Source: a virus
Taxonomy: Duplodnaviria > Caudoviricetes
Length of the DNA: 52,843 bases
Direction: 5' to 3' (one strand)
Virus record (IMG/VR): IMGVR_UViG_3300045789_000414
Location: 1 to 52,843 of that record
This document shows, piece after piece, positions 1 through 52,843 of this stretch (positions within the stretch are counted from its first letter, which is position 1; each line of letters starts with the position of its first letter). Below the pieces are notes generated by a model. The model had not been told where the DNA came from and did no database searches. It worked only from the letters and a program-made list of their open reading frames with translations. A program made the position numbers and the translations under genes.

Positions 1-69
1 CATACTCCCTATCAATAACACAGTTTTCTACATTCTCAGCAAACCATGTAATTTTGTGTGTGCAATCAC
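1..69. repeat. Terminal direct repeat (copy 1), identical to 52775-52843; circular assembly overlap
   Basis: Exact 69-bp identity CATACTCCCT...TGCAATCAC at both ends; an ORF reads through the junction. Confidence 0.95.
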
Positions 70-116
70 AATGCTTGTTAACTCTTAAGTGTTCCATCAA
101 TCTCTCCTGTTCGTTC

Positions 117-141
117 ACGCCTAACAAGGCTCATTAGATCG
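117..141 (+). other. attC remnant (R'' box and start of left arm)
   Basis: ACGCCTAAC-AAGGCTCA; ACGCCTAAC is the exact reverse complement of GTTAGGCGT at 52547-52555. Confidence 0.6.
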
Positions 142-372
142 GTATAGCCTATTTCCATCTAATATCCCGAATGGCATTTGACCGCCTGCTAAAAAACCTT
201 TTATAAGCATTACATCGTTTTCATTGATATGCAAAAAAGGCATACTGCTATTTTTAAACCTATTACTGCCCGTCTCTTCGCTAAGCCAGTCTATAAGCGG
301 CTGAAGTTCGTATCTACATATTTCGCAATGGTTACTATCATTACTTTCTATGTTGCAAATGTAGCAGTCCAT
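121..372 (-). CDS. Hypothetical protein with N-terminal CxxC...CxxC
   Basis: 83-aa ORF co-oriented with neighbours. Confidence 0.6.
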   Translation of the reverse strand: MDCYICNIESNDSNHCEICRYELQPLIDWLSEETGSNRFKNSSMPFLHINENDVMLIKGFLAGGQMPFGILDGNRLYRSNEPC

Positions 373-435
373 AAATAACCTTATAATTAATAACTAGATA
401 ATAACATATTTCAACAAAAGAGAAACATTTATTTA

Positions 436-783
436 CTATTTATTTTCCCACCATTGATTGTCACTGCTTATCATCTGATTCTCCCTGCTGTGCCAAGGGT
501 AATGAATGCCGGACTGCTTAATCATGTGAAGTTCAAATACTTGGTAAGCTTCTTGTATTTCTACTGTTGTTAGCTGTGAACTTGTCTTTCCGTACATGGC
601 TTTTGTTACTTCATCGAATAATAGCTTCATGTTTTCTTTTGTCCACAAGACTTTAAATCCGCGCTTATGAGCCTTTTCTATGAATACGTGGTAATCGAAT
701 CCGGCCTCATTTAACTCATTAGCGTAGCCGTCCAGTGTTGAGTGTAGGCTTTTATTCTGAAGCCTCGTTCTTTTCTCGCTCAT
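436..783 (-). CDS. NinB-like recombination accessory protein
   Basis: N-terminal RTRLQNKSLH and ...TSSQLTTVEI resemble NinB motifs. Confidence 0.55.
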   Translation of the reverse strand: MSEKRTRLQNKSLHSTLDGYANELNEAGFDYHVFIEKAHKRGFKVLWTKENMKLLFDEVTKAMYGKTSSQLTTVEIQEAYQVFELHMIKQSGIHYPWHSRENQMISSDNQWWENK

Positions 784-940
784 CGCCTATTTCTCAACCT
801 AGCTGCATTTTTACGCAAACGCTTTTGATCTGCTTTATTAACTCGCTGCTCATCATGCTTCCAGCCGCAGCTTGGTTTTTTAATCCCGACGTTAGTATCT
901 GAAAACATAGAAAATAAGCTCATTAGTAGTGTTTTTTTCT

Positions 941-1231
941 TCATTTCTTAGACCTAACCTTCATTAATAAATTAATCGCCTTGCGTAGCTTCTCATCACC
1001 TGTTCTATCTAGGTGAGCCTGTATCTCTTCGCGTGGATGCTTAAGCCATTTTTTAGCCTCTTTATCACGCTTTATACATTCAAGCTGATGCGCTCGCATC
1101 TCGTCTTTCTCTTGCTGGCTAAGTTGTGCAAAGCTCACGATAACCTCGCATGCTCTGGACAATACCAATTCTCTGACCCTTTTAAACTTCCTGTAACGCT
1201 CCCAGCCTTGTGACAATGATTCACAGCACAC
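941..1231 (-). CDS. Hypothetical protein (true start probably downstream, near 1138)
   Basis: ORF in the leftward operon overlapping the upstream gene. Confidence 0.5.
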   Translation of the reverse strand: MCCESLSQGWERYRKFKRVRELVLSRACEVIVSFAQLSQQEKDEMRAHQLECIKRDKEAKKWLKHPREEIQAHLDRTGDEKLRKAINLLMKVRSKK

Positions 1232-1689
1232 GTAGCCTCACTTCCTCTGTTTGGCGACCTTATCAGCCCTTTGCGCTTGTCCTGCGCTATTAACTGGTGA
1301 TGTCTTTCAAGAAGAATATCGTGGTCAGTAGCATTTTCGCCTAGTTGAGCCTTTGCCAGTTCTTCGATAACGTCAATAGCATGTGTCGGAGGTGGTAATG
1401 CTGCTTGCTTTTCAGCTTCTAGCCTTTCTGCGTTTTCTTTTTGTGCTTTTTTCCTATCACTATGAAGCTCCTTAAGGACATCGAGTATGTGCGATGGTGA
1501 TGGCTGCGACTTATACTTAGTAGTGTAAACGCCGAAAGCGTATTTTATTTCAGCTAAATCGAAACCTCTAAGCATCCTCCACCAAGCGCGTTTCTCTTCT
1601 TTATCGGGAAGGTCATCTTTTTTGACTTTAAGTAGTTTGAAGCTAGTATCTATTAATTCTTGAAATTCTGTTGAGTCGTTATCATTCAT
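1135..1689 (-). CDS. Putative replication protein (helicase loader/inhibitor, lambda P/G39P-like)
   Basis: WWRMLRGFDLAEIKYAF...PSPSHI pattern; downstream of the replication-initiator-like gene. Confidence 0.5.
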   Translation of the reverse strand: MNDNDSTEFQELIDTSFKLLKVKKDDLPDKEEKRAWWRMLRGFDLAEIKYAFGVYTTKYKSQPSPSHILDVLKELHSDRKKAQKENAERLEAEKQAALPPPTHAIDVIEELAKAQLGENATDHDILLERHHQLIAQDKRKGLIRSPNRGSEATCAVNHCHKAGSVTGSLKGSENWYCPEHARLS

Positions 1690-2413
1690 TGCTTTCCCCT
1701 ATCCTATTTCTAGCAATTTCAAAATATTCGCTGGATAACTCAATCCCGATAAATTTGCGGTTTAGGTTTTTGCAGGCTACACCTGTAGTTCCACTGCCCA
1801 TGAAAGGGTCTAGAACAACCTCTCCTACCAAACTAGAGTTACTAACATATAGCTCCATAAGCTCTATAGGTTTCTGTGTTGGGTGTTGTTTACCTCTAAT
1901 GTTGTCAAACTTATGACAGGTTTTACTGCCGCTATCAGTAATCGCCTTTGCTTTTCCTTTTCTAGCGAAAATTGTGTACTCCACATTCTTCATGTACCAA
2001 CGATTAGGTGTAGCAGTATTCTTCTCCCACACCAATAGATTATGTATCTCAAACCCTGCTGACCTAAGCTCCTTCATTAGCTTCTCAAGGTTCTTAAAGT
2101 TGACCATAAAATAAGCATGGCTTTCAGGTTTTAAAACTCTAAAACATTCAGGAAGCCAATCTGAGAAATTTGGTATAGTTTTCATCAACTGCTTGTTATC
2201 AGTTAGTATTCCTTTTGGCGAACCAACCCCTTTATTGCCTCCAGTTATGACATCATAAGGTGGGTCAGTTAATATCATCGAAATTGAATTGTCAGGAATA
2301 AACTTCATTGCATTTAAGCAGTCATCATTTATTAATGTATTTGGTTCAATCTCAAACCCTTCTGTTAAATCATCTTTATTTAATATAATCATCTTTGCTC
2401 TCTGTATCATCAT
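1682..2413 (-). CDS. Site-specific DNA methyltransferase, N6/N4 family (beta class)
   Basis: DPPY catalytic motif, HPTQKP, DPFMGSGTT SAM-binding motif. Confidence 0.92.
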   Translation of the reverse strand: MMIQRAKMIILNKDDLTEGFEIEPNTLINDDCLNAMKFIPDNSISMILTDPPYDVITGGNKGVGSPKGILTDNKQLMKTIPNFSDWLPECFRVLKPESHAYFMVNFKNLEKLMKELRSAGFEIHNLLVWEKNTATPNRWYMKNVEYTIFARKGKAKAITDSGSKTCHKFDNIRGKQHPTQKPIELMELYVSNSSLVGEVVLDPFMGSGTTGVACKNLNRKFIGIELSSEYFEIARNRIGESNE

Positions 2414-2768
2414 CAGTTAAAACCTCACTAACTGTAATTTCAGGCTTCATATCGAAACAACTAGGTTCGTTTAACTCATCGGCTGTTGCGTGTTGTGACA
2501 CTGTGTTTTCTGCGAAGTGCTCTAACTTCTCACCGCTCCTGCAAATAAGCTCAATATCATTAAAGGGTTTATTACGTGGATTAGCGCCCATCGACCAAGC
2601 ATCTTGACGGCATCCGTTAATAGCATCTTTTATATCGTCTATCTCATAACCTTCTTTCAATCTGTCTTTAATAGCCTTGCTTCGCTTAGGTGTTAGCTTG
2701 CATTTATTAGGGTTTTTGTCCATCGCCACAACCCAGTAATTGAATATGTATTGTATATCGTCTTTCAT
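2376..2768 (-). CDS. Phage replication initiator/replisome-organiser-like protein (likely start MKDDIQ at 2768)
   Basis: IFNYW...LTPKR..AIK.RLKEGY..DDIKDAI.GC..D.W motif typical of phage replication proteins; GGAG RBS before ATG 2768. Confidence 0.55.
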   Translation of the reverse strand: MKDDIQYIFNYWVVAMDKNPNKCKLTPKRSKAIKDRLKEGYEIDDIKDAINGCRQDAWSMGANPRNKPFNDIELICRSGEKLEHFAENTVSQHATADELNEPSCFDMKPEITVSEVLTDDDTESKDDYIK

Positions 2769-2890
2769 ATTAACTCCGTTAGTCAATCCGTATAAAAAAG
2801 CTGCGGCGTTGAGTACGGTTCTCAATGTTCGGTAATTATCCTAGCCGCAACTTAAAGTCTTGTTTATTCCGCTTATTGCTGCTGTTAGCT
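2768..2890 (+). other. Degenerate long attC-like site
   Basis: TATTAAC...TAGTCAATCCGTATAAA...TTTATTCCGCTTATTGCTGCT-GTTAGCT; right arm intact, left arm decayed. Confidence 0.55.
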
Positions 2891-3163
2891 GTCTTGAACT
2901 ACCCAGTTATTCTTTTCCATTGCGCTAGCTGCACAACCATGAAAAACGCCTCTCTGAAATTGTGCAATGTCTTGCGCTTTATACGCTCGATCACATACAT
3001 TGCAATCATCGTCATGGTATTTATTCAGCATTGTCATAAGCTCTTTTTCAGCATCTTCTAAATGATCTATGTATTTATACATAATCTGAATCTGATTTTT
3101 CATTGACTCAATTTCATATTCTTGCGAGTCTGTTTTATTTTCTAAGTTTTCAACATATTCCAT
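2885..3163 (-). CDS. Hypothetical coiled-coil protein carried in an attC cassette (2885-3252)
   Basis: 92-aa ORF; stop inside GTTAGCTGT, which matches ACAGCTAAC at 3199-3207. Confidence 0.7.
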   Translation of the reverse strand: MEYVENLENKTDSQEYEIESMKNQIQIMYKYIDHLEDAEKELMTMLNKYHDDDCNVCDRAYKAQDIAQFQRGVFHGCAASAMEKNNWVVQDS

Positions 3164-3200
3164 AGCATTTTTCCCATCTGGTGAAATTGGTTAATCAAAC

Positions 3201-3258
3201 AGCTAACAAAGCGCTCAATCGGACTGCGCAAGCTTGCAGCTTAGCGCAAAGGTTATGT
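3201..3258 (+). other. attC site (58 bp)
   Basis: AGCTAAC-AAAGCGCTCAATCGGACTGC...GCAGCTTAGCGCAAAG-GTTATGT; R''/R' boxes; L'' GCGCT(C)AA pairs with L' TTAGCGC leaving an extra base. Confidence 0.85.
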
Positions 3259-4008
3259 TGCACTAATTCTATCTTGTGCAATCTTAAAGTATTCTTCTAC
3301 CTTCTCAATTCCAACAAAATCCCTATTATTTATCTTTGCCATCTTTCCTGTAGTACCGCTTCCCATAAATGGGTCGAAGACTGTATCACCTTCGTTGCTC
3401 CAGCTTATAATATGATCGTGTGCTAGTTTTTCAGGGAAAATTGCTGGGTGGCCTGTCCCATTGCCACCTGTGCCATATCGCCATACATTTGATCGCCTAC
3501 TGTATTCGCCTGTAGTCAAGTATTTATCGCTTTTTACGTTTGCACCTTTGTTAATTACCTTATCTTTACGCTTTCTTGCCCCTGCTGTTTTGTTCTTGTG
3601 GTCTACAATAAAATTTAATGCTTTCGGCTTTCCTTTACTGAAAACAAACATATATTCAACTACATTGTAGTAACGGTCTTGCGTGGGTATTCTTGAGGCT
3701 TTCTCAAAGAACATCGTGTCATGCAAATTAAACCCACACTCCTTCGCCCATAACGCTTGACTGAATGACGTACCTGTCTCACTGCCTTTAATTGTTGCGT
3801 CACCAACCACCCAAACAACAACGCCACCTTGCTTTGTCACCCTATGTAGCTCTTTGATGACCACTTTCCAAACGTGCTCCCCCCACTGCTCATTGTTGCC
3901 GTTGTAGCTTCTGAGATTATCGTAAGGTGGCGAGGTTACTGTTAAATCAATACAGCCATCGTCCATTTCTGCCATAGCTTTCAGACAGTCATCGTTTATT
4001 AATTTCAA
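3253..4008 (-). CDS. Site-specific DNA methyltransferase, N4-cytosine/N6 family, in attC cassette (3253-4086)
   Basis: TSPPY, HPAIFP, DPFMGSGTT motifs. Confidence 0.92.
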   Translation of the reverse strand: MKLINDDCLKAMAEMDDGCIDLTVTSPPYDNLRSYNGNNEQWGEHVWKVVIKELHRVTKQGGVVVWVVGDATIKGSETGTSFSQALWAKECGFNLHDTMFFEKASRIPTQDRYYNVVEYMFVFSKGKPKALNFIVDHKNKTAGARKRKDKVINKGANVKSDKYLTTGEYSRRSNVWRYGTGGNGTGHPAIFPEKLAHDHIISWSNEGDTVFDPFMGSGTTGKMAKINNRDFVGIEKVEEYFKIAQDRISAT

Positions 4009-4036
4009 TTTATTCTCCTAGTTTTGTGAAGGCGCA

Positions 4037-4092
4037 ACATAACAAAGCAAGTCAGTCGGACGCTTTCAGCGCCGCTGCTCGCAAGGTTATTT
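4037..4092 (+). other. attC site (56 bp)
   Basis: ACATAAC-AAAGCAAGTCAGTCGGACGC-TTTCA-GCGCCGCTGCTCGCAAG-GTTATTT. Confidence 0.85.
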
Positions 4093-4281
4093 ATCTACAG
4101 GCAACATATCCCTACAAGTAACCTTGCCACTTGTAGCGTCCTCAATTCGTATGGCTAAGCATAGCCCAGCATTACGATTACCGCTTAAGATATTGCTGAG
4201 GTAGCTTGGCAATATCCCAATCTTTTTTGCAAAGTCTTTCTTAAGAATTTTGTTCTCTTTTAAATATTTTTCTAATGTCAT
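4087..4281 (-). CDS. Cro-like XRE helix-turn-helix regulator
   Basis: MTLEKYLK...FAKKIGI.PSYLSNILSG.R...LAIRIEDATSGKVT. Confidence 0.85.
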   Translation of the reverse strand: MTLEKYLKENKILKKDFAKKIGILPSYLSNILSGNRNAGLCLAIRIEDATSGKVTCRDMLPVDK

Positions 4282-4475
4282 TTCTATTTCTCTTTTTTAT
4301 TAAATTCATCACCACCAAATAAAAGCCAGCACCTATCACATAAGCCATCATGGTTAGCACTTGCGTCACGTTCACCGCACTCTTCACATACTGGGCCTTT
4401 AAGGGCTACTATAAGTAATATTGCTAAGAATATTAGTAAGTAATACATGTATTTTCTCCTGCTTTTAATTCATTG

Positions 4476-4500
4476 TTCCGCTTATTACTGCTGTTATACG
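4476..4500 (+). other. attC right-arm remnant (L'-R')
   Basis: TTCCGCTTATTACTGCT-GTTATACG, near-identical to 2867-2890. Confidence 0.6.
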
Positions 4501-4766
4501 CCAAGCCTTTCGAATACGTGGAATACCAATCCGTTGTGCATAAAACCTGTCCCCGTATATCTGAACTTAAATCCAATCTGTCTTGGTATCTCATGACCAG
4601 TTCCAAACGCGTAAAACGACCTAGTTCGTAACTGATTATTTGTATTTACTCTTGCCCATAAGCAAAGGCTTCCCCCTTTGAATGCGGCAGTGAGTACTTC
4701 TGCTAGCGCTGGCATGTTAATCTCTGGGTTACTTGGGTCTATAATATATTTATGTATAGTATCCAT
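4494..4766 (-). CDS. Conserved phage hypothetical protein in a decayed cassette
   Basis: TIHKY...LCLWA.V...GTGH...VFHVFE pattern common in phages; flanked by GTTATACG and CGTGTAAC (4786-4793). Confidence 0.75.
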   Translation of the reverse strand: MDTIHKYIIDPSNPEINMPALAEVLTAAFKGGSLCLWARVNTNNQLRTRSFYAFGTGHEIPRQIGFKFRYTGTGFMHNGLVFHVFERLGV

Positions 4767-4923
4767 CTTGCTTCTCCGCTTAATTCGTGTAACAAGTCAC
4801 CCAAATTGAGTGTTAATTCATAACTTAACGATACTTTAACCGATGATTAAACATTATGCAAGAGGTAAATGTAATAAATGTAAAAAAAGACCCAGCCAAA
4901 GAACCTTCACTTGAAACGTGGGG

Positions 4924-4952
4924 TTGACAATGACCGAGCCTTATTTTATACT
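4924..4952 (+). promoter_or_regulatory. Sigma70-type promoter
   Basis: TTGACA-17bp-TATACT. Confidence 0.75.
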
Positions 4953-5413
4953 GCCATCTAATCAGCGAGTTAGTAGCTCCTGATTAGTTAGTTGAAGGAC
5001 ACCAACTCCTAGCAACTAATTGAATATATTTTAATTCAATTCATCTTAAAAAGCAAACGTTGGTTTTTAGTCTCGGTGGAAGTGACGGTCGGCTGAAGTA
5101 AAAACGTGATAGACGGGTGTATTTAATCACAACGCTAAGAGTGACTTTAGTAGAGCGGGTATATTGGATTAATCCTTGCCTTAACTCAGATTAAAGGGCG
5201 TATCGGGCGTAATACTGAGCTGTTCACAGCGATACAAAGCGATACCAGTTAAGGAAGTGTCCTTGCCTTAGCCTGAATGATACCGATGCTGATTCGCGTT
5301 AGGTTGATTTTTAGAAGCTCATCTTTACTCATACTTTAATGGGTAAGGGTGAGTATTGCCTGAATTCCTCCTCGCCTCAAACGCTTAGGTTAATAACATA
5401 AGGAATAAGAACA

Positions 5414-5842
5414 ATGACAATGACTGGTAAAGAGTATCTTGCAAAGCACGATAAAAAAGTAAAGTCTAAACTAAGGGCTAAGCGAAGAAAGGCAAAGAAG
5501 AAAAAACAAAATTTTTCTATAGGCTCTTTTGAACAAAATCAAATAAATTCTTCAGCAAGTAAAATGAGGCGGTATTCACATAAAGACTTAAAGAAAAAGA
5601 ATTATAGCGCCTTTTACAGGTCAGACGAATGGCTAAGAATCAGGTATCTGGCATTAAAGAATACTGACGGAAGATGCTGCTGTTGTGGAATATCTGCTAA
5701 AGATGGAGCAATACTAAACGTTGACCATATTAAGCCGCGATCAAGATACCCTGAGTTAGAACTAGACCTTGATAATATGCAAATACTATGCCAGTTTTGT
5801 AACACAGGGAAGGGCGCTTGGGACTGTACCGACTGGCGTTAG
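5414..5842 (+). CDS. HNH endonuclease with basic N-terminal extension
   Basis: FYRSDEW..R...CCCCG...LNVDHIKP...DNMQILCQFCN.GKG. Confidence 0.9.
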   Translation: MTMTGKEYLAKHDKKVKSKLRAKRRKAKKKKQNFSIGSFEQNQINSSASKMRRYSHKDLKKKNYSAFYRSDEWLRIRYLALKNTDGRCCCCGISAKDGAILNVDHIKPRSRYPELELDLDNMQILCQFCNTGKGAWDCTDWR

Positions 5843-5922
5843 TAAATGATTGCTATTGCCTAAAATAATAGACAGCATAAAGAACTTTTCTAAATTAATT
5901 TACATTTATTTATCAATTGGTA

Positions 5923-5950
5923 TTGACAGTACGGTTATTCGTGCTAATAT
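5923..5950 (+). promoter_or_regulatory. Sigma70-type promoter
   Basis: TTGACA-16bp-TAATAT with extended -10 TG. Confidence 0.55.
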
Positions 5951-5982
5951 GAACTTACACAAACGGTAAAGGAATAAATAAA

Positions 5983-6618
5983 ATGATTGATTTAACAAAG
6001 TTTAAACTTGAAGAACTTCAGAAAAAAATTAAAAAGACTGTTGATGGTAAGGATGTGGAAATCTATACAGTACATAAAGACCAAAAGTACCCTATATTTG
6101 GCGCCTTTCTAATTGATGACGAATGGGTGCAGAATGATTGGAAGAGAAACGGTGAGTATATGGACTGCCCCGAAGACAATAGAAATAACCTAAACCTATC
6201 AGCCTTCACGACGGAAATAGACTATAACCAATTACCAGTTGATACGCTTATAGAAGTTGAGGGCATAGGCAAAAGATATACAGCAGGGATGACTCCATGT
6301 CATGGCGATCTAGTCTTTTTTTTCAGTGACGGGAGGGACAGTAATACAGAAATAGAATATACACGCGCCGAAAAAGAAACATGCAAGCTAATAACCAACC
6401 CTAGGAAAGGATGGTTTGGCGGCGAAATCGGTATTCCTGATGGGGTTAAATTGAGAGTATGGGAGGCTGAGATATTGTTTGGCGTATTATATTCTAATAC
6501 CCGCATCAAAATAATGGATGAGGATTTACGCAAAGGATTTAACAAATCAAGTGGGCATACAGGAATAACCAGCTATCAAATACTAGGTGAAGATTATCAA
6601 GAAGGAGATGAATTATGA
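5983..6618 (+). CDS. Hypothetical protein
   Basis: 211-aa ORF with AAGGA RBS. Confidence 0.75.
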   Translation: MIDLTKFKLEELQKKIKKTVDGKDVEIYTVHKDQKYPIFGAFLIDDEWVQNDWKRNGEYMDCPEDNRNNLNLSAFTTEIDYNQLPVDTLIEVEGIGKRYTAGMTPCHGDLVFFFSDGRDSNTEIEYTRAEKETCKLITNPRKGWFGGEIGIPDGVKLRVWEAEILFGVLYSNTRIKIMDEDLRKGFNKSSGHTGITSYQILGEDYQEGDEL

Positions 6619-6748
6619 TTGACCAAAGAAGAAACTGTGAAGAACGCGATAGACGAGAAAACCGCAAACTAAGAAACTCAATGATTGCTTTTTATTCAAT
6701 CCTTGGCGTTAGTATATTGGCTTTAACTCACACGATTTACGCAGCGCT

Positions 6749-7168
6749 ATGAATACATTTACTCAATCATTAGCAATCAATATCGGTAACTCAAGAACCG
6801 ATGCTAGTTTTGATTGCTATGTTTATCTCGATAGCTTCTGTGAAGATTTTAAAATGAATATTGGGGTTACGGTTAAGCTTGAGGTTGAGATGATTTTATA
6901 CGCTGATTCATCGCAGTACGAGACAAGCGACATTGAAATCAAAGAGGTTCGCTTAATCTTTGCTAACGACCAGCATGTTGACCTTACTTATGATGACTAT
7001 CAGTATAGGTCTATTGACTGCGATGAAATAAAAGAATACATATTATCTGAAGCAAGCACTGAAATAACTAAGGCATGGGCTGACGAAATTGAGGCCCAAG
7101 CAGAAGATGATGGAGACTACCGATATGAACTTCAAAAGCAGGAATTCTTGGATGAGGAAATGTTATGA
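6749..7168 (+). CDS. Acidic hypothetical protein
   Basis: 139-aa ORF in coupled operon; start uncertain. Confidence 0.65.
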   Translation: MNTFTQSLAINIGNSRTDASFDCYVYLDSFCEDFKMNIGVTVKLEVEMILYADSSQYETSDIEIKEVRLIFANDQHVDLTYDDYQYRSIDCDEIKEYILSEASTEITKAWADEIEAQAEDDGDYRYELQKQEFLDEEML

Positions 7169-7410
7169 ATAAAACAATAGAAATTTTAATTGACGAGCAG
7201 TACGGTGAAGAGATTTATGAGCTTACTTACTCGGTTAAAGGTGATGCCAGCGATGCTATAGAGACTCAAGCAATACAGATCATCATGTTAAAGGATAGCC
7301 AAGGCCACGATATAACAAGCGATGTTTCCAATCCGTTTTTAGAAGATGATGAATTTAGACGTGTTTGCATAGAGAAAGCCCTAGAATATGAAGAAGGTGA
7401 AATATTATGA
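7165..7410 (+). CDS. Acidic hypothetical protein
   Basis: ATGA overlaps on both sides. Confidence 0.7.
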   Translation: MNKTIEILIDEQYGEEIYELTYSVKGDASDAIETQAIQIIMLKDSQGHDITSDVSNPFLEDDEFRRVCIEKALEYEEGEIL

Positions 7411-8492
7411 GCAGGAATATTGCAGAATATATCGAAGATACCAAGGAAAGGTTTAACGAGATAGCACCTAACGGTATAAAGTATTCTTCTGAAAAAGGAT
7501 TCGCCATACAGTTATTAAAAGCTAATGAATATCTAATGGGCGTTGCAATAAAAAACCCGCAGTCATTACAGCAAGCAATAACAAACGTGGCTGCTATTGG
7601 TCTTTCTTTAAACCCTGCTGAGAAACTTGCTTACCTAATCCCTCGAAATGTTAAGGTCGGGAAGAGCTGGGAAAGTCGCGTCTATCTTGAGCCTTCTTAT
7701 ATGGGTTTAATAAGACTAGCAACTAACTCAGGCGGGATTGCTTGGATTCAGGCCGCCGTTGTTAAGCAGAATGACTCCTTTAAGGACGTAGGTATGGGGC
7801 AAGCGCCACTACATGAATATGAGGCTTTCGGTGATCGCGGTGATGTGGTTGGAGTATATGCTGTGGCCAAGACAAAAGACGGTGATTATCTAACAGAAAT
7901 AATGACGTTAGAAGAGGTCCATAAAATAAGGGATAGATCAGAAAGTTATAAAAAATACCAATCTGGCACTTGGGTAACTGACTTTATAGAAATGGCTAAG
8001 AAGGCCGTCATAAGACGATTATTCAAAACCCTACCATTGACCGATGAGAACGCAAGAATGGCTCATGCCATCGACCTGTCGAACGCTAACGCGGATATAG
8101 AGCAGATTGCTACATCGCCAAATGTCGGCAGCATATCAGTAGAACAAAAAAAGTTCTTTGATGAACTGATTGAAAAAGGTGACGCTTTCGGCATGACTGT
8201 CTTAATGAAGGGGCTTGATGAAAGAGAGTTTTCAAACTTGTATCATTCTTTCGAAAAAGGCACCAAGGGGAAGTATCAGAAGATAGTTGATGATCTAACA
8301 AAACGCGGCTCTAGCATCTTGGCTGATTATGTAACACAGTTCTCTGATATGTTAGAAGCTAACGACACTGACGGCGCTGGTGAGTTATTGGATGGAATGA
8401 ATAAAGAAGAGATTAACGTTATCTTGGATTCTTGCTCAACTGAGTGCTGTGCTTTTATTAATGAAGTTATTGAAAATGGTAGCGAGCTATGA
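7407..8492 (+). CDS. recT: RecT-family single-strand annealing recombinase
   Basis: AAIGLSLNP...AYLIP, SYMGLI.LA, W.TDF.EMAKKAVIRRLFKTLP. Confidence 0.88.
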   Translation: MSRNIAEYIEDTKERFNEIAPNGIKYSSEKGFAIQLLKANEYLMGVAIKNPQSLQQAITNVAAIGLSLNPAEKLAYLIPRNVKVGKSWESRVYLEPSYMGLIRLATNSGGIAWIQAAVVKQNDSFKDVGMGQAPLHEYEAFGDRGDVVGVYAVAKTKDGDYLTEIMTLEEVHKIRDRSESYKKYQSGTWVTDFIEMAKKAVIRRLFKTLPLTDENARMAHAIDLSNANADIEQIATSPNVGSISVEQKKFFDELIEKGDAFGMTVLMKGLDEREFSNLYHSFEKGTKGKYQKIVDDLTKRGSSILADYVTQFSDMLEANDTDGAGELLDGMNKEEINVILDSCSTECCAFINEVIENGSEL

Positions 8493-8887
8493 AAGAGAAT
8501 GAATGTCAATGGTGCGGAGGCCCCAAAACAATTAGAGAAGATGAAAGACCCTGTATATTTAGGATAAGGAAAACGTGTAGTCGTGAATGCAGAACTGCTT
8601 TAACAAATCACACAATGGCTAAGAAGAGAGCAGCCAATAAAATTGTAAAAAGAGTTGATATAAAGCCGCGAAGATGCCCAGAATGTGATAAACTATTTAG
8701 CATAAGAAAAAACGAAAGGGCCGATAGTTTTAAAAAATTGAAACGGTGCCCAGCTTGCACCGAAGAAAGAAACTCTACCAAGCCGTATAAATTGGAAGAA
8801 GTTCTATCAGTTTTAAAGAAGCGAGATAGGATGATGCAAATTGCAGTGCTTAGCCCGAAGATTGGGTTAATGCAATACATGAAATAA
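8489..8887 (+). CDS. Cys-rich zinc-finger protein
   Basis: CxxC...CSRxC and CxxC...CxxC repeats. Confidence 0.7.
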   Translation: MKENECQWCGGPKTIREDERPCIFRIRKTCSRECRTALTNHTMAKKRAANKIVKRVDIKPRRCPECDKLFSIRKNERADSFKKLKRCPACTEERNSTKPYKLEEVLSVLKKRDRMMQIAVLSPKIGLMQYMK

Positions 8888-8956
8888 CGCCGCTATAAGC
8901 GGTTGAAAATGAGGAGGAACGACGAATGAACAATCCGATTGATAGCCTTGTTATAT
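8882..8956 (-). other. attC site (75 bp)
   Basis: Minus strand ATATAAC-AAGGCTATCAATCGGATTG...CAACCGCTTATAGCGGC-GTTATTT. Confidence 0.85.
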
Positions 8957-9213
8957 GCAATGCCAATATAGAGCAGGGCTGGCGGTTTAGTACCGCAGAC
9001 TTTTCTTGTATTGCTAATGGTAGAAACAAGGCGGGAATAGTGCTCTTTATTAGAGAGCCAAGCGAAGTTGATAGGTGGCACATGCAGCCCGATGAGCTAA
9101 AAGAATCAGATGATTGCCCGCCTCTCTATGTTGTCGGGGAGGGAATGACTTTTGAAGAAGCGATTATAAATGCAAATTTGGCGGCAGCTCATGCGAAGCC
9201 GATAAGCATATAA
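8926..9213 (+). CDS. Hypothetical protein in attC cassette (8888-9213); RBS and start lie inside the attC
   Basis: GAGGAGG-N8-ATG within the attC loop; stop in GCATATAAC. Confidence 0.65.
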   Translation: MNNPIDSLVICNANIEQGWRFSTADFSCIANGRNKAGIVLFIREPSEVDRWHMQPDELKESDDCPPLYVVGEGMTFEEAIINANLAAAHAKPISI

Positions 9214-9265
9214 CACCCGCATAACCAGCGCATCTTTTAGCGTCCGGTTCATGCGATGGTTAGAA
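9208..9265 (-). other. attC site (58 bp)
   Basis: Minus strand TTCTAAC-CATCGCATGAACCGGACGC...GCGCTGGTTATGCGGGT-GTTATAT; close homologue of 52211-52266. Confidence 0.85.
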
Positions 9266-9292
9266 CAAATTTTAATTAGAAAAGGAAATAAA

Positions 9293-9619
9293 ATGACAAA
9301 TAAAATAGGTGTAAGCCTCAAAATTGATGTAAGCAAGATTGACAAAACAAGATTGTTTGAAGGCACCAAGGGAACTTATTTAGACGCAACTGTTTTTATT
9401 GATATTAACAATGAAGATCAGTACGGCAATAACGGATTTATAGCTCAATCAGTTAGCAAAGAAGAGCGGAAACAAGGCGTTAAGGGCGCGATACTAGGTA
9501 ACGTTAAGGTCTTTTATAAAGACAATAGCGAGTCTCAACAAGGCGGTAATTTTAGCGATGCTCCTAAGCAGCCTTCAGGCGCGATGGATGATTTTGATGA
9601 TGATATAATACCGTTTTAA
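9293..9619 (+). CDS. Phage single-stranded DNA-binding-like protein
   Basis: KIDVSKIDK..LF.G.KGTYLD...DQYGN.GFI.Q...ILGN; acidic tail DDFDDDIIPF; AAGGA RBS before ATG 9293. Confidence 0.75.
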   Translation: MTNKIGVSLKIDVSKIDKTRLFEGTKGTYLDATVFIDINNEDQYGNNGFIAQSVSKEERKQGVKGAILGNVKVFYKDNSESQQGGNFSDAPKQPSGAMDDFDDDIIPF

Positions 9620-9648
9620 TTGACTCCATTCTAATTAGTGCGTACAAT
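9620..9648 (+). promoter_or_regulatory. Sigma70-type promoter for the downstream HNH-like gene
   Basis: TTGACT-17bp-TACAAT. Confidence 0.55.
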
Positions 9649-9677
9649 ATAAGTACACATAGAATGGAGGTTAAGCA

Positions 9678-10163
9678 ATGTTTGAAAAGAAATGCTTTAA
9701 ATGCGGAGAGACTAAGCAACTCTCCGATTTCTACAGGCACAGTAAAATGAAAGATGGTCATGTTAATAAGTGTAAGGAGTGTAACAAGTCTGACGTTAGC
9801 GCAAATTACCGTAAGAATATTGACCATTATAAGGCTTACGAGAAAAGCAGGGCTAACTTGCCTCACAGAGTTAAAGCTAGGAAGGATTACTCTAATTCAG
9901 AGGCTGGACTTGAAGCTGGTAAAATAGCTAGAAAAGCTTGGGTAGAAAGAAACGCCATAAAAAAAGGCGCTTCGACGATGGTTCGTAATGCTGTACGTAA
10001 CGGGAAATTAATTAGACCTAGTCATTGTTCAGATTGTGAATGCGAGCATAATAGATTACACGGGCACCACGATGATTATTCAAAGCCTTTAGATGTAAGA
10101 TGGCTTTGCCCAACTTGCCATAAGCAGTGGCATAAAATAAACGGTGCCGGATTGAATGGTTAA
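9678..10163 (+). CDS. Phage HNH-like zinc-finger endonuclease
   Basis: CFKCGETK.L.DFY...CKEC; C..C...HGHHDDYSKPLDVRWLC..CH. Confidence 0.8.
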   Translation: MFEKKCFKCGETKQLSDFYRHSKMKDGHVNKCKECNKSDVSANYRKNIDHYKAYEKSRANLPHRVKARKDYSNSEAGLEAGKIARKAWVERNAIKKGASTMVRNAVRNGKLIRPSHCSDCECEHNRLHGHHDDYSKPLDVRWLCPTCHKQWHKINGAGLNG

Positions 10164-10265
10164 TTTTAATCTTAGGTGAGTACATTCTGATACTACAACT
10201 CGTATATAGTCCTGCTGCCTTCAGGCTTAACGCCGTTCCTGAAGTACAGCTCTATATAGGATTAG

Positions 10266-10472
10266 ATGATTTTTATGACTAATTGGATTGATTCAGAAGA
10301 TGAAGTAAAACCCGTTGTAGCTAGAACGGTGTTGGCATATTGCCCTGACTGGAACAATAGCGGGTATCAAGTGTGTTACTGGGATGGGAAGGTTTTTAGG
10401 TACGAAGAGCAACCTAATGACGACTTCCATACCTATGTGAACTCATGGGCGATATTTATGGAAGCCGATTAA
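10266..10472 (+). CDS. DUF551-like small phage protein
   Basis: NWI.....P.....VL..........V..W pattern. Confidence 0.55.
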   Translation: MIFMTNWIDSEDEVKPVVARTVLAYCPDWNNSGYQVCYWDGKVFRYEEQPNDDFHTYVNSWAIFMEAD

Positions 10473-10475
10473 GGC

Positions 10476-10548
10476 ATATAACCAAAGTGTAGCTGGCGTG
10501 AATGAAGCGCCAGCGTAATGAACGTCCACGCTGACATAGTTGTTAGTG
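10476..10548 (-). other. attC site (73 bp)
   Basis: Minus strand CACTAAC-AACTATGTCAGCGTGGACG...CGCCAGCTACACTTTG-GTTATAT. Confidence 0.75.
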
Positions 10549-10560
10549 TGTAGGAGTTAG

Positions 10561-10899
10561 ATGATGGAAAGAGCGTTAATTGTAAGGCAGCCGTGGCTTG
10601 ATTTAATTTTGTCAGGTGAGAAAACTTGGGAAATGCGCAGTAAGCCTACAAAGGTGCGTGGGCGAATTGGGTTAATAGAGCAAGGCACTGGCCTAATTGT
10701 TGGTGAGTGCGAGCTGGTTAATTCTGGCGAGTCGATAAACAATTTTAATCTTGGTTACGGCCAGCATTTACACAAAGTGAATGATTTTGATTTGTTGGAA
10801 AAATGGCATTACCCGTGGGTATTAAGTAACGCGGTGCGGTATGAAGTGCCAATTAAATACAAACACCCGCGTGGAGCCGTAACGTGGGTGAGAATATAA
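10561..10899 (+). CDS. ASCH domain protein in attC cassette (10482-10899)
   Basis: ALIVRQPWLDLILSGEKTWEMRS (GxKxxExR) motif. Confidence 0.9.
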   Translation: MMERALIVRQPWLDLILSGEKTWEMRSKPTKVRGRIGLIEQGTGLIVGECELVNSGESINNFNLGYGQHLHKVNDFDLLEKWHYPWVLSNAVRYEVPIKYKHPRGAVTWVRI

Positions 10900-10949
10900 C
10901 GCCTAAAGAAGCCGCGCATCTATGCGTCGGCTTGCTTTACTTGTTAGCA
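10894..10949 (-). other. attC site (56 bp)
   Basis: Minus strand TGCTAAC-AAGTAAAGCAAGCCGACGCA-TAGA-TGCGCGGCTTCTTTAGGC-GTTATAT. Confidence 0.85.
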
Positions 10950-10953
10950 CTTT

Positions 10954-11253
10954 TTACGATGCCAAAGCACGAAGAACAGCACCAGGCTCTTTGGCGACAA
11001 CATTTAGCAAAACCAATGCCGGTCCATGAGGAGTACGGTCACCTCGCTCCCAGTGACGGAGCGTGCTCACACTGATACCAAACGCAGATGCGAATTCATT
11101 TTGAGACATGCCGACCTTTGCCCGAATATTTTTTACGTCCACTGGGCCAAACTCGTGAACGATGGCTTTTTTAACTTTACCCTCAGAAAACTCAATTGCC
11201 TCGGATAAGCCCTGTTTGATACTTGAGAAAGCGCTAGCCATTTGAACCACCAT
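10954..11253 (-). CDS. higA: HigA-type XRE-HTH antitoxin (NadS-like; probable start MASAF at 11241)
   Basis: DVKNIRAKVGMSQNEFA..FGISVSTLRHWERG.R.P.GPA..LL; downstream of toxin. Confidence 0.85.
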   Translation of the reverse strand: MVVQMASAFSSIKQGLSEAIEFSEGKVKKAIVHEFGPVDVKNIRAKVGMSQNEFASAFGISVSTLRHWERGDRTPHGPALVLLNVVAKEPGAVLRALAS

Positions 11254-11575
11254 AGTGCTTGAGTAAAAGTTGAGTTAATTTAGCAAGTTCATTGCGTTCA
11301 GCTTTGTTGATGTTAGCCTTTTCGCCCTTGCCAAAAACCGTTAAAAGAAAGAGTGGAATCTCGCCATTGTGATAGTAGTAAATCACTCTTACTCCACCAC
11401 TTTTCCCCCTTCCTTGAGCAGACCATCGAAGCTTCCTGATACCCCCAGTACCCTGCATAAGATCACTGGACTGAGGATGAGATGCTAAGTAATTGATAAT
11501 GCTCGCCTTTTCATCAGGCTTTAGTAGGCCTTCGGCGCGTTTCTGGAATTCAGGGAGCTCTACAATTGTCTGCAT
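11234..11575 (-). CDS. higB: RelE/HigB-2-type toxin
   Basis: GTGGIRKLRW...GKSGGVRVIYY...LLTVF.K.EKAN; toxin-first operon. Confidence 0.88.
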   Translation of the reverse strand: MQTIVELPEFQKRAEGLLKPDEKASIINYLASHPQSSDLMQGTGGIRKLRWSAQGRGKSGGVRVIYYYHNGEIPLFLLTVFGKGEKANINKAERNELAKLTQLLLKHYGGSNG

Positions 11576-11582
11576 AGGCCCA

Positions 11583-11612
11583 AGTGTAATCCATTGGATT
11601 ATAGTTCGTCAA
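11583..11612 (-). promoter_or_regulatory. TA promoter with palindromic operator
   Basis: TTGACG-18bp-TACACT on the minus strand overlapping TAATCCA-T-TGGATTA (11587-11601). Confidence 0.7.
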
Positions 11613-11627
11613 TGCATGGACTTGTAG

Positions 11628-11684
11628 TGCTAACAGTCACATAACAGGAAGCGTTTTTACTTCCTGTTCATGTGGCGGTTATGT
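11628..11684 (-). other. attC site (57 bp)
   Basis: Minus strand ACATAAC-CGCCACATGAACAGGAAG...CTTCCTGTTATGTGACT-GTTAGCA. Confidence 0.85.
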
Positions 11685-11939
11685 GAAGGCTTAATGAAAG
11701 GAGAGAGTATATGGCCATAGATAAATATATTGAAAAAAAACATAAATAATGCCTAATAAATCAGCTTGCATGATGTTAGCTAAAGTTAACGGAATAAACA
11801 CAAATAAACCAGTAAGATCATGTAAAATATAGCTTTAAGAACCTATCTTAGGACGGTTAGATGAGAACATGGAAAACAAAGTGCCTCGAAGAAGCAGGGA
11901 TATTAATAGCTGTTATTGATAAGCTAAGGGGTCTTAAGA

Positions 11940-12542
11940 GTGAGTAATCAAGCAGGGTCAGATAACAGTAAGCCCGAGTTAAAGAAGCTAACTGAGAGAG
12001 AAGAGTCCTTATGCCAAGCAATGTTAGTTAGCGATAACCAGTCTGAAGCATTCCGTAAGTCTAAGTATGCAACTGATAAAATGAGTCAGGCAACTATAAC
12101 TAAGCAGGCCAGCAGGTATTTCCAGAAACCCCATATTAGGGGGAGGATGGCTATTCTTACCCAAAAGCGTAACGAGAGATCAAAAATAGACGCTGATTAT
12201 GTTATAAAAAGACTGGCGGAAATAGATCAAATGGATGTCAAAGATATACTTGATGATGAAGGTGGATTGCTACCTGTCAATGAATGGCCTAAACAGTGGC
12301 GTATCACTGTTAGTGGTATAGAGGTGTCAAAGCTGAAAGTAGGGCAAGATGGCTCCGCTATACTTTCTAAGATTAAGTGGCCTGACAAAGTAAAGAACTT
12401 GGAGCTTATAGGCAAACATGTTGACGTCCAAGCATGGAGGGAAAAGATTGATGTCACCGTTGTGGACGAAGAAGATATATTGCAGAAGCGAATAAATAAA
12501 GTCGAAGAGCTGAAGAAATCGGCTCAACAAGCATCTGACTGA
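11940..12542 (+). CDS. terS: Terminase small subunit
   Basis: IDADYV..RL.EID.MD..DI...KIKWPDKVKNLEL.GKHVDVQA; directly upstream of TerL. Confidence 0.88.
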   Translation: MSNQAGSDNSKPELKKLTEREESLCQAMLVSDNQSEAFRKSKYATDKMSQATITKQASRYFQKPHIRGRMAILTQKRNERSKIDADYVIKRLAEIDQMDVKDILDDEGGLLPVNEWPKQWRITVSGIEVSKLKVGQDGSAILSKIKWPDKVKNLELIGKHVDVQAWREKIDVTVVDEEDILQKRINKVEELKKSAQQASD

Positions 12543-12545
12543 CAA

Positions 12546-13955
12546 TTGTCTAATTACGATCTAATTCTTACTGAGCAAATAGCCGAATATTACGATGACC
12601 CATTTGGTTTTGTTTTGTTTGCATTCCCTTGGGGGGAAGAGGGGCTAGTTAAGCCCGATACATGGCAGATAGATCAGCTGGTTGGTATAGGTGATGCTAT
12701 AAGTAAAGACCCAATGGGGACTATTCAAGAGGCTATTGCTTCAGGGCATGGTATAGGTAAGAGCACAGAGGTTGCATGGTTGATACTTTGGGCAATGAGC
12801 ACGAGGCCGCATCTAGCTGGATGGGTGACGGCAAATACACAAAACCAATTAACTAAAAAGACATGGCGTGAACTGGCTATTTGGCATAAGCGCATGATTA
12901 ACAAAGACTGGTTCAAGTGGACAGCAACGAGGTTTTTCCATGTCAAGCACCCTGAAACCTGGGGAATGGACGCAATACCTTGGTCTGAACATAACTCAGA
13001 GGCGTTCGCTGGGCTTCATGCTAAGTACGTCCTAATTATTATGGATGAGGCTAGTGCTATCGCAGATGTAATATGGGAGGTTGCCGAGGGAGCGATGACA
13101 ACACCTAGGGCGATGTGGTTTTGTTTTGGTAACCCTACGCGTAATACGGGGCGATTTAGAGAATGCTTTGGAAAATATAAGCACAGATGGCGCAACAGGA
13201 GGATAGATAGCCGTACGTGCGCTATGACTAACAAGGCTAAGATAAAAGAATGGGAGGATGACCACGGGGTAAACTCAGACTTCTTTAAGGTTCGCGTCCG
13301 CGGAGAGTTCCCTATGTCCGGCTCGAATCAGCTAATAAACAGTGGGGCAGTTGAAGAAGCGTTAAAGCGTGACCTGCTTCCAGAAGACTTTAGGTTTATG
13401 CCGATAGTTATAGGGTGTGATGTAGCGAGGTTTGGAACTGATGAGACAGTTATCACGGTTAGGCAAGGCAGAAAGCAGCTTAGCCAAGCCGTGTATATGG
13501 GTATGGATAACATACAGGTTGCTTCTAAATGCGCTGAGACGTACAGGGAATATGAGAGTAAAGGCACTTTAATGGTTGACGAGGTCGGTGTCGGGGCGGG
13601 TGTTGTCGATTATTTAAAGAGCATGGGTTATCCGGTTATTGGGGTAAACGCTGGGTCTAGCGCTGATGACAAAAAAAGGTTCTTCAATAAAAGAGCTGAA
13701 ATGTGGTTTAGAATGAAGGAGTGGATAGAAGCTGGCGCTGATATAGTGGACGACAGTGAGCTATCCGAGCAGCTTATTAGCCCAGAGTATACTTACACGC
13801 CAAAGGAGCAGATCAAGCTAGAGAAAAAAGAGGAAATGAAGGCGAGGGGGCTTTCTAGTCCTGATAGGGGGGATGGGTTAGCCTTGACGTTTGCTCAAAT
13901 AGTAGCGCCTAACCAAATACAAAGCAGTTTTGAACCGGATAGCTACGACCTATAA
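12546..13955 (+). CDS. terL: Terminase large subunit
   Basis: Walker A ASGHGIGKS, Walker B IIMDEAS, GNPTR, nuclease GCDVARFG.D and SPDRGD. Confidence 0.95.
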   Translation: MSNYDLILTEQIAEYYDDPFGFVLFAFPWGEEGLVKPDTWQIDQLVGIGDAISKDPMGTIQEAIASGHGIGKSTEVAWLILWAMSTRPHLAGWVTANTQNQLTKKTWRELAIWHKRMINKDWFKWTATRFFHVKHPETWGMDAIPWSEHNSEAFAGLHAKYVLIIMDEASAIADVIWEVAEGAMTTPRAMWFCFGNPTRNTGRFRECFGKYKHRWRNRRIDSRTCAMTNKAKIKEWEDDHGVNSDFFKVRVRGEFPMSGSNQLINSGAVEEALKRDLLPEDFRFMPIVIGCDVARFGTDETVITVRQGRKQLSQAVYMGMDNIQVASKCAETYREYESKGTLMVDEVGVGAGVVDYLKSMGYPVIGVNAGSSADDKKRFFNKRAEMWFRMKEWIEAGADIVDDSELSEQLISPEYTYTPKEQIKLEKKEEMKARGLSSPDRGDGLALTFAQIVAPNQIQSSFEPDSYDL

Positions 13956-14020
13956 CTTGATAAACAGCTTTATTGAATGAAATTAGGCTACCATTTCTCA
14001 AAACTAATCGTGAGAAATAG

Positions 14021-14377
14021 ATGATTGAGCAATTATCACCAGCAGAAATGAAGGAGGCAATAGCAAATGATCGTTATTGCAAAGAGTTAGGCGTAGCACT
14101 ATTTAAATCGAATCGCAGCCGTAAGTGGTATTTAGAGGTCGTAGATCACGGCAAACTAGCCATCGTAAAAATACCAGAGATCAGCATGAAGTACGGCGTT
14201 ATTGTGCATTTAACACAGTCAATCGAAGTTGATATAAAACGCGTTGTATTTGCAGGAGCAGAGCTTCTAGAGCGATTTAATCTAACACGAGGCAAGAGTG
14301 ATAATGATGATCTATTAAGCCTTGAGCGTAACATAGCAGGCGTTGTAGGTGCTAAAGACGGCGAGATATCAGTATGA
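14021..14377 (+). CDS. Hypothetical protein
   Basis: 118-aa ORF between TerL and portal. Confidence 0.7.
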   Translation: MIEQLSPAEMKEAIANDRYCKELGVALFKSNRSRKWYLEVVDHGKLAIVKIPEISMKYGVIVHLTQSIEVDIKRVVFAGAELLERFNLTRGKSDNDDLLSLERNIAGVVGAKDGEISV

Positions 14378-16521
14378 TGAATGAAGTCGATCAGTACGAG
14401 GATTTAACGCAGGATGATATTGAGGGCTTAGCAGAAGAAGCTAGGTTGCAAGCATGGCTAGAGGAATCAAGAAGTGCCTATGCTGGCTCAACCGATTACC
14501 TAGAAAGCTCGCTACGTCGCCAATGGGAAATCAACCTTCATAACTTCCAAGGGCGACACAGAGACGAGTCAGAAAGAAAGAAGAAGATATTTAGGCCAAA
14601 GATACGAACATCGCTTAGATCGCATGAAGCATCTTTAGCAGCGGCATTGTTCACAAACAACGATGTGCTCGACGTAAAAGGCGCTAATCCAAACGACAAA
14701 GTTCAAGATATATCAGCAAAACTCAACAAAGAGTTAGTTCAGCATCGACTTGATGTGACTATTCCATGGTTTCAAACGGTAATGGGTGCGTATCAAGATG
14801 CAAATGTTTACGGTGTCTGCGCCTCTAAGACTTATTGGGAGTATGAAGTAAAGCGAACCACAGCGATAGAACCTTATCTTGATGAGTACGGCGAGCCTAT
14901 TTTTGATGAAGATGGCGAGATAATGGGTGAAGAGGTTATTACTGACGAGGAAGTCTTAAAGGATGAGCCTGTTATAGACCTATTAGCGCCTGAGAATTTA
15001 TTGCATGACCCTAATGCCGATTGGCGGAATCCTGTTCATGATAGCCCGTACATCATCGAAATCATGCCTATGTTTGCAGGTGATGTTATCGAGAGAATGG
15101 GCAAGCAAGACGATAAAACTTTAGCACCCTCTTGGTATGAGTACAGTATTGAGCAGGTTATGGCGCATGGGCAGGCTGATGATAATGAGTCATTAAGACA
15201 AGTCAGAGCAGGTAATAAGGCAGACCCTAACGACGTCAACGTTAAAAAAGAACATAAAACCGTTTATGTACACTTCAATATCATCAAGAAAGACGGCGTT
15301 GATATGGCGTTCTATACGCTAGGCACAGGGCTTATGTTAAGTGAGCCAGTACCATTGACTGATTATTATCAGTTAGGCAGAGATACTTACACGGTCGGAA
15401 CTTCAATCATTGAGACGCATAGGACCGTACCAGGCGCATTAGCAGAACTGGGTGAGAACCTTCAGCGTGAAGCTAACGTAATCGCTAATCAGCGCCTAGA
15501 GAATGTAAGGTTGGTTCTAAATAAGCGTTACTTCATTAGAAATCAAAGCAATGTTGATCTGGCCGCCTTAATGCGTAATGTCCCTGGCGGTGGTGTCATG
15601 GTTGAGAATCCAAACGAGGACGTAAAGATTGTTAACACGCCTGACGTAACGGGGTCGAGTTATGCTGAGCAGGACCGCTTAAACATGGATATTGATGAGG
15701 TGATGGGCTCATTTAGTCAGTCAACCATAGCGGCTAATAGAACGTTAAATGAAACGGTTGGGGGCATGAACTTGATGTCAGCAGCTACCAATGACGTTCA
15801 AGAATACATGATGCGTACGTTTATCGAAACATGGGTAGAGCCAGTGATGAGGGCAATAAGCAAGCTGGAGCAAATGTACGAGACAGACACGGCCGTTTTA
15901 TCGGTAGCGGGTGATAAAGCAGGTATTCGAGATCAACTAATACAAATAGCAGGTTCTCAAGAGTACCTAGACAAGCTCATCCAGCAAGACCTGTTAGTTA
16001 AAGTTAATGTTGGCATGGGTAATACAAACCCTGAGCAGAAACTAAAACGACTAATGATGGCTATTAACACGGTTAGCGGTATGCCTGAAGCGGCAGGCAA
16101 AACAGACTGGGAAGAGGTTACTAAGGAAGTCTACTCATTCGCCGGCTATGGCGATGGTGGGCGGTTCTTGAAAAAAGATGACCCTGAAGCCCAGCCGCAG
16201 ATGCCAGTTGAGTTACAGATGGAGCAGGCTAAGCAAAAGTTTGAGATGGAGAAGCTTCAGTTAACGCTATCCCATGATTCACAAATGCAACAAATGAAGA
16301 TACAGACTGATTCTGAAGTTAGTTTAGTAGAGTCAAATAACCGACGTGAGCTGGAGCTTATTAAGCTGGCTGAATCAAAAGACCTAAAACTAGAGGATTT
16401 ACGAACAAAGCTGCAAATCGAATCAAGCAAGGATAAGACTAAGCGTGATATTGAAGCTTTAAAAGCTAACACAAGTAACCGTGAAATGAATATCAAGACG
16501 ACAATGGGCAGTGGTATATGA
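14374..16521 (+). CDS. Portal protein (podovirus type, C-terminal coiled-coil barrel)
   Basis: 715 aa after TerL; LQRE.N.I.NQR.ENV; Q/E-rich helical tail. Confidence 0.85.
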   Translation: MMNEVDQYEDLTQDDIEGLAEEARLQAWLEESRSAYAGSTDYLESSLRRQWEINLHNFQGRHRDESERKKKIFRPKIRTSLRSHEASLAAALFTNNDVLDVKGANPNDKVQDISAKLNKELVQHRLDVTIPWFQTVMGAYQDANVYGVCASKTYWEYEVKRTTAIEPYLDEYGEPIFDEDGEIMGEEVITDEEVLKDEPVIDLLAPENLLHDPNADWRNPVHDSPYIIEIMPMFAGDVIERMGKQDDKTLAPSWYEYSIEQVMAHGQADDNESLRQVRAGNKADPNDVNVKKEHKTVYVHFNIIKKDGVDMAFYTLGTGLMLSEPVPLTDYYQLGRDTYTVGTSIIETHRTVPGALAELGENLQREANVIANQRLENVRLVLNKRYFIRNQSNVDLAALMRNVPGGGVMVENPNEDVKIVNTPDVTGSSYAEQDRLNMDIDEVMGSFSQSTIAANRTLNETVGGMNLMSAATNDVQEYMMRTFIETWVEPVMRAISKLEQMYETDTAVLSVAGDKAGIRDQLIQIAGSQEYLDKLIQQDLLVKVNVGMGNTNPEQKLKRLMMAINTVSGMPEAAGKTDWEEVTKEVYSFAGYGDGGRFLKKDDPEAQPQMPVELQMEQAKQKFEMEKLQLTLSHDSQMQQMKIQTDSEVSLVESNNRRELELIKLAESKDLKLEDLRTKLQIESSKDKTKRDIEALKANTSNREMNIKTTMGSGI

Positions 16522-16835
16522 ATAAGTCAGAAATAACACCGGAAGATTTAACGCCTGAGTTTCAGAATGACACAGAAAAGCGTTTATTCTCAAAGGCTCA
16601 AGATGGGCTAACGGCAGACAGCTTTTTGACGAGCCCCGTTGGTAGAATGGTTATAGAGAGATCTCAAGCCGAGGTCAACGAGATATCGGCAAAGTTATTA
16701 GGTGCGGATATGGACGAAATAAAGGAGCTACAAATCAAAGCAAGAGTGGCGATAGAAGCCGTTAATTGGCTTGTTAACGTTGTCGAAAACGGAGAGCTCG
16801 CTCATCAACAACTAGAGGCAATGAGAAATGAATAG
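16518..16835 (+). CDS. Small head-module protein
   Basis: FLTSPVGR motif; conserved position after portal. Confidence 0.65.
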   Translation: MNKSEITPEDLTPEFQNDTEKRLFSKAQDGLTADSFLTSPVGRMVIERSQAEVNEISAKLLGADMDEIKELQIKARVAIEAVNWLVNVVENGELAHQQLEAMRNE

Positions 16836-17045
16836 CGTGGATTTATTAGATGAGATTGACGACTACAGGAAAGATTTTTTAACCATTAGTCCTGACCTGC
16901 TAGATAAGATTATCAATGACTATGTTCAAGATACATATGGGTCGAGGCTTGTTCAATTAGAAAGCCGTAACAATGATTTAGTGGCGCAGCTAGAGCCGCT
17001 TTAGAAGCTAACTAGCGATTTTAAATTAAATAAGGATATTTAATC

Positions 17046-18152
17046 ATGGATGAAGAAGCTATCAAGGACGATAAAGCCCAAGACGTTTCTAATGACAACC
17101 AAATAGATCAAGAGACTGGTTCATTAGACGTTACGGAAGAGAAACCAGTTGTTCGGCTATCTAAGCGGGAACAAAAGATGCAGGATATTGTTGCTAAGCG
17201 CCAAGAGCAATTAGATAACAATGATGGAGAGCCGGCGGTTGATCGTGAATTTCAGGCAGTTAATACTGGCGAGCATGAGGCGGTCGATCAGGAATTAGAG
17301 ACTGAGCATGAAAAAGCTGAGCCCAAAAAAGAAAAAATTAAATCGCCGTTCTATCTGAATGATAAAAACGAACTTGTCACCAAATTAAAGATAAACGGTG
17401 AAGAAGTTGAACGCACGTATGACCAGATAAAAGCCACCGCGCAAAAGAATGAATCAGCGGATATTCGGCTACAGAAGGCAAGCGAGCGAGAGCGCGCATT
17501 AAAAGATTACGAGTCAAAGCTAGTTAGAGAAGAACAACGAATTTTGGCTCTACAGAAAACTCCCAAGCCATCCAGTCAGGACGCAGGGAGCGAAGATAGC
17601 TCAGAGGCATTGAAAGAAGCCATCGAGAGTATCTATGACGGCGAGACAGAATCAGCGGTCGAGAAGCTAAAGAACATCATGCAAGGGCGGCAAGAGCCTA
17701 CCCTAGATATGAATGAGTTAGCTTCAATGGCTAAAGAAGAAGCATTGACCGTCTTACGTGAAGAGGCAAGGCAAAAAGAATACGCCGATTCACTAGCAAA
17801 GGGCACAAGCTGGATTAACGAGAATCATAGCGACATTATGGAGAACCCTACAATGAGAAGTATTGTAGATCAACAAACCGTTGTTATTATGCGCGAAAAT
17901 CCTAGCTTAAGCCCTGAAGAGGTGATCAAGCAAGCGACAGAGAAGGTTCTATCTATCACCAATAAAAAGGCTGATAGCCAAGAAGAAAGCTCAAGAGCAA
18001 GCGCTAAATCACAGCTTCAAAGTCACCCTAAGCGGCAGTCAGGTAAACGCTACAGCCCACCAAAAGAGCCTGTTATTGATAACAGTCCTGCGGCGGTTAT
18101 AGCGCGAGAAAAACAGCGGCGAGGAATGGTGGCTAAGAGACGCTCTGCTTAA
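17046..18152 (+). CDS. Capsid scaffolding protein
   Basis: Acidic/helical, KLKINGEEVE motif, immediately upstream of capsid. Confidence 0.75.
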   Translation: MDEEAIKDDKAQDVSNDNQIDQETGSLDVTEEKPVVRLSKREQKMQDIVAKRQEQLDNNDGEPAVDREFQAVNTGEHEAVDQELETEHEKAEPKKEKIKSPFYLNDKNELVTKLKINGEEVERTYDQIKATAQKNESADIRLQKASERERALKDYESKLVREEQRILALQKTPKPSSQDAGSEDSSEALKEAIESIYDGETESAVEKLKNIMQGRQEPTLDMNELASMAKEEALTVLREEARQKEYADSLAKGTSWINENHSDIMENPTMRSIVDQQTVVIMRENPSLSPEEVIKQATEKVLSITNKKADSQEESSRASAKSQLQSHPKRQSGKRYSPPKEPVIDNSPAAVIAREKQRRGMVAKRRSA

Positions 18153-18206
18153 TACATCAATGAAGGTGTAAGCAGTTATTTTAATATTAATAAAAAGGAT
18201 TTAATT

Positions 18207-19151
18207 ATGGCTGGACAATTATGGCAAGCAGCGAACGGGTACATGGCGACCCCGACGTTATCGGCGAAGTTGCGGAATGATCTGCAACCAATAACAAGGT
18301 TTACTCAATTTTGTGATATTGAGGAAGCAATCGGCAAGAATCAAGGTGAAGAGTACACATGGAACGTCTACAGCGATATTGAGGACGCAGACGGTGATCT
18401 TGAGGGAATCCCTGAGAACATAAAAATGCCCGAAGGCAGTTACAGTGTTACCCAAGGCTCGTTAACAATGAGGGAGTTTGGTAAATCAGTTCCTTACTCT
18501 GGAATATATGATGATTTATCTGAGCACCCTGTTACTGAGATTGTAAATAAGTCGCTAAAGAACCACGCAGCTAGAACGCTTGATCGCGTGGCTCATGCAG
18601 CATTCGACTCTACTATCTTAAGAATGACATCAACCTCAGCGACAGCGGCAACATTGACTGATAACGGTGTGGCTTCTGGTACGGCTACAAATGCTTTATC
18701 TAAAGCTCATATCAGAGATATTGCGGTAACAATGGAAGAGCGAAACATTCCTACATTTGATGGCGAGGATTACATTGCTATCATGCGGCCTGGTACTTTT
18801 GAGCCTATTGGTCTTGAGCTTGAAGCTGTAAATCAATATACAGATTCAGGCTGGGGGCAAATCATTAATGGCGAAAAAGGTCGTTATAACGGTATGCGCT
18901 TTGTTACTCAAACCAATATTGCTTCTGAGGGTTGGTCAAATACTGACGCGGCATATTTTTTTGGAAGTGATACCGTAACTGAGGCAGTTGCTAATCCATT
19001 AGAGTTACGCGGTAAGATTGCTGACGATTATGGTCGCGGTAAAGGTATTGCTTGGTATTACCTAGGTAATTTCGGTATTACCCATGCTGACCAAACCAAC
19101 GCACAAACTAAAGCTCAGGCCCGTATTATCAAATGGGATTCAGCCTCGTAA
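18207..19151 (+). CDS. Major capsid protein (N4-gp56-like family)
   Basis: 314 aa; GE.GRY.G.RFV, DYGR.KGIAWY motifs; position. Confidence 0.88.
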   Translation: MAGQLWQAANGYMATPTLSAKLRNDLQPITRFTQFCDIEEAIGKNQGEEYTWNVYSDIEDADGDLEGIPENIKMPEGSYSVTQGSLTMREFGKSVPYSGIYDDLSEHPVTEIVNKSLKNHAARTLDRVAHAAFDSTILRMTSTSATAATLTDNGVASGTATNALSKAHIRDIAVTMEERNIPTFDGEDYIAIMRPGTFEPIGLELEAVNQYTDSGWGQIINGEKGRYNGMRFVTQTNIASEGWSNTDAAYFFGSDTVTEAVANPLELRGKIADDYGRGKGIAWYYLGNFGITHADQTNAQTKAQARIIKWDSAS

Positions 19152-19167
19152 ACTAAAGGAGAAAATT

Positions 19168-19527
19168 ATGAGTATTACTAATCCAACAGACGTAGCATAT
19201 AGATTCCCTGCTGCCACATTATCAACGGCTGGCGTCATCGGTCGTATTCAAGCGCCATCTGGGATGAAAGGTGTTGTCGTTGATGTTTCATGCGTAACAA
19301 CCACTGCGACTACTGTGGCAGCTTGCACAGTAGACGTGGGGACTTCTGCTGACCCTGATGCTTACGGTGTTCAAACGATTCCTGTTACGGCTGTTAATCT
19401 AGGGGTAAATGGTTTTGATGATGTATTTAACCATGAAATCCCTGAAGGCACATTGGTGGAAGTATCTGCAAACGGCGAGTGTACGGCTGGCGCAGGTGAC
19501 ATCACTGTTATCATTAACTGGTATTAA
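19168..19527 (+). CDS. Putative capsid decoration/cement protein
   Basis: Beta-rich small protein after MCP; AAGGAG RBS before ATG 19168. Confidence 0.6.
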   Translation: MSITNPTDVAYRFPAATLSTAGVIGRIQAPSGMKGVVVDVSCVTTTATTVAACTVDVGTSADPDAYGVQTIPVTAVNLGVNGFDDVFNHEIPEGTLVEVSANGECTAGAGDITVIINWY

Positions 19528-19537
19528 GGAGAAAGAC

Positions 19538-19675
19538 ATGAGCTTAGAAGACGGAACATCAAGTAAGCAAAGCTTTGACCCTAAAGAATGCTCGCCAAAA
19601 GAAGGTGCCAAAACACAACGCCCTCTTGAAAACGGGTTTATTAAGGGTGACGGTAAAAAAGGCTCTAAGAAGTAG
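19538..19675 (+). CDS. Small hypothetical protein
   Basis: AAGGAG RBS, MSLEDGTSSK... Confidence 0.5.
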   Translation: MSLEDGTSSKQSFDPKECSPKEGAKTQRPLENGFIKGDGKKGSKK

Positions 19676-19683
19676 CCACGACG

Positions 19684-19715
19684 GAGAGGCGGCTAATGTC
19701 GCCTCTTCTATTATT
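19684..19715 (+). terminator. Putative intrinsic terminator after capsid genes
   Basis: GGAGAGGCGGC-TAAT-GTCGCCTCTTC followed by a weak T-rich tract. Confidence 0.45.
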
Positions 19716-19829
19716 GGAGATAATAAATGCGAAAGATATGCCTGCAAACACTAGGGTTAGATAACGAGCCCTTAGATGAGAAAGTATCGTTACAAGATGG
19801 GCTTTCAAGCCGTCGAGTAGTACGGGAAC

Positions 19830-20102
19830 ATGAGAAGCAAATACGCTTCAGTGAAAAAATCAATCGAAATGAAAGGAATGATAATGACCGTTCTGAATAA
19901 AGATAAAAACTTCATCACTCACATTGGCAAGCTCAAAGGCAATGTAAAATATGAGCAAGATGGTTATACATTCGACCCATCCGGAAAGTACCTAGGTAAA
20001 ATTGGAGGTAATAAACCTGCCGTAAAGAAACCCGCTAAACCTGCCATCAAATCAGCGCCTAAAGCACAGCCTAAGACAGCCACAGAGACGAAAGACGTTT
20101 AG
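19830..20102 (+). CDS. Hypothetical protein with K/A/P-rich tail (start probably near 19884)
   Basis: YEQDG..FD..G motif. Confidence 0.6.
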   Translation: MRSKYASVKKSIEMKGMIMTVLNKDKNFITHIGKLKGNVKYEQDGYTFDPSGKYLGKIGGNKPAVKKPAKPAIKSAPKAQPKTATETKDV

Positions 20103-20105
20103 CCT

Positions 20106-20768
20106 ATGAATCGCATACAACTCGTAAATTCGTTAAGCATTGAGGCTAGTATCGCAGGTAATGGGGTGACTACAACAAATAGTCAGTCCGGTGAGAACCA
20201 AAGGCTTGTTAGCTGGATAGATCAGGCTTATGAGGATATTCAGACCGAGTATGCAGACTGGAAGTTCTTGAAGGCTAAATCGTCATTTACTACGCAAGTC
20301 GGTGTTAATATTATTCAGCCAGCGGATGACCTTAACGTTTGGGACATCGAGAGGATTTTCGGCCCTAATGGTGAGCCGATGCCCGTGGAAATATTTGAGG
20401 AAGTGGATTATTTCATCGACGAAACGATTACGGGTGAGCCGACGAAGTTTATATTGCAGGACGATAATACCTTAATGGCCTACCCCAAGCCAGAAACAGT
20501 TAAGACGTTCACATACTCTTACTTTAAGTCACCCCACATAATGACTGCTGATACCGACACGCCTGCTTTCCCTGCTCAGTTTCACAGGGCTATTGTTGGT
20601 AGAGCGTTGATATATTATGGTAATTTTGAGTTAGCACCCGAAATGATACAACAAGGAACGTTTATCTATCAGAGCGTATATCATAAATTACTAGCCAATC
20701 AAGCATGCGGTGAACGTAGGCTGTACGAACTTTCCGCTTCGCCTGAGATTACGGTTGTCGCTCAATGA
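20106..20768 (+). CDS. Head-tail adaptor protein
   Basis: WI..AY.DIQ...W.FL; YP.P...Y; DTP.FP..FH.AIV..AL. Confidence 0.75.
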   Translation: MNRIQLVNSLSIEASIAGNGVTTTNSQSGENQRLVSWIDQAYEDIQTEYADWKFLKAKSSFTTQVGVNIIQPADDLNVWDIERIFGPNGEPMPVEIFEEVDYFIDETITGEPTKFILQDDNTLMAYPKPETVKTFTYSYFKSPHIMTADTDTPAFPAQFHRAIVGRALIYYGNFELAPEMIQQGTFIYQSVYHKLLANQACGERRLYELSASPEITVVAQ

Positions 20769-22822
20769 ATCTGCCTAGCGTCAAAACAAAGACAATTAGG
20801 CTGGAAGGAGGGTTGGACTTAGAGACTCCGCCCATCTCAATGAAAGAGGGTTTTGCATTAGAGGCTAATAATATCGAATGCAACCTGAACGGCGGCTATA
20901 GGAAGATGACTGGGTATGAGAGACTGGATGGTCGAGAAAAGCCATCTGACGCTGTTATGCACACTATTCTTGTAGATGACGCTAGTCTTGAAAGTGCTGA
21001 TACTGATATCACAGGAAGCTTGTCTGGCGCTACCGCTAGAGTTATCGCTATTGACACAGATGAGAACTTAATCGGCGTTACTGCATTGATTGGGGACTTT
21101 GTTGAAAATGACGTGCTAGACGGCGGCGCTACAGTTCAGGAGGCGCAATCGCCATACGGTCATACAGATGTGGAGACAAATTACGATTGGTCCTATCTCG
21201 CGCAAGAGTATTACCGGAGCTTGATACAACCAGTCCCTGGATCAGGTGATGTGTTAGGTGTTTGGGAATACAACGATAATATCTACGCCTTTAGAAGTGA
21301 TGCCTCGGTAGTAAAGATGTATTGCTCATCGCCCACCGGATGGCAAGAGGTTGAGCTATTTAGCACGATGACATTTGATACAGGCGTGTTGTCTGAGGGT
21401 GATATTGTTGCTGGCGACACTATTACTGGATTATCAAGCAGCGCGACGGCAACAGTAAAGAACATCATTGTCACGGACGGGAATTACGGCTCAACTGCTG
21501 AAGGTTATGTTGTTATTGACGTCACTGGCGGCGCTTTTACATCAGGTGAAAGCATACAAAAAGGTGGAGTCACGAAGTTTACCTCTACTTCAGTCGACAC
21601 AGAGATAAGCTTTAGCTTGGGCGTTAATAAGTTTGAGTTTGTAAATTATAACTTTAAGGGCAGTGAGTCGAGTTATGCGATGTACGGTTGTGACTCAACG
21701 AATAACGCTTTTCAGTTCGATGGTACGGTATTAACGCCTATATACACGGGAATGACCATTGATGCGCCAACACATATTGAAGCGCATAAGAACCATTTGT
21801 TTCTTTCGTTTGACGGCGGCTCATTGCAGCACTCATCTGTTGCTGAACCTCTAAAATGGTCGGTAATATTAGGCGCAGGCGAGATAGGGCTTGGGCGCGA
21901 AATTAAAAGCCTGAAGTCAATGGGCGGTGATGTCCTGTTAATATCGACAGATCAAAATGTGAGTGGCTTATACGGCACTTCATCTGCAAATTGGACGTTA
22001 TCACTTGTGGCTGCAGAGACTGGCGATCTAGGAAGTACGCTCGAGATAATCGGCACACCTTTGATCGTCACCAACAGAGGAATTATAAGGCTTGATGCTA
22101 GTTTAAAGTATGGCAACTTTGAGAGCTCCACAGTATCAAGGCGCATTAATCCGCTACTTAGGGAGTATCTAGCCAGTAAGACGCTAGTTGGTATTAATCT
22201 AGTCAGGAATAAGAATCAGTATCGAATATATTTTGATGATGGGAAGGGCATTATTCTCTCTCAAGACTTGCTTTATGGGCAAGGCGCACTACCTAACTTT
22301 ACTACATTTGAATATCCAGCTTTCCCAAGGTGCTTATCAAGCACAATCAATCAACAAGGGAAAGAGGTTGTGTTATTTGGCGATAGCAATGGATATGTCT
22401 ATCAAGAAGAAAAGGGTAATAACTTCGATGGCGAAGCAGAAAGTTACTCGCTTAAACTGCCTTATCATCACCTTGGCTCGCCATTAGTTCGCAAAGCCTT
22501 TAAGTGGCTAAGTGTTGAAATAATAACCGACAAATCAGTTGAACTTAGAATGACATACGAATTCTCAGATGGTCAGTATCATACTAACACCAGCAAAGAG
22601 GAATCTTACGATATAACCATCGGTGACGCAGCTAGGTGGGACTTGGCTAAATGGGACGAGTTCGCATGGGGAAGCATATCTAACGAGAACTCAAATAAAA
22701 GCATTAGGGGTACAGGGACTAATATCTCATTGTTCTTTTTTGGCTCTGGATCAGACAACACGGACTTTACACTAGGAAGTATAACTTATCAGTACGTGCC
22801 AAGGAGAATACTCAGGGGTTAG
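20765..22822 (+). CDS. Tail nozzle/stabilisation protein
   Basis: 685 aa beta-rich; N-terminal GGL, C-terminal WD...WD...W; follows adaptor. Confidence 0.75.
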   Translation: MNLPSVKTKTIRLEGGLDLETPPISMKEGFALEANNIECNLNGGYRKMTGYERLDGREKPSDAVMHTILVDDASLESADTDITGSLSGATARVIAIDTDENLIGVTALIGDFVENDVLDGGATVQEAQSPYGHTDVETNYDWSYLAQEYYRSLIQPVPGSGDVLGVWEYNDNIYAFRSDASVVKMYCSSPTGWQEVELFSTMTFDTGVLSEGDIVAGDTITGLSSSATATVKNIIVTDGNYGSTAEGYVVIDVTGGAFTSGESIQKGGVTKFTSTSVDTEISFSLGVNKFEFVNYNFKGSESSYAMYGCDSTNNAFQFDGTVLTPIYTGMTIDAPTHIEAHKNHLFLSFDGGSLQHSSVAEPLKWSVILGAGEIGLGREIKSLKSMGGDVLLISTDQNVSGLYGTSSANWTLSLVAAETGDLGSTLEIIGTPLIVTNRGIIRLDASLKYGNFESSTVSRRINPLLREYLASKTLVGINLVRNKNQYRIYFDDGKGIILSQDLLYGQGALPNFTTFEYPAFPRCLSSTINQQGKEVVLFGDSNGYVYQEEKGNNFDGEAESYSLKLPYHHLGSPLVRKAFKWLSVEIITDKSVELRMTYEFSDGQYHTNTSKEESYDITIGDAARWDLAKWDEFAWGSISNENSNKSIRGTGTNISLFFFGSGSDNTDFTLGSITYQYVPRRILRG

Positions 22823-22888
22823 TAAACAGCTTAAAATCACTAATAAGCGGTATCATTACATCAATAAACACCAAGGACGGTAACGTAA

Positions 22889-24352
22889 ATGGCAAATAAT
22901 TATTACGAAAGAACATTTGCTTTCGCTTCAAGAACAACAGCAAGGGGCTCGGAGGTTAAAGCAGAGTTTGATGGCATTGTTGCAGGAATGGCCGCAATAG
23001 AGTCAGACACGAATAGATCAATAAAGATGCCCGCAGGCACATCTGTTGACCTGCCTGTTATCGCAGCGGACAGGGCTTTAACAGTTATCGGTTTTGACTC
23101 TAACGGTGACGTTGAGGTTCAGGCTGGTATTGGCGCGTTTCAAGGTGACTGGGCTACAGGAACTGACTATTTGGTTCGAGATATCATGTTAGATGCTGGC
23201 GGTGAGCTGGGCCTTAATAACGTTTATATCTGTAACGTTGCTCACACGAGTTCAGCAAGCTTGGCAACTGACTCGGCAAATTGGGATTTAATGATTGACG
23301 TTACGGATGTTAAGGCGTCAGAAGTAGCGGCAGCGGCAAGTGCAGCGGCGGCTTTAGTCAGTGAGGGATTAGCTGATGCAGACGCAACACAAACAGCGGC
23401 AGATAGAGTTCAAACAGGGTTAGACGTGTTAGCTACAGCGGCAAATCTAGCTGCCACAAACCAAGACGCAATTGATACAGCGGCAAATCTAGCGGCTACT
23501 AATCAAGATGCAATCGACACGGCAGCCGATGTTGTTACGACTAATGCCAATGTTGCTCTAACGGGTGCAGATGTAACGAGCGCAGAGAACGCTAAGGTAG
23601 CAGCAGAGGCGGCACAAACAGCGGCAGAGTTAGCATTAGATAGCTTCGATGACAGATACCTTGGCGCAAAGGCTTCAGAGCCTACACTTGATAATGACTC
23701 TAACGCATTGCTTGATGGCGCGTTATTCTGGGACACGACAGTTAATGCCCTGAAGGTTTATGACCTTGGCGGTACTTCTTGGGCTTTAATCTCGAACCCG
23801 ACTAAGGCGAGTATTGACGCGCTAGGTGTTGATGCTGATACTTTAGATGGACAACACGCTTCTGCTTTTGAGCCTGCTGATGGAACTATTCTGAAAGATG
23901 CTGATATAGGTTCAACTATACAAGCTTATGATGCAACAATCTTAAAGTCTGCAAATATTGGTAGCACTGTTCAAGGATATGATGTTAATACAGCAAAGGT
24001 TGATGTAGCCGATGATTGGACAGCAACACAGAGTTATAACCCTGTCACGTTAACCGATGCTGCAACTATTAACTGGAACATGGCAGCGAGTCCTTCGGCT
24101 ATTGTTTCGTTGTCTGCTAATAGAACGATGGGTAATCCAACAAATATTAAGGCAGGAAACTGGTACACATTAAGAATTTTTCATTCCGGAGCACCTAGAA
24201 CATTGGCGTGGGGTAGTTACTGGAAATTTGGTGGAAATGGTGCTCCTGAACTGAGTACACTAGCTAACGACTATGATGTGTTAACTTTCTATGCTCACGG
24301 TACAGCAGCTTTATCGTTTGTCGGTATAGCTAAAAACATAGCGGCGGTGTAA
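22889..24352 (+). CDS. Tail fibre protein
   Basis: Ala-rich shaft, DSFDDRYLGAK...DND.NAL..GAL.W motif, DADTLDG, C-terminal fibre domain. Confidence 0.85.
   Translation: MANNYYERTFAFASRTTARGSEVKAEFDGIVAGMAAIESDTNRSIKMPAGTSVDLPVIAADRALTVIGFDSNGDVEVQAGIGAFQGDWATGTDYLVRDIMLDAGGELGLNNVYICNVAHTSSASLATDSANWDLMIDVTDVKASEVAAAASAAAALVSEGLADADATQTAADRVQTGLDVLATAANLAATNQDAIDTAANLAATNQDAIDTAADVVTTNANVALTGADVTSAENAKVAAEAAQTAAELALDSFDDRYLGAKASEPTLDNDSNALLDGALFWDTTVNALKVYDLGGTSWALISNPTKASIDALGVDADTLDGQHASAFEPADGTILKDADIGSTIQAYDATILKSANIGSTVQGYDVNTAKVDVADDWTATQSYNPVTLTDAATINWNMAASPSAIVSLSANRTMGNPTNIKAGNWYTLRIFHSGAPRTLAWGSYWKFGGNGAPELSTLANDYDVLTFYAHGTAALSFVGIAKNIAAV
23435..23518 (+). repeat. Intragenic 42-bp tandem duplication (TAANLAATNQDAID x2)
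   Basis: Identical peptide with synonymous nucleotide differences. Confidence 0.85.
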
Positions 24353-24354
24353 TT

Positions 24355-25074
24355 ATGAGTGTATTTAGTTGTGGTGTGCAGGGTAGTGGACAAGTATTAC
24401 CTATTGAACTCACTCAATTCCAGAACGATAACGCTAATACAAGTGCAAACATAACTGTAAATTATAACGCCACAGGTAGCAACAGGTTTATGATTGCGAT
24501 TGTTGCGGTTCGTGACGCAGCCGTAGCAAGCACTAGCACAGTGACTTTTAATGGTGTTGCAGGCACAAGAATACAGTCAGCAAGTTCAGATTCTGGCGTT
24601 GCAACTAGTGGTGTATTGGTGTACTGGACAGAGAGTCAACTACCCTCTGTAACAGGGAATTATGCTTTAGATCATAATTTTGGTGGCTCTCCAGATGAAA
24701 GTCTCTGCGCTTCGTGGCAGTTCCAGAACGTCAACCAAACTACCCCCTTAAATCATAGCAACAAAAACAGCGGTACTCAGTGGTTGCATGGTGCTTCTAA
24801 GTCTATTACTAACTCAGGTGAGTTAGGAGACTTTTCTATCTGTGGTTTTGCAGGAAACGATGATGATGCAGGATATGCTGCAAATGAAATGTCATTACCT
24901 GCGGCTTTAACTGAAAAGTATGATAATGTCCACCCTTCTCAAAACAGATTCTTGCATGTAGGTGGTGATGAAGAAGAAAAGGCTACGGGTGCAGTAACTT
25001 ATACATGGATTAACCAGACCAATCAAGGTATAGACAGTTGGGTTATGTTCTGTGCCGCGATAAACCAAAATTAG
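24355..25074 (+). CDS. Putative fibre tip/receptor-binding protein
   Basis: Beta-rich, follows fibre. Confidence 0.55.
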   Translation: MSVFSCGVQGSGQVLPIELTQFQNDNANTSANITVNYNATGSNRFMIAIVAVRDAAVASTSTVTFNGVAGTRIQSASSDSGVATSGVLVYWTESQLPSVTGNYALDHNFGGSPDESLCASWQFQNVNQTTPLNHSNKNSGTQWLHGASKSITNSGELGDFSICGFAGNDDDAGYAANEMSLPAALTEKYDNVHPSQNRFLHVGGDEEEKATGAVTYTWINQTNQGIDSWVMFCAAINQN

Positions 25075-25084
25075 AAGGTGGCGT

Positions 25085-25603
25085 ATGAAAGCACATAAAA
25101 CAGAATTAAAAGCATATAACAATTTTCCAAAATCATTCGTAGGCGATGATGGAATAACCTACCCTCGTAAATGGTTAGAGGATCTAGATACAGCAGGTCA
25201 AGAGGCTCTGGGCTGGTATGAGGTGGTTGATAATACAATTACGCTAGGTGCTAATGAACGTGCAGTCAAATCACCTTTAGTGTTCACAGGTACAAGTATT
25301 GAACAAAACTACACTACGGAAGCCTTTTCTGCTGAAGAAATTGCCTATAACGCTAAATTACTTAAAGAAGAAACTAGAGCTGCTGGTATGAACGCTTTGA
25401 CGGTAACTACGTCTTCAGGTAAAGAATTCGATGGGGATGAAATATCTCAAAGTAGAATGGCTAGAGCGGTATCATTCAGTCAACCGCTAGACACGACTCA
25501 ATGGATACTGGCTGATAACTCCGTGGCTACTGTTACTCGGGAAGAATTAATAGAAGCTGGTTTATTAGCAGGACAAGCACAGACAGCTCTTTGGACAACT
25601 TAA
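25085..25603 (+). CDS. Tail fibre assembly-like protein (DUF4376-like)
   Basis: FDGDE.SQ.RMARA...W.LADN...V...EL.EA. Confidence 0.75.
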   Translation: MKAHKTELKAYNNFPKSFVGDDGITYPRKWLEDLDTAGQEALGWYEVVDNTITLGANERAVKSPLVFTGTSIEQNYTTEAFSAEEIAYNAKLLKEETRAAGMNALTVTTSSGKEFDGDEISQSRMARAVSFSQPLDTTQWILADNSVATVTREELIEAGLLAGQAQTALWTT

Positions 25604-25604
25604 T

Positions 25605-26192
25605 ATGATAACAATTTTATACATAATCTTAGCATACCTAATAATCACATTTGGATTAGTTGGTATTGGTTTATTCTTTAAGAAAGACTTAGGATATAAA
25701 ACATTTAAAGATGGAACAGTAATCCAAAACTATGAATTACCCGACTGGTTAAAGTGGTTACAAAATCCTGAAGATAACTTAACAGGTGATAAGCGTGGTT
25801 GGTATTGGAATATCTATATGGCAGGTCGCCCTGCTTGGTGGAAGATGTTGATATGGTCTGCTTGGAGAAATCCTTGGAACTGGTTAAAACGAATAGGCAC
25901 TGGGTGTGATGTTAGAACTCACACTATCACAAAGTTATGCGGTGATGATTATGTGCGCGATGACTTCGATAACCAAGGCTTTCAAATCTTACTAGCTAAA
26001 CCAGAGAAAGGTATTACTAAACCTGCTTTATATTGGGTAAGACGTTGGGGACAATCTGATAGAGGGATTGTTGTCCAATTAGGATGGAAAATTAAGTTAG
26101 AACATAACGGAGTTATCTATTCTGAAGAGGATAAATATGACTACTATAAAGGTTGGACGATAGAAATACAGCCAGCAAAGGATATATCATGA
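25605..26192 (+). CDS. Membrane-anchored phage protein
   Basis: N-terminal TM; LP.WL.W...DN...GD; W.WRNP. Confidence 0.7.
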   Translation: MITILYIILAYLIITFGLVGIGLFFKKDLGYKTFKDGTVIQNYELPDWLKWLQNPEDNLTGDKRGWYWNIYMAGRPAWWKMLIWSAWRNPWNWLKRIGTGCDVRTHTITKLCGDDYVRDDFDNQGFQILLAKPEKGITKPALYWVRRWGQSDRGIVVQLGWKIKLEHNGVIYSEEDKYDYYKGWTIEIQPAKDIS

Positions 26193-26485
26193 GTTTAGGC
26201 AATAAACAAAGAGAGTTTACTCGTAAGGTGGCAGATTTAATAATCTTCGCCTATGATAACGGATATGAGCTATCTTTTGGAGACGCTGCTAGGATGGACT
26301 TTAAAGGACATAAAGACGGATCTTTCCATTATAAAAGACTGGCAATAGACCTTAACCTATTCAAAGATGGAAAGTACTTATCAAAGACTTCTGACCATGA
26401 GCTTTTAGGAAGATATTGGGAATCAATAGGTGGCACATGGGGTGGAAGATTTAATGACGGTAATCATTACTCTTGGGGTGAATAA
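26189..26485 (+). CDS. Endolysin, peptidase M15 family
   Basis: SFH..RLAIDLNLF, WGGRF.DGNHYS. Confidence 0.88.
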   Translation: MSLGNKQREFTRKVADLIIFAYDNGYELSFGDAARMDFKGHKDGSFHYKRLAIDLNLFKDGKYLSKTSDHELLGRYWESIGGTWGGRFNDGNHYSWGE

Positions 26486-26571
26486 TGGGTATATTCTCAA
26501 AACTACTAGGTTCAGACAAAGTCATTGATGCAACGCAGGACGATATTGATAGCATCGTTGTTGCTTTTTAG
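26485..26571 (+). pseudogene. Possible truncated holin remnant (MGIFSKLLGSDKVID...)
   Basis: 28-aa ORF coupled to endolysin stop, resembling N-termini of GTA-type holins. Confidence 0.35.
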
Positions 26572-26641
26572 GGAATTTACATGACAGGTAATCTTTTATA
26601 GAAAAATAAGTTAAATCAACCCAGTAACACAAGGAATAGAC

Positions 26642-27532
26642 ATGGGATTATTAGATACAGCAGTAGCGCCGACCATAGACACGTATGAGCAAACACCCGT
26701 TCAAAGCACCTCAGTGGGATATGACGCAGCGCAACTAGATCAGCCAGCAACGACGACAGCTAATACATACGATGCGGCGCAAGCAAGCGCGGCGACCTAT
26801 GACCCTGCTATGGTTGAAGATAACTTAGCTGGATTGCTTGATCGAGACAGCGACTACATGAAAGTGAATACTACTAAGGCGCTTCAGGCGTCGAACAACA
26901 GGGGGCTATCTAATAGCTCTATGGCAGTAGGCGCAGGCCAACTAGCGGCGATTGAATCAGCCTTACCAATTGCAACTCAAGACGCGGCAGCAACGAACCA
27001 AGCAGGGCAATGGAACTCTAACGCATTAAATCAGGTGGAGCTAGCGAACCAAGCGGCTGATAACAGGGCGAGCCTTGATAACGCGACTTTCTTGAACACG
27101 TCCGATCAGTTCAATGCCACAGCTCAAAATCAAGCAGATCAATTAAACCAACAAGCTACCAATCAGGCCAATCAATATAACGCGACAGTTGAGAATGAAT
27201 TCGCGTTGAATAATATGGATGCGTTAAACCAAGCAGCCAGAGACTTCACAAGCGCGAATAACGAGGCTTCTTTGCAAAATGCAGAGAACAACATGAGAAT
27301 ATTATTAGCCAACGCCCAAGACTCGCTATCAACGTATTCTACTGATATACAACGCAAGACAGCCTTAGATCAAATTGCATCCACCTTGGTGCAATCAGGT
27401 GTATCTAACGGCATTTTTGCGACGAGTGATGGTGCAGCAAATTGGTTAAGCATGATAGGTGATCTTTATCCTGACATGGGCTTATCTGTCACCTCACAGC
27501 TTTCTAGTCAAGCCGCCGATTCGGTGGTTTAA
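26642..27532 (+). CDS. Internal virion/DNA ejection protein
   Basis: MGLLD start, N/Q/A-rich repeats, RGL.NSSMAVGA...A.PIA.QDA. Confidence 0.7.
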   Translation: MGLLDTAVAPTIDTYEQTPVQSTSVGYDAAQLDQPATTTANTYDAAQASAATYDPAMVEDNLAGLLDRDSDYMKVNTTKALQASNNRGLSNSSMAVGAGQLAAIESALPIATQDAAATNQAGQWNSNALNQVELANQAADNRASLDNATFLNTSDQFNATAQNQADQLNQQATNQANQYNATVENEFALNNMDALNQAARDFTSANNEASLQNAENNMRILLANAQDSLSTYSTDIQRKTALDQIASTLVQSGVSNGIFATSDGAANWLSMIGDLYPDMGLSVTSQLSSQAADSVV

Positions 27533-29482
27533 ATGAGCAAGAAATCCGATTACATAGAGGCAGTAAAACGATCGGCTTACTTTGAGCAGCTAAAAAACGC
27601 GCTCGATGAAAACACGGGGGCGAAACTCACTAAGATGAGTACGCCTGATTATTTAAGGATGATCATTAATGAGGGTGTTTTAAGTGAGCCGCCTACCCCG
27701 CCGGATTATAGTAATTTAACAAAAGCCAACTCTAAGAGCCTTAATGCAGCTAGCGATGCTTGGGCTAAATGGGAACAGTCAGCACTAAGTAAAATAAAAG
27801 AGTTTGGCGTGACAAGTTCGTCGTTGACACCTGGGTACGATCAGGAAAGGGGAATATTTACAGACATTATATCAAACGGCGGAGGTGGATTTGCAGGGTT
27901 TAGTGGTTTAGTAGTTGCACCAAAAGAGGAAGGCGGCGAGTATTTGTCAGGTGGGCTAAATTCTTTGATGGGGCTCGATTATAGTGTGGCCGGAAGTGGT
28001 GATAATTACGAATCACCTTGGTCTAACCTTAGTGGATTTAATTGGTTATCAAGGTATTCACGTGATAATGGTCAGCTAAGCGATGAAGATTACTTGCAAA
28101 GCGCATATCAGAAAGCTTACGCCCGACAAGAAGATATTAATAATAACGTGTGGGGCCCCGCTTCTAGTTATGAGCCAATCCCTTTTTGGGGGACGACTAT
28201 AAGCCAAAAAGATGCACGTAAGATGAAGGCGTACGCTAAGAAGGATTTATCTGAGTACACATTAGAAGAATTCAAGAAAGATTTTTACTACGATGAATGG
28301 CAGCAAGCTAGGCATCAATTAGGGTTGTCATCTGATATAAAGAACAAAACAAGCGCTTGGCCTAACAGCATTAAGAACGCAACTAAAGCATCTGAAGTGC
28401 CTGATATATCTACTATAGACGCCTACCTAGCCAATAAAGATAAATTTGATGCTATGGGCGCGTACGCGGCAATGATAAGGGGCAATAAAAATCTCTTTAA
28501 ATCTGGCACGGGCGAGGCAAAAGACGGTGCTGATCTAGGGTTTAGTAATTTTACTGAGTGGTACAGCTTAAGCCCTGAGCAGCAAGAGTTAGCTGATAAC
28601 AGGACAAAAGTTTATGAAGATTACTATGCGGCGAAGGCAGCAGAAGAAGCAGCAAAGAAAGCATACGAGTCAAGCGAGAAAAAGTCTGGTATAAAGTCTT
28701 TTGCACTCGGCGCTATATTATCAGTAGCAACAGGCGGCATATTCGCAGCAAGTGGATTATCTTCTGCTATATCATCCTCATTAGGCGGGGCAATAAGTTC
28801 AGGTGTGGTTACGGGCGCAGCAGCAGGCGCGGCAGGTGGAGCGGTCAGAGGTGGTCTTGAGGGTGCGTTGAAGGGCGCTTTAGTGGGTGGTATTGGCGCT
28901 GGTATAGGGGAGTCTTTGACTGGCGGCATTGCTGGCGATGCTGCGTCACTTGAAAATCAATTTTACAGTGATACGGCTAACCTGTTTGGGGATGCTATAA
29001 CACCTGAGTCCTTCTTGCCGAACCTAGGAAGCGATGTTGTTAGTGGTGCTATTACTGGTTCAGGAAGTGGGTTACTTTCTCAATTCGAAGATGATACAAA
29101 CCAAGCTTTCTCTGATGCCATAACGCCTGACTCTATATCAACAGGCGGAACATCTAGCGATGCACCCAGCGGAACAGATCAGTTAGCAGATCAGGTCGGC
29201 GACGAGGTTGCCTCACAATTAGAAGGCGCAATGAATAATGATGATAACCAGTCTAGCAACAATAATTCAGGTTCAAGCAACCAAAGCTCAAGCGATTCAA
29301 CTGTATCAGATCAGCCCGTCATCACAGCAACAGGCGGCATTTTCGGAAACAAGAGAGTAAAAGGGGTTGGCTTCGAGTACAGATCAAGCTCGCAACCAAC
29401 AACGCCAAACTATAATTCCGGTATCAGGCTTAATAGTATTGATAGCGGTGGCTTATTAGATCAACAACAAGGAAGGGTTTAA
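27533..29482 (+). CDS. Internal virion/ejection protein
   Basis: Gly/Ala-rich hydrophobic stretch; position. Confidence 0.6.
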   Translation: MSKKSDYIEAVKRSAYFEQLKNALDENTGAKLTKMSTPDYLRMIINEGVLSEPPTPPDYSNLTKANSKSLNAASDAWAKWEQSALSKIKEFGVTSSSLTPGYDQERGIFTDIISNGGGGFAGFSGLVVAPKEEGGEYLSGGLNSLMGLDYSVAGSGDNYESPWSNLSGFNWLSRYSRDNGQLSDEDYLQSAYQKAYARQEDINNNVWGPASSYEPIPFWGTTISQKDARKMKAYAKKDLSEYTLEEFKKDFYYDEWQQARHQLGLSSDIKNKTSAWPNSIKNATKASEVPDISTIDAYLANKDKFDAMGAYAAMIRGNKNLFKSGTGEAKDGADLGFSNFTEWYSLSPEQQELADNRTKVYEDYYAAKAAEEAAKKAYESSEKKSGIKSFALGAILSVATGGIFAASGLSSAISSSLGGAISSGVVTGAAAGAAGGAVRGGLEGALKGALVGGIGAGIGESLTGGIAGDAASLENQFYSDTANLFGDAITPESFLPNLGSDVVSGAITGSGSGLLSQFEDDTNQAFSDAITPDSISTGGTSSDAPSGTDQLADQVGDEVASQLEGAMNNDDNQSSNNNSGSSNQSSSDSTVSDQPVITATGGIFGNKRVKGVGFEYRSSSQPTTPNYNSGIRLNSIDSGGLLDQQQGRV

Positions 29483-29483
29483 C

Positions 29484-30182
29484 ATGGGGTTACTCGATAC
29501 GGTATCAGGTGCGTTCACATCATTAGATGATTATGTGGGCGATTTATTTAATAGCATTGCGCCGGACTTTTTAACGGGTGGTCAGTCAGGGTTTATATCC
29601 GATGTTCTTGGTGGCGCTGTTACTGGTAGCGCAATAGCGGCAATATCAGGCGGCGATATTGGGAAGGCGGCTCTATATGGTGGAGTCGGCGGCGCACTCA
29701 ATGATGATAATTTCGGTCAGTTTGGCAATGAAATAGGTGGAGCTATACAGGGTTACGGCGTAGGCGGACTGGGCGGCGCATTAGGTGGTGGATTAGCGGC
29801 TTATGCTAATGATGCAGGCGCATTTAATGGTGGCCAACCTAATGCTAGTCAAGCTGTGGAAGAGCAAGTAACAGAGAATCCATCAGTCTTTAACGGGCAA
29901 CAGCAACAAACACCGCCAGGTGGAGGCGGATTATTAGCCGATAAGCTGAAGTCCTTTGGCCTAATGAAAGATAACGGTGATGGCACGTTGCTAGGGAAAG
30001 GGTTAATTGCTGGTATCGGGAGCATGGCAAATGAAGCCAGTCAGAAAGACATAATGGAGCAGAATCAAAAAATCGCACAAGAGAACTACAAAAAAAAGGC
30101 GGACGTAGACTATGAGGCAGAGCAACGTCGTATAGCCGCCTTCTCTAACAACCCAAGCTTTCAGGTGAACCGTAATGGATAA
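29484..30182 (+). CDS. Internal virion/ejection protein
   Basis: MGLLD start, glycine-zipper segments. Confidence 0.6.
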   Translation: MGLLDTVSGAFTSLDDYVGDLFNSIAPDFLTGGQSGFISDVLGGAVTGSAIAAISGGDIGKAALYGGVGGALNDDNFGQFGNEIGGAIQGYGVGGLGGALGGGLAAYANDAGAFNGGQPNASQAVEEQVTENPSVFNGQQQQTPPGGGGLLADKLKSFGLMKDNGDGTLLGKGLIAGIGSMANEASQKDIMEQNQKIAQENYKKKADVDYEAEQRRIAAFSNNPSFQVNRNG

Positions 30183-30873
30183 AATAACAAAAGACGCTAT
30201 CGACAAAGGAATTAAAGAAGGTATGCAAGAGGCCGATATCAAAAAGATGGCAATGGCCGGCGCTCCTAAAGACGAGGTTGATTACGCATTAAGTGAGCTA
30301 GCAAAGAGAGACGGCTTGCCGCAAGGTAACTCTACTCAAGATGCGGAACAGGAACTTAAGCCAGAAGCGCCGGAAACGCCAGAGGAGGTGAGTGGTGATG
30401 CAGAAGAGACAGCCAGCAAGCAACCTTCTGAGTTCTCAAGTGAAGATAAAGAAACGGTTGAGCGTTTTGTGTTTAACGCGATGAATATAGCGAGCGGTGA
30501 GCATTACGATAAAATGATCGCTATGGCTAAATCAGCAAAAGGCAACAGAGCTGAAGGGTTCGGGAGGGCGTTATTCTTTGTCCTTAATTCTGTCAAAAAA
30601 GGGCTTGAAGGAAAGAATGTTAATATTAATCCTAATCTATGGCTGTCAAGCAACGGGTTGATTGAGCAGACCTCTAAGATTGTCGCTATCTTATTAGACG
30701 TGTCAGGCGTTAAGTTGACACCAGAAGATGTGCAGATGGGCATGGGGTTGGCTTCAGAAAGCTTAGGTATGGAGGACTCGTCTGCCCAAAAAGAACCTCC
30801 GCAGCCTGAACAACAAATACCAACAGAACAAGGTATGATAGGTCAAGTCAGTCAACCACAAGGTATGCAATAA
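30175..30873 (+). CDS. Hypothetical virion-associated protein
   Basis: Coupled ORF in ejection cluster. Confidence 0.6.
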   Translation: MDKITKDAIDKGIKEGMQEADIKKMAMAGAPKDEVDYALSELAKRDGLPQGNSTQDAEQELKPEAPETPEEVSGDAEETASKQPSEFSSEDKETVERFVFNAMNIASGEHYDKMIAMAKSAKGNRAEGFGRALFFVLNSVKKGLEGKNVNINPNLWLSSNGLIEQTSKIVAILLDVSGVKLTPEDVQMGMGLASESLGMEDSSAQKEPPQPEQQIPTEQGMIGQVSQPQGMQ

Positions 30874-31913
30874 TGGGTTTATTATCAGGGTTCGCTAAAG
30901 GCGCTTCAGAAGGAATACAAGGCGGCTGGGAAGATAATCGACAGGAAGCGATGGAGCAGGCTAGGCAGCAAATGAAGATGCGCTTGCAAGATAGAGCGGT
31001 ATCACTCAACATTGAAGAAGATGCCCGTATTCGTGAGCAAGAATTAGCGGATAGAAACGACCCTAATAGTGTTTTTAATATCGACCGAAGAAACGAGTTG
31101 GCGGATAAAAAAGCACTACTATCTATGAAAGGAACAGCTACTAAAGCGCCTTCATGGAAGTCAGTTAAAGTGCCGTTACCTGACGGCGGAGAGGGCGAGG
31201 TATTGTACGACCCAGATTCAGGTCAATACCGTGACCCATCAGGCATTATGAACAAACCATCTATATCTGAATCAGAGGCAATGGCCGAGGCTGAAATGAT
31301 GGCTTCTGATAAAGCCAAGCTCCTTAATTCAGATGCAGAGGACTTTGGTATGGATAGAGACCTATGGATAAAAACCGAGGCCGAGCGCATTATGAGTGAG
31401 TCAACTTTGGCGTATCAGCTAGGCATTAATTCAGCTCCGGCGTCAAACGGTGGCTCAGCCCCAACAGTTAGGCTAAGCCGAGACAACAAAGAACAAGCGC
31501 CAAATAAACCTCAAACGTCACCTGTCAAACCTGCCAACGATAGTGCAAAACAAGAGGAAGATGCTCTATTGGCTGAGTTCGGGCTTAATGTTCAAAGTAA
31601 TGATAATAGTGGCGGCTTACTTGGCGCATTAAAAGACGACCCTGTGACAGGCACAGCTATTAACGCAGTTGGCAAAGCAAAGGACGCAGCAAACAAATTT
31701 GGTTCGTTTGTGTCAAAAACTGCTAATTCAGCAATGGACGCTATTAATACGCCGCCGAACATATCGCCTGAGTATAGAAAAAAATTAGAGTTAACTCTTA
31801 ACGAGTTCAGGAAATCGCCAACCGTGCAGGCAGCTCAAGAAATATTGCATAGCGGGTTAGTGACCGGAAGAGAGAAAAAGGCGATCGAGATATTCATCGA
31901 GAGAAATAAATAA
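30873..31913 (+). CDS. Internal virion/ejection protein
   Basis: MGLLSGFAKG start, helical region. Confidence 0.6.
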   Translation: MGLLSGFAKGASEGIQGGWEDNRQEAMEQARQQMKMRLQDRAVSLNIEEDARIREQELADRNDPNSVFNIDRRNELADKKALLSMKGTATKAPSWKSVKVPLPDGGEGEVLYDPDSGQYRDPSGIMNKPSISESEAMAEAEMMASDKAKLLNSDAEDFGMDRDLWIKTEAERIMSESTLAYQLGINSAPASNGGSAPTVRLSRDNKEQAPNKPQTSPVKPANDSAKQEEDALLAEFGLNVQSNDNSGGLLGALKDDPVTGTAINAVGKAKDAANKFGSFVSKTANSAMDAINTPPNISPEYRKKLELTLNEFRKSPTVQAAQEILHSGLVTGREKKAIEIFIERNK

Positions 31914-34900
31914 TGGCGGATATTGATTATAGCGATTTCGGGCAGTATCTCGAAGATGCACGTAAATACCCTGAAAATGACGGATTCAAAGATTACCAGT
32001 TAAGGCAGGCGTGGGAAGAAGAGTTCGGCCAGATGAAGCCGCCTAGTATTGGTGATACTGTTATGCGCGGCATGCGTAATACAGAAAACGCCATGAGCGC
32101 AGGCTTACTTCATCTAGGCGCTATAACACCTGAAAAGTTCTCGCAGGAAGTCGCTGAAAACGCCGCGATCAATCAGTCGATACCTCAAGATAAAAACAAG
32201 TTAAAGCTAATTAATGATATTGCTACGTCAACTGGTTTCTGGGATGGCGCGCTAAAGGTCGTTTCCAATCCGGCTGGCGTTGGGCGGTTAACCGCTGAGC
32301 AGGTTGGGAATATGATTCCTTCTATGGCTCTAGGCGCGACTGGTGCGGCTATTGGTAGCAAAGTTCCAATAGTGGGTACTGGCATAGGATTTATAGCTGG
32401 TATGGCTTCTGGTAGCCTTATGCTAGAGACAGGTATGGAAGTACTTTCTCAGCTAGACAAAGAGAATGTAGATATAACCGACCCTGTTAAAATCCAAGAG
32501 GCATTAACACCTGAATTCATGTCAAACGCTCTTGAGCGCGGCGCGATTCGAGGGGCAACAATAGCCGCAATTGATGTTGCTACGATGGGCGTTGGTGGCT
32601 TAATGCTTAACTCGGCTGGTAAGAAGCTGGCGAGAACGCTAACAAAAGAAGGCGTCGACATCACTAGCGACACGGCAGTTAAGGCAGCTCTAGCAGGTAG
32701 CAATAAATCAATTATGAAAGCCGCTGAAGGTTATGCGAAGTCAAAGACGCTTAAAGGCGGGATTGCTCCAAAGGCAGGTGCTTTTGCATTAGAGTCAGCA
32801 GGTGAACCAGCGGGTGAGGCGCTAGCTCAATTCGCAGTGGGTGATGAAATAGACACAACTGAGGTTGTTTTAGAAGGCGTCGGCGGTCTTGGTGCTTCAG
32901 CTTTTACAACGGGTGCTCAATCGGTTATTGGTGCGCCTAAACAAATAAAGAAACTAGGCGGGTTATTTGCTAATAAAGATGGCGAGCAAACAATTAACCC
33001 TGCTAGTGAAGAGGAGATAATTACCGCCCAAGCCGACCTTGAAGAAAAGATCGTTGCTGATAGCGCGAAAACTACTCAACAGCAAGCCACTGATATTAAC
33101 AATGAAGTTACTAGAAAGGTAGATAAAGCCGTTGCTGACGTAGCTGAATCTGGTGGTGACGCATTAGACCAAGCATTAGTTGAGACAACAGTTAGTTCGC
33201 AATATGATGATATCAAGGCTAGAGCAAATCAAGTTGCTACCGATAATAAAGAACGGTTAAGGCAAACTATTGAGCGTAGACAGTTGAAGCCAGATACCGC
33301 CTCTGTGCTTGATTACAGCGCTAATAACATTCCTTTGACACAAAGTCAGTCAAGGCAAGAAAAAACGCCACAGATAAGAAAAGAGCAGATTGCTACAAAG
33401 ACACTAAGAGAGCAGGTGAATGAAGTAAAGAATGCCCAAGCGAATGAACAATCAACTACTCAGAATGACGGTGAAGTATCTAAACAGGATGCTTCACAAG
33501 TTTCACGACAAGATGGTAATAACAATTCCATATCAGGAGAAGCCTCACTAGGTAATAAACCTAATGAGAATAAAGCCCCTCAGCTTGATAATAAACAAAG
33601 CATAGACCCTAAAGAGCTTGTAAAGGAGCGAATAGCCGCAAGGGATGAGAAGAGGAAGCAAGTGAATGAAGCTGGTGATCTGTCAGCAGACATTCCACCC
33701 CCTAGACTCAATACTGGCGTTGTAGCAGAGAGCGAATTCAAGCCATCGGTTTATAGCGAGCTAACCCAAGAGGACAAGATTTCTATCGCGGAAAGCTGGG
33801 GCAGCCAGCTTCAAGAGGGTGGCGGTATCTCATACCTGCAAGACGAGAATGGCAATGTCAATGGACGTACAAAATCAATTAACCCTGAATGGTTCAAGGA
33901 TGGCTCATTAGGCGTTATGAATGTTGCTGGTGACGACGTTCTGTCTAATCAGCCATCAGTAAGAAGGGTGCAGGCAACCATTAGCAAGCTGAAAAAAGGT
34001 GAGAACCTAACCAAGTCAGAAGAGAGGATAATTGAGGCACTTGTTGAAGTAGATAATAATCATTACCAAGAAGGAAGCGAGCAGAGTGCTCGTAATGAAC
34101 AAGAAAGCATAGACAGTAGTTATGACGGCGTGAACGTAGACGCTATTGATGAAACAATAGACTCGTTAATTGAGGAAGGTATCTTAACTGAAGATATGTT
34201 ATTAACCATGAGCGCAGAAGAAGTTGATGCTGCCGAGAGAGAAAACTATGAGCAAGAAAAAGCAAAGCAAGATGGAGTTAATGGAGAAGTTTCAGTCGTT
34301 CCCGAAAAAGAAGAGGATAGCGGCAATCAAGAAGAAGCAAATGGAATTAATGAAGAAAGCATCTTAACTGATTATTCACAAGACGACCTAAATGCCAAGC
34401 AAGAAGCTGAAGATAGGCAAGCTACGGAGAAGGCTGCCAGTGATAAAAAAGCCGATATTGATGCAGATGTTGATAACTTTGAGTTAACGGGCTCAGATCG
34501 TTCAGCAGACGCTAGCACGGGGCAATCTGATGTATTCAGTGAGCAGGTTAAGAAAGGCGGTGTTGCGAATGAAGATGAAATCAATAAGGTTGTAGCAGAT
34601 AATGACGAAATAATAGCTAATCAGAATCAAGAAAAGTTAGAAGATTTTGGCGAAAAGCTGGGTGGTGCAAGGAAAGATACAGCAGTAGCAATAGGCGCTC
34701 TTAAAGACCTTGGGGATGACGATATTTCCACTCAGCCCCTAAGCAAGACATTCCCTAAAAGCCTTATTGATAAAGAAGAAGACGCTGGTAGAGCTGCCAT
34801 TATGCAGGTGTTTAGAGAAGCGATTCCTAATAAACCAAGAACTAAGCATAAAGTAAAAAGATGGGCTGAAAAAGTCAAAACATTCCTTGAGCTAACAGTA

Positions 34901-37900
34901 GAGATGACTAACCTCAAGAGTACGGAAGAGGTTGTTGAGCGTATGAGGTCGCCAATTTACGCTAGTGCTTTATCTGACTCTGCGGATAAGATCGAGTTGC
35001 TTATGTCTGTTGATAGAGGTAATTGGGGAAGAATCGGCAAGATCAATAATTATAGCAAGGCGTATCGCTATGGTGGAGATGGTAAAGATAGGATTCCATC
35101 ACCCTCTTTTTATGTCCAAATTGATGGTAAGACGGAGAAGGTCGATGGTGCTAAAAAGATTCAAGATGTTTTCGAGTTTGTTCAAGAGAAACTAAGCGAA
35201 GGCTCTCCAGATTCCAAGCAACTTATGAAATTTGAGATACGTGGAAGGAAAGGGGCGTATTTCATTAATAAGACAGGTGATAGGGAACGTCATCACTTAA
35301 AGTCATTTACAGACCTAGCTGAAGCAAGGCTCTACCTGAAAAACAATAACGCTGAGTTAGTTGCAGAATGGGAAAAGGTTAAAGAGAAATTCAATGTTAA
35401 GAAGTCTGATATGCGTAGCAAGACCAATAAGCCGCGCACAGGCAAGGATTACAGGAAAGGTAAAGACATAACTACTGAAGAGTTCTCCGAGGCATTCGGC
35501 TTTAGAGGTGTTGAGTTCGGTAACTGGGTTAAGCAGGGTAAAAAAGGCAAAGAGAGACAGGGCTTCTTAAATCAGACTTATGATGGACTGATGGACTTAG
35601 CCGACATGATAGGTGTGCCGCCAAAAGCAATATCACTGAATGGCAGTCTTGGTATTGGGTTTGGTTCTAGGGGTAGAGGTGGGAGCGCAGCAGCCCATTT
35701 TGAGCCAAGCGGAATCGTTATTAATTTGACTAAACCAAGTGGCGCGGGTTCGTTAGCGCACGAGTGGTTTCATGCGCTTGATAACTACTTCTCTCGCCAA
35801 CGTAACGGTGAAGTTAAGGTGGGTAATGGGTTTAAAGCTGAAGATGCTTATCGTAAAGGCAACTACGTCACTTATCACCCAGAGCCAATGATGATACATA
35901 AAGAATATGGATCATCTATGACTAAGGCAGAGCTAAAGAGAAGACAAAAAGAGCATAAAGAATCAGGGTATTTTTCAGAAGATAACTGGCAAGTTGATCC
36001 TAATCATCCAGAGGGTATTAGACCAGAAGTAGAGGTGAAATTTGCCAACTTAGTGGAAGCACTGGATGATTCCCCGATGCGTTTACGCTCCATGAAAAAC
36101 GATAAGAATGCTGAAGATGGTTACTGGTCTCGCATTATTGAGAGAGCAGCTAGGTCGTTTGAGAATTACGTTATCACCAAGATGGAGAATGGCGGGTATA
36201 ACAATGACTTCCTTGCAAACGTACAGGGTATTGAGAGCTTTATGAGGGATGAAGGACGATACCCTTATCTATTGCCTGAAGAAATTGCGCCAATAGAAAA
36301 TGCGTTTAATGGCTTATTCAAAACACTGAAAACCAAAGAAACCGAACAAGGTGTTGCCCTCTACTCCAAATCAAAAGGCATTGAAAACGGATTATCAACA
36401 CAGCAAGCCACGAACGAACTCAACAAAGATAAGCGCCTAGCTAAAGCTATTGAGTCAGGATTATTGAAGGTCGTTGCAAGTGCTGATGACTTGCCTAGTG
36501 GGGCTGAGTTATTTCATACGGTATGGCATGGTTCGCCACACGATCATAATAAGTTCGAATCAAGCAAGATTGGTACAGGCGAAGGCGCTCAAGCGTATGG
36601 CTATGGGCTTTATTTTGCGGGCAAGAAAGCGGTGGCTGAACATTATAGGGATGCGTTAACAGGTAATAGAGACTCTAATATTATACTTGATGGGCAACCG
36701 CTTACCCATTCACGGAAGATGGACGAGCGGTCTGATGAGGCAATAGGCGCATTTAACGCAATAAGCCGACAAGGCGGTGTGGATGCGGCTATTGATTGGC
36801 TGATAGCTAGAAACAATCATAGTGATAATGCTAATCTAAATAGGCAACGGAGCGCCTCGATAAATTGGATAAATGACAATAGAGATAGGCTCGGATATGA
36901 AGCTACTGAGGGGGTGGTGTACCAAGTCGATCTAGCTCCAAGCCAAGACGAGTATTTGTTATGGGGTAAGCCTTTATCTGAGCAGAGCCAAGTAGTTGTT
37001 GACGCGCTTGAAAAGAAATTCTCGCTGCCTTCATTCAATGAGGACTTTAGAACGGCAGGTGAATTTTATCGACATAGAGCTAGGAACAAAGGTGGCCAAG
37101 AGAAGGTAAGTGCTGAACTGAAAGAGCTAGGCATACGCGGCATTAAATACCTAGATGGTAATAGTCGTGGCGGTGGCGGTGGCGATTACAACTACGTCAT
37201 ATTTGATGATGCTGATATTGAGATAACCGCCAAATACAGCAAGGGCGAACAGGTTGTTCAAGGCGCTTCGCTTAATGGCGTGGCTTATGTTGTCGCTAAT
37301 GGCAATACTAAAGCTGATGTTCGTGCAACGGCCTATCACGAGCTAACTCATAACATGATGGATAGCTCTGATTTCTTAGGCAGCGAACAACGCAGTAAAT
37401 TATTAAAGCGCCTATCTAACCAACGCAAGATCAACAAAAACAATTCTTTCTGGCAATCAGTCGAGCAACGTGTAAAAGACGCTGAAACCGCACCTGAACA
37501 CGTTTTAGATGAAGTTGCTGGCTATGCTGTGACGGAATATTTAAACGGTAATAAGAATCTACCTAAAGGCTTGGTGAAATGGGTTCAAGACTTTATCGCA
37601 GCATTGAAAGCGGCGGTGTTTAAATACACTGGATTACAGTTCGGCAAGGTATCGCCACAAGAACTAATTGCCATGACTGAGGCTTATGTCGATAAGACTA
37701 CGGGTAAAGAGCGTGATGTTCAAGATGCTATGAATGGCGTGGCTTTAGCCAGTAAAGAAGGGCGTCTAAAACAGCTTGAGGCTGAAGGGTACGATACGCA
37801 AAACCCGTTTACGCACGAATCCTCAGATAAGGACTTCAATGGAGTAATCACCAAGAAATCAACCTATGGTGTTTTTGACGGGATATTCTCACTTCAGGGA

Positions 37901-40900
37901 GAGGAAGGTGCAGCTATAGGTACTGGAGGTTATAACCACACCTACTACATTCGCAAAGGGGCTTTGGCAGGAGATAGCGATTCCAGTCTTGACTATGAAA
38001 AGAGCAAGGAGTTTTTGGAAAAAGCCTACCCGCAGCTAGATGAAGTCCAGCTTGATCGCTTGTACGACCTAACCGCAGCCGATGAAAACATATGGGATAA
38101 CGAAAACGATAACCCGTTGGCGGACTATGGCTACGAGGACTCGGCGGAAGCATCATGGGAATTTCAAAACATACGCGGGAAAATAGCTGTAGATCAGGAT
38201 TTTGATGCCATCGCTATGGATGATGAAAACGGTACGAGCTATTTCATTCCCTTTGGTAGCAAAGCCAAGCACTCGAAGCTTAAAGATAGTTCTAATCTTC
38301 TTTATAGTAAAGAATCAACCAGCAATCAGGCGCATAAAACAGCACAAAGAAACGCAGCCTTACCTGTAAGCGAGGGAGGTTTAGGATTGCCTGCTAATAA
38401 CACAGCGATGGATAGAGCTAAGGCTATGGGGTTTGATGTTGATACTATTTGGTATCATGGGTCAGATGTTGACTTTAATGAGTTCGACAGGTCTTTTATT
38501 GAAGAAGAAAGTGAGGGAGGTTTTTTCTTCTCGAAATCGAGAGAAGTTTCTGAGCGAAATATTTTTAAAGAAAGCGGGAAGGCTGAGTACGTTAGAGGTT
38601 TTTTCGTTAAAAGCAATAGCCCATTAATAACCGCCCCTAATGAATGGCAAGAGGGGCTGCGTAGCCCTGAGTCGATACAATCTGCGCATGACTCAGTTCT
38701 TATTGAGGCAGATAACTCAACGCCAGAAAATACAGATGATGTTCTAGTGGTATTTGACCCAAAAAATATTCGAGAGACAAGGGCTGTCTTTGACCCAATG
38801 AAAAAAGACGAGCCGGATTTATTATTCAGCATTAAGAAAGAAACTAACGGAGTTGGAAGCTATACAGATAAAGACTCGACGGGCTTCGCTATACCGGACG
38901 AAACATGGACTAAAGTTGCTATCAGAAAAATGCAAGACAAGTTCAAAGTATTAAAAGACTTGCAGGCCAACATCATCGAGGCTGGCGGAACAATATCAGA
39001 GAAAGCAGATGCGTATGTCGCTGAAGAGTTGTTTCACGGGAAAGCCGAGAATGACATCCTTAATATGCGCAAAAAGCATGTAGAGCCATTCGCCGATAAA
39101 CTAGCAGCGACAGGCATATCTCAGAAGGAACTAGATAAATACCTAAGAGCAATGCACGCAGAAGAAAGAAATGATTATATTGCCTCTATCAACGCTGATA
39201 GACCAGATGGCGGCTCCGGCATGAAAACTAAGGACGCTAATAAAATAATCGAACAAGTAGAAAATAGTGATAAAGCCGCGGACTACAAAGAGCTGGCTGA
39301 TATGGTTTACGCCATGCTTAAAGAGCGTAGACGAGTTATCCTTGACGGTGGCTTAGAAGATGATGGATTGATTGCGGCTTGGGAATCGACGTATAAAAAC
39401 TATGTGCCGCTTAAGGGATTTGCTGATAATGAGAAAGTAGACCCAAGACCAAGCACAGGGAAAGGCTTTAATATTGGCGGTAAAGAATCTAAGCGAGCAA
39501 TGGGGAGAAGTTCAGAATCAGCTAGCCCATCTTCTTATGCAATCGTTGACTTAACAGAGACGTTAATACGCAATAGAAAGAATGAGGTTGGCAACGCTCT
39601 GTTAGCGCTAATCGAAGATAACCCGCAAAGTGAATACTGGAACGTTTATACCGACGAAAACCCAGAGACAAAAGAAAGCATCTTACAAGTTGACGGTAAG
39701 GACGTTGTGAAAGAGGTAGCTATACCCATGTCCATGATGAGTGATAGATACTTCACTACTAAGCGAGACGGTAAAACCTACTACATGAAGATAGGTGATA
39801 AGAACGACACTCGCATAATGGACGCGATGAAAAACATTGGAATAGATCATTCAGGTAAAATTATCCAAACTATGGGCGGTATTACTCGAATTATGTCAGC
39901 CCTCAATACAAGTTATTCACCAGAGTTTATTGTGGGTAACTTCTTACGTGATGTTCAAACGGCAGTTCTTAACCTACAGTCTGAGGAATCATCCGCGGAA
40001 GGAAAAATAAAAGGCAAGAAGATTGCCAAGCAAACGGTCAAGGACATTCCTATTGCCATGAGGGCTGTCTACAGGTCATTGGACGGTAAAAAATCAAAAA
40101 CAAAAGAAGGAAGAGAGTTTCAGCAGTGGTTCGAGGAATTCAAGGAATCAGGGGCTAAAACAGGTTGGTTCGACATGAAAGACTTGGACGGCCAAACAAA
40201 AGAGCTTGAGTCGCTTATCGCTATGTCCGATGGTTCAGTTAAAGGCAATATGATGAAGTGGGGTAAATCGGCGGCTAATGTCGTTGAGAACATGAACTCC
40301 GCTGTAGAGAACGCAGTTAGATTATCAGCTTATGTGAACGCTAGAAGAGCTGGGATATCTAAACAGAAGGCCGCTTCGCTAGCCAAGAACATGACCGTCA
40401 ACTTTAACCGAAAGGGTGAAGTAGGCGCGACCTTGAACGCTATCTATATGTTTAGTAACGCGTCTATACAAGGTGTTGCCAACTTCGCAAGAACAATGGG
40501 AACGCTGAAAGGGGATAAATCATTAAAATGGCAGAATCTCAATAACGCGCAAAAGATAGCAGTCGGTATGGCGGCGGGCGCATTCTTTATTGCGATGGCT
40601 AATAGAGCAGCAGCAGGGGAGGATGACGACGGTGAGAACTGGTTTGATAAAGTACCTGACTACGTCAAAGAAAGAAATATCGTTATTATGAAGTCGTTGC
40701 TCGGCGGCAGGCAGGACGGTTCTTATTGGAAAATACCGCTTCCTTACGGATATAACATATTTAACGTATTAGGCGACTCGATGGAGTCAATCGCCTTTAG
40801 TGATAAATCTATCGGAAGTAGCGCAGGGCGTTTAACATTAGCAACGCTTGGCTCTTTCTCACCTATCGGCTTTCAAGACTCGAACACAGTCACAGGCGGC

Positions 40901-41599
40901 ATATTAAAGAATGCTACGCCTACTGTCGTTAAGCCCATTGTGGATATCGCGTTAAACGAAAACTTTTTCGGCTCATCAATCTATACCGAGAACTTTCCTT
41001 TTGGTACGCCCAAGCCTGATAGCTCGCTAGGTAGGCGATCAACGCCAGAGGCATACCGTAAGCTAGCAAGCTGGTTAAACGAGAGTACAGGCGGCTCTAA
41101 ATACCGTTCAGGCGCAATAGACATTAACCCTGATGTAATGAGATACGTGGCTGATTATTTCGGGGGCGCGGCTTACGGGTTCTTTGGCTCAAAATTACCA
41201 GATTCTTTCCATAGGGGTATTAACGGTGTTGAGCTAGAAGTTAACAGGATGCCATTCGTTAGCCGTATAGCGGGCAAAGTAATGCCTTACGATGATATGG
41301 GCAAGTTCTACGAGAGGCGCGATGAGGTTAATCAACTTAAGGCTGAATACGAAACATTAAACGGGGTTGAGCGTTCAGAGTTTAATAAAGAGTATGGTAA
41401 GAAAATGCGGTTGTCTTTAGGCATTAAAGCAGCCGAGAAGAAATTAAAAGCCCTTCGTAGAAAGCGAGACGCTATTTATGCGGATGAATCAATGGGGTTT
41501 GCTCAACGAGATTTGAAGCTAAAAGCAATACAGCTACAAATGAAGCGTTATATAGATAGAATTAACAAGGCTTACTCTAACGCCTCAAAAAGTCAATAA
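31913..41599 (+). CDS. Giant polyvalent protein (LPD5-, LPD1-, ART-like, metallopeptidase-like and LPD38-like domains)
   Basis: EDFGEKLGGARKD; FRGVEFGNW...AHEWFHALDNY; WHGS...GTGEGAQAYGYGLYF; AYHELTH; WYHGS...GFFFS; TVNFNRKG...YMF.NASIQG...KIPLPYG. Confidence 0.85.
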   Translation: MADIDYSDFGQYLEDARKYPENDGFKDYQLRQAWEEEFGQMKPPSIGDTVMRGMRNTENAMSAGLLHLGAITPEKFSQEVAENAAINQSIPQDKNKLKLINDIATSTGFWDGALKVVSNPAGVGRLTAEQVGNMIPSMALGATGAAIGSKVPIVGTGIGFIAGMASGSLMLETGMEVLSQLDKENVDITDPVKIQEALTPEFMSNALERGAIRGATIAAIDVATMGVGGLMLNSAGKKLARTLTKEGVDITSDTAVKAALAGSNKSIMKAAEGYAKSKTLKGGIAPKAGAFALESAGEPAGEALAQFAVGDEIDTTEVVLEGVGGLGASAFTTGAQSVIGAPKQIKKLGGLFANKDGEQTINPASEEEIITAQADLEEKIVADSAKTTQQQATDINNEVTRKVDKAVADVAESGGDALDQALVETTVSSQYDDIKARANQVATDNKERLRQTIERRQLKPDTASVLDYSANNIPLTQSQSRQEKTPQIRKEQIATKTLREQVNEVKNAQANEQSTTQNDGEVSKQDASQVSRQDGNNNSISGEASLGNKPNENKAPQLDNKQSIDPKELVKERIAARDEKRKQVNEAGDLSADIPPPRLNTGVVAESEFKPSVYSELTQEDKISIAESWGSQLQEGGGISYLQDENGNVNGRTKSINPEWFKDGSLGVMNVAGDDVLSNQPSVRRVQATISKLKKGENLTKSEERIIEALVEVDNNHYQEGSEQSARNEQESIDSSYDGVNVDAIDETIDSLIEEGILTEDMLLTMSAEEVDAAERENYEQEKAKQDGVNGEVSVVPEKEEDSGNQEEANGINEESILTDYSQDDLNAKQEAEDRQATEKAASDKKADIDADVDNFELTGSDRSADASTGQSDVFSEQVKKGGVANEDEINKVVADNDEIIANQNQEKLEDFGEKLGGARKDTAVAIGALKDLGDDDISTQPLSKTFPKSLIDKEEDAGRAAIMQVFREAIPNKPRTKHKVKRWAEKVKTFLELTVEMTNLKSTEEVVERMRSPIYASALSDSADKIELLMSVDRGNWGRIGKINNYSKAYRYGGDGKDRIPSPSFYVQIDGKTEKVDGAKKIQDVFEFVQEKLSEGSPDSKQLMKFEIRGRKGAYFINKTGDRERHHLKSFTDLAEARLYLKNNNAELVAEWEKVKEKFNVKKSDMRSKTNKPRTGKDYRKGKDITTEEFSEAFGFRGVEFGNWVKQGKKGKERQGFLNQTYDGLMDLADMIGVPPKAISLNGSLGIGFGSRGRGGSAAAHFEPSGIVINLTKPSGAGSLAHEWFHALDNYFSRQRNGEVKVGNGFKAEDAYRKGNYVTYHPEPMMIHKEYGSSMTKAELKRRQKEHKESGYFSEDNWQVDPNHPEGIRPEVEVKFANLVEALDDSPMRLRSMKNDKNAEDGYWSRIIERAARSFENYVITKMENGGYNNDFLANVQGIESFMRDEGRYPYLLPEEIAPIENAFNGLFKTLKTKETEQGVALYSKSKGIENGLSTQQATNELNKDKRLAKAIESGLLKVVASADDLPSGAELFHTVWHGSPHDHNKFESSKIGTGEGAQAYGYGLYFAGKKAVAEHYRDALTGNRDSNIILDGQPLTHSRKMDERSDEAIGAFNAISRQGGVDAAIDWLIARNNHSDNANLNRQRSASINWINDNRDRLGYEATEGVVYQVDLAPSQDEYLLWGKPLSEQSQVVVDALEKKFSLPSFNEDFRTAGEFYRHRARNKGGQEKVSAELKELGIRGIKYLDGNSRGGGGGDYNYVIFDDADIEITAKYSKGEQVVQGASLNGVAYVVANGNTKADVRATAYHELTHNMMDSSDFLGSEQRSKLLKRLSNQRKINKNNSFWQSVEQRVKDAETAPEHVLDEVAGYAVTEYLNGNKNLPKGLVKWVQDFIAALKAAVFKYTGLQFGKVSPQELIAMTEAYVDKTTGKERDVQDAMNGVALASKEGRLKQLEAEGYDTQNPFTHESSDKDFNGVITKKSTYGVFDGIFSLQGEEGAAIGTGGYNHTYYIRKGALAGDSDSSLDYEKSKEFLEKAYPQLDEVQLDRLYDLTAADENIWDNENDNPLADYGYEDSAEASWEFQNIRGKIAVDQDFDAIAMDDENGTSYFIPFGSKAKHSKLKDSSNLLYSKESTSNQAHKTAQRNAALPVSEGGLGLPANNTAMDRAKAMGFDVDTIWYHGSDVDFNEFDRSFIEEESEGGFFFSKSREVSERNIFKESGKAEYVRGFFVKSNSPLITAPNEWQEGLRSPESIQSAHDSVLIEADNSTPENTDDVLVVFDPKNIRETRAVFDPMKKDEPDLLFSIKKETNGVGSYTDKDSTGFAIPDETWTKVAIRKMQDKFKVLKDLQANIIEAGGTISEKADAYVAEELFHGKAENDILNMRKKHVEPFADKLAATGISQKELDKYLRAMHAEERNDYIASINADRPDGGSGMKTKDANKIIEQVENSDKAADYKELADMVYAMLKERRRVILDGGLEDDGLIAAWESTYKNYVPLKGFADNEKVDPRPSTGKGFNIGGKESKRAMGRSSESASPSSYAIVDLTETLIRNRKNEVGNALLALIEDNPQSEYWNVYTDENPETKESILQVDGKDVVKEVAIPMSMMSDRYFTTKRDGKTYYMKIGDKNDTRIMDAMKNIGIDHSGKIIQTMGGITRIMSALNTSYSPEFIVGNFLRDVQTAVLNLQSEESSAEGKIKGKKIAKQTVKDIPIAMRAVYRSLDGKKSKTKEGREFQQWFEEFKESGAKTGWFDMKDLDGQTKELESLIAMSDGSVKGNMMKWGKSAANVVENMNSAVENAVRLSAYVNARRAGISKQKAASLAKNMTVNFNRKGEVGATLNAIYMFSNASIQGVANFARTMGTLKGDKSLKWQNLNNAQKIAVGMAAGAFFIAMANRAAAGEDDDGENWFDKVPDYVKERNIVIMKSLLGGRQDGSYWKIPLPYGYNIFNVLGDSMESIAFSDKSIGSSAGRLTLATLGSFSPIGFQDSNTVTGGILKNATPTVVKPIVDIALNENFFGSSIYTENFPFGTPKPDSSLGRRSTPEAYRKLASWLNESTGGSKYRSGAIDINPDVMRYVADYFGGAAYGFFGSKLPDSFHRGINGVELEVNRMPFVSRIAGKVMPYDDMGKFYERRDEVNQLKAEYETLNGVERSEFNKEYGKKMRLSLGIKAAEKKLKALRRKRDAIYADESMGFAQRDLKLKAIQLQMKRYIDRINKAYSNASKSQ

Positions 41600-41607
41600 G
41601 GTGGAAT

Positions 41608-41799
41608 ATGAAAGACCATAGGCAAGAAAAAAAGAATGGCAAAGTGAGTAAGCTTGCTATAGCCATAAGACCATATATTCCTGTTAACCATGATACTAAG
41701 AAGAGAATAATGGATGCGATTAAGAGGTTAGGTATATTCATTGCCGGATTATCTCATATTGGCCTTATGGAACAAAGGCAATTAGACAAAGGAGTTTAG
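41608..41799 (+). CDS. Hypothetical protein
   Basis: 63-aa ORF with AAGGTGG RBS. Confidence 0.5.
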   Translation: MKDHRQEKKNGKVSKLAIAIRPYIPVNHDTKKRIMDAIKRLGIFIAGLSHIGLMEQRQLDKGV

Positions 41800-41801
41800 A
41801 T

Positions 41802-42221
41802 ATGCAGTTTAAGATGACGCGGTATCAATCAACAGCGGCCGGAACATTCAGTCAGATGACGGTCGGTCCAGAGGTTTTTTACACAGTAGAGAAGCCGTGG
41901 CTAAATAACAAGCCTTTTATATCATGCCTGCCAGCGGGGAACTACAAGCTAGTTCCTCATAAGTCACCTAAGTATGGTGACGTATTTTGCATTGTTGATG
42001 AGAATGCAGGAGTTACTATCCAACAAGAGTCATTCAGCAAGAGATATGCTTGTCTATTCCATGTTGCTAATTATGCAAGGGATGTATTGGGCTGTGTAGG
42101 TGTTGGTCAGTACCATCATAATAATATGGTTACAAACTCAAAGATATCCATGAGTAAACTGTACGATATAGCCCCTCTTAGTGAAACGCATGATTTAGAA
42201 ATAATATGGGGTGAGATTTGA
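41802..42221 (+). CDS. DUF5675-like putative peptidoglycan hydrolase
   Basis: YTVE.PW.NN....SC.PAG.Y; FH.AN...D..GC.GVG. Confidence 0.75.
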   Translation: MQFKMTRYQSTAAGTFSQMTVGPEVFYTVEKPWLNNKPFISCLPAGNYKLVPHKSPKYGDVFCIVDENAGVTIQQESFSKRYACLFHVANYARDVLGCVGVGQYHHNNMVTNSKISMSKLYDIAPLSETHDLEIIWGEI

Positions 42222-42580
42222 TTTTATACAACACGAAACTTAATATCATCAAGATATCTGAGGACAGGTGGGTATTAGTATCGGACTTTGAATTCATTTA
42301 TAACGGAAAGAGAAACGTTATTCACAAAGGATTCAAGACCGATCTAGCGACAATACCTTTTCCTATTTCAGTCTTGTTAAAGCCTGACGGTGACTATAAG
42401 GAATCAGCCGTTATACACGACTGGTTATTGAAGAGAATGTATGGAGGTGATGAAAAAATCACTAGAGCATACGCATCATCGGTATTCCTTGAAAGCCTCA
42501 TCTATCAGGAAATACCTGTTTATCACATCATCCCGTTATACATCGGGGTGAGACTATATGATTTGTATAAGTACATATAG
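42218..42580 (+). CDS. DUF1353-like protein
   Basis: GFKTDLATIP...AVIHDWL. Confidence 0.8.
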   Translation: MILYNTKLNIIKISEDRWVLVSDFEFIYNGKRNVIHKGFKTDLATIPFPISVLLKPDGDYKESAVIHDWLLKRMYGGDEKITRAYASSVFLESLIYQEIPVYHIIPLYIGVRLYDLYKYI

Positions 42581-42591
42581 AAGGAGGTCTT

Positions 42592-43011
42592 ATGAGTTGG
42601 TTTGATTTTTTAAAGCCTAAAACCGTTGATGATGTATTTGATAAAGATAATGGATTGCTGACGCAGGTCGGTGGGTGGATAGAGCGTGGTAAATTCACAG
42701 AGCAGGAAAGGGAAACACTGAACGCATCACAGATGGATGCTGTTCGACAATTCGTTGTCGATACATTAAGCGAGTCAACCGATAGGTCGCAAGCTCGTAG
42801 AAGCATTGCTGTATTCTTTATTAAGTTTTATTCGTTAATGCTATTTATGTGCGGAATGACATACCCTATTTCAAAAGGCTGGTCATCGGTGTGGTTTAAT
42901 ATGGCCACCAGTGCAAGCGTTGGCGGCTTAGTTATATCTATAACCGTGTTCTTTTTCGGCAGTCACGCAATGGCTAGACATACTGCGAGCAAGGGGTTGG
43001 ATAATAAGTAG
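42592..43011 (+). CDS. Putative holin
   Basis: FTEQE, RS.ARR.IA, two TM helices ending FFFG. Confidence 0.7.
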   Translation: MSWFDFLKPKTVDDVFDKDNGLLTQVGGWIERGKFTEQERETLNASQMDAVRQFVVDTLSESTDRSQARRSIAVFFIKFYSLMLFMCGMTYPISKGWSSVWFNMATSASVGGLVISITVFFFGSHAMARHTASKGLDNK

Positions 43012-43052
43012 TATTTCTGTACTGATTCACGTGAACCCTTGCTTTGGTTATA

Positions 43053-43098
43053 TTGACACCCCGCCCTGAATGACGGAGCTTTCCGGCGCTTTCATTAA
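43053..43098 (-). mobile_element. Isolated IS200/IS605-type end palindrome
   Basis: Minus strand GCGCCGGAAAGCTCCGTCATTCAGGGCGGGGTGTCAA. Confidence 0.5.
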
Positions 43099-43272
43099 CA
43101 GGTTATTTCCCACGTTTAACAGGGATAGCCGTACCGCCTAGCCTTTCTTTCTTTTTGAAGGTAGTGGACGAGAACCGATACTCGTCATATACGTGATATT
43201 CCTTGTCCACAGCCTTCATTAAGCTAACCATATTATTCCGCCTGAATTTTGACTCACCCATAATTGAAAGTA

Positions 43273-43533
43273 TTAAGTGTGTGAGATTAGCGCTACGTTG
43301 CTTGACCCGCCATAAGACCGACCGTATAAGTTACCATCGCCGGACACGTCGCCTGTCATGTTATTTTCATCTGCTGCCGCCCCTTTTTCGAGCATGATGC
43401 CAGCCACTGTTGATGCTGGCAATGAAGGCGCAAGAAGGACCTCAGCCTCTTGCCTTGATTGACATTGAGCTGTGAAAGACGTTACGCCAGTGATTAACAA
43501 TTCCCAATCTGAACCTAGTTTTTTTGGTGTCAT
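43273..43533 (-). CDS. Hypothetical protein
   Basis: 86-aa ORF with AAGGA RBS. Confidence 0.6.
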   Translation of the reverse strand: MTPKKLGSDWELLITGVTSFTAQCQSRQEAEVLLAPSLPASTVAGIMLEKGAAADENNMTGDVSGDGNLYGRSYGGSSNVALISHT

Positions 43534-43741
43534 TTTATATTTCCTTTTCCTTTTAAAATTAATTTACTGACAATAAGCCTTAAACAAAACTGACTGTATT
43601 AGATGTTGTTGAGCCGAAGTCATTACTTACAATACATCGAATAAGGCCTCCCACCAGCGTTACATTTAAATCGCCTGTGAATAGTGGGTATCCTTGTTTT
43701 TTAAGCGTGGCGGTTAGGCTTTTAATGGTTAATCGCATCAC

Positions 43742-46700
43742 TTAAGCCCAATCGCCTGCAACAACATTTGTAAATGTCATTGTACCCGTACCAACACTTG
43801 CTTCCTCTGTGGTTATAGACCCTGAATCAATATCGTACTTAGTAATAGTACCTGCATTATTAAACTCTAGACCTCCCATTACCCCGCCGATACTTCTTCC
43901 CGGATAACCATTATCATCAGATACAGTATCAAACGTTACTAATGCAGAACTAGCTGATCCATTTACCTCTGTAACAGGCGTTCCGTCAAGCTTCAATGTA
44001 ATAGCTGTGCCGATTCGTTCAATAATAACCTCGCGTGGTGTTCCGTCGCTGATTAACGCGGAATCCCATTTGAACTGAGTGCTATCACTTAGTCGCATAT
44101 TGAAACCACCAGCACCAATATACAGATTATCTTTATAATTAGTCTGCCATGACAAGAAGTAACAAGCTGTTGTCTTCGTCGTTGCATAAGTAAACTTAAT
44201 AGTGAAGTCACCAGCTAGCGCCACCTCTGTAATCGCTGCTCGCCTATCGGGTGTCGTCCAGGTTAGGTCTAGCCCTGCAACAATGTCTATACTAGCCGTG
44301 TTGGTTGTAACAGGAGTCCCGTACCCGCTATCACCTGTTATGGAAATTCCCGTGGATGTTCCAAGAGTTGTGGGGGTGCCAGTAATAAATCCAGTGTCAA
44401 CATCTAAAACAAGTCCGGGAGGTAACGTGCCTCCAAGCATGTAAATAGTTGGCGCAACACCTGTAAAAAACTGCGAGGTGTCATAGAAATATGGAGTGCC
44501 AGGAACACCTCTTGGTGGAGCAAATGTGCCCGTTAGAGTAGGAGCAGATTCAACAGGCGCAAAGTTCCCGGCAGCTGCGTCAGTCCAGTTTGGTTTGCGT
44601 TCGTAATTGGTATAGCCAGCTGAGGTATTAAAGTCGTATAGGCTTTTTTGCGCTCCGTCGATGTTTAGATGCAGTCCGTCTGTATCATTAGGTGCCCAAA
44701 CAGTATTGCCTTTAGCTACTGTGTCTGGTGTAGCTGTAATGGTGTTCCCAGCCGTTAGTAATGACCAAGCCTTGTTGCCGACAAGCTCCCTGTTTGAGCC
44801 GTCATCGGTAATTTGATTGATAGGTAAGCCATAAGACAGGTTATCCTCCAAAACACTTTCGAACGTTGTGTTAGAATGGCCGTTGTCAGTTAACATAGAT
44901 TGACCAGAGCCACTCGTGTTCACGTTTTTATTATTTTTAGCAAATAAACTAAAAGCGGCATAGTAATACAAGAACCCGCTGTTTAATTTATCGCCATAGT
45001 TCCGGCAAATAGATATATTCCTGAACTGCTTGTCTGCGTCGTTGTTAGTAGCGTTAGAAAAGTCACAAAACCAGTTGGCTTTTGAGGCTTTGCAATCATG
45101 ATAAGAGATATAATCTCTTACTGTACCTGCCCCAGAATTATTAGTATTTAAAACATAGTTTGCTCGCCCGTTACCTTCAATGGCTTTGAGCCAACCTACA
45201 TGGAAATTATCATGATCTCCATCAGGATACCAATAATGGTCTAAGGTAAGGCTTTCACAGTTAGCCCTAATCTCTTCACCAACAGAAGCCGCCCAAGACG
45301 CGCCACCGCCACTGGAGTTGACTGTGGTATATCTGCCCTGGCGTACTTTTTCATTATTAATGCAAGCACCATTCAACGTATAGCTTTTGGATAGAGTTCC
45401 ATTAATTGTAAATACACTACCTGAAATAGACACCACCGTGTAATAATCATAGGCCACACCGTCCCACAGATATAAGACACTATCCGTAGGAAGTCCTGTA
45501 TCAATAACCTCGTTCACGGTCACCGTGCCTAAACCAGAATTATTACCTGCTGCCAATGTGTAATTAGCCGTGTAAGCCGCTAAGGAATTTAATAGACCAC
45601 CCCACCAAGTAATATTTAGATTTTTGCTCAAGGGTGAAATAAACTCCCCCGCGTCTCCCCACCCCTTATTCCTTGTGCAGCGGTCTATTAAGAACAGCAT
45701 AGGGTCTGCACCATCATTAGTAGCTTCGCCCGTGCCACTGATTGGGTATTGACAAGTCATGCCTGGACTGAGTGTTACAAATGACAGTAGAAGCCCTTTG
45801 CACCTTGTACCAGAAGCATTAGTGTTAAAGTCAATCATTTTGGTGGTTAATGTGGTGTTTATAACAGGTGCTGTAGCACCATAGCCAACCACACCAATGA
45901 CGGCTGACTGCGTTCTGTTGGTTTCTATTTCATTAGACGTCGTATAAAGGTTACCACCCGCTAAGTGTATAAATGTATTGTCTGGCACGGAACCACTGAA
46001 TACTTGCTTAGGCCCTGTTGCGCTGGTCACTGCTGTTTGGTCAGACCCTAGCTTATCCTTTAGAACGATCGTGTCGTTATTAGTCTTAGATGCTATTTCA
46101 TACAGCCCTTCAAAACCAGCTTTAGTGATGTAAATAAAGTTGCTGTTATTCTCTGGGTAGTTAGCTGTAGCGGTGGTATGGTTGTAAGCTGTGAACGCTC
46201 CTGTCTCAGTCAGCGCACCCGTTGCCTCTGTATAAGTGGCCGTCGTTAGAGATAATCCTAAAGCATCAAGCCCATCATTAGTATCAACACCATTAGTACC
46301 ATCATACCAAGCGTGAGCAACGTTGGGTTTAGTGACTGATATTGTTTCGCTAAATGTCTGTGAGATATAACCCGTTGCGGTTTTTCCTCTCGCGGTGAGC
46401 GTTAAGGTATAGTCTCCCACTTCACGAAGAACGAACGTACCCTCTGGACTGATCGTATCAGTGTAAGGGTTAACAATAGCACCAGTATCAGGGTGTAATA
46501 TCTCTTGCTGACTATAAAGTACAGGATCGCCATTTAACTTAGTCACTGTCCATGTGTACTCTAAATGCTCATAAGGGATAATAGGCTTAGTTGATAAGTT
46601 TCTCGTACCTGTACACGTTACATTCTTCGCTGAGGCCATTAAAGCGAAAGGCGCCGTACCTGTCTTTAGACCCTCTGGTGTAGCTATGCTTGGTATAGTG

Positions 46701-47356
46701 ATAGACGTCACATCAATTTCAGAATAACCTTCGAAAGTAGTGGGAGCAGTGGTTATCTGCGTACTATCCGTGTTAGTCGTATCTGAGCCGCTTGCATTCG
46801 TACCCGTGACTGAGAAGCCTGTCGCCGTTTCTACCGTCGTTACTGTGCCTGAGATGACACCTGTTGATGTGTTAAGCGTTAGTCCTGCTGGCAATACTCC
46901 GTTCAGTGAATAAGAAGTCGGTGCGCCTCCCGTGAATAAGGGAGCGGTGGGATAGGTATAAGCCGATCCTACCGTGCCGTCTGATAAATCAAATGTGCCT
47001 GATGCGATAGGCGCAGCAGCCGTTGCTTGTATAGTAACACTGTCTGTATTAGTCGTATCACTACCTGTAGCATTAGTACCGATAACCGCATACCCAGTCC
47101 ACGTGCCTGGCGTTGATGTACCTGTAATAACGCCTGTAGACGTGTTTAGAGTAGCCCAAGGCGGAGGTGTTCCAACCCACTCGTATGAATCAGCTTCTCC
47201 ACCAGTGAATATTCCAGAAGCATCATAGTCGTAAACTGTGCCCGCTGTTGAGTTCAGTATATCAAATGTTCCTGATGCTACTGGTGCTTGCAATGGATTC
47301 TGAATGGAAGATAAGCTTCTTCTGCTATAAATATTAAATTTATTATATAACTTCAT
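43742..47356 (-). CDS. Large Ig-like (He_PIG-type) repeat protein; probable virion appendage/adhesin
   Basis: Three LP.GL.L...TG.I.GT-type repeats, T/G/N-rich beta regions, lectin-like C-terminus. Confidence 0.75.
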   Translation of the reverse strand: MKLYNKFNIYSRRSLSSIQNPLQAPVASGTFDILNSTAGTVYDYDASGIFTGGEADSYEWVGTPPPWATLNTSTGVITGTSTPGTWTGYAVIGTNATGSDTTNTDSVTIQATAAAPIASGTFDLSDGTVGSAYTYPTAPLFTGGAPTSYSLNGVLPAGLTLNTSTGVISGTVTTVETATGFSVTGTNASGSDTTNTDSTQITTAPTTFEGYSEIDVTSITIPSIATPEGLKTGTAPFALMASAKNVTCTGTRNLSTKPIIPYEHLEYTWTVTKLNGDPVLYSQQEILHPDTGAIVNPYTDTISPEGTFVLREVGDYTLTLTARGKTATGYISQTFSETISVTKPNVAHAWYDGTNGVDTNDGLDALGLSLTTATYTEATGALTETGAFTAYNHTTATANYPENNSNFIYITKAGFEGLYEIASKTNNDTIVLKDKLGSDQTAVTSATGPKQVFSGSVPDNTFIHLAGGNLYTTSNEIETNRTQSAVIGVVGYGATAPVINTTLTTKMIDFNTNASGTRCKGLLLSFVTLSPGMTCQYPISGTGEATNDGADPMLFLIDRCTRNKGWGDAGEFISPLSKNLNITWWGGLLNSLAAYTANYTLAAGNNSGLGTVTVNEVIDTGLPTDSVLYLWDGVAYDYYTVVSISGSVFTINGTLSKSYTLNGACINNEKVRQGRYTTVNSSGGGASWAASVGEEIRANCESLTLDHYWYPDGDHDNFHVGWLKAIEGNGRANYVLNTNNSGAGTVRDYISYHDCKASKANWFCDFSNATNNDADKQFRNISICRNYGDKLNSGFLYYYAAFSLFAKNNKNVNTSGSGQSMLTDNGHSNTTFESVLEDNLSYGLPINQITDDGSNRELVGNKAWSLLTAGNTITATPDTVAKGNTVWAPNDTDGLHLNIDGAQKSLYDFNTSAGYTNYERKPNWTDAAAGNFAPVESAPTLTGTFAPPRGVPGTPYFYDTSQFFTGVAPTIYMLGGTLPPGLVLDVDTGFITGTPTTLGTSTGISITGDSGYGTPVTTNTASIDIVAGLDLTWTTPDRRAAITEVALAGDFTIKFTYATTKTTACYFLSWQTNYKDNLYIGAGGFNMRLSDSTQFKWDSALISDGTPREVIIERIGTAITLKLDGTPVTEVNGSASSALVTFDTVSDDNGYPGRSIGGVMGGLEFNNAGTITKYDIDSGSITTEEASVGTGTMTFTNVVAGDWA

Positions 47357-47376
47357 ATGCTAGTTTAGCCCTGTTG

Positions 47377-47802
47377 TTATGTTCGTTTTATCTTTGATGC
47401 TAGAAATTCAATCTTTCTCTGCTTATACGAGTTCATCCCTAGCTTTATAAGTTTATCGTGGGTATCGTCTATTTCTTTAATTGTTGTCTCGTCCGTTATG
47501 AATTCTTCCTGAGAAACTATATGTTGCCTATATAAACTACTGATTGAATGCGTTACTGAGCTAACTTCTATTTGTTTGGAAACATCCTTAAGTTGACAAA
47601 TTATCTTCTCATCACCTCTTATCATTAACTCATAAAGGATGGCGACTAAGATTAAAACAAGGGCGGTTAATGGCTTGCCGTTTTCCGGCAGAAGTGAATT
47701 TATTAATTCGTGGTCGTCAAAAACATAATACAGCATAATCATTGTTGCCAATAGTACGCGACTTATACCCTTTAGTAAATTATCAAATATATTACTAATC
47801 AT
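47377..47802 (-). CDS. Two-TM membrane protein
   Basis: Two hydrophobic segments in the N-terminal half. Confidence 0.65.
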   Translation of the reverse strand: MISNIFDNLLKGISRVLLATMIMLYYVFDDHELINSLLPENGKPLTALVLILVAILYELMIRGDEKIICQLKDVSKQIEVSSVTHSISSLYRQHIVSQEEFITDETTIKEIDDTHDKLIKLGMNSYKQRKIEFLASKIKRT

Positions 47803-47842
47803 TGACCAGAACCAATACCATAGACCACTCCACTGCTACATT

Positions 47843-48172
47843 TTACGTTTCCATACTTAGTGAAATAATACTTGATAATTGCTGGTTAAAGTTGTTTGAT
47901 GATATTTCAAGCGATGATAATAAGTAGAAGATAACATGCCCAACACTTAAATGATCTCGCTCTTTTTTATTCCCTACGCCTCTTGGGTCTTGAATGAATC
48001 CGATGTAATATTTCAAGTCCCTTACGATCTTATCTCCGGCGTATGAACCGTTTTGACTATCTCTTATAACCATGAAATAGTCATCTTCAGGGTAATAAAA
48101 GATATGCGCTCCTACTCCTTTTTTGACCATCACGGCGTCAACGGCTTCAACTAAATTAAGTTTTTTTGTCAT
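47843..48172 (-). CDS. Hypothetical protein
   Basis: 109-aa ORF. Confidence 0.6.
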   Translation of the reverse strand: MTKKLNLVEAVDAVMVKKGVGAHIFYYPEDDYFMVIRDSQNGSYAGDKIVRDLKYYIGFIQDPRGVGNKKERDHLSVGHVIFYLLSSLEISSNNFNQQLSSIISLSMET

Positions 48173-48245
48173 GGCTATCCAGTGTGATTATGCGACCGTT
48201 AGATTATATTTGATAACACCCTTTAAAGGCTAGCTTGTTAAGCTC

Positions 48246-49457
48246 TTAAGTACTGTTTAAGCTTTCTTTTAGCTGCTGATCTCGAAGTGATGATAAGCTC
48301 ATTGTGTGCCTTTCGACCTCTCCGTGTCGTTCGTGTATGTGTATTGATGACATATCTCGTCCTGACCTATATCCTTGCGCCGTGTGCCATGCGTCTTTAC
48401 TGGCTAAGGTTCTGAATGATTCCCACATACACCCCGCTAATTCCATTGAATTTTTAGAATGAATATGACCTGTGTACCAATACCGATGTTTAGTTTTACC
48501 CCAGTCCTCCGCCATATCTGTCGCCATCACACCGGATAGCTTCTCTGGCTTACAGCTATCGCCATGTGTAGAGCCGATTAACACCTCGCCATGCCGATAA
48601 AACCAAAATTTACTTGGTGAGTTATCAACGGTCACTCTTTTGTTATTCTCAAAGTAAAGGCTCAGTGCTAAGGCTAAAGCCTGGCTTGTATGTTCGTCAT
48701 GGTTTCCTATAACGTTTTTGACAATAACTCTCTTGTGTTTTTTTAGCGCCGAGTAAACGCACTCAATTAATGCCCTTGCGCCTATATTTAAAACTTTGTT
48801 CCATCTTGCGTCAGTGTCAACGTCTGTTCCTGCTGTGGTTGTACTGCTCTTTGAATCGGCGTGAAAGAAGTCACCAAGGTTTAGTATGATTGCAGTGTGT
48901 GAAGGCGGCGACCTATCGACTAGATTACGAACGGCGTCCTTTAAGTCCTTTTCTGCTATCTTCAAATCAAAAGATTCCCCACACTCTTGCGACCAAGCGA
49001 GCATACCAAAGTGTGGGTCACCCATAGGGTACACAGTTAACATTTCTTTATTGCTGGTCTTTGGTGACTTCACTAACTCACTTGTTGCCTTATAGCCCTC
49101 AAAGGCATCTTGGAATGAGTTGAGAACACTTGTTAATACTTGGTCTTTATCTGCCTTTGTTTTTACCCACTGTATTTTTAAGTTTCCAGCTTCGTCATAA
49201 AGTGTACTTGTGCCTGATACCGTAAAACCCTCTGCTGCTGGCTTGGTCATATCATTGGCAGGTGCATAACCTTTAGCCGCCGCTTTTGCTTTTAGTGACT
49301 TTAAAGACCTTTGATTACCCCTGTGATCTGTTCCTAGTAGTTTTGAAGCTTTGGTGAAGTTCATGTCACACTCAATTAGTGCGTCTATTATTCTTTCCTG
49401 CACAGGCGTTGCAAACTCTCTCAACCCGTTCAGGTATTCAACTGTGTCTTTAATCAC
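48246..49457 (-). CDS. Calcineurin-like metallophosphoesterase with N-terminal HTH-like region
   Basis: GDPHFG, LGDFFH, GNHD, HGD, GHIH motifs. Confidence 0.88.
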   Translation of the reverse strand: MIKDTVEYLNGLREFATPVQERIIDALIECDMNFTKASKLLGTDHRGNQRSLKSLKAKAAAKGYAPANDMTKPAAEGFTVSGTSTLYDEAGNLKIQWVKTKADKDQVLTSVLNSFQDAFEGYKATSELVKSPKTSNKEMLTVYPMGDPHFGMLAWSQECGESFDLKIAEKDLKDAVRNLVDRSPPSHTAIILNLGDFFHADSKSSTTTAGTDVDTDARWNKVLNIGARALIECVYSALKKHKRVIVKNVIGNHDEHTSQALALALSLYFENNKRVTVDNSPSKFWFYRHGEVLIGSTHGDSCKPEKLSGVMATDMAEDWGKTKHRYWYTGHIHSKNSMELAGCMWESFRTLASKDAWHTAQGYRSGRDMSSIHIHERHGEVERHTMSLSSLRDQQLKESLNST

Positions 49458-49668
49458 TTTCTCCCTCTATGTCAAAAGCTCCGCAGCAACACTCATTAGA
49501 GCTATACGCAGCGCATACACATATTCGTTTTAGTCCGCCAGTTTCCTTGTTTAGATCATATCCAGCTATGCCGAAATCCCCCTTTAATACTAATGTGGGG
49601 TATCTCTCATCGTCAGCCGTCAAGTAATAAGTAACTCCGTACGACTCGCCGCCGTTAATCACTTTCAA
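49450..49668 (-). CDS. Small hypothetical protein, Cys-rich C-terminus
   Basis: Coupled ORF. Confidence 0.55.
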   Translation of the reverse strand: MKVINGGESYGVTYYLTADDERYPTLVLKGDFGIAGYDLNKETGGLKRICVCAAYSSNECCCGAFDIEGESD

Positions 49669-49846
49669 CCTCAGCGCTAGGTGTATTTATCACTAAATTA
49701 AGTTTCTCCGTCAATTCATTGATAATCATTAAAGCTACCGCGGCATCTTCTTTTGATCTAGCGTAATCAGTGAAGTGAGTCTTTATATCCTCAATAGCTC
49801 TTGAGTATTCATCAATCACTATCCTTGTTTTGCTGCACATATTCAT
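49655..49846 (-). CDS. Small hypothetical protein
   Basis: Coupled ORF. Confidence 0.55.
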   Translation of the reverse strand: MNMCSKTRIVIDEYSRAIEDIKTHFTDYARSKEDAAVALMIINELTEKLNLVINTPSAEVESD

Positions 49847-49856
49847 AGTTTAACCC

Positions 49857-50522
49857 TCACATTTCTAAGTAAATTTTTAATTCTCTTATCTCAGCGTTAA
49901 ACATCTTACGCATAGCAATCAATTCATCACAATCCCAATCTACCACCCTGTCAACTTCGCAGTATTCGATAATTTCCTTTGCCCTTTCTTGACCAAATCT
50001 ATCTCTAAGACCTTGTAGATAACCGCGCGTGTTCTTATTACCGCTTATATTACCACTTAACCCCTTATTACAGTATCTATTGCATTGAAGATATGTATTT
50101 AATACGTCAAATCTTAGCTCACTTTGGCTTCCAACTGTCTTATAATGTCCACAGCACCAATCCATATTCGGCTTATTGCAGCTAATACACGTCGGCTCTA
50201 ATCCTCTATCCTTGAACCACTTAAATTCCTGCAATCGCCTAAGCTTGTTAAACACGGGCTGCGTGATTTTCAACTGATACGCTAAATCGCTTTCTTTAAA
50301 CTCGCGCTTCTTCTTGGCCCACGCTTTTTTGTCCTTAATGTGTTCTTTCCTTAACGACTGTGCTAATTTTCGTGATTTCTTCTCGTTAACCTCTTGTTGT
50401 TTCTTTCTAGCCCACTTAATCGCGTGATCTGTCGAACAGAAACAACCTATCCCCCACGTGACCATCAATTCAACTGGTGCGGATGACTTACAAAACTTGC
50501 ATTTTTTAGACTTACCCACCAT
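49857..50522 (-). CDS. ninG: NinG/Rap-family recombination endonuclease
   Basis: CKFC, CS.DHA, Q.VFN..RR, CISC...CGHY..VG....LRF...N...QC...CN..LSGN. Confidence 0.88.
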   Translation of the reverse strand: MVGKSKKCKFCKSSAPVELMVTWGIGCFCSTDHAIKWARKKQQEVNEKKSRKLAQSLRKEHIKDKKAWAKKKREFKESDLAYQLKITQPVFNKLRRLQEFKWFKDRGLEPTCISCNKPNMDWCCGHYKTVGSQSELRFDVLNTYLQCNRYCNKGLSGNISGNKNTRGYLQGLRDRFGQERAKEIIEYCEVDRVVDWDCDELIAMRKMFNAEIRELKIYLEM

Positions 50523-50662
50523 TTTTCTGACGGTCACATTAACCCCTAACGGGAATATATTTACTAATAACAACGCTATGTACCGCTATCAGTTCGAACG
50601 GGAATAATTTAGGTTTATTTAGCGTTTCATCAATCTTCGTTATATCATTCATTATCGGTCCT

Positions 50663-50833
50663 CTAGGTTTTAACTATAACAGCATCATCATACTGAACAA
50701 AATTAATATAGCCGTCATCCTCAATGCTTTTGTATTCATTACCAACATCACCAAGAAAGGGAACAGTATCGCCAATTTTGCCAGCATACCACCTGCTGCT
50801 ATCTGGGCATTGTGTTATTTTTAGCATTTCCAT
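50663..50833 (-). CDS. Small hypothetical protein (56 aa)
   Basis: Manual translation MEMLKITQCPDSSRWYAGKIG...GYINFVQYDDAVIVKT; AAGG RBS. Confidence 0.6.
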   Translation of the reverse strand: MEMLKITQCPDSSRWYAGKIGDTVPFLGDVGNEYKSIEDDGYINFVQYDDAVIVKT

Positions 50834-50867
50834 AATATTAACCTTTATTTTGACATCCTCCCCACGG

Positions 50868-51962
50868 CTAAATCCGGGGGATTCCTACTGCTAGACGCTC
50901 ATGCCCGAGCGCGAGAATGTTCTTTGCCGCATTAATATCTCTATCATGCGTCGTCCCACAGTCAGGACAAGACCATTCTCTTATTCCAAGTCCTGCTCTA
51001 CCTTTCGGACTGTTGGCGGAAATACTCCCGCAACACGAACAAGCTTGGGTACTGTACGCTTCGTTGACTTCTATAAACACGCCTTGCGTCGCTATCGACT
51101 TATATTCAAGTTGTGTTTTCAGCATTGCCCAGCCTGCATCCAAAACGGATTTCGCCATCCTGGTTTTTGCAAGACCGGACGCGCTGACGTTGCCAACGAC
51201 AATCAAACTGTTTTCTTTAACTAATTTGTTACTGAATTTATGGATCGCATCCTTGCGTCGGTTCTTAATCTTGGCTTGAATTGCCCTAACGCGCTTTTTA
51301 TCCTTAGCCCGTTGCGCTTTACCCAGCTTAACTTCACTATTACGGTAGCAATCCTGGCGTTCCAAAGTATCACCATTAGAACAAGTGGCAGTTGTCTTTA
51401 AACCAAGGTCAATGCCTATTTGACCGCCTTCTGCTTGCCTTATTTCAGCTTCAACATGAACAACAATATTGAAATACCATCTACCGCGTGAGTCCTGGCT
51501 AAAACAACCGGAGCGAAAATCAAACTGACTCAATCCATAACTATCCCATACTTTAAAGTAGTGACCAGCATAGCGGATTTGTCCATTAACCCATTTAGCA
51601 GCACCGGACTTAAAAGGAACCCAGCCTAATGCGCGTCTTGCTCCACCAGAACACCTCCAATTGAGCTTGTTTTTCTTAAACTGTTTTCTGGCTTTAGCAT
51701 GAACAGCAATAACTTCTTGAGCTGCCGTTGAGTCGATTATCATGCCGCGTTCTTTGCGGATGCCTTTTAAGTCTTTCATTAAATCAAATGCTGATGTACC
51801 GCAATTAATATAACCCACTTCTGGCACTGGAACCCAAGAATACTCAGAGGAATCCGCGTTAGCAGCGTTCCAAACCTGATTCACATCAAAAGCCATACGA
51901 TTCAATACACTAGCGTGTTTATCGCGAACTCTGACTGATAATGTTTTAACTATTGGTTTCAT
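50868..51962 (-). CDS. tnpB: TnpB RNA-guided endonuclease
   Basis: GIDLGLK (RuvC-I), CSCC...CPDC zinc finger, HDRDINAAKNI (RuvC-III). Confidence 0.95.
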   Translation of the reverse strand: MKPIVKTLSVRVRDKHASVLNRMAFDVNQVWNAANADSSEYSWVPVPEVGYINCGTSAFDLMKDLKGIRKERGMIIDSTAAQEVIAVHAKARKQFKKNKLNWRCSGGARRALGWVPFKSGAAKWVNGQIRYAGHYFKVWDSYGLSQFDFRSGCFSQDSRGRWYFNIVVHVEAEIRQAEGGQIGIDLGLKTTATCSNGDTLERQDCYRNSEVKLGKAQRAKDKKRVRAIQAKIKNRRKDAIHKFSNKLVKENSLIVVGNVSASGLAKTRMAKSVLDAGWAMLKTQLEYKSIATQGVFIEVNEAYSTQACSCCGSISANSPKGRAGLGIREWSCPDCGTTHDRDINAAKNILALGHERLAVGIPRI

Positions 51963-52008
51963 AGGTTATAATTGTACATTACTTTAATTAAATTGTACAT
52001 CAAATTTT

Positions 52009-52149
52009 ATGGCAAAACAGACTAAGCGCTTTCAAATACGAATGACACCTGAACTATTCTCACTTCTGCAAGAAGAAGCTAATAATCGTTCTATTTCAAT
52101 TGCCAAATTAATTGTATTGGCACTCACAGAATGGTTGCAAACTAAATAG
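52009..52149 (+). CDS. Ribbon-helix-helix (Arc/CopG-like) protein, 46 aa, inside the IS and divergent from tnpB
   Basis: Manual translation MAKQTKRFQIRMTPELFSLLQEEANNRSISIAKLIVLALTEWLQTK. Confidence 0.75.
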   Translation: MAKQTKRFQIRMTPELFSLLQEEANNRSISIAKLIVLALTEWLQTK

Positions 52150-52210
52150 ATCAAAAAGCACGCTTACATCCCCACCTGAAGGAAGGGGAATTACGCTCCG
52201 TTCGGTTAAA

Positions 52211-52266
52211 TTATAACTAGCGCATAAACCGGACGCAAAAGAGCGCCGGTTATGCGGGTGTTAGCT
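52211..52266 (+). other. attC site (56 bp)
   Basis: TTATAAC-TAGCGCATAAACCGGACGC-AAAAGA-GCGCCGGTTATGCGGGT-GTTAGCT. Confidence 0.85.
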
Positions 52267-52506
52267 GCCGCACTTCTCTGGCATCCCTTCATCATTAAAT
52301 TTGGGAGTAATGTATCCGCCAGCAGTGACACGCATTAGGTATTTATGTCCGTGTAGACACTGAACTGAAAAATCACTGTCACGGTACTCGTTATCCTTTA
52401 TGCGGTTGTCTATTTTTCCGCAACCAGTAACAGCTAACAAAGCAATCAGTGCGGACAAAGCAATCGCAGTTCTTTTAAAGTTTTTCATAATCTTCAGCTC
52501 TGTCAT
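52261..52506 (-). CDS. Small lipoprotein in an attC cassette
   Basis: Signal peptide MKNFKRTAIALSALIALLA with lipobox VTGC; stop within the R' box. Confidence 0.75.
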   Translation of the reverse strand: MTELKIMKNFKRTAIALSALIALLAVTGCGKIDNRIKDNEYRDSDFSVQCLHGHKYLMRVTAGGYITPKFNDEGMPEKCGS

Positions 52507-52531
52507 TTAATTAAAGTTAATCACCGGCTTT

Positions 52532-52555
52532 GCCAGCTATTTCGGGGTTAGGCGT
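52532..52555 (+). other. Internally deleted attC remnant
   Basis: CCAGCTA|TTTCGGG-GTTAGGCGT; CAGCTA echoes the upstream R' GTTAGCTG. Confidence 0.5.
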
Positions 52556-52843
52556 CTTGCATCTCAGCAAGCACACGATCAACATTAGCCTCAACAGCCA
52601 ATATACCTTCGATGATTGGCACAACTTCAAGAGGTCTATTTTTTCTTCTCCAATCGGAAACGTACATCCATCCCTCTTCGTTGGCTGCAAATTCTAAGTA
52701 CATGTCATCTTCGGTTGGGTCTGGGTACTTGAATGATATTGATACACCTGAGTAAGTCGGTTCATGTCTCTCTACATACTCCCTATCAATAACACAGTTT
52801 TCTACATTCTCAGCAAACCATGTAATTTTGTGTGTGCAATCAC
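52548..52843 (-). CDS. Hypothetical protein (107 aa) spanning the circular junction; starts at 97(-), ends at 52548
   Basis: Manual translation MEHLRVNKHCDC...VLAEMQDA* is open across the junction, with a GGAGAG RBS at 101-107; absent from the ORF track. Confidence 0.8.
   Translation of the reverse strand, partial: DCTHKITWFAENVENCVIDREYVERHEPTYSGVSISFKYPDPTEDDMYLEFAANEEGWMYVSDWRRKNRPLEVVPIIEGILAVEANVDRVLAEMQDA
52775..52843. repeat. Terminal direct repeat (copy 2)
   Basis: Identical to 1-69. Confidence 0.95.

Follow-up and report, generated by a model that had tools for sequence, protein, structure and literature searches.

The question raised by this locus is whether the imperfect palindromes found among the early genes of a phage are integron recombination sites and, if so, which enzyme acts on them. 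attC sites are the substrates of integron integrases (IntI), and clusters lacking IntI can be recombined in trans. The window, i.e. the whole stretch of DNA analysed, is the 52,843-nt virus record IMGVR_UViG_3300045789_000414 (Duplodnaviria; Caudoviricetes), derived from a marine phage and rated 100% complete. The eight attC-like sites which an earlier note had placed in it are all present (Table 1), and remnants were found at 52432-52553, 119-139 and 2884-2890; in agreement with the statement that none lies in the morphogenesis block, no well-formed site was found between 12 and 43 kb. The best explanation, held here as probable, is that these are genuine integron attC sites, and that their cassettes would be recombined by an IntI from the infected cell.

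Table 1. Sites, cassettes and other features of the window. R1, R2 and R3 are the covariance models described in the text; sites 3201 and 11628 are listed as 3202 and 11629 in the model matches.
Feature	Position	Strand	Details
attC site	3201..3258	+	R'' AGCTAAC, R' GTTATGT; top strand = +; R1 E=0.0098; R2 23.2 bits, E=8.3e-4; R3 E=4.6e-8, site in training set
attC site	4037..4092	+	R'' ACATAAC; fold -10.6 to -12.9 kcal/mol; R2 weak, E=1.7; R3 32.2 bits, E=2.1e-5
attC site	8882..8956	-	R1 E=0.033; R2 20.4 bits, E=4.4e-3; R3 E=1.9e-6
attC site	9208..9265	-	R2 20.8 bits, E=3.5e-3; arms of the ~109-nt bacterial attC type
Doubtful, degenerate attC-like site	10476..10549	-	R3 21.1 bits, E=0.012; no R2 match
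Best attC site	10894..10949	-	R1 27.5 bits, E=1.2e-4; R2 29.7 bits, E=1.8e-5
attC site, first of right-arm array	11628..11684	-	R2 weak, E=0.33; R3 E=0.029; fold -14.1 kcal/mol
attC site, 9208 type	52211..52266	+	R2 E=0.076; R3 E=6.2e-7
Weak 122-nt attC	52432..52553	+	R2 8.7 bits, E=4.9 only; R' GTTAGGC
Collapsed attC remnant	119..139	+	GCCTAAC, 8 nt, (A)TTAGAT; weak R1 match, E=9.5
R'-type core GTTAGCT, no recognisable hairpin	2884..2890	+	begins cassette 2885-3252; no covariance-model match
Cassette	2885..3252	+	92-aa ORF 2885-3163 (-); G^TT points at both ends
Cassette	3253..4086	+	N6/N4 DNA methyltransferase 3253-4008 (-), Pfam PF01555, E=9e-44
Cassette, hypervariable slot	8888..9213	-	95-aa ORF 8926-9213 (+)
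Toxin-antitoxin cassette, canonical orientation	10900..11633	-	between sites 11628 and 10894
TnpB-only IS200/IS605-type insertion	50850..52204	-	Pfam OrfB_IS605, Cas12f1-like TNB
RecT	7407-8492		encoded by phage; main variable slot begins right after RecT operon
Exonuclease	48246-49457		encoded by phage

Hairpin architecture and covariance models

Terminal inverted boxes R'' and R', in the form TAAC...GTTA, are present in all eight sites, with outer three bases deviating from RYYYAAC/GTTRRRY. Six sites share one fold, with DNA fold energies of -9.6 to -14.8 kcal/mol: TAAC is followed by about 3 unpaired nt (5 in standard attCs), a stem carrying one or two bulges, a loop, the second half of the stem, again about 3 nt and GTTA. 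Of the other two, site 10476 is poorly folded, as two separate hairpins, and site 8882 has a 31-nt loop, which encloses the ribosome-binding site and ATG of ORF 8926-9213. From R'', 8 nt lead to the first bulge and 6 bp more to a bulged A, the same spacing as in attC(aadA1) and in a 19-attC consensus; the first bulged base may be C, G, A or T, and at sites 11628 and 10476 the second bulge is missing or the fold is not of attC form. The inner stem of site 3201 is degenerate. Site 10894 and attC(aadA1) have the same L'', CAAGCCGACGC. The TAAC...GTTA pattern exceeds chance, since TAAC-N35-65-GTTA occurs 56 times in the genome, versus 30.0 +/- 5.7 in 100 shuffled sequences, none of which reached 56.

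Three home-built covariance models were used: R1, based on 19 real integron attCs; R2, based on 122 bacterial attCs; and R3, based on 22 phage-borne attCs, three of them from the window (site 3201 included). The earlier suggestion that models built from real integron attCs would match the sites was borne out by R1 at three sites and by R2 at seven, weakly at two of these (Table 1). R3, which is not independent because its training set was chosen by using R2, detects all eight at E<=0.03, the next-best match in the genome having E=0.87; sites 4037 and 8882 are scored although they are outside the training set. Between 12 and 43 kb, R2 returned only three truncated alignments (E 0.11-0.81) and R3 none below E=1.7.

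At the sites, R1 and R2 matches are confined to one strand. In 1.1 Mb of integron loci, 121 of 122 R1 matches fall on the array strand, and no R2 match at E<=1 was obtained in 80 kb of TerL-related phage contigs; in the reciprocal test, 50 integron loci yielded 77 sites with the phage-based R3, and the array strand holds 76 of these. Sites 8882, 9208 and 10894, each with R2 E<=0.0044, fall in a stretch of at most 2.1 kb, a cluster of at least two attCs within 4 kb with no intI nearby. As judged from their sequence, the phage hairpins belong to the attC family.

At six of the eight sites, the TAAC core includes the TAA stop codon of the adjoining gene, and the GTTA core of site 3201 contains the stop codon of gene 3253-4008(-). 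Every hairpin follows a stop codon, a feature which, together with the translation start enclosed by site 8882, would also suit regulatory elements of RNA or DNA with a role, for instance, in termination, mRNA stabilisation or translational coupling; attCs are indeed thought to hold weak terminators, according to section 3.4 of PMC9892861. Such a function is very unlikely to account for the sites, since none of the eight hairpins was called terminator-like on the coding strand, no T-run follows them, and the junctions and breakpoints reported below would be left unexplained. In the region 2500-12000, eight terminator-like sites were found versus 7.3 expected by chance. The hairpins may have a secondary regulatory role.

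Cassette junctions and exchange among relatives

The R'/R'' complementarity expected of circular cassettes is present in the phage arrays. Among 21 adjacent pairs, R' of the first site is complementary to R'' of the second at 7/7 positions in 14, and at 6 or more positions in 17, while the two boxes of a single site are fully complementary in only one of 29; permutation gave a mean of 2.3 and a maximum of 9 in 50,000 trials (p<=2e-5). Within the window, 7/7 complementarity links core 2884..2890 to R'' of site 3201, R' of site 3201 to R'' of site 4037, the boxes of sites 11628 and 10894 around the toxin-antitoxin cassette, and R' of site 52211 to R'' (AGCTAAC) of 52432..52553; GCCTAAC of remnant 119..139 is complementary to the preceding R', GTTAGGC. 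The bacterial arrays L070 and L067 carry the same signature in 8/8 pairs.

The earlier note had proposed to compare gene-content breakpoints in relatives with the crossover points, and they do fall, with some exceptions, on G^TT/TAA^C cores. Two genomes, G001 and G003, are 82-98% identical to window positions 48251-10255, their homology being lost or regained at 8888, 9208-9213, 52263, 134, 52546 and 2887, all TAAC/GTTA cores; such a tetramer is no more than 3 nt away at about 12% of arm positions. Both part from the window right after the GTTA of site 52211, homology being picked up again by G003 at the GTTAGGC of 52432..52553 and by G001 at the TTAGAT of remnant 119..139, and both part again right after the GTTA of core 2884..2890. 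Cassette 2885..3252 is replaced in them by other DNA, and cassette 3253..4086, flanked by sites 3201 and 4037, is missing; in contig L095, homology to the end of the methyltransferase gene ceases at G^TT. The exceptions are mosaic breakpoints at 10255, 9573 and 10185, away from cores, and one near 4086, up to 13 nt from its core.

Slot 8888..9213 holds four contents between the same two flanks, in the window, L089 (= G001), L096 (= G003) and L134, the flanks being 97-100% identical; L095 has only the right flank in common. A single cassette, bounded right after AGCTAAC and right after ATAAC, distinguishes L134 from the 98.8% identical L089. Homology is lost at 8888 by G001, G003 and contigs of all four runs compared (X2, X3, X4 and X9), which come from four studies; sequence is shared there as far as TAAC, and beyond it the window, L089 and L096 have mutually unrelated hairpins. 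Breakpoints occur on the hairpin side that is predicted from the strand of the model matches. R'/R'' complementarity and the breakpoints in relatives together indicate that the sequence after G^TT belongs to the next cassette.

Breakpoints alone do not tell cassette exchange from homologous recombination, since any replaced segment has, by definition, common sequence on both sides. The hairpins might be conserved boundaries, analogous to T4-type promoter-stem-loops, between small early genes shuffled by the phage RecT/exonuclease or by general homologous recombination, their attC likeness reflecting descent or convergence with no integrase action. Both enzymes are encoded by the phage, with the main variable slot placed as indicated in Table 1; the same attCs are found beside different ORFs from phage to phage, at 85-98% identity, and thus offer 55-60 nt of homology; and some mosaic joints lie away from cores. 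This process does not predict the 7-nt complementarity to the first box of the site that follows, nor a common sequence stopping at TAAC before unrelated hairpins, nor units ending on the hairpin side that fits attC strand polarity, and is considered improbable.

Circular-cassette or excision junctions were not seen in assembled contigs.

Orientation, bacterial counterpart and source of the integrase

The polarity of the attCs is inverted relative to phage genes, a point missing from the earlier note. In phage arrays the ORF lies opposite to the attC top strand in 18 of 23 intervals (4 same strand, 1 without ORF), versus 42 of 53 intervals with the ORF on the top strand, and 11 opposite, in bacterial-type arrays (Fisher p=1.2e-6). 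The canonical organisation, in which the ORF is on the top strand, upstream of its own attC, is clear only in the toxin-antitoxin cassette, which encodes a RelE/ParE-like toxin (11234-11575(-)) and an Xre-type antitoxin (10954-11253(-)), with Pfam matches to PF06296 and HTH_3/MqsA, and contains a promoter-like site at 11612-11583(-). Sites occupy two arms, and their polarity follows gene direction.

A bacterial counterpart was found in metagenome contigs with arrays of ~109-nt attCs, 40 loci giving 109 R2 matches at E<=0.05. The arms of these attCs, ATCGCATGAACCGGACGCGC...GCGCGCCGGTTATGCG, are those of the phage 9208 type, and six array contigs checked have a GC content of 41-47%, versus 42.5% in the phage. 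No close match to the bacterial arrays was found for 35 phage cassette proteins, the only matches being those of two methyltransferases to one fragment, at 39-41% identity.

Degenerate elements (site 10476, remnant 119-139, core 2884 and the inner stem of site 3201) and a toxin-antitoxin cassette resembling a typical chromosomal-integron cassette could also be understood if the sites were inert relics, i.e. decaying passengers from one or more chromosomal-integron fragments caught by illegitimate recombination; capture by off-target or illegitimate recombination is suggested by Qi et al. in section 3.4 of PMC9892861. It is nonetheless unlikely that the sites are relics, given the four cassette contents between nearly identical flanks, the one-cassette difference in an otherwise matching pair, and the presence of sites in two arms, their polarity following that of the genes; ORFs opposite to the bacterial orientation imply that the arrays are no simple copies of a bacterial array.

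The statement that no tyrosine recombinase is encoded was upheld: PF00589 and TIGR02249 gave no match at E<=1 in six frames of the complete record, which accordingly lacks a complete integron (intI with adjacent attI and Pc promoter), and none of five other viral records in which this attC type occurs (two are close relatives) contains a match above the IntI cut-off. Because no recombinase is encoded by the phage, action in trans is the simplest reading; the enzyme would be the IntI of the host, and cassette recombination is probably still going on. In the proposed mechanism, the integron integrase of the infected cell would bind the folded bottom strand and cut at the A/C step of 5'-TAA^C, equivalent to G^TT of the top strand; cassettes would leave as circles and re-insert at other attCs, of co-infecting phages or of a host integron, producing slots of highly variable content that hold small early genes, a methyltransferase and a toxin-antitoxin pair. 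The mobile unit would be a hairpin followed by a downstream ORF on the attC bottom strand, with the TAA stop of the ORF serving as the conserved core triplet. ORFs being on that strand, transcription of the cassettes would start from phage promoters instead of an integron Pc promoter.

A different mobile element lies close by. The TnpB-only insertion 50850..52204 ends 6 nt from site 52211, beside a TTAAC, and might suggest that the hairpins derive from IS200/IS605-type elements, as their ends or as miniature versions, and are moved single-stranded by TnpA. This origin is extremely unlikely: no Y1 transposase (PF01797) was matched at E<=1 in six frames of the phage, the hairpins match attC models, and G001, G003 and L131 keep the hairpin, with intact flanks, where the insertion is missing. 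The insertion is outside the cassette system.

The junction signature, the cassette swaps in relatives and the bacterial counterpart support real cassette recombination.

Comparison with known systems

Phage attC clusters have already been published (Qi et al. 2023, PMC9892861). The phages presented there resemble the window phage in having attCs without intI and methyltransferase cassettes, and five of the six phage attCs tested are reported to recombine with attI1 under IntI1. Section 3.4 and the Figure 2 legend describe three attCs in the TJE1 cluster, two of which were assayed with IntI1; R2 yields three matches in TJE1, on the gene strand and at gene ends. The TJE1 attCs come after each ORF, on the same strand as the genes; those of the window phage are on the opposite strand. 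The supplementary tables list 14 more phages; apart from these tables, the article compares no relatives and presents neither G^TT breakpoints nor the R'/R'' signature.

The Vibrio anguillarum prophage p16, which excised at two attCs of a chromosomal integron (PMC9892861, section 3.1), shares with the window phage, as far as described there, an interplay of phage and attCs and a RelE/ParE toxin-antitoxin cassette. It has captured part of the host integron, with intIA, whereas the window phage has no integrase and its attCs are interspersed among its own early genes, in two arms.

Bacterial arrays, both class 1 and sedentary chromosomal, have in common with the phage the R''-L''-L'-R' architecture with bulges at conserved spacing, the G^TT crossover that leaves the remainder of R' with the following cassette, the presence of toxin-antitoxin cassettes, and attC types that are homogeneous. 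Unlike them, the phage has no intI, attI or Pc promoter, and its attCs are miniaturised, with 56-58 nt versus ~109 nt in the matching bacterial type and a 3-nt spacer.

T4-type PeSL cassettes carry promoters, place repeated hairpins around small variable early ORFs in hyperplastic regions and are thought to work through homologous recombination. The window phage likewise has small variable early ORFs between repeated hairpins; unlike PeSLs, its sites match attC models and bear the G^TT cassette signature.

Hairpin structure and covariance models

The eight attC-like imperfect palindromes described in the earlier note were recovered on reading the sequence, together with their TAAC...GTTA boxes and bulged stems. 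Six of them, folded with DNA parameters, share the same shape: TAAC is followed, after about 3 unpaired nt, by a stem with 1-2 bulges, its loop and the returning strand, and GTTA comes about 3 nt further on; the energies are -9.6 to -14.8 kcal/mol for 56-58 nt. Site 8882 has a loop of 31 nt, and site 10476 folds badly. The spaced pattern TAAC-N35-65-GTTA occurs 56 times in the window, versus 30.0 +/- 5.7 in shuffled sequences, and at 6/8 sites the TAA of the TAAC box is the stop codon of the abutting gene. Bulged palindromes of this kind are missed by an ungapped repeat search.

The window gave 0 matches at gathering score in Rfam, and since this database has no attC family, covariance models were built for this analysis. 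The attC(aadA1) of plasmid R100 was taken as reference: on the coding strand it is composed of R'', the first box (GTCTAAC), 5 nt, GTT, a bulged C, AAGCCG, a bulged A, the remaining stem and R', the last box (GTTAGAT). Eighty loci with IntI1-like integrases were collected by using IntI1 as query, and their array side was screened by regular expression and folding. Of the 34 distinct attCs obtained, 19 short ones aligned cleanly, and RNAalifold returned for them the textbook structure, i.e. a 7-bp R box, a 5-nt spacer, 3 bp, a bulge and 6 bp. When the model built on these 19 sequences (R1) was run on integron loci totalling 1.1 Mb, 121 of its 122 hits (E<=0.1) were on the array strand; the 122 hits were used to build a broader model (R2).

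Both models were run on the window with filters off. Five sites are matched by R2 at E<=0.076, where E-values are rough because calibration was shortened; the check proposed in the earlier note thus has a result obtained with models of real attCs. Within the structural genes, three low, truncated R2 alignments were found, at 21224, 27499 and 24262 (E 0.11-0.81). In contigs of TerL-related phages, 80 kb in all, R2 found nothing at E<=1. Tetrasphaera phage TJE1 served as a control: 3 attCs are reported for it, two of them assayed with IntI1, in the main-text sections of PMC9892861, and R2 hit it three times at E<=1.4e-5. Polaribacter phage P12002L, whose two attCs come from a published prediction with another tool, and one of which failed to recombine, had no R2 hit at E<=1. 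A third model (R3) was trained on 22 hits in phages, including three in this window; since these sequences had been picked out with R2, the two models are not independent. R3 reports all eight sites at E<=0.03, its next hit in the window being at E=0.87. In a reciprocal scan of 50 integron loci, R3 detected 77 sites, 76 of which lie on the array strand. By sequence and structure, the sites are members of the attC family.

Sites, cassette junctions and breakpoints in the window. Rough E-values (bits where given) are reported for the two models of bacterial attCs; pairing is between the R' box of the site and the R'' box of the named neighbor. G001 and G003 are the close viral relatives, L089 and L096 their respective loci.
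Position	Feature	Hit strand	R1	R2	Box pairing	Relatives
134	breakpoint					G001 homology resumes at TTAGAT
2887	breakpoint					GTTA, then three different continuations
3202	hairpin	+	E=0.0098	E=8.3e-4	GTTATGT with ACATAAC (4037), 7/7
4037	hairpin	+	not listed	E=1.7
~4086	breakpoint					joint within 13 nt of GTTA
8882	hairpin	-	E=0.033	E=4.4e-3
8888	breakpoint					window, L089 and L096 have ...GAAATAAC in common, then unrelated hairpins or sequence
9208	hairpin	-	E=2.7	E=3.5e-3	GTTATAT with ATATAAC (8882), 7/7
9208-9213	breakpoint					four sequences converge at ATAAC
10476	hairpin		not listed	no hit
10894	hairpin	-	27.5 bits, E=1.2e-4	29.7 bits, E=1.8e-5
11629	hairpin	-	not listed	E=0.33	GTTAGCA with TGCTAAC (10894), 7/7
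52211	hairpin	+	E=0.78	E=0.076	GTTAGCT with AGCTAAC (52432), 7/7
52263	breakpoint					GTTA, then three different continuations
52546	breakpoint					G003 homology resumes at GTTAGGC

A 19-nt motif, CCGCTTATTRCTGCTGTTA, is found twice in the window (2869-2887 and 4478-4496; 0.02 expected), each copy ending in a GTTA which contains the stop codon of a - strand gene. The copy at 2884 is a cassette boundary in both G001 and G003, and no hairpin is recognizable there. The motif could represent half of a decayed attC, or else an entry site of the attI type.

Cassette junctions and natural variants

The window is a whole viral record of 52,843 bp, with a GC content of 42.5% and a terminal direct repeat of 69 bp, rated 100% complete by CheckV. 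Its structural block (~11.9-43 kb) encodes small and large terminase subunits, a SU10-type portal and a 3,228-aa protein. Transcription leads outward from a control region at ~4.8-5.4 kb into two accessory arms, one leftward, with - strand genes from ~4.8 kb through the record ends to ~43.7 kb, and one rightward, with + strand genes from 5.4 to 11 kb.

In integrons, the bases following the G|TT crossover point belong to the next cassette, and are therefore complementary to the R'' box of that cassette, not to that of the adjoining hairpin. Among adjacent pairs from eight arrays, in the window and its relatives, complementarity is 7/7 in 14/21 and >=6/7 in 17/21; only one of 29 sites is complementary 7/7 to its own box. 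Random re-pairing of the observed boxes gave a mean of 2.3 and a maximum of 9 in 50,000 trials, while in two real integron arrays, used as control, the signature is present in 8/8 pairs. The sites bear the junction signature of cassettes which have been excised and re-inserted.

Relatives were searched for with a pattern derived from sites 9208 and 52211, which detected eight stretches in viral contigs. G001 (28 kb) and G003 (35 kb, with terminal repeats) are 82-98% identical to the window over 48251-10255. Their late regions are unrelated to that of the window; the early region is therefore common to phages with different structural modules. Breakpoints between these sequences had been expected at the cores, and this is what was found at 8888, 9208-9213, 52263, 134, 52546 and 2887, some other joints lying off cores; as a baseline, ~12% of positions in these arms are <=3 nt from a TAAC or GTTA. 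The slot 8888-9213 holds four different contents between common flanks, i.e. a single cassette in the window and other contents in L089 (G001), L096 (G003) and L134, a further locus. Between L134 and L089 (98.8% identity over 677 nt) the difference is exactly one unit, made up of a hairpin and an ORF. The hairpin travels with the gene downstream on the coding strand, which is the side expected from the strand on which the models hit. A fifth locus, L095, has only the right flank of the slot in common and contains seven attC hits.

Assembled contigs from all four sequencing runs compared (four studies) lose their match to the window at 8888, and several match a single attC alone, with foreign flanks on both sides. 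Circular-cassette or excision junctions were not listed among the assembled (Logan) contigs of these runs, and parts of the window that these runs do not cover carry no weight. Natural variants differ by units ending at the canonical crossover.

Joints located off cores include 10255/10256, which has no TAAC/GTTA core and where the same alternative sequence, TGCTAAGTATTGA..., is found in G001, G003, L095 and three runs. The others are an indel at 9573/10185, corresponding to the loss of an endonuclease gene, and both ends of an insertion sequence encoding TnpB.

The endonuclease gene (9678-10163; phrog_2340, EndoVII/Lar-like) sits in segment 9574-10184, which G003, L095 and contigs from runs X2, X4 and X9 lack; in the run contigs, 22-25 other letters replace it. 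This variation looks like presence or absence of a free-standing homing-endonuclease gene, not located at an attC core. The TnpB-only element (IS200/IS605-type; 50850-52204, 1,355 bp) lies between ...TTTATT and GTTAAATT, 6 nt from the attC at 52211, and is preceded on its own strand by TTAAC. It is absent from G001, G003 and a metagenome contig (L131), and because the flanks of the latter are 100% identical, the insertion is recent. The window also contains two N6/N4 DNA methyltransferase genes, at 1682-2413 and 3253-4008. The second is an attC-bounded cassette absent from G001 and G003; in L095 a different methyltransferase allele is carried as a cassette in the other array.

Orientation of the cassette genes

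Hits of R2 and R3 fall on the strand opposite to the neighboring phage genes (leftward arm, +; rightward arm, -). In aadA1 it is the 5' arm of the top (coding) strand that carries the bulged bases, in the window phage the 3' arm of the coding strand; the attC bottom strand therefore corresponds to the coding strand of the phage. For polarity, one ORF, the longest, was counted per interval between attCs. Among the phage arrays (the window and five related or similar contigs) 18 ORFs are opposite to the attC and 4 on the same strand, with one interval containing none, whereas in bacterial-type metagenome arrays 42 are on the attC strand and 11 opposite (Fisher p=1.2e-6). The window also differs from TJE1, whose published attCs are on the gene strand. 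The only clearly canonical cassette in the window is a toxin-antitoxin pair (10900-11633), made up of a RelE/ParE-like toxin and a Xre-type antitoxin, both on the - strand, with its own promoter-like site.

In the inverted cassettes, translation start signals sit within the recombination site. In attC 8882-8956, the loop includes both the ribosome-binding site (GAGGAGG) and the start codon of the cassette ORF (ATG, 8926), and a weak attC at 52432-52553 likewise overlaps the start of ORF 52261-52506. Three other viral records (G002, G004 and G005; loci L104-L109) contain attC hits and have nothing in common with the window beyond the attC type; in G005, four co-oriented sites follow one another at ~260 nt, and every interval contains an ORF of 68-71 aa on the other strand. 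More than one phage lineage thus has the inverted arrangement. Most small cassette ORFs (21/23) belong to no Pfam family above cut-off, the exception among relatives being one methyltransferase.

Bacterial counterpart and proposed source of the recombinase

A six-frame search of the window produced 0 matches at E<=1 to PF00589 (tyrosine recombinase), TIGR02249 (integron integrase) and PF01797 (Y1 transposase). The phage encodes no recombinase of these kinds, and the absence of a tyrosine recombinase from this complete genome, as proposed in the earlier note, is confirmed. None of five other viral records with the same attC type, two of them the close relatives, has a match above the IntI cut-off; G005 encodes ordinary tyrosine recombinases, ~28 kb from its attC sites.

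The pattern derived from 9208 and 52211 also matched 41 metagenome stretches; 40 of these loci together contain 109 R2 hits (E<=0.05), for the most part ~109-nt attCs that share one orientation and are 0.3-1.9 kb apart, an arrangement resembling a sedentary chromosomal integron. The arms of these attCs are identical, letter for letter, to those of the phage 9208 type. In the phage, the variable middle is reduced to a short loop; versions of 58-63 nt also occur. The GC content of six array contigs checked is 41-47%. Dozens of contigs (L112-L152), many from one metagenome, carry nearly identical ~109-nt attCs and mostly top-strand ORFs, and are probably parts of a large sedentary chromosomal integron of a bacterium with 41-47% GC. 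No integrase was found beside the matching arrays, which are on short contigs: tblastn with IntI1 gave only a 25%-identical generic recombinase, on the phage-like contig L124. None of 35 phage cassette proteins has a close match in the bacterial arrays, the only matches being those of two methyltransferases to one fragment (39-41% identity).

Megablast against isolate phages gave no match for window 2700-12000 or 12000-32000. TerL relatives reach <=56% identity; those of TerL and of the exonuclease give a loose indication of Vibrio, Aeromonas and Pseudomonas phages (~44%). A protein atlas search returned viral clusters only, a RecT search of 400 gammaproteobacterial genomes found 2 distant matches, and plasmid homologues of the toxin are <=54% identical and taxonomically scattered.

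The observation of the earlier note is confirmed and its interpretation as attC cassettes is supported, with a putative dependence on IntI. A host integron integrase would act in trans on the folded bottom strand, and cassette recombination may be ongoing. The inverted polarity may serve expression from phage promoters, and perhaps exposes the bottom strand, which is the non-template strand of transcription and, if these genes are co-oriented with replication, would be the lagging-strand template too. A tentative reading, to which we assign somewhat less than an even chance, goes further: a widespread marine phage group would keep its own phage-adapted pool of integron cassettes, shuffled by host integrases, as a counter-defence store. 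In each unit, a miniaturized attC hairpin would precede a small early ORF located on the bottom strand of the attC; such cassettes would be expressed from phage promoters only, and silent if captured at a bacterial attI. The recombinogenic strand would be the non-template one, probably also the lagging-strand template, and the SOS-induced integrase of the host would shuffle cassettes between co-infecting phages. Polarity and junctions lead to testable predictions on the recombining strand, the junction position and the dependence on host IntI, and the small hypervariable ORFs are a ready set for counter-defence screening.

Integrons are known as bacterial gene-capture devices. A full-text literature search on phage-borne attC sites found no paper besides Qi et al. 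2023 (PMC9892861), whose main-text sections describe 17 CALINs in phages, with methyltransferase cassettes, and IntI1-mediated attC x attI1 recombination for 5/6 phage attCs. Those sections contain no evidence of natural cassette turnover in phage populations; relative to them, and with supplements that may bear on novelty, three findings are new: evidence from populations that cassettes turn over at the crossover, ORFs of inverted polarity, and a connection with one specific bacterial attC type. The window and its relatives provide evidence of cassette turnover in natural phage populations at nucleotide resolution. The result also bears on the origin of cassettes and attC sites, because one attC type has both ~109-nt bacterial and 56-58-nt phage forms. 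Chromosomal integrons store anti-phage defence cassettes, according to passages of a preprint (bioRxiv 10.1101/2024.07.02.601686) that do not treat phage arrays. If the tentative reading is true, the phage arrays would be the counterpart of these integrons, a store of counter-defence genes dependent on the enzyme of the host.

Follow-up and report, generated by a model that had tools for sequence, protein, structure and literature searches.

Are the short hairpins between the small genes of this phage genome the attC sites of genuine integron cassettes, and do the units that they bound move? The window analyzed here is the whole 52,843-nt stretch of IMG/VR record IMGVR_UViG_3300045789_000414, from a virus of the Caudoviricetes. 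The record was circularly assembled, with a terminal direct repeat of 69 nt, so one of the box pairs considered below (52547/117) crosses the window ends. An earlier note on this DNA had claimed that, at several sites, the bases after the G of one R' box are the reverse complement of the R'' box of the next site, and that this complementarity is the scar of a circular cassette integrated at G|TT. R'/R'' matching of this kind is textbook material. We searched all six frames of the window for the tyrosine recombinase family PF00589 and found no match, and the family was likewise absent from the records of five relatives (two complete). An intI gene with attI and Pc adjoining the array, as in a complete integron, was not found in the phage. 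Given the lack of an integrase in the window and in the relatives' records, we class the arrays as a CALIN and not as a complete integron; the window is most probably a complete phage genome with two divergent integron-type cassette arrays of this integrase-less kind (Table 1), and the CALIN presumably depends on a host IntI.

Table 1. Cassettes and sites of the left (minus strand) and right (plus strand) arrays; positions are those of the window, and bit scores are from covariance models R1 and R2
Feature	Position	Strand	Remarks
ORF92 cassette	2885..3252	-	exact 9-nt pair 2884/3199
MTase cassette	3253..4086	-	exact 10-nt pair 3252/4034; Pfam PF01555, E = 9e-44
attC S3199	3196..3262	-	R1 44 bits (in training set), R2 24.4 bits; in-situ chimera of two cassettes
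attC S4034	4032..4096	-	R1 49.1 bits (in training set), R2 37.5 bits
Long anchor site A	2768..2892	-	ahead of backbone gene 2376-2825; cassettes attach at 2884|2885
DUF7352 cassette	4494..4812	-	Pfam PF24043; 23-nt stub site; pair 4493/4786, one mismatch
ORF81 cassette	52261..52547	-	R2 30.6 bits, E = 2e-5; 8-nt pair 52260/52430
Wrapping cassette, first part	52548..52843	-	exact 9-nt pair 52547/117; ORF from 52548 to base 3
Wrapping cassette, second part	1..133	-	ORF start, leader, R'' box 117-125, 12-nt site stub
Anchor attC S52211	52206..52270	-	distal end of left array; R1 66.4 bits (in training set), R2 53.3 bits
ORF95 cassette	8888..9213	+	exact 9-nt pair 8950/9206; attC 8878-8961 ahead of ORF 8926-9213
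Anchor attC	9204..9270	+	ahead of conserved 122-aa backbone gene 9251-9619
Weak attC	10472..10553	+	ahead of ASCH gene (Pfam ASCH), unit 10482-10899; R1 17.7, R2 22.4 bits
Toxin-antitoxin cassette	10900..11633	+	exact 9-nt pair 10943/11626; Pfam; attC 10890-10954
Anchor attC	11624..11689	+	ahead of small terminase gene; R1 54 bits (in training set), R2 22.5 bits

Matched boxes one gene apart

To assess the claimed complementarity, we located all twelve boxes of the six pairs at the positions claimed for them. Five pairs (2884/3199, 3252/4034, 8950/9206, 10943/11626 and 52547/117) are exact reverse complements over 9-10 nt, and the sixth, 4493/4786, carries the one mismatch reported, which is a potential G-T pair on the + strand. 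The two boxes of a site in situ had been said to match less well, and this was borne out: 0 of 12 in-situ pairs reach 5 nt, with a maximum of 1. The ASCH unit had been named as an exception, and its run is indeed 0. One pair was overlooked in the earlier note; here R' at 52260 matches 52430 over 8 nt, the latter lying in the 5' portion of the coding sequence of ORF 52261-52506.

To estimate the contribution of chance, as the earlier note had proposed, we counted GTTA+5 words with a reverse complement 100-1500 nt downstream in the genome and in 200 dinucleotide-preserving shuffles. This resulted in 8 genome pairs compared to 1.4 +/- 1.2 in the shuffles; the shuffle maximum was 6, and 0/200 reached 8. 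Five of the 8 are claimed pairs, one (51965/52209) lies at the end of the IS, and two (25042/26100 and 41240/41680) lie inside structural genes, a number that fits the chance expectation. We then compared boxes pair by pair over 13 curated junctions and found runs of at least 5 nt beyond GTTA/TAAC in 5/10 cassette-wise pairs versus 2/134 non-cognate pairs (Fisher p = 1e-5), the latter two arising because one box word is present twice. Among the 10 window units, one more has a 4-nt match and one a single mismatch. No R'/R'' match was found in three (9214-10481, 10482-10899 and 134-2884), two of which are multi-gene backbone segments; apart from these three, the first bases of a cassette are complementary to its own inverse core. 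With relatives added, 10/27 units of at most 1000 nt match over at least 5 nt and 15/27 over at least 4 nt, whereas 0/44 in-situ pairs reach 4 nt. Chance is excluded as an explanation of the matched boxes.

attC architecture and folding

In the available text of the sources, attC boxes follow the consensus RYYYAAC ... GTTRRRY, the arm that faces the AAC of the bottom strand, the one recombined, bears extrahelical bases (PMC5027507), and sites within arrays are chimeric (PMC4889954). Read on the sense strand, all nine model-supported window sites (9/9) have TAAC at the start and GTTA at the end. In folds and alignment their spacers are short and unpaired, and two bases bulge from the stem on the sense-strand 3' arm; the features of the attC imperfect palindrome (extrahelical bases, unpaired spacer, variable loop) are thus all found.

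We made two covariance models for this analysis. R1 was built from 7 phage sites with a hand-drawn structure, since the automatic one from RNAalifold set the inner stem one register off, and R2 is purely bacterial (40 attC sites), its alignment fitted to the structure of R1. R2 recovered 9 window sites (E < 0.01), the highest-scoring at 64.2 bits; every one lies on the phage sense strand. At four sites R1 also gave a score on the opposite strand, 18-30 bits compared to 54-66 bits on the sense strand; at S3199, neither model listed a + strand match. The ORF95 attC reached 37 bits with R1, though outside its training set, and 50.6 bits with R2. Sites 117-133, 4786-4812 and 2768-2892 were detected by neither model, and two of the matched pairs (117 and 4786) belong to such stub sites. 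S52211 is close to the reverse complement of the site at 9204-9270.

Beyond the window, R1 gave 47 matches in 80 bacterial loci, grouped in arrays and in 47/47 cases opposite to the toxin-gene strand. Over whole genomes, it gave at least 4 matches in G001 and 0 in G002 (E <= 0.01), among 150 of about 1000 candidates scored. Among 79 viral loci retrieved via the 122-aa protein and RecT, model matches occurred in close relatives only, plus one in L029, so the arrays are a trait of a small lineage and not of every phage with the 122-aa gene. A megablast of window positions 12000-20000 against GenBank phages found nothing, and Rfam 15 gave 0 matches at gathering score over the whole window. Intrinsic terminators (a GC-rich stem followed by a T run) were considered as a reading of the hairpins and rejected, with no sense-strand match at any site.

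We also folded the sites as they would stand in a circular cassette. Compared with the in-situ hybrids, the folds of reconstituted sites are more stable by 2.7 to 8.4 kcal/mol, a gain that is partly built in, as base pairs are added by construction; none of 11 other boxes put in place of the cognate one gave as good a fold. For S3199 the values are -15.4 reconstituted and -10.5 kcal/mol in situ, for S4034 -21.3 and -12.9, and for the wrapping-cassette site -7.4 and -3.2. In architecture and polarity, the window sites are integron-type attC hairpins.

Gain, loss and relocation of units

Do these units behave as units? In related phages and in four metagenome runs (4 studies), whole units were gained, lost or relocated, with the break exactly at G|TT, or AA|C as read on the opposite strand. 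Contigs with cassette-less or relocated forms join or end at 2887/2888, 3251-3256, 4464/4813, 8890/9210 and 2888<->9211; contig-free stretches (e.g. 10801-12000 in three runs) do not count as absence.

In the left array, the ORF92 cassette reads, in sense-strand order, C at 3252, attC body, R'' box (3199-3207) and ORF (2885-3163); the product has 92 aa and no family, and its stop codon TAA is the TTA of G|TTA at 2884/2885. Relatives part from the window at 2887-2895, where this cassette ends. The cassette is missing in run X3, in which a contig end joins 2887 straight to the letters of 3256-3267, and relocated in run X4, in which a contig carries 2888-3256 adjoining 9211 on the opposite strand. 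The MTase cassette has the same order (C at 4086, attC body, R'' box 4034-4043, N6_N4 DNA methyltransferase ORF 3253-4008); L003, L004 and L005 either lack it or carry a replacement, the breaks falling at 4085-4099 and at 2887-2895. Loose contig ends from metagenome runs gather at the junction of the MTase cassette with ORF92 (3251-3256). The body of anchor site A is kept in these same three relatives, and the letters past its G|TTA differ in each. The ORF81 unit, whose attC spans 131 nt (52427-52557) and overlaps the ORF start, encodes a small ORF that reads as having a putative lipoprotein-like N-terminus. L005 has this unit in another slot, flanked by the 4086 and 2884 junctions and joined at AA|C on either side. 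The wrapping cassette is present in L004 and missing in L003, where 52264 joins 134; junction 133|134 reads AA|T rather than AA|C. At the distal end, the box upstream of the S52211 body is a different one in each of the window, L003 and L004.

In the right array, the ORF95 cassette is replaced in L002, L003 and L004, and the joint 8890->9210 in run X4 is the form without it. Upstream of the site at 9204-9270 and its gene, the flank joined at TAA|C differs in each of five records (window, L002, L003, L004 and L011).

Not every indel follows this pattern. L002 and L004 lack the DUF7352 cassette, L003 has a replacement for it, and runs X3, X4 and X7 carry a 4464->4813 joint in which 9 letters are shared; with a 9-nt direct repeat at its ends, this indel looks like microhomology and not site-specific exchange. 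Other indels lie away from attC sites (1690->2387/2415/2445, 5977->6615, 9573->10188 and the IS at 50850-52204). Four further contig joints are weak (1446->4099, 3970->4809, 3256->122 and 8888->10567, sides 21-35).

Because complementarity is symmetric, it cannot by itself locate the crossover box, which we assigned from the comparisons and from bulge geometry. The break points in relatives and contigs, and the ends of the bacterial homology described below, fall after the G and before the TT of R', which is AA|C in bottom-strand terms. Four mutually independent lines support the claim that the complementarity is the scar of a circular cassette integrated at G|TT: the presence, absence, replacement and relocation of units at the junctions, the bacterial homology ending at G|TT, the same signature in bacterial arrays and the better reconstituted folds.

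A cassette shared with bacterial integrons

The toxin-antitoxin cassette holds its genes on the - strand (RelE-family toxin 11234-11575, HTH antitoxin 10954-11253), in canonical orientation relative to its own attC, with a promoter-like site at 11612-11583. It is 89.3% identical over 738 nt to locus L084 of Oceanobacter antarcticus, and the identity covers window positions 11634-10897 only, starting at G|TTAGCAC and stopping at the G of its attC. The closest homologues of the toxin are P0006 and P0011. The O. antarcticus genome encodes an integron integrase; overall, IntI scored above the TIGR02249 cut-off in 5/5 tested array-bearing bacterial genomes versus 0/14 control genomes, and in L093 intI adjoins the cassette array. 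Bacterial units of at most 1000 nt also carry the matched boxes (match of at least 6, counted from TTA, in 11/18 units versus 1/47 in-situ sites), with counts lowered by several mis-located GTT boxes (rows reading G|TTTT). At the DNA level, the toxin-antitoxin cassette was the only sequence shared with the five bacterial genomes tested, and when 12 window proteins were compared with the sampled bacterial loci by tblastn, the antitoxin alone matched, with none for the 11 others. One bacterial cassette was captured intact by the phage lineage.

The phage arrays and the bacterial chromosomal arrays (L093, L084) are alike in attC architecture and polarity, in the G|TT crossover, in a cassette-wise match exceeding the in-situ one and in the RelE/HTH cassette. 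They differ in that the phage lacks intI, attI and Pc, and in gene orientation: the longest ORF lies on the bottom strand (attC 5' of the gene) in 11/15 phage units versus 1/22 bacterial units, with the top strand used in the other 21/22. The canonical order of a top-strand ORF followed by attC was not found in most phage units, the toxin-antitoxin unit alone having it. ORF81 as relocated in L005 and ORF92 as relocated in run X4 likewise have attC 5' of the ORF, and both units end at the stop codon. With attC 5' of the gene in most phage units, the recombinogenic bottom strand is the sense strand. This reversed order suggests that the phage cassettes are not merely borrowed from bacterial arrays, and it prompts one to ask where such units arise, and by what means.

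Proposed mechanism and alternatives

In the mechanism that we propose, each mobile unit begins with the C of one AA|C junction, ends with the AA of the following one and carries its own attC hairpin. In the circular unit, the last bases (xxxxxTAA) would pair with the box after the hairpin (GTTAyyyyy), forming the R box, and integration would leave the two halves at opposite ends of the unit. Such splitting would account for a GTTA box matching the TAAC box one gene away and not that of its own chimeric site. The recombinase, we infer, would be a host integron integrase acting on the folded bottom strand, attC x attC, during infection; indirect support comes from the cassette found also in an IntI-encoding genome and from the published IntI1 activity on other phage attC sites. 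The arrays are probably read through from the central divergent early region.

Could the boxes instead be inherited scars of former or imitated integron units, now exchanged by the phage's general recombination or by microhomology? The window encodes RecT (7407-8492) and an exonuclease (48246-49457, phrog_704) and no integrase, and both the 9-nt repeat of the DUF7352 indel and the several indels at plain gene boundaries fit such exchange. We nevertheless consider it unlikely: partners at informative junctions share TAAC only, flanks are unrelated on both sides (L005 versus the window, and the five flanks at 9213|9214), and the same phosphodiester is broken in many independent comparisons. The complementarity retained in 15/27 units also implies selection for a working R box. 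Gene-boundary linkers conserved in mosaic phages, such as the promoter stem-loops of T4-type phages and the boundary sequences of lambdoid phages, are a related known system. Like the window elements, they are short, intergenic and placed where related phages exchange modules; they act by shared homology, whereas window partners share four bases and the elements match a bacterial-attC model.

Recombination by a different enzyme (Xer-like or other, from the host, a helper element or an unrecognised phage protein), with the likeness to attC being convergent, could draw on the many window ORFs that have no assigned family. It is nonetheless improbable, in that R2, made from the attC sites of IntI-encoding genomes, scores phage sites up to 64 bits, a cassette with its attC is common to the phage and an IntI-encoding bacterial genome, and PF00589 is missing from the window and the five relatives' records. 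That the hairpins are transcription or translation signals, such as terminators or mRNA stabilisers, with box matches that are chance or a by-product, we regard as hardly credible. Their intergenic position on the sense strand, often just ahead of a ribosome-binding site, would suit a signal; against this, 0/10 terminator-like matches in positions 1 to 12000 fall at a sense-strand site (10 versus a shuffle mean of 9.0), the shuffle and pair tests exclude chance, and regulatory hairpins leave the unit-wise relocation at AA|C unexplained.

Relation to known systems and significance

Cassettes in reverse orientation with their own promoter occur in sedentary chromosomal integrons, mostly as toxin-antitoxin units and as exceptions in forward arrays. 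The phage units resemble them in having the ORF antisense to the attC top strand and differ in that, in the phage, reversal is the norm and follows the direction of phage transcription, and the toxin-antitoxin unit is the forward one.

Phage CALINs were already published in 2023, and the window extends a kind already described rather than founding a new one; its less expected feature is the reversed cassettes. As given in the available text of Qi et al. 2023, a screen of 10,705 phage genomes yielded 17 CALINs with a minimum of two attC each, and phage-borne attC was recombined by IntI1 in 5/6 cases (PMC9892861). The same partial text presents attC-bounded cassettes, no intI, N6_N4 methyltransferase cassettes and a marine setting, all of which the window shares, and, in Polaribacter phage P12002L, attC sites in divergent directions (PMC9892861). 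R1 gave a weak 15.5-bit match in that phage (E = 0.77), between two methyltransferase genes. Compared with the cases as they appear in that text, the window differs in its number of model-supported sites, at least 9, which are spread over two divergent arrays, and in population evidence of unit gain, loss and relocation together with a cassette shared with bacteria. The TJE1 and PH101 arrays are described there as typical of bacterial arrays, whereas the window units are mostly reversed (PMC9892861).

The matched boxes provide a testable map of unit ends, and these ends are borne out by relatives and metagenomes. The comparisons are direct genomic evidence that integron-type cassette exchange runs within an integrase-less phage lineage, and they support the view that small accessory genes of a marine phage are housed in genuine integron-style swappable cassettes. 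We tentatively propose, as something just short of an even call, a pool of reversed-polarity phage cassettes held in two divergent arrays by the early control region and fed by the host integron integrase during infection. If this is true, occasional forward cassettes, such as the toxin-antitoxin unit, would come directly from the host array, and the arrays would be a swappable phage store of accessory and counter-defence genes (methyltransferases and genes of unknown function), mirroring the defence-gene stores of bacterial chromosomal integrons.

Genome layout

The window, 52,843 bases long with 42.5% GC, is an entire virus record; its ends share a 69-nt terminal direct repeat, which marks it as circularly assembled. 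A non-coding region at ~4.8–5.4 kb, which contains the top-scoring promoter-like site in the first 12 kb, separates two divergent arms of small genes. The left arm encodes two N6_N4 DNA methyltransferases, an HTH protein, DUF7352, NinG, an exonuclease and TnpB; the right arm encodes an HNH protein, RecT, a 122-aa conserved protein, an endonuclease and ASCH on the plus strand, together with a RelE/HTH toxin-antitoxin (TA) pair on the opposite strand. No tyrosine recombinase was found in a six-frame search of the window, and no integrase in the window or in the records of five relatives, two of which are rated complete.

Coordinates of features in the window
Feature	Position	Strand	Remarks
Small terminase, SU10-type portal, long structural gene run	~11.9–43 kb	+	
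Single tail-region ORF	31913–41599		3228 aa
Left arm	~4.8 kb down through base 1 into 52–43 kb region	−	
Top-scoring promoter-like site	4924–4952		
Promoter-like site of TA unit	11612–11583		
Exact box pairs	2884/3199, 3252/4034, 8950/9206, 10943/11626, 52547/117		
Box pair with one mismatch	4493/4786		
ORF92 unit	2885–3252		
DUF7352 unit	4494–4812		
ORF95 unit	8888–9213		
ASCH unit	10482–10899		
TA unit	10900–11633		
ORF81 unit	52261–52547		
Anchor sites ahead of backbone genes	9204–9270, 11624–11689, 52206–52270, 2768–2892		Last is long
Sites added by model R1	8879–8960, 10472–10553		37 and 17.7 bits
New site from model R2	52427–52557	−	131 nt; overlaps start of ORF 52261–52506
Stub sites	117–133, 4786–4812		12 nt, junction AA|T; 23 nt
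Methyltransferase gene	1682–2413		Indel 1690–2445
ORF	5983–6618		Indel 5977–6615
Endonuclease gene	9678–10163		161 aa, phrog_2340; indel within 9574–10187
TnpB-only IS200/IS605-like element	50850–52204		1355 nt; tnpB 50868–51962 (−), small ORF ~52011–52150 (+)

Matched core boxes

The R'/R'' complementarity rule is standard integron knowledge. Arrayed attC sites are chimeric, as described by Cury et al. (2016). We compared the boxes of one unit (the stretch from the C of one AA|C junction to the AA of the next) with those of each in-situ site. All twelve boxes of the earlier note were recovered, five pairs being exact reverse complements of 9–10 nt and the sixth carrying one mismatch; boxes 52547 and 117 adjoin as a pair after circle closure. 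To assess chance, we counted every GTTA+5 word with its reverse complement 100–1500 nt downstream, in the genome and in 200 dinucleotide-preserving shuffles. The genome contains 8 such pairs against 1.4 ± 1.2 in shuffles, none of which reached 8. Of these, five correspond to pairs of the earlier note, two fall within structural genes, in keeping with chance, and one is at the end of the insertion sequence.

Across 13 curated junctions, 5 of 10 cassette-wise pairs matched over at least 5 nt beyond GTTA/TAAC, compared to 2 of 134 non-cognate pairs, both arising from one box word that occurs twice (Fisher p = 1 × 10−5). As the earlier note had observed, in-situ boxes match less well (0/12 reach at least 5 nt). 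We also found a pair that it had overlooked, in which the box at 52260 pairs over 8 nt with a partner inside attC 52427–52557. Three of the ten window units lack a match: the multi-gene backbone segments 9214–10481 and 134–2884, and the ASCH unit, for which this had been noted. A wider set of R2-model sites covers the window and five relatives and includes some homologous units that relatives have in common; of its 27 units ≤1000 nt, 10 matched over at least 5 nt and 15 over at least 4 nt, against none of 44 in-situ pairs at 4 nt. The cassette-wise excess is also present in bacterial arrays: counted from TTA, 11 of 18 units ≤1000 nt reach at least 6 nt versus 1 of 47 in-situ sites, with some low values being a box-parsing artefact.

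The folding comparison suggested in the earlier note likewise gave the predicted result. Relative to the in-situ hybrids, reconstituted bottom-strand sites of the five pairs were more stable by 4.2 to 8.4 kcal/mol, and that of unit 52547→52260 by 2.7 kcal/mol; the gain is partly by construction, from added base pairs. In each matched case the cognate box gave a better fold than all 11 alternative boxes, and the three unmatched units showed no gain.

attC architecture and covariance models

Read on the sense strand, each compact site opens with TAAC and 3–4 unpaired bases; the stem that follows carries two bulged bases on its 3' arm and is capped by a short loop, and GTTA closes the site. Nivina et al. 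(2016, PMC5027507) describe the attC bottom strand as the one with the cleaved AAC in R' and with extrahelical bases on the other arm; applied to the bulge position, this rule makes the sense strand of the phage genes the bottom strand, in the left as in the right arm. Sites of the left and right arms are in mirror orientation, 52206–52270 being approximately the reverse complement of 9204–9270.

We built a covariance model, R1, from seven phage sites, six of them in the window. It recovered these six and two new sites, found nothing significant within the window's structural genes, and discriminated strands (54–66 bits versus 18–30 bits where the opposite strand scored at all). Across 79 viral loci (885 kb, fetched via RecT and the 122-aa protein), R1 gave 17 matches (E ≤ 0.01) in seven loci, six from close relatives and one further viral locus with a single match. 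A second model, R2, was built solely from 40 of the bacterial sites that R1 matched (see below). It found nine window sites (E < 0.01) with scores of 64.2 to 22.4 bits, each of them on the sense strand of the phage. Both models missed the two stub sites and the long anchor, and the 117 and 4786 pairs therefore belong to decayed sites.

Sites 52427–52557 and 8878–8961 each overlap the ribosome-binding site and first codons of their own cassette gene, and the hydrophobic N-terminal stretch of ORF81 is encoded by the R''/L'' arm of its attC. In the relative L003 (4287–4351 and flanks), the homologue of ORF 121–372 has, on reading the sequence, no stop at the junction and runs on through the attC body to a TAA of the R'' region; the hairpin would therefore encode a different C-terminal tail.

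Gain, loss and relocation of units

The relatives are mosaics of the window (L002–L004, with RecT 99–100% identical, and L005, with a 97% identical homologue of a 149-aa backbone protein). In L003, 52264 is joined to 134, so that two units are absent. L003 and L004 carry other units in place of 2885–4086, and the three sequences diverge immediately beyond G|TTA at 2884. Five phages have five different flanks upstream of the site that precedes the 122-aa gene, each joined at TAA|C. In L005, the ORF81 unit (window 52547–52261) lies between junctions equivalent to window 4086 and 2884, with both joints exactly AA|C and unrelated flanks on either side.

Metagenome contigs from four runs of four studies gave further forms. 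One run (X4) contains the joint 8890→9210, a form without the ORF95 unit, and a contig with 2888–3256 beside 9211 on the opposite strand, placing the ORF92 unit in the other arm. In another (X3), a contig end passes from 2887 directly into the letters of 3256–3267, so this unit is absent there. Across the contigs, loose ends are concentrated at 3251–3256. The joint 4464→4813 occurs in three runs. The DUF7352 indel is bounded by a 9-nt direct repeat and looks microhomology-like.

Four indels are unrelated to attC sites: the first methyltransferase (1682–2413), the ORF 5983–6618, the endonuclease and the TnpB element. The first two are present in some relatives and metagenome contigs and absent from others, with breaks at plain gene boundaries. 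The endonuclease is missing from L002, L004 and L011 and from contigs of three metagenome runs, where 9573 connects to 10185/10188 through ~25 other letters; the insertion lacks attC boundaries and resembles those of homing endonucleases. The IS200/IS605-like element is inserted straight after the R'' box of attC 52206–52270, 3' of TTTAAC on the minus strand, is absent from the otherwise identical flank of L003 and L004, and has a 9-nt inverted pair (51965/52209) at its end. Relatives such as L004, whose genome is rated complete at 35 kb, are 99% identical to the window in RecT and early genes and unrelated to it in structural modules; L002 matches window 25501–26532 in reverse orientation. 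The lineage is thus strongly mosaic outside the cassette arrays too.

Bacterial integrons and unit polarity

RelE-family toxin homologues are frequent in marine Gammaproteobacteria, and we sampled 80 bacterial loci around them. R1 gave 47 matches (E ≤ 1), every one on the strand that does not encode the toxin; many formed arrays with 300–1000 nt spacing. An integron integrase above the TIGR02249 cut-off was found in 5/5 genomes tested and 0/14 control genomes, and at one locus intI sits immediately next to the array and shares the strand of the model matches, the canonical layout. The TA unit is 89.3% identical over 738 nt to an Oceanobacter antarcticus contig. This homology covers window 11634–10897 only, starting at G|TTAGCAC and ending at the G of the unit's attC; the rest of window 1–12000 had no match in the five bacterial genomes. 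The start and inverse-core words of the unit recur in TA cassettes of other bacteria, whose attC bodies differ. The O. antarcticus genome has 23 integron-integrase model matches over at least nine contigs, mostly partial or with internal stops, which suggests that a single genome contains several integron platforms or decayed copies of intI.

Which box is cut cannot be read from the complementarity, which is symmetric; three other lines bear on it. By the bulge geometry and by both models, the sense strand is the bottom strand; the TA unit from bacteria is inserted with its bottom strand co-linear with those of the phage sites; and relocated units carry the hairpin at the ORF 5' end and terminate at the ORF stop codon. 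In a phage unit the attC therefore precedes its gene, the opposite of the order in bacterial cassettes. Of 15 phage units, 11 have their longest ORF on the bottom strand; among bacterial units it is on the top strand in 21 of 22. The TA cassette, with its own promoter-like site, is one of the four forward phage units.

Mechanism and relation to known systems

The earlier note had read the matched boxes as the R box of a circular cassette split by integration at G|TT, and the attC models, junctions and unit mobility support this. The attC architecture, junction positions, unit mobility and bacterial origin of one cassette are shown by the present analysis. We consider it probable that a host integron integrase, acting during infection, recombines folded bottom strands of the phage attC sites, both among themselves and with circular cassettes; both the enzyme and the timing are what we infer. 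Entry points would be the four anchor sites, and each cassette's own R box would be split on integration, leaving the matched boxes. In the main rival reading, the units are relics that RecT and the exonuclease of the phage now shuffle. We regard this as unlikely, as both the junction identity of four bases and the retained box complementarity argue against it.

Qi et al. (2023, PMC9892861) describe attC clusters without integrase (CALINs) in virulent phages, methyltransferase cassettes included, with 17 CALINs of at least two attC sites each in 10,705 phage genomes and IntI1 recombining 5 of 6 phage sites tested. Judged by titles and abstract openings, a full-text literature search returned no other paper devoted to phage attC arrays, and the phrase "inverted cassettes" did not occur in the literature retrieved. 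Phage CALINs are thus already known, and the window extends this kind: relative to those described by Qi et al., its double array is denser and its polarity reversed, it includes one bacterial cassette in intact form, and it provides evidence at the population level that cassettes move among phages lacking an integrase.

Follow-up and report, generated by a model that had tools for sequence, protein, structure and literature searches.

Integrons are seen as a bacterial system, a cassette is by definition a promoterless gene with an attC site behind it, and the origin of cassettes is an open question. A complete, circular phage genome of ~52.8 kb, with terminase identity below 48% to any phage record, raises the question of whether phages carry integron cassettes of a build of their own. 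The window analyzed here is the whole of that genome (52,843 nucleotides). The original prediction held that its cassette genes lie systematically antisense to their attC sites, with the TAA stop inside R', and that they form a class of inverted, phage-adapted cassettes. We conclude that the phage probably carries two integrase-less arrays (CALINs) of real integron-type cassettes that are the mirror image of the bacterial ones.

Several lines of evidence support the sites in the window as integron-type attC sites. We scored them with two covariance models, R1, which was built from 16 bacterial attC sites only, and R2, which is broader and has a training set consisting partly of phage sites. 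Seven sites of the window reach 14 to 26.7 bits with R1 (E values from 2e-4 to 0.5 over 175 kb), and the nine model-supported sites all fall within two divergently transcribed accessory arms; no attC model match with an E value below 0.05 lies between 12 and 49 kb. All nine begin with ..TAAC and finish with GTTA..., in agreement with inverted R'' RYYYAAC and R' GTTRRRY core sites. Constrained folds gave spacers of 2 to 3 nt at the sites starting at 4037, 9208, 10894, and 52211, in imperfect hairpins with extrahelical bases only or predominantly on one arm (4 versus 1, 1 versus 3, 0 versus 2, and 2 versus 0, respectively); the other window sites fold less cleanly. An Rfam search gave no match, and the nearest attC sequences belong to gammaproteobacterial arrays beside intI. 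With at least two attC sites and no intI nearby, five sites (8882-11684) and four sites spanning the circle junction (52211-4092) each form a CALIN. The phage has no complete integron of intI, adjacent attI, and promoter; no TIGR02249 match occurs anywhere in its genome, and intI was likewise not found in five related or similar viral records. The features of both arms are collected in Table 1.

Table 1. Features of the left arm (52211 to 4821, across the circle junction) and right arm (8489 to 11684), with scores of models R1 and R2 and the state of each feature in relatives L001 to L003
Feature	Position	Strand	Model or domain evidence	Observations
TnpB-type insertion (IS200/IS605-like)	50850..52204	−	PF07282, PF01385	Outside the cassette system; adjoins R'' of attC 52211; missing in L002 and L003 (50849 joined to 52205)
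attC	52211..52266	+	R1 25.5 bits; R2 42.3 versus 13.3 on −	R' GTTAGCT holds stop of ORF 52261-52506; two bulged A in 5' half; conserved with left flank in L002 and L003, DNA on right varies
81-aa cassette ORF	52261..52506	−	Weak PHROG match	Antisense to its attC; cassette 287 bp, ends match 7/7; start codon within attC 52432-52553; missing in L002, three small cassettes in its place in L003
Long attC, 122 nt	52432..52553	+	R2 only, 24.8 bits, E ~5e-4; not detected by R1	Outside R2 training set; variable loop carries RBS and start of 81-aa ORF; R' GTTAGGC holds stop of ORF 52548-52841; R''-L'' half an exact motif match
Backbone ORF, open at window end	52548..52841	−		TAA inside hybrid R'; 97 open codons; L003 homology resumes at 52546
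Left junction of 2885-4086 array, G|TTAGCT	2865..2890	+		Without attC on left; GTTAGCT (2885) matches reverse complement of R'' of attC 3201-3258 at 7/7; homology ends at 2895 (L002) and 2887 (L003); 21-mer 20/21 identical to flank of 4494
92-aa cassette ORF	2885..3163	−	Weak PHROG matches	Antisense to its attC; stop is first TTA of cassette
attC	3201..3258	+	R1 26.1 bits; R2 35.3 bits	R' GTTATGT holds methylase stop; 5' half longer in fold
N6/N4 DNA methyltransferase	3253..4008	−	PF01555, E 9e-44	Antisense to its attC; single-gene cassette, 834 bp, ends match 7/7; missing in L002 and L003
attC	4037..4092	+	R1 26.1 bits; R2 43.8 bits	R' GTTATTT holds HTH gene stop; three single-base bulges in 5' half
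Cro-like HTH backbone gene	4087..4281	−	PF01381	Ends AAA-TAA-C
Variable module (DUF7352 ORF 4494-4766), uncertain	4474..4821	−	PF24043; no attC model match	Bounded by G|TTATAC (4493/4494) and short attC-like remnant ~4790-4821; missing in L001 and L003, replaced in L002; joint 4464->4813 found in 3/4 runs, 9 shared letters
Zn-finger backbone gene	8489..8887	+		Ends AAA-TAA-C; 134 open codons; TAA in hybrid R' of attC 8882-8956
attC	8882..8956	−	R1 26.7 bits; R2 43.4 bits	Loop carries RBS and ATG (8926) of 95-aa ORF; other attCs at this place in relatives
95-aa cassette ORF	8926..9213	+		Antisense to its attC; cassette 326 bp, ends match 7/7; replaced in L001, L002, and L003; only 9 metagenomic homologues found
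attC	9208..9265	−	R1 20.9 bits; R2 38.2 bits	R' holds stop of 95-aa ORF; bulges in 3' half of + strand; conserved with right flank in L001-L003
Three ORFs between two attCs	9293..10472	+		9293-9619; 9678-10163, endonuclease-like; 10266-10472, which ends 9 nt short of R' TAA, that TAA being in frame; 1268 bp, ends match only 5/7; internal mosaic joint 9573->10185/10188
attC	10476..10548	−	R1 14.0 bits; R2 28.2 bits	Outside R2 training set
ASCH-domain ORF	10561..10899	+	PF04266	Antisense to its attC; 112 open codons; stop in R' of attC 10894-10949
attC of HigBA cassette	10894..10949	−	R1 21.4 versus 14.7 on +; R2 38.6 bits	Bulged bases in 3' half of + strand
HigB/RelE-like toxin (11234-11575) and XRE antitoxin (10954-11253)	10954..11575	−	PF06296, PF01381	Cassette 734 bp, ends match 7/7; transcribed against phage operon; promoter-like site 11612-11583 on −
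attC, upstream end of right-arm array	11628..11684	−	R2 18.1 on − versus 13.2 on +; R1 weak + (10.6 bits)	Weaker strand call; single bulge in 3' half of + strand

The left-arm attC sites read on the + strand and the right-arm sites on the − strand, in each arm opposite to the adjoining genes (− on the left, + on the right; gene strands were confirmed by Pfam and PHROG matches). This is the arrangement originally predicted, and the covariance models, the check proposed for it, place the sites opposite to the genes and not on their strand. The assignment rests on three independent and agreeing lines. First, on the assigned strand eight sites reach 14 to 27 bits with R1 or 25 to 44 bits with R2, versus scores under ~9 to 15 bits on the other; the orientation of R1 itself was checked on an attC array adjoining a genuine intI gene (TIGR02249, 420 bits), where all nine sites point away from intI. 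Second, bulge asymmetry agrees with the model strand at all four callable window sites, and in the bacterial control array it falls on the expected strand at five of six sites, with one undecided. Third, attC 52211 and attC 9208 are kept with their R''-side flanks in relatives while the R' side varies, a linkage expected for the assigned strand only. These sites are nearly palindromic, RYYYAAC...GTTRRRY reads on both strands, and the site at 11628-11684 switched strand between R1 and R2, so one might suppose that recombination in truth uses the opposite strand and that these are ordinary cassettes; set against the large score differences at eight sites, the side on which the bulges lie, and the linkage in relatives, such a misassignment is very improbable. 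The word "systematically" nevertheless claimed too much: the R'-side ORF is antisense to its attC at eight of nine sites, the exception being HigBA, the only window cassette in the canonical gene/attC orientation. A canonical layout, with the ORF on the attC top strand and attC at its 3' end, is otherwise not that of the window.

The position of the stop codons follows the same pattern. Nine stops had been placed in the GTTA of R', and seven of them (3253, 4087, 8887, 9213, 10899, 52261, and 52548) are indeed TAA codons read from the TTA of R' in model-supported sites, each terminating a frame that is open for 69 to 254 codons; counted by site, seven of nine have an antisense frame, open for 50 codons or more, that ends in R'. 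The remaining two, 2885 and 4494, lack a full attC on their left but are also G|TTA junctions. Relatives break at 2885, and its 7-mer match identifies it as a cassette boundary, while 4494 borders the module that is missing or replaced in relatives. The further claim that the Cro-like HTH and Zn-finger genes share an ending that puts the TAA|C junction at the preceding gene's stop was borne out. TAA is followed by C at 10 of 16 TAA stops in the accessory arms versus 4 of 20 elsewhere (nominal Fisher p of 0.016). The junctions, together with one divergent "empty" variant, suggest that TAAC stops have been actual insertion targets.

Each cassette should carry an R'' complementary to G plus its own first six bases, and in five of seven window cassettes this complementarity is 7/7; the other two have poorly matching ends (4/7 and 5/7), which we count against our reading. 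When relatives are included, a cassette's own R'' matches its start at 7/7 in 8 of 11 cassettes, and the R' found in situ does so in none of 11. Relatives L001 to L003, with backbones 97 to 99% identical, make cassette boundaries and exchange at those boundaries directly visible among near-identical phages. Cassette content differs at four G|TTA variable places among the window and these relatives, and in four other studies contigs terminate at these places or bridge them. Each site moves together with the gene that follows it in the gene sense, and in relatives small cassettes that differ but share this build take each other's place. Could the hairpins simply be phage intergenic repeats, with modules swapped by homologous recombination and no integron integrase involved? 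The phage encodes RecT (7407-8492), intI is absent, and conserved hairpins at fixed places could act as short homologies. The sites, however, score as attC with a bacteria-only model, the module boundaries fall at G|TT, and every module has its own, differing hairpin whose R'' matches its own start at 7/7, which homologous exchange does not predict; we consider this explanation improbable.

Bacterial controls set the window layout apart. Most bacterial cassettes were expected to run in the same sense as attC, and they do: flanking genes run with attC at 32 of 46 control sites, both flanking genes run against it at 1 of 46 versus 6 of 8 window sites, and 47 of 67 bacterial sites have a sense ORF that stops at or in R''. 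Among 28 sites from nine other viral contigs and Pseudoalteromonas phage H101, 22 have a longer frame in antisense than in sense, versus 16 of 67 bacterial sites (p = 1.5e-6, nominal only because sites cluster in arrays and contigs, as for all p values here); the viral contigs in this comparison were chosen via a motif of this attC subfamily, and outside the window ORFs were called by a length heuristic. The models find four attC sites in phage H101, which is among the phages of an earlier attC study (PMC9892861) and where the back-to-front layout holds in part, with unannotated same-strand ORFs behind two sites. In intI-encoding viral contigs the picture is mixed: of 26 sites upstream of intI, 12 have their longer frame in antisense and 13 in sense. 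The proposed class of inverted, phage-adapted cassettes gains from the attC identity, the opposite strand, the phage-type cargo, and the recurrence in unrelated viral contigs, and is set back by the canonical HigBA.

How would such cassettes work? On our reading, the attC bottom strand, which integron integrases recombine, is the coding strand of the phage genes, and a cassette in the gene sense consists of a C, the attC hairpin as a 5' leader (sometimes with the RBS and start codon), the ORF, and TAA. What is a G|TT crossover for the top strand becomes AA|C in the gene sense, directly behind the TAA stop, so that cassette gain or loss spares the preceding gene and each cassette supplies its own stop. 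Exchange may be performed in trans by an integron integrase from the host or another phage, and the first insertions may have taken place at TAAC stops serving as secondary, attG-like GTT sites. Insertion at a TAAC stop would fix attC antisense to the operon, so only genes antisense to attC would be read from phage promoters, presumably by read-through from the phage operon. Against this reading we count the lack of intI in the phage and five records, which makes the enzyme an assumption, along with the canonical HigBA, the one cassette that spans three genes, and the junctions 2885 and 4494 without a full attC.

In another account of origin the cassettes were made in place: the TAAC stops of several phage genes received ordinary bacterial cassettes or bare attC sites, the landed cargo was antisense, hence silent, and decayed, and the "reversed cassettes" are phage genes bracketed by attC sites and not a separately adapted class. 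A canonical, self-promoted HigBA cassette, a three-gene "cassette" with poorly matching ends, phage-type cargo, and the confinement of TAAC stop enrichment to the accessory arms would all fit. Two ORFs with a start codon inside the attC of their own cassette (8926 within 8882-8956 and 52506 within 52432-52553), compact cassettes with a single ORF, a length of 287 to 834 bp, and 7/7 ends, and the swapping of small cassettes of the same build in relatives do not, and we regard this origin as rather unlikely. It is no rival to the present-day mechanism and is compatible with the mirror-image reading. Extending the latter, we tentatively propose, at somewhat less than an even chance of being right, that phages keep a mirror-image cassette pool that host or phage integron integrases shuffle at TAA|C, with the hairpin as a 5' leader and the TAA supplied by the crossover core.

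The window cassettes share R''/R' cores, a bulged hairpin, the G|TT crossover, and cassette-end complementarity with canonical integron cassettes. Canonical bacterial cassettes, however, have the ORF on the top strand, ending at or in R'', whereas those of the window have it on the bottom strand, ending in R', with attC upstream and no intI, attI, or Pc. Toxin-antitoxin cassettes of chromosomal integrons hold a self-promoted pair whose orientation is independent of the array promoter; HigBA resembles them, yet in the window the toxin-antitoxin cassette is canonical and the others are inverted. We found no report of an antisense gene/attC layout in the literature. Phage attC sites and CALINs are themselves already published (Qi et al. 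2023, PMC9892861), and IntI1 recombines phage attC sites (PMC9892861). Those phage CALINs (PMC9892861) resemble the window in having attC cassettes without intI and N6_N4_Mtase as cargo. Their arrays are described there as a structure typical of bacteria (PMC9892861), whereas the antisense layout is the rule in the window, which differs also in its two arrays of opposite polarity and in exchange among relatives; in the available part of that paper (PMC9892861), neither antisense placement of genes relative to attC nor stops in R' come up. Outside integrons, IntI inserts cassettes at GWT sites (10.1101/2022.09.11.507474). The attG/SALIN insertions described in the available part of that work (10.1101/2022.09.11.507474) are IntI mediated, lie outside attI, and use a short GWT motif, the motif-bearing strand setting the orientation; TAA|C in the window is G|TTA on the other strand. 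That part (10.1101/2022.09.11.507474) deals with bacterial chromosomes and describes neither a stop-codon preference nor antisense cargo.

Standard integron annotation assumes the gene and its attC on one strand and may misread arrays like these. TAAC stops may be harmless landing sites and so offer a testable route from an ordinary gene to a cassette, and near-identical relatives with differing cassettes make the system directly testable. If the proposed pool exists, a phage cassette in a bacterial integron would lie antisense to the integron promoter, and a bacterial cassette in a phage operon would be silent unless self-promoted, as HigBA is; phage and bacterial pools would share recombination machinery but not expression. 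If the layout is true, phages use integron recombination to shuffle their own exchangeable accessory genes, including the methylase and other early genes and plausibly counter-defence genes.

The attC sites of this phage run against its genes, as the original prediction held: covariance models place the left-arm sites on the + strand, where genes lie on -, and the right-arm sites on the - strand, where genes lie on + (see the table). Since Rfam offered no match (no family was matched at gathering scores over the entire window), we built our own attC control from bacterial sites. A search motif common to two left-arm sites retrieved 27 stretches from contigs of bacterial genomes, chiefly Gammaproteobacteria, and these yielded 16 full bacterial sites with a common R'' (GCCTAAC) and R' (GTTA), a spacer, and a bulged L box. 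True intI genes were present in three of five genomes so obtained, at 418 to 436 bits against a cut-off of 265. A covariance model trained on the 16 bacterial sites (R1) was then applied to arrays adjoining true intI genes as controls. All nine distinct R1 matches in the Allopseudospirillum array, and three of the four matches of at least 17 bits in the Thiococcus array, were directed away from intI. Across all bacterial loci, both flanking genes ran with the site in 32 of 46 cases and both ran against it in 1 of 46. Given control arrays that lead away from intI and bacterial genes that run with their sites, the R1 "top strand" is the canonical strand. R1 was too narrow, missing sites plain by eye in L003, an IMG/VR relative of the window, and we therefore built a broader model (R2) on 46 R1 matches, both bacterial and viral, which includes phage sites and so is not independent for its training sites. 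A blastn search of one attC against phage records gave no match.

R1 was run on the window without filters, and R2 added further sites; between 12 and 49 kb of the window, R2 found no site at E<0.05. Two other lines of evidence give the same strand as the models. A bulge scanner that takes only AAC...GTT and folding energy as input put the extra bases of the + strand on the 5' arm for attC 4037 and 52211 and on the 3' arm for attC 9208 and 10894; on a control array it returned the expected strand for five of six sites, with one undecided. Among relatives, the left flank of attC 52211 is conserved along with the site and the DNA to the right of its GTTA varies; for attC 9208 it is the right flank that is conserved with the site and the left-hand DNA that varies. 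This linkage fits the assigned polarity and is contrary to the reverse polarity. Three stretches raised by two structural scans (5010-5069, 37221-37295, and 36094-36163) were set aside as chance, being coding or AT-rich DNA with no model match.

attC sites and cassettes of the window, with strand, model score, and length
Feature	Position	Strand	Score	Length	Remark
attC	3201-3258	+	R1 26.1 bits		
attC	4037-4092	+	R1 26.1 bits		
attC	52211-52266	+	R1 25.5 bits		
attC	52432-52553	+	R2 24.8 bits		added by R2
attC	8882-8956	-	R1 26.7 bits		
attC	9208-9265	-	R1 20.9 bits		
attC	10476-10548	-	R1 14.0 bits		
attC	10894-10949	-	R1 21.4 bits		R1 14.7 bits on +
attC	11628-11684	-	R2 18.1 bits		R2 13.2 bits on +; weak R1 match on + (10.6 bits); right arm, element 1 (top-strand sense, right to left)
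HigBA cassette				734 bp	right arm, element 2
ASCH cassette				418 bp	right arm, element 3
three-ORF unit				1268 bp	right arm, element 4
95-aa cassette				326 bp	right arm, element 5; then TAA/C of the Zn-finger gene
92-aa cassette	within 2885-4086			368 bp	left arm
methylase cassette	within 2885-4086			834 bp	left arm
81-aa cassette	52261-52547			287 bp	left arm

Cassette limits were set by crossover at G/TT. Complementarity of cassette ends is a classical sign of G/TT recombination and is in itself strand-symmetric. The R'' of a cassette's own site is complementary at 7/7 positions to the G plus the first six bases of the unit in five of the seven cassettes of the window, a figure that becomes 8 of 11 once relatives are counted; 7/7 complementarity to the R' in situ occurs in none of the 11. 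The genes had been described as systematically antisense to their attC, and every cassette ORF does lie on the attC bottom strand, with the exception of HigBA. Two ORFs start inside their own attC (ATG 8926 in 8882-8956 and ATG 52506 in 52432-52553). The cargo comprises an N6/N4 methylase, an ASCH protein, an endonuclease-like protein, and small PHROG families of unknown function; a homologue search with the 95-aa ORF returned nine metagenomic proteins without context.

Nine stops were said to fall inside the GTTA of R'. Seven of them do (3253, 4087, 8887, 9213, 10899, 52261, and 52548): in each the TAA is read from the TTA of a supported site's R' and closes an antisense frame of 69 to 254 codons. 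The other two, 2885 and 4494, carry G/TTA and lack a full attC on their left. Stop 2885 is nonetheless a cassette boundary, where GTTAGCT and the R'' of the following attC agree at 7/7 positions and where L002 (another IMG/VR relative) and L003 diverge. Stop 4494 bounds a DUF7352 module that is absent in L003 and in a third relative, L001, is replaced in L002, and is bypassed (4464 to 4813) in contigs of three of four runs compared. Directly to the left of these two junctions, 2865-2884 and 4474-4493 share 20 of 21 positions, counted over a 21-mer that runs through the following GTTA. Both resemble the L'-R' half of attC 8882-8956 and may represent half-sites or simple sites of the attI type. 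A C follows the TAA at 10 of 16 TAA stops in the accessory arms versus 4 of 20 elsewhere (nominal p 0.016). A 68-aa ORF stops at TAA 10470-10472 and meets a second in-frame TAA 9 nt on, inside the R' of attC 10476-10548, an arrangement that looks as if the stop had shifted.

The cassettes undergo natural exchange at these limits. The backbone of the window is 97 to 99% identical in the three IMG/VR contigs (L001-L003), and the DNA between fixed boundaries differs. From the stop of the Zn-finger gene to attC 9208, the window holds the 95-aa cassette. The same interval contains three different cassettes in L002, of which two are antisense and one is sense to their attC, other cassettes totalling about 1 kb in L003, and about 160 bp in L001. 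Behind attC 52211 there is one cassette in the window, three small ones in L003, and none in L002, and the DNA between 2885 and 4086 is replaced by 562 bp of other DNA in L002 and by 256 bp in L003. Contigs from four other studies, one of them an RNA-library run (X14) represented by contigs only and possibly containing DNA, break off or change sequence at 3252, 8888/8890, 9208-9211, and 9265 among the ends listed. Among the joints listed, one contig links 2865 to 4099 through 24 other letters, again with a TAAC stop. Summed depth over 9201-9600, which holds attC 9208-9265 and the gene behind it, reaches 2210 in contigs of run X2 and 209 in those of run X8, each from a different study, versus tens nearby; this abundance suggests that the site and its adjoining gene form a widely shared module.

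Bases 1-70 recur at 52774-52843, and IMG/VR lists direct terminal repeats and 100% completeness; the window is therefore one circular phage genome, about 52.8 kb in size. Its leftward genes begin at about 4766 and extend over the circle junction as far as about 43.7 kb, and its rightward genes begin at 5414. GC skew changes sign near 4.8 and 43 kb, where gene direction also changes, so that replication and transcription are inseparable as causes of the polarity flip. Between the divergent arms, the gap 4830-5413 holds about 570 nt without an ORF and a near-consensus promoter at 4924-4952; the RNA of 4958-5400 folds somewhat more stably than shuffles (z -2.4), and an Rfam E-value search of 4700-5500 gave no match. 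No close cultured relative emerged: phage records gave no megablast match to 1-12000, and the large terminase is at most 47.8% identical to any phage record. No TIGR02249 match to an integron integrase was found in the whole phage genome. A single ORF of 3228 aa spans 31913-41599 in the structural region. A TnpB element of the IS200/IS605 type (50850-52204, 1355 bp) lies a few bases ahead of the R'' of attC 52211-52266 and carries a divergent 46-aa ORF (52009-52149) behind two direct repeats; it is peculiar to the window, as L002 and L003 lack it and join 50849 to 52205.

A survey of other viral contigs bore out the predicted orientation bias in part. A motif scan gave 64 stretches, most of which, once folded, turned out to be coincidental matches within coding sequence; only model-confirmed ones were used. 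R2 identified 28 nonredundant sites in Pseudoalteromonas phage H101 and nine further viral contigs. Duplicate DNA was dropped before counting (L067, equal to L102; L004, equal to L055; L035 and L039, equal to L030), as were a lower-scoring opposite-strand match in L091 and sites orthologous to those of the window (L001 306; L002 4292 and 12489; L003 3280 and 12493). At 16 of 28 viral versus 10 of 67 bacterial sites, R' contains the exact end of an antisense frame of 50 codons or more, and the antisense frame is the longer at 22 of 28 versus 16 of 67. The p values are nominal, the sites are clustered, sampling used a single attC subfamily, and R2 is not independent of the sites on which it was trained. 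A sense ORF ends at R'' at 47 of the 67 bacterial sites. Four loci (L017, L038, L066, and L030) have gene runs with TAAC ends, and in BLAST comparisons of ten other viral loci only L004 shared DNA with the window (69 nt). Phage H101 has four sites on + and all 14 annotated CDS of 73.5-80 kb on -, with unannotated + ORFs behind two of the four sites. No intI was found in any of five viral records searched.

The bias is mixed in viral contigs that do encode IntI. Of 73 such loci found, 40 were searched and gave 33 attC matches, 26 of them upstream of intI and directed away from it; among those 26 the antisense frame exceeded the sense frame at 12 and fell short of it at 13, in GC-rich contigs where the ORF heuristic is weak. 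About 39 viral contigs (L109-L147) encode proteins 36 to 52% identical to bacterial integron integrases over almost their entire length, and in a few of them (L112, L113, and L129) the attC sites lie downstream of intI in the same direction.

Phage attC sites and CALINs, methylase cargo, and recombination by IntI1 have already been published (Qi et al. 2023, PMC9892861). The main text of that study describes its arrays as typical and leaves antisense genes unmentioned, whereas the arrays of the window are antisense. We found no report of the inverted layout in the literature on attC and CALIN orientation in phages, and the supplementary attC strands of Qi et al. may already show it; as far as the literature searched extends, the inverted gene/attC layout is new and attC sites in phages were already known.

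A mechanism may be proposed by analogy with published properties of integron integrases. These enzymes are reported to recombine the folded bottom strand and to insert cassettes at GWT sites outside integrons, where the motif-bearing strand sets the orientation (10.1101/2022.09.11.507474), and phage attCs are reported to be accepted by IntI1 (PMC9892861). From 16 TAA stops times 0.2 for a following C against 8 TAG stops times about 0.07 for a following TT, a rough arithmetic estimate suggests that stop-adjacent targets favor the antisense orientation by about 5:1. [quoted passage not shown] Strong -35/-10 matches occur at 4924-4952 and 5923-5950, in promoter and terminator scans that overall performed at chance level; on the gene strand none of the attC sites was called as a terminator, in a scan itself at chance level. 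Because TAA plus a following C reads GTTA on the opposite strand, insertion after the TAA would spare the phage genes and fix attC antisense to the operon, and phage promoters would then read antisense cargo only.
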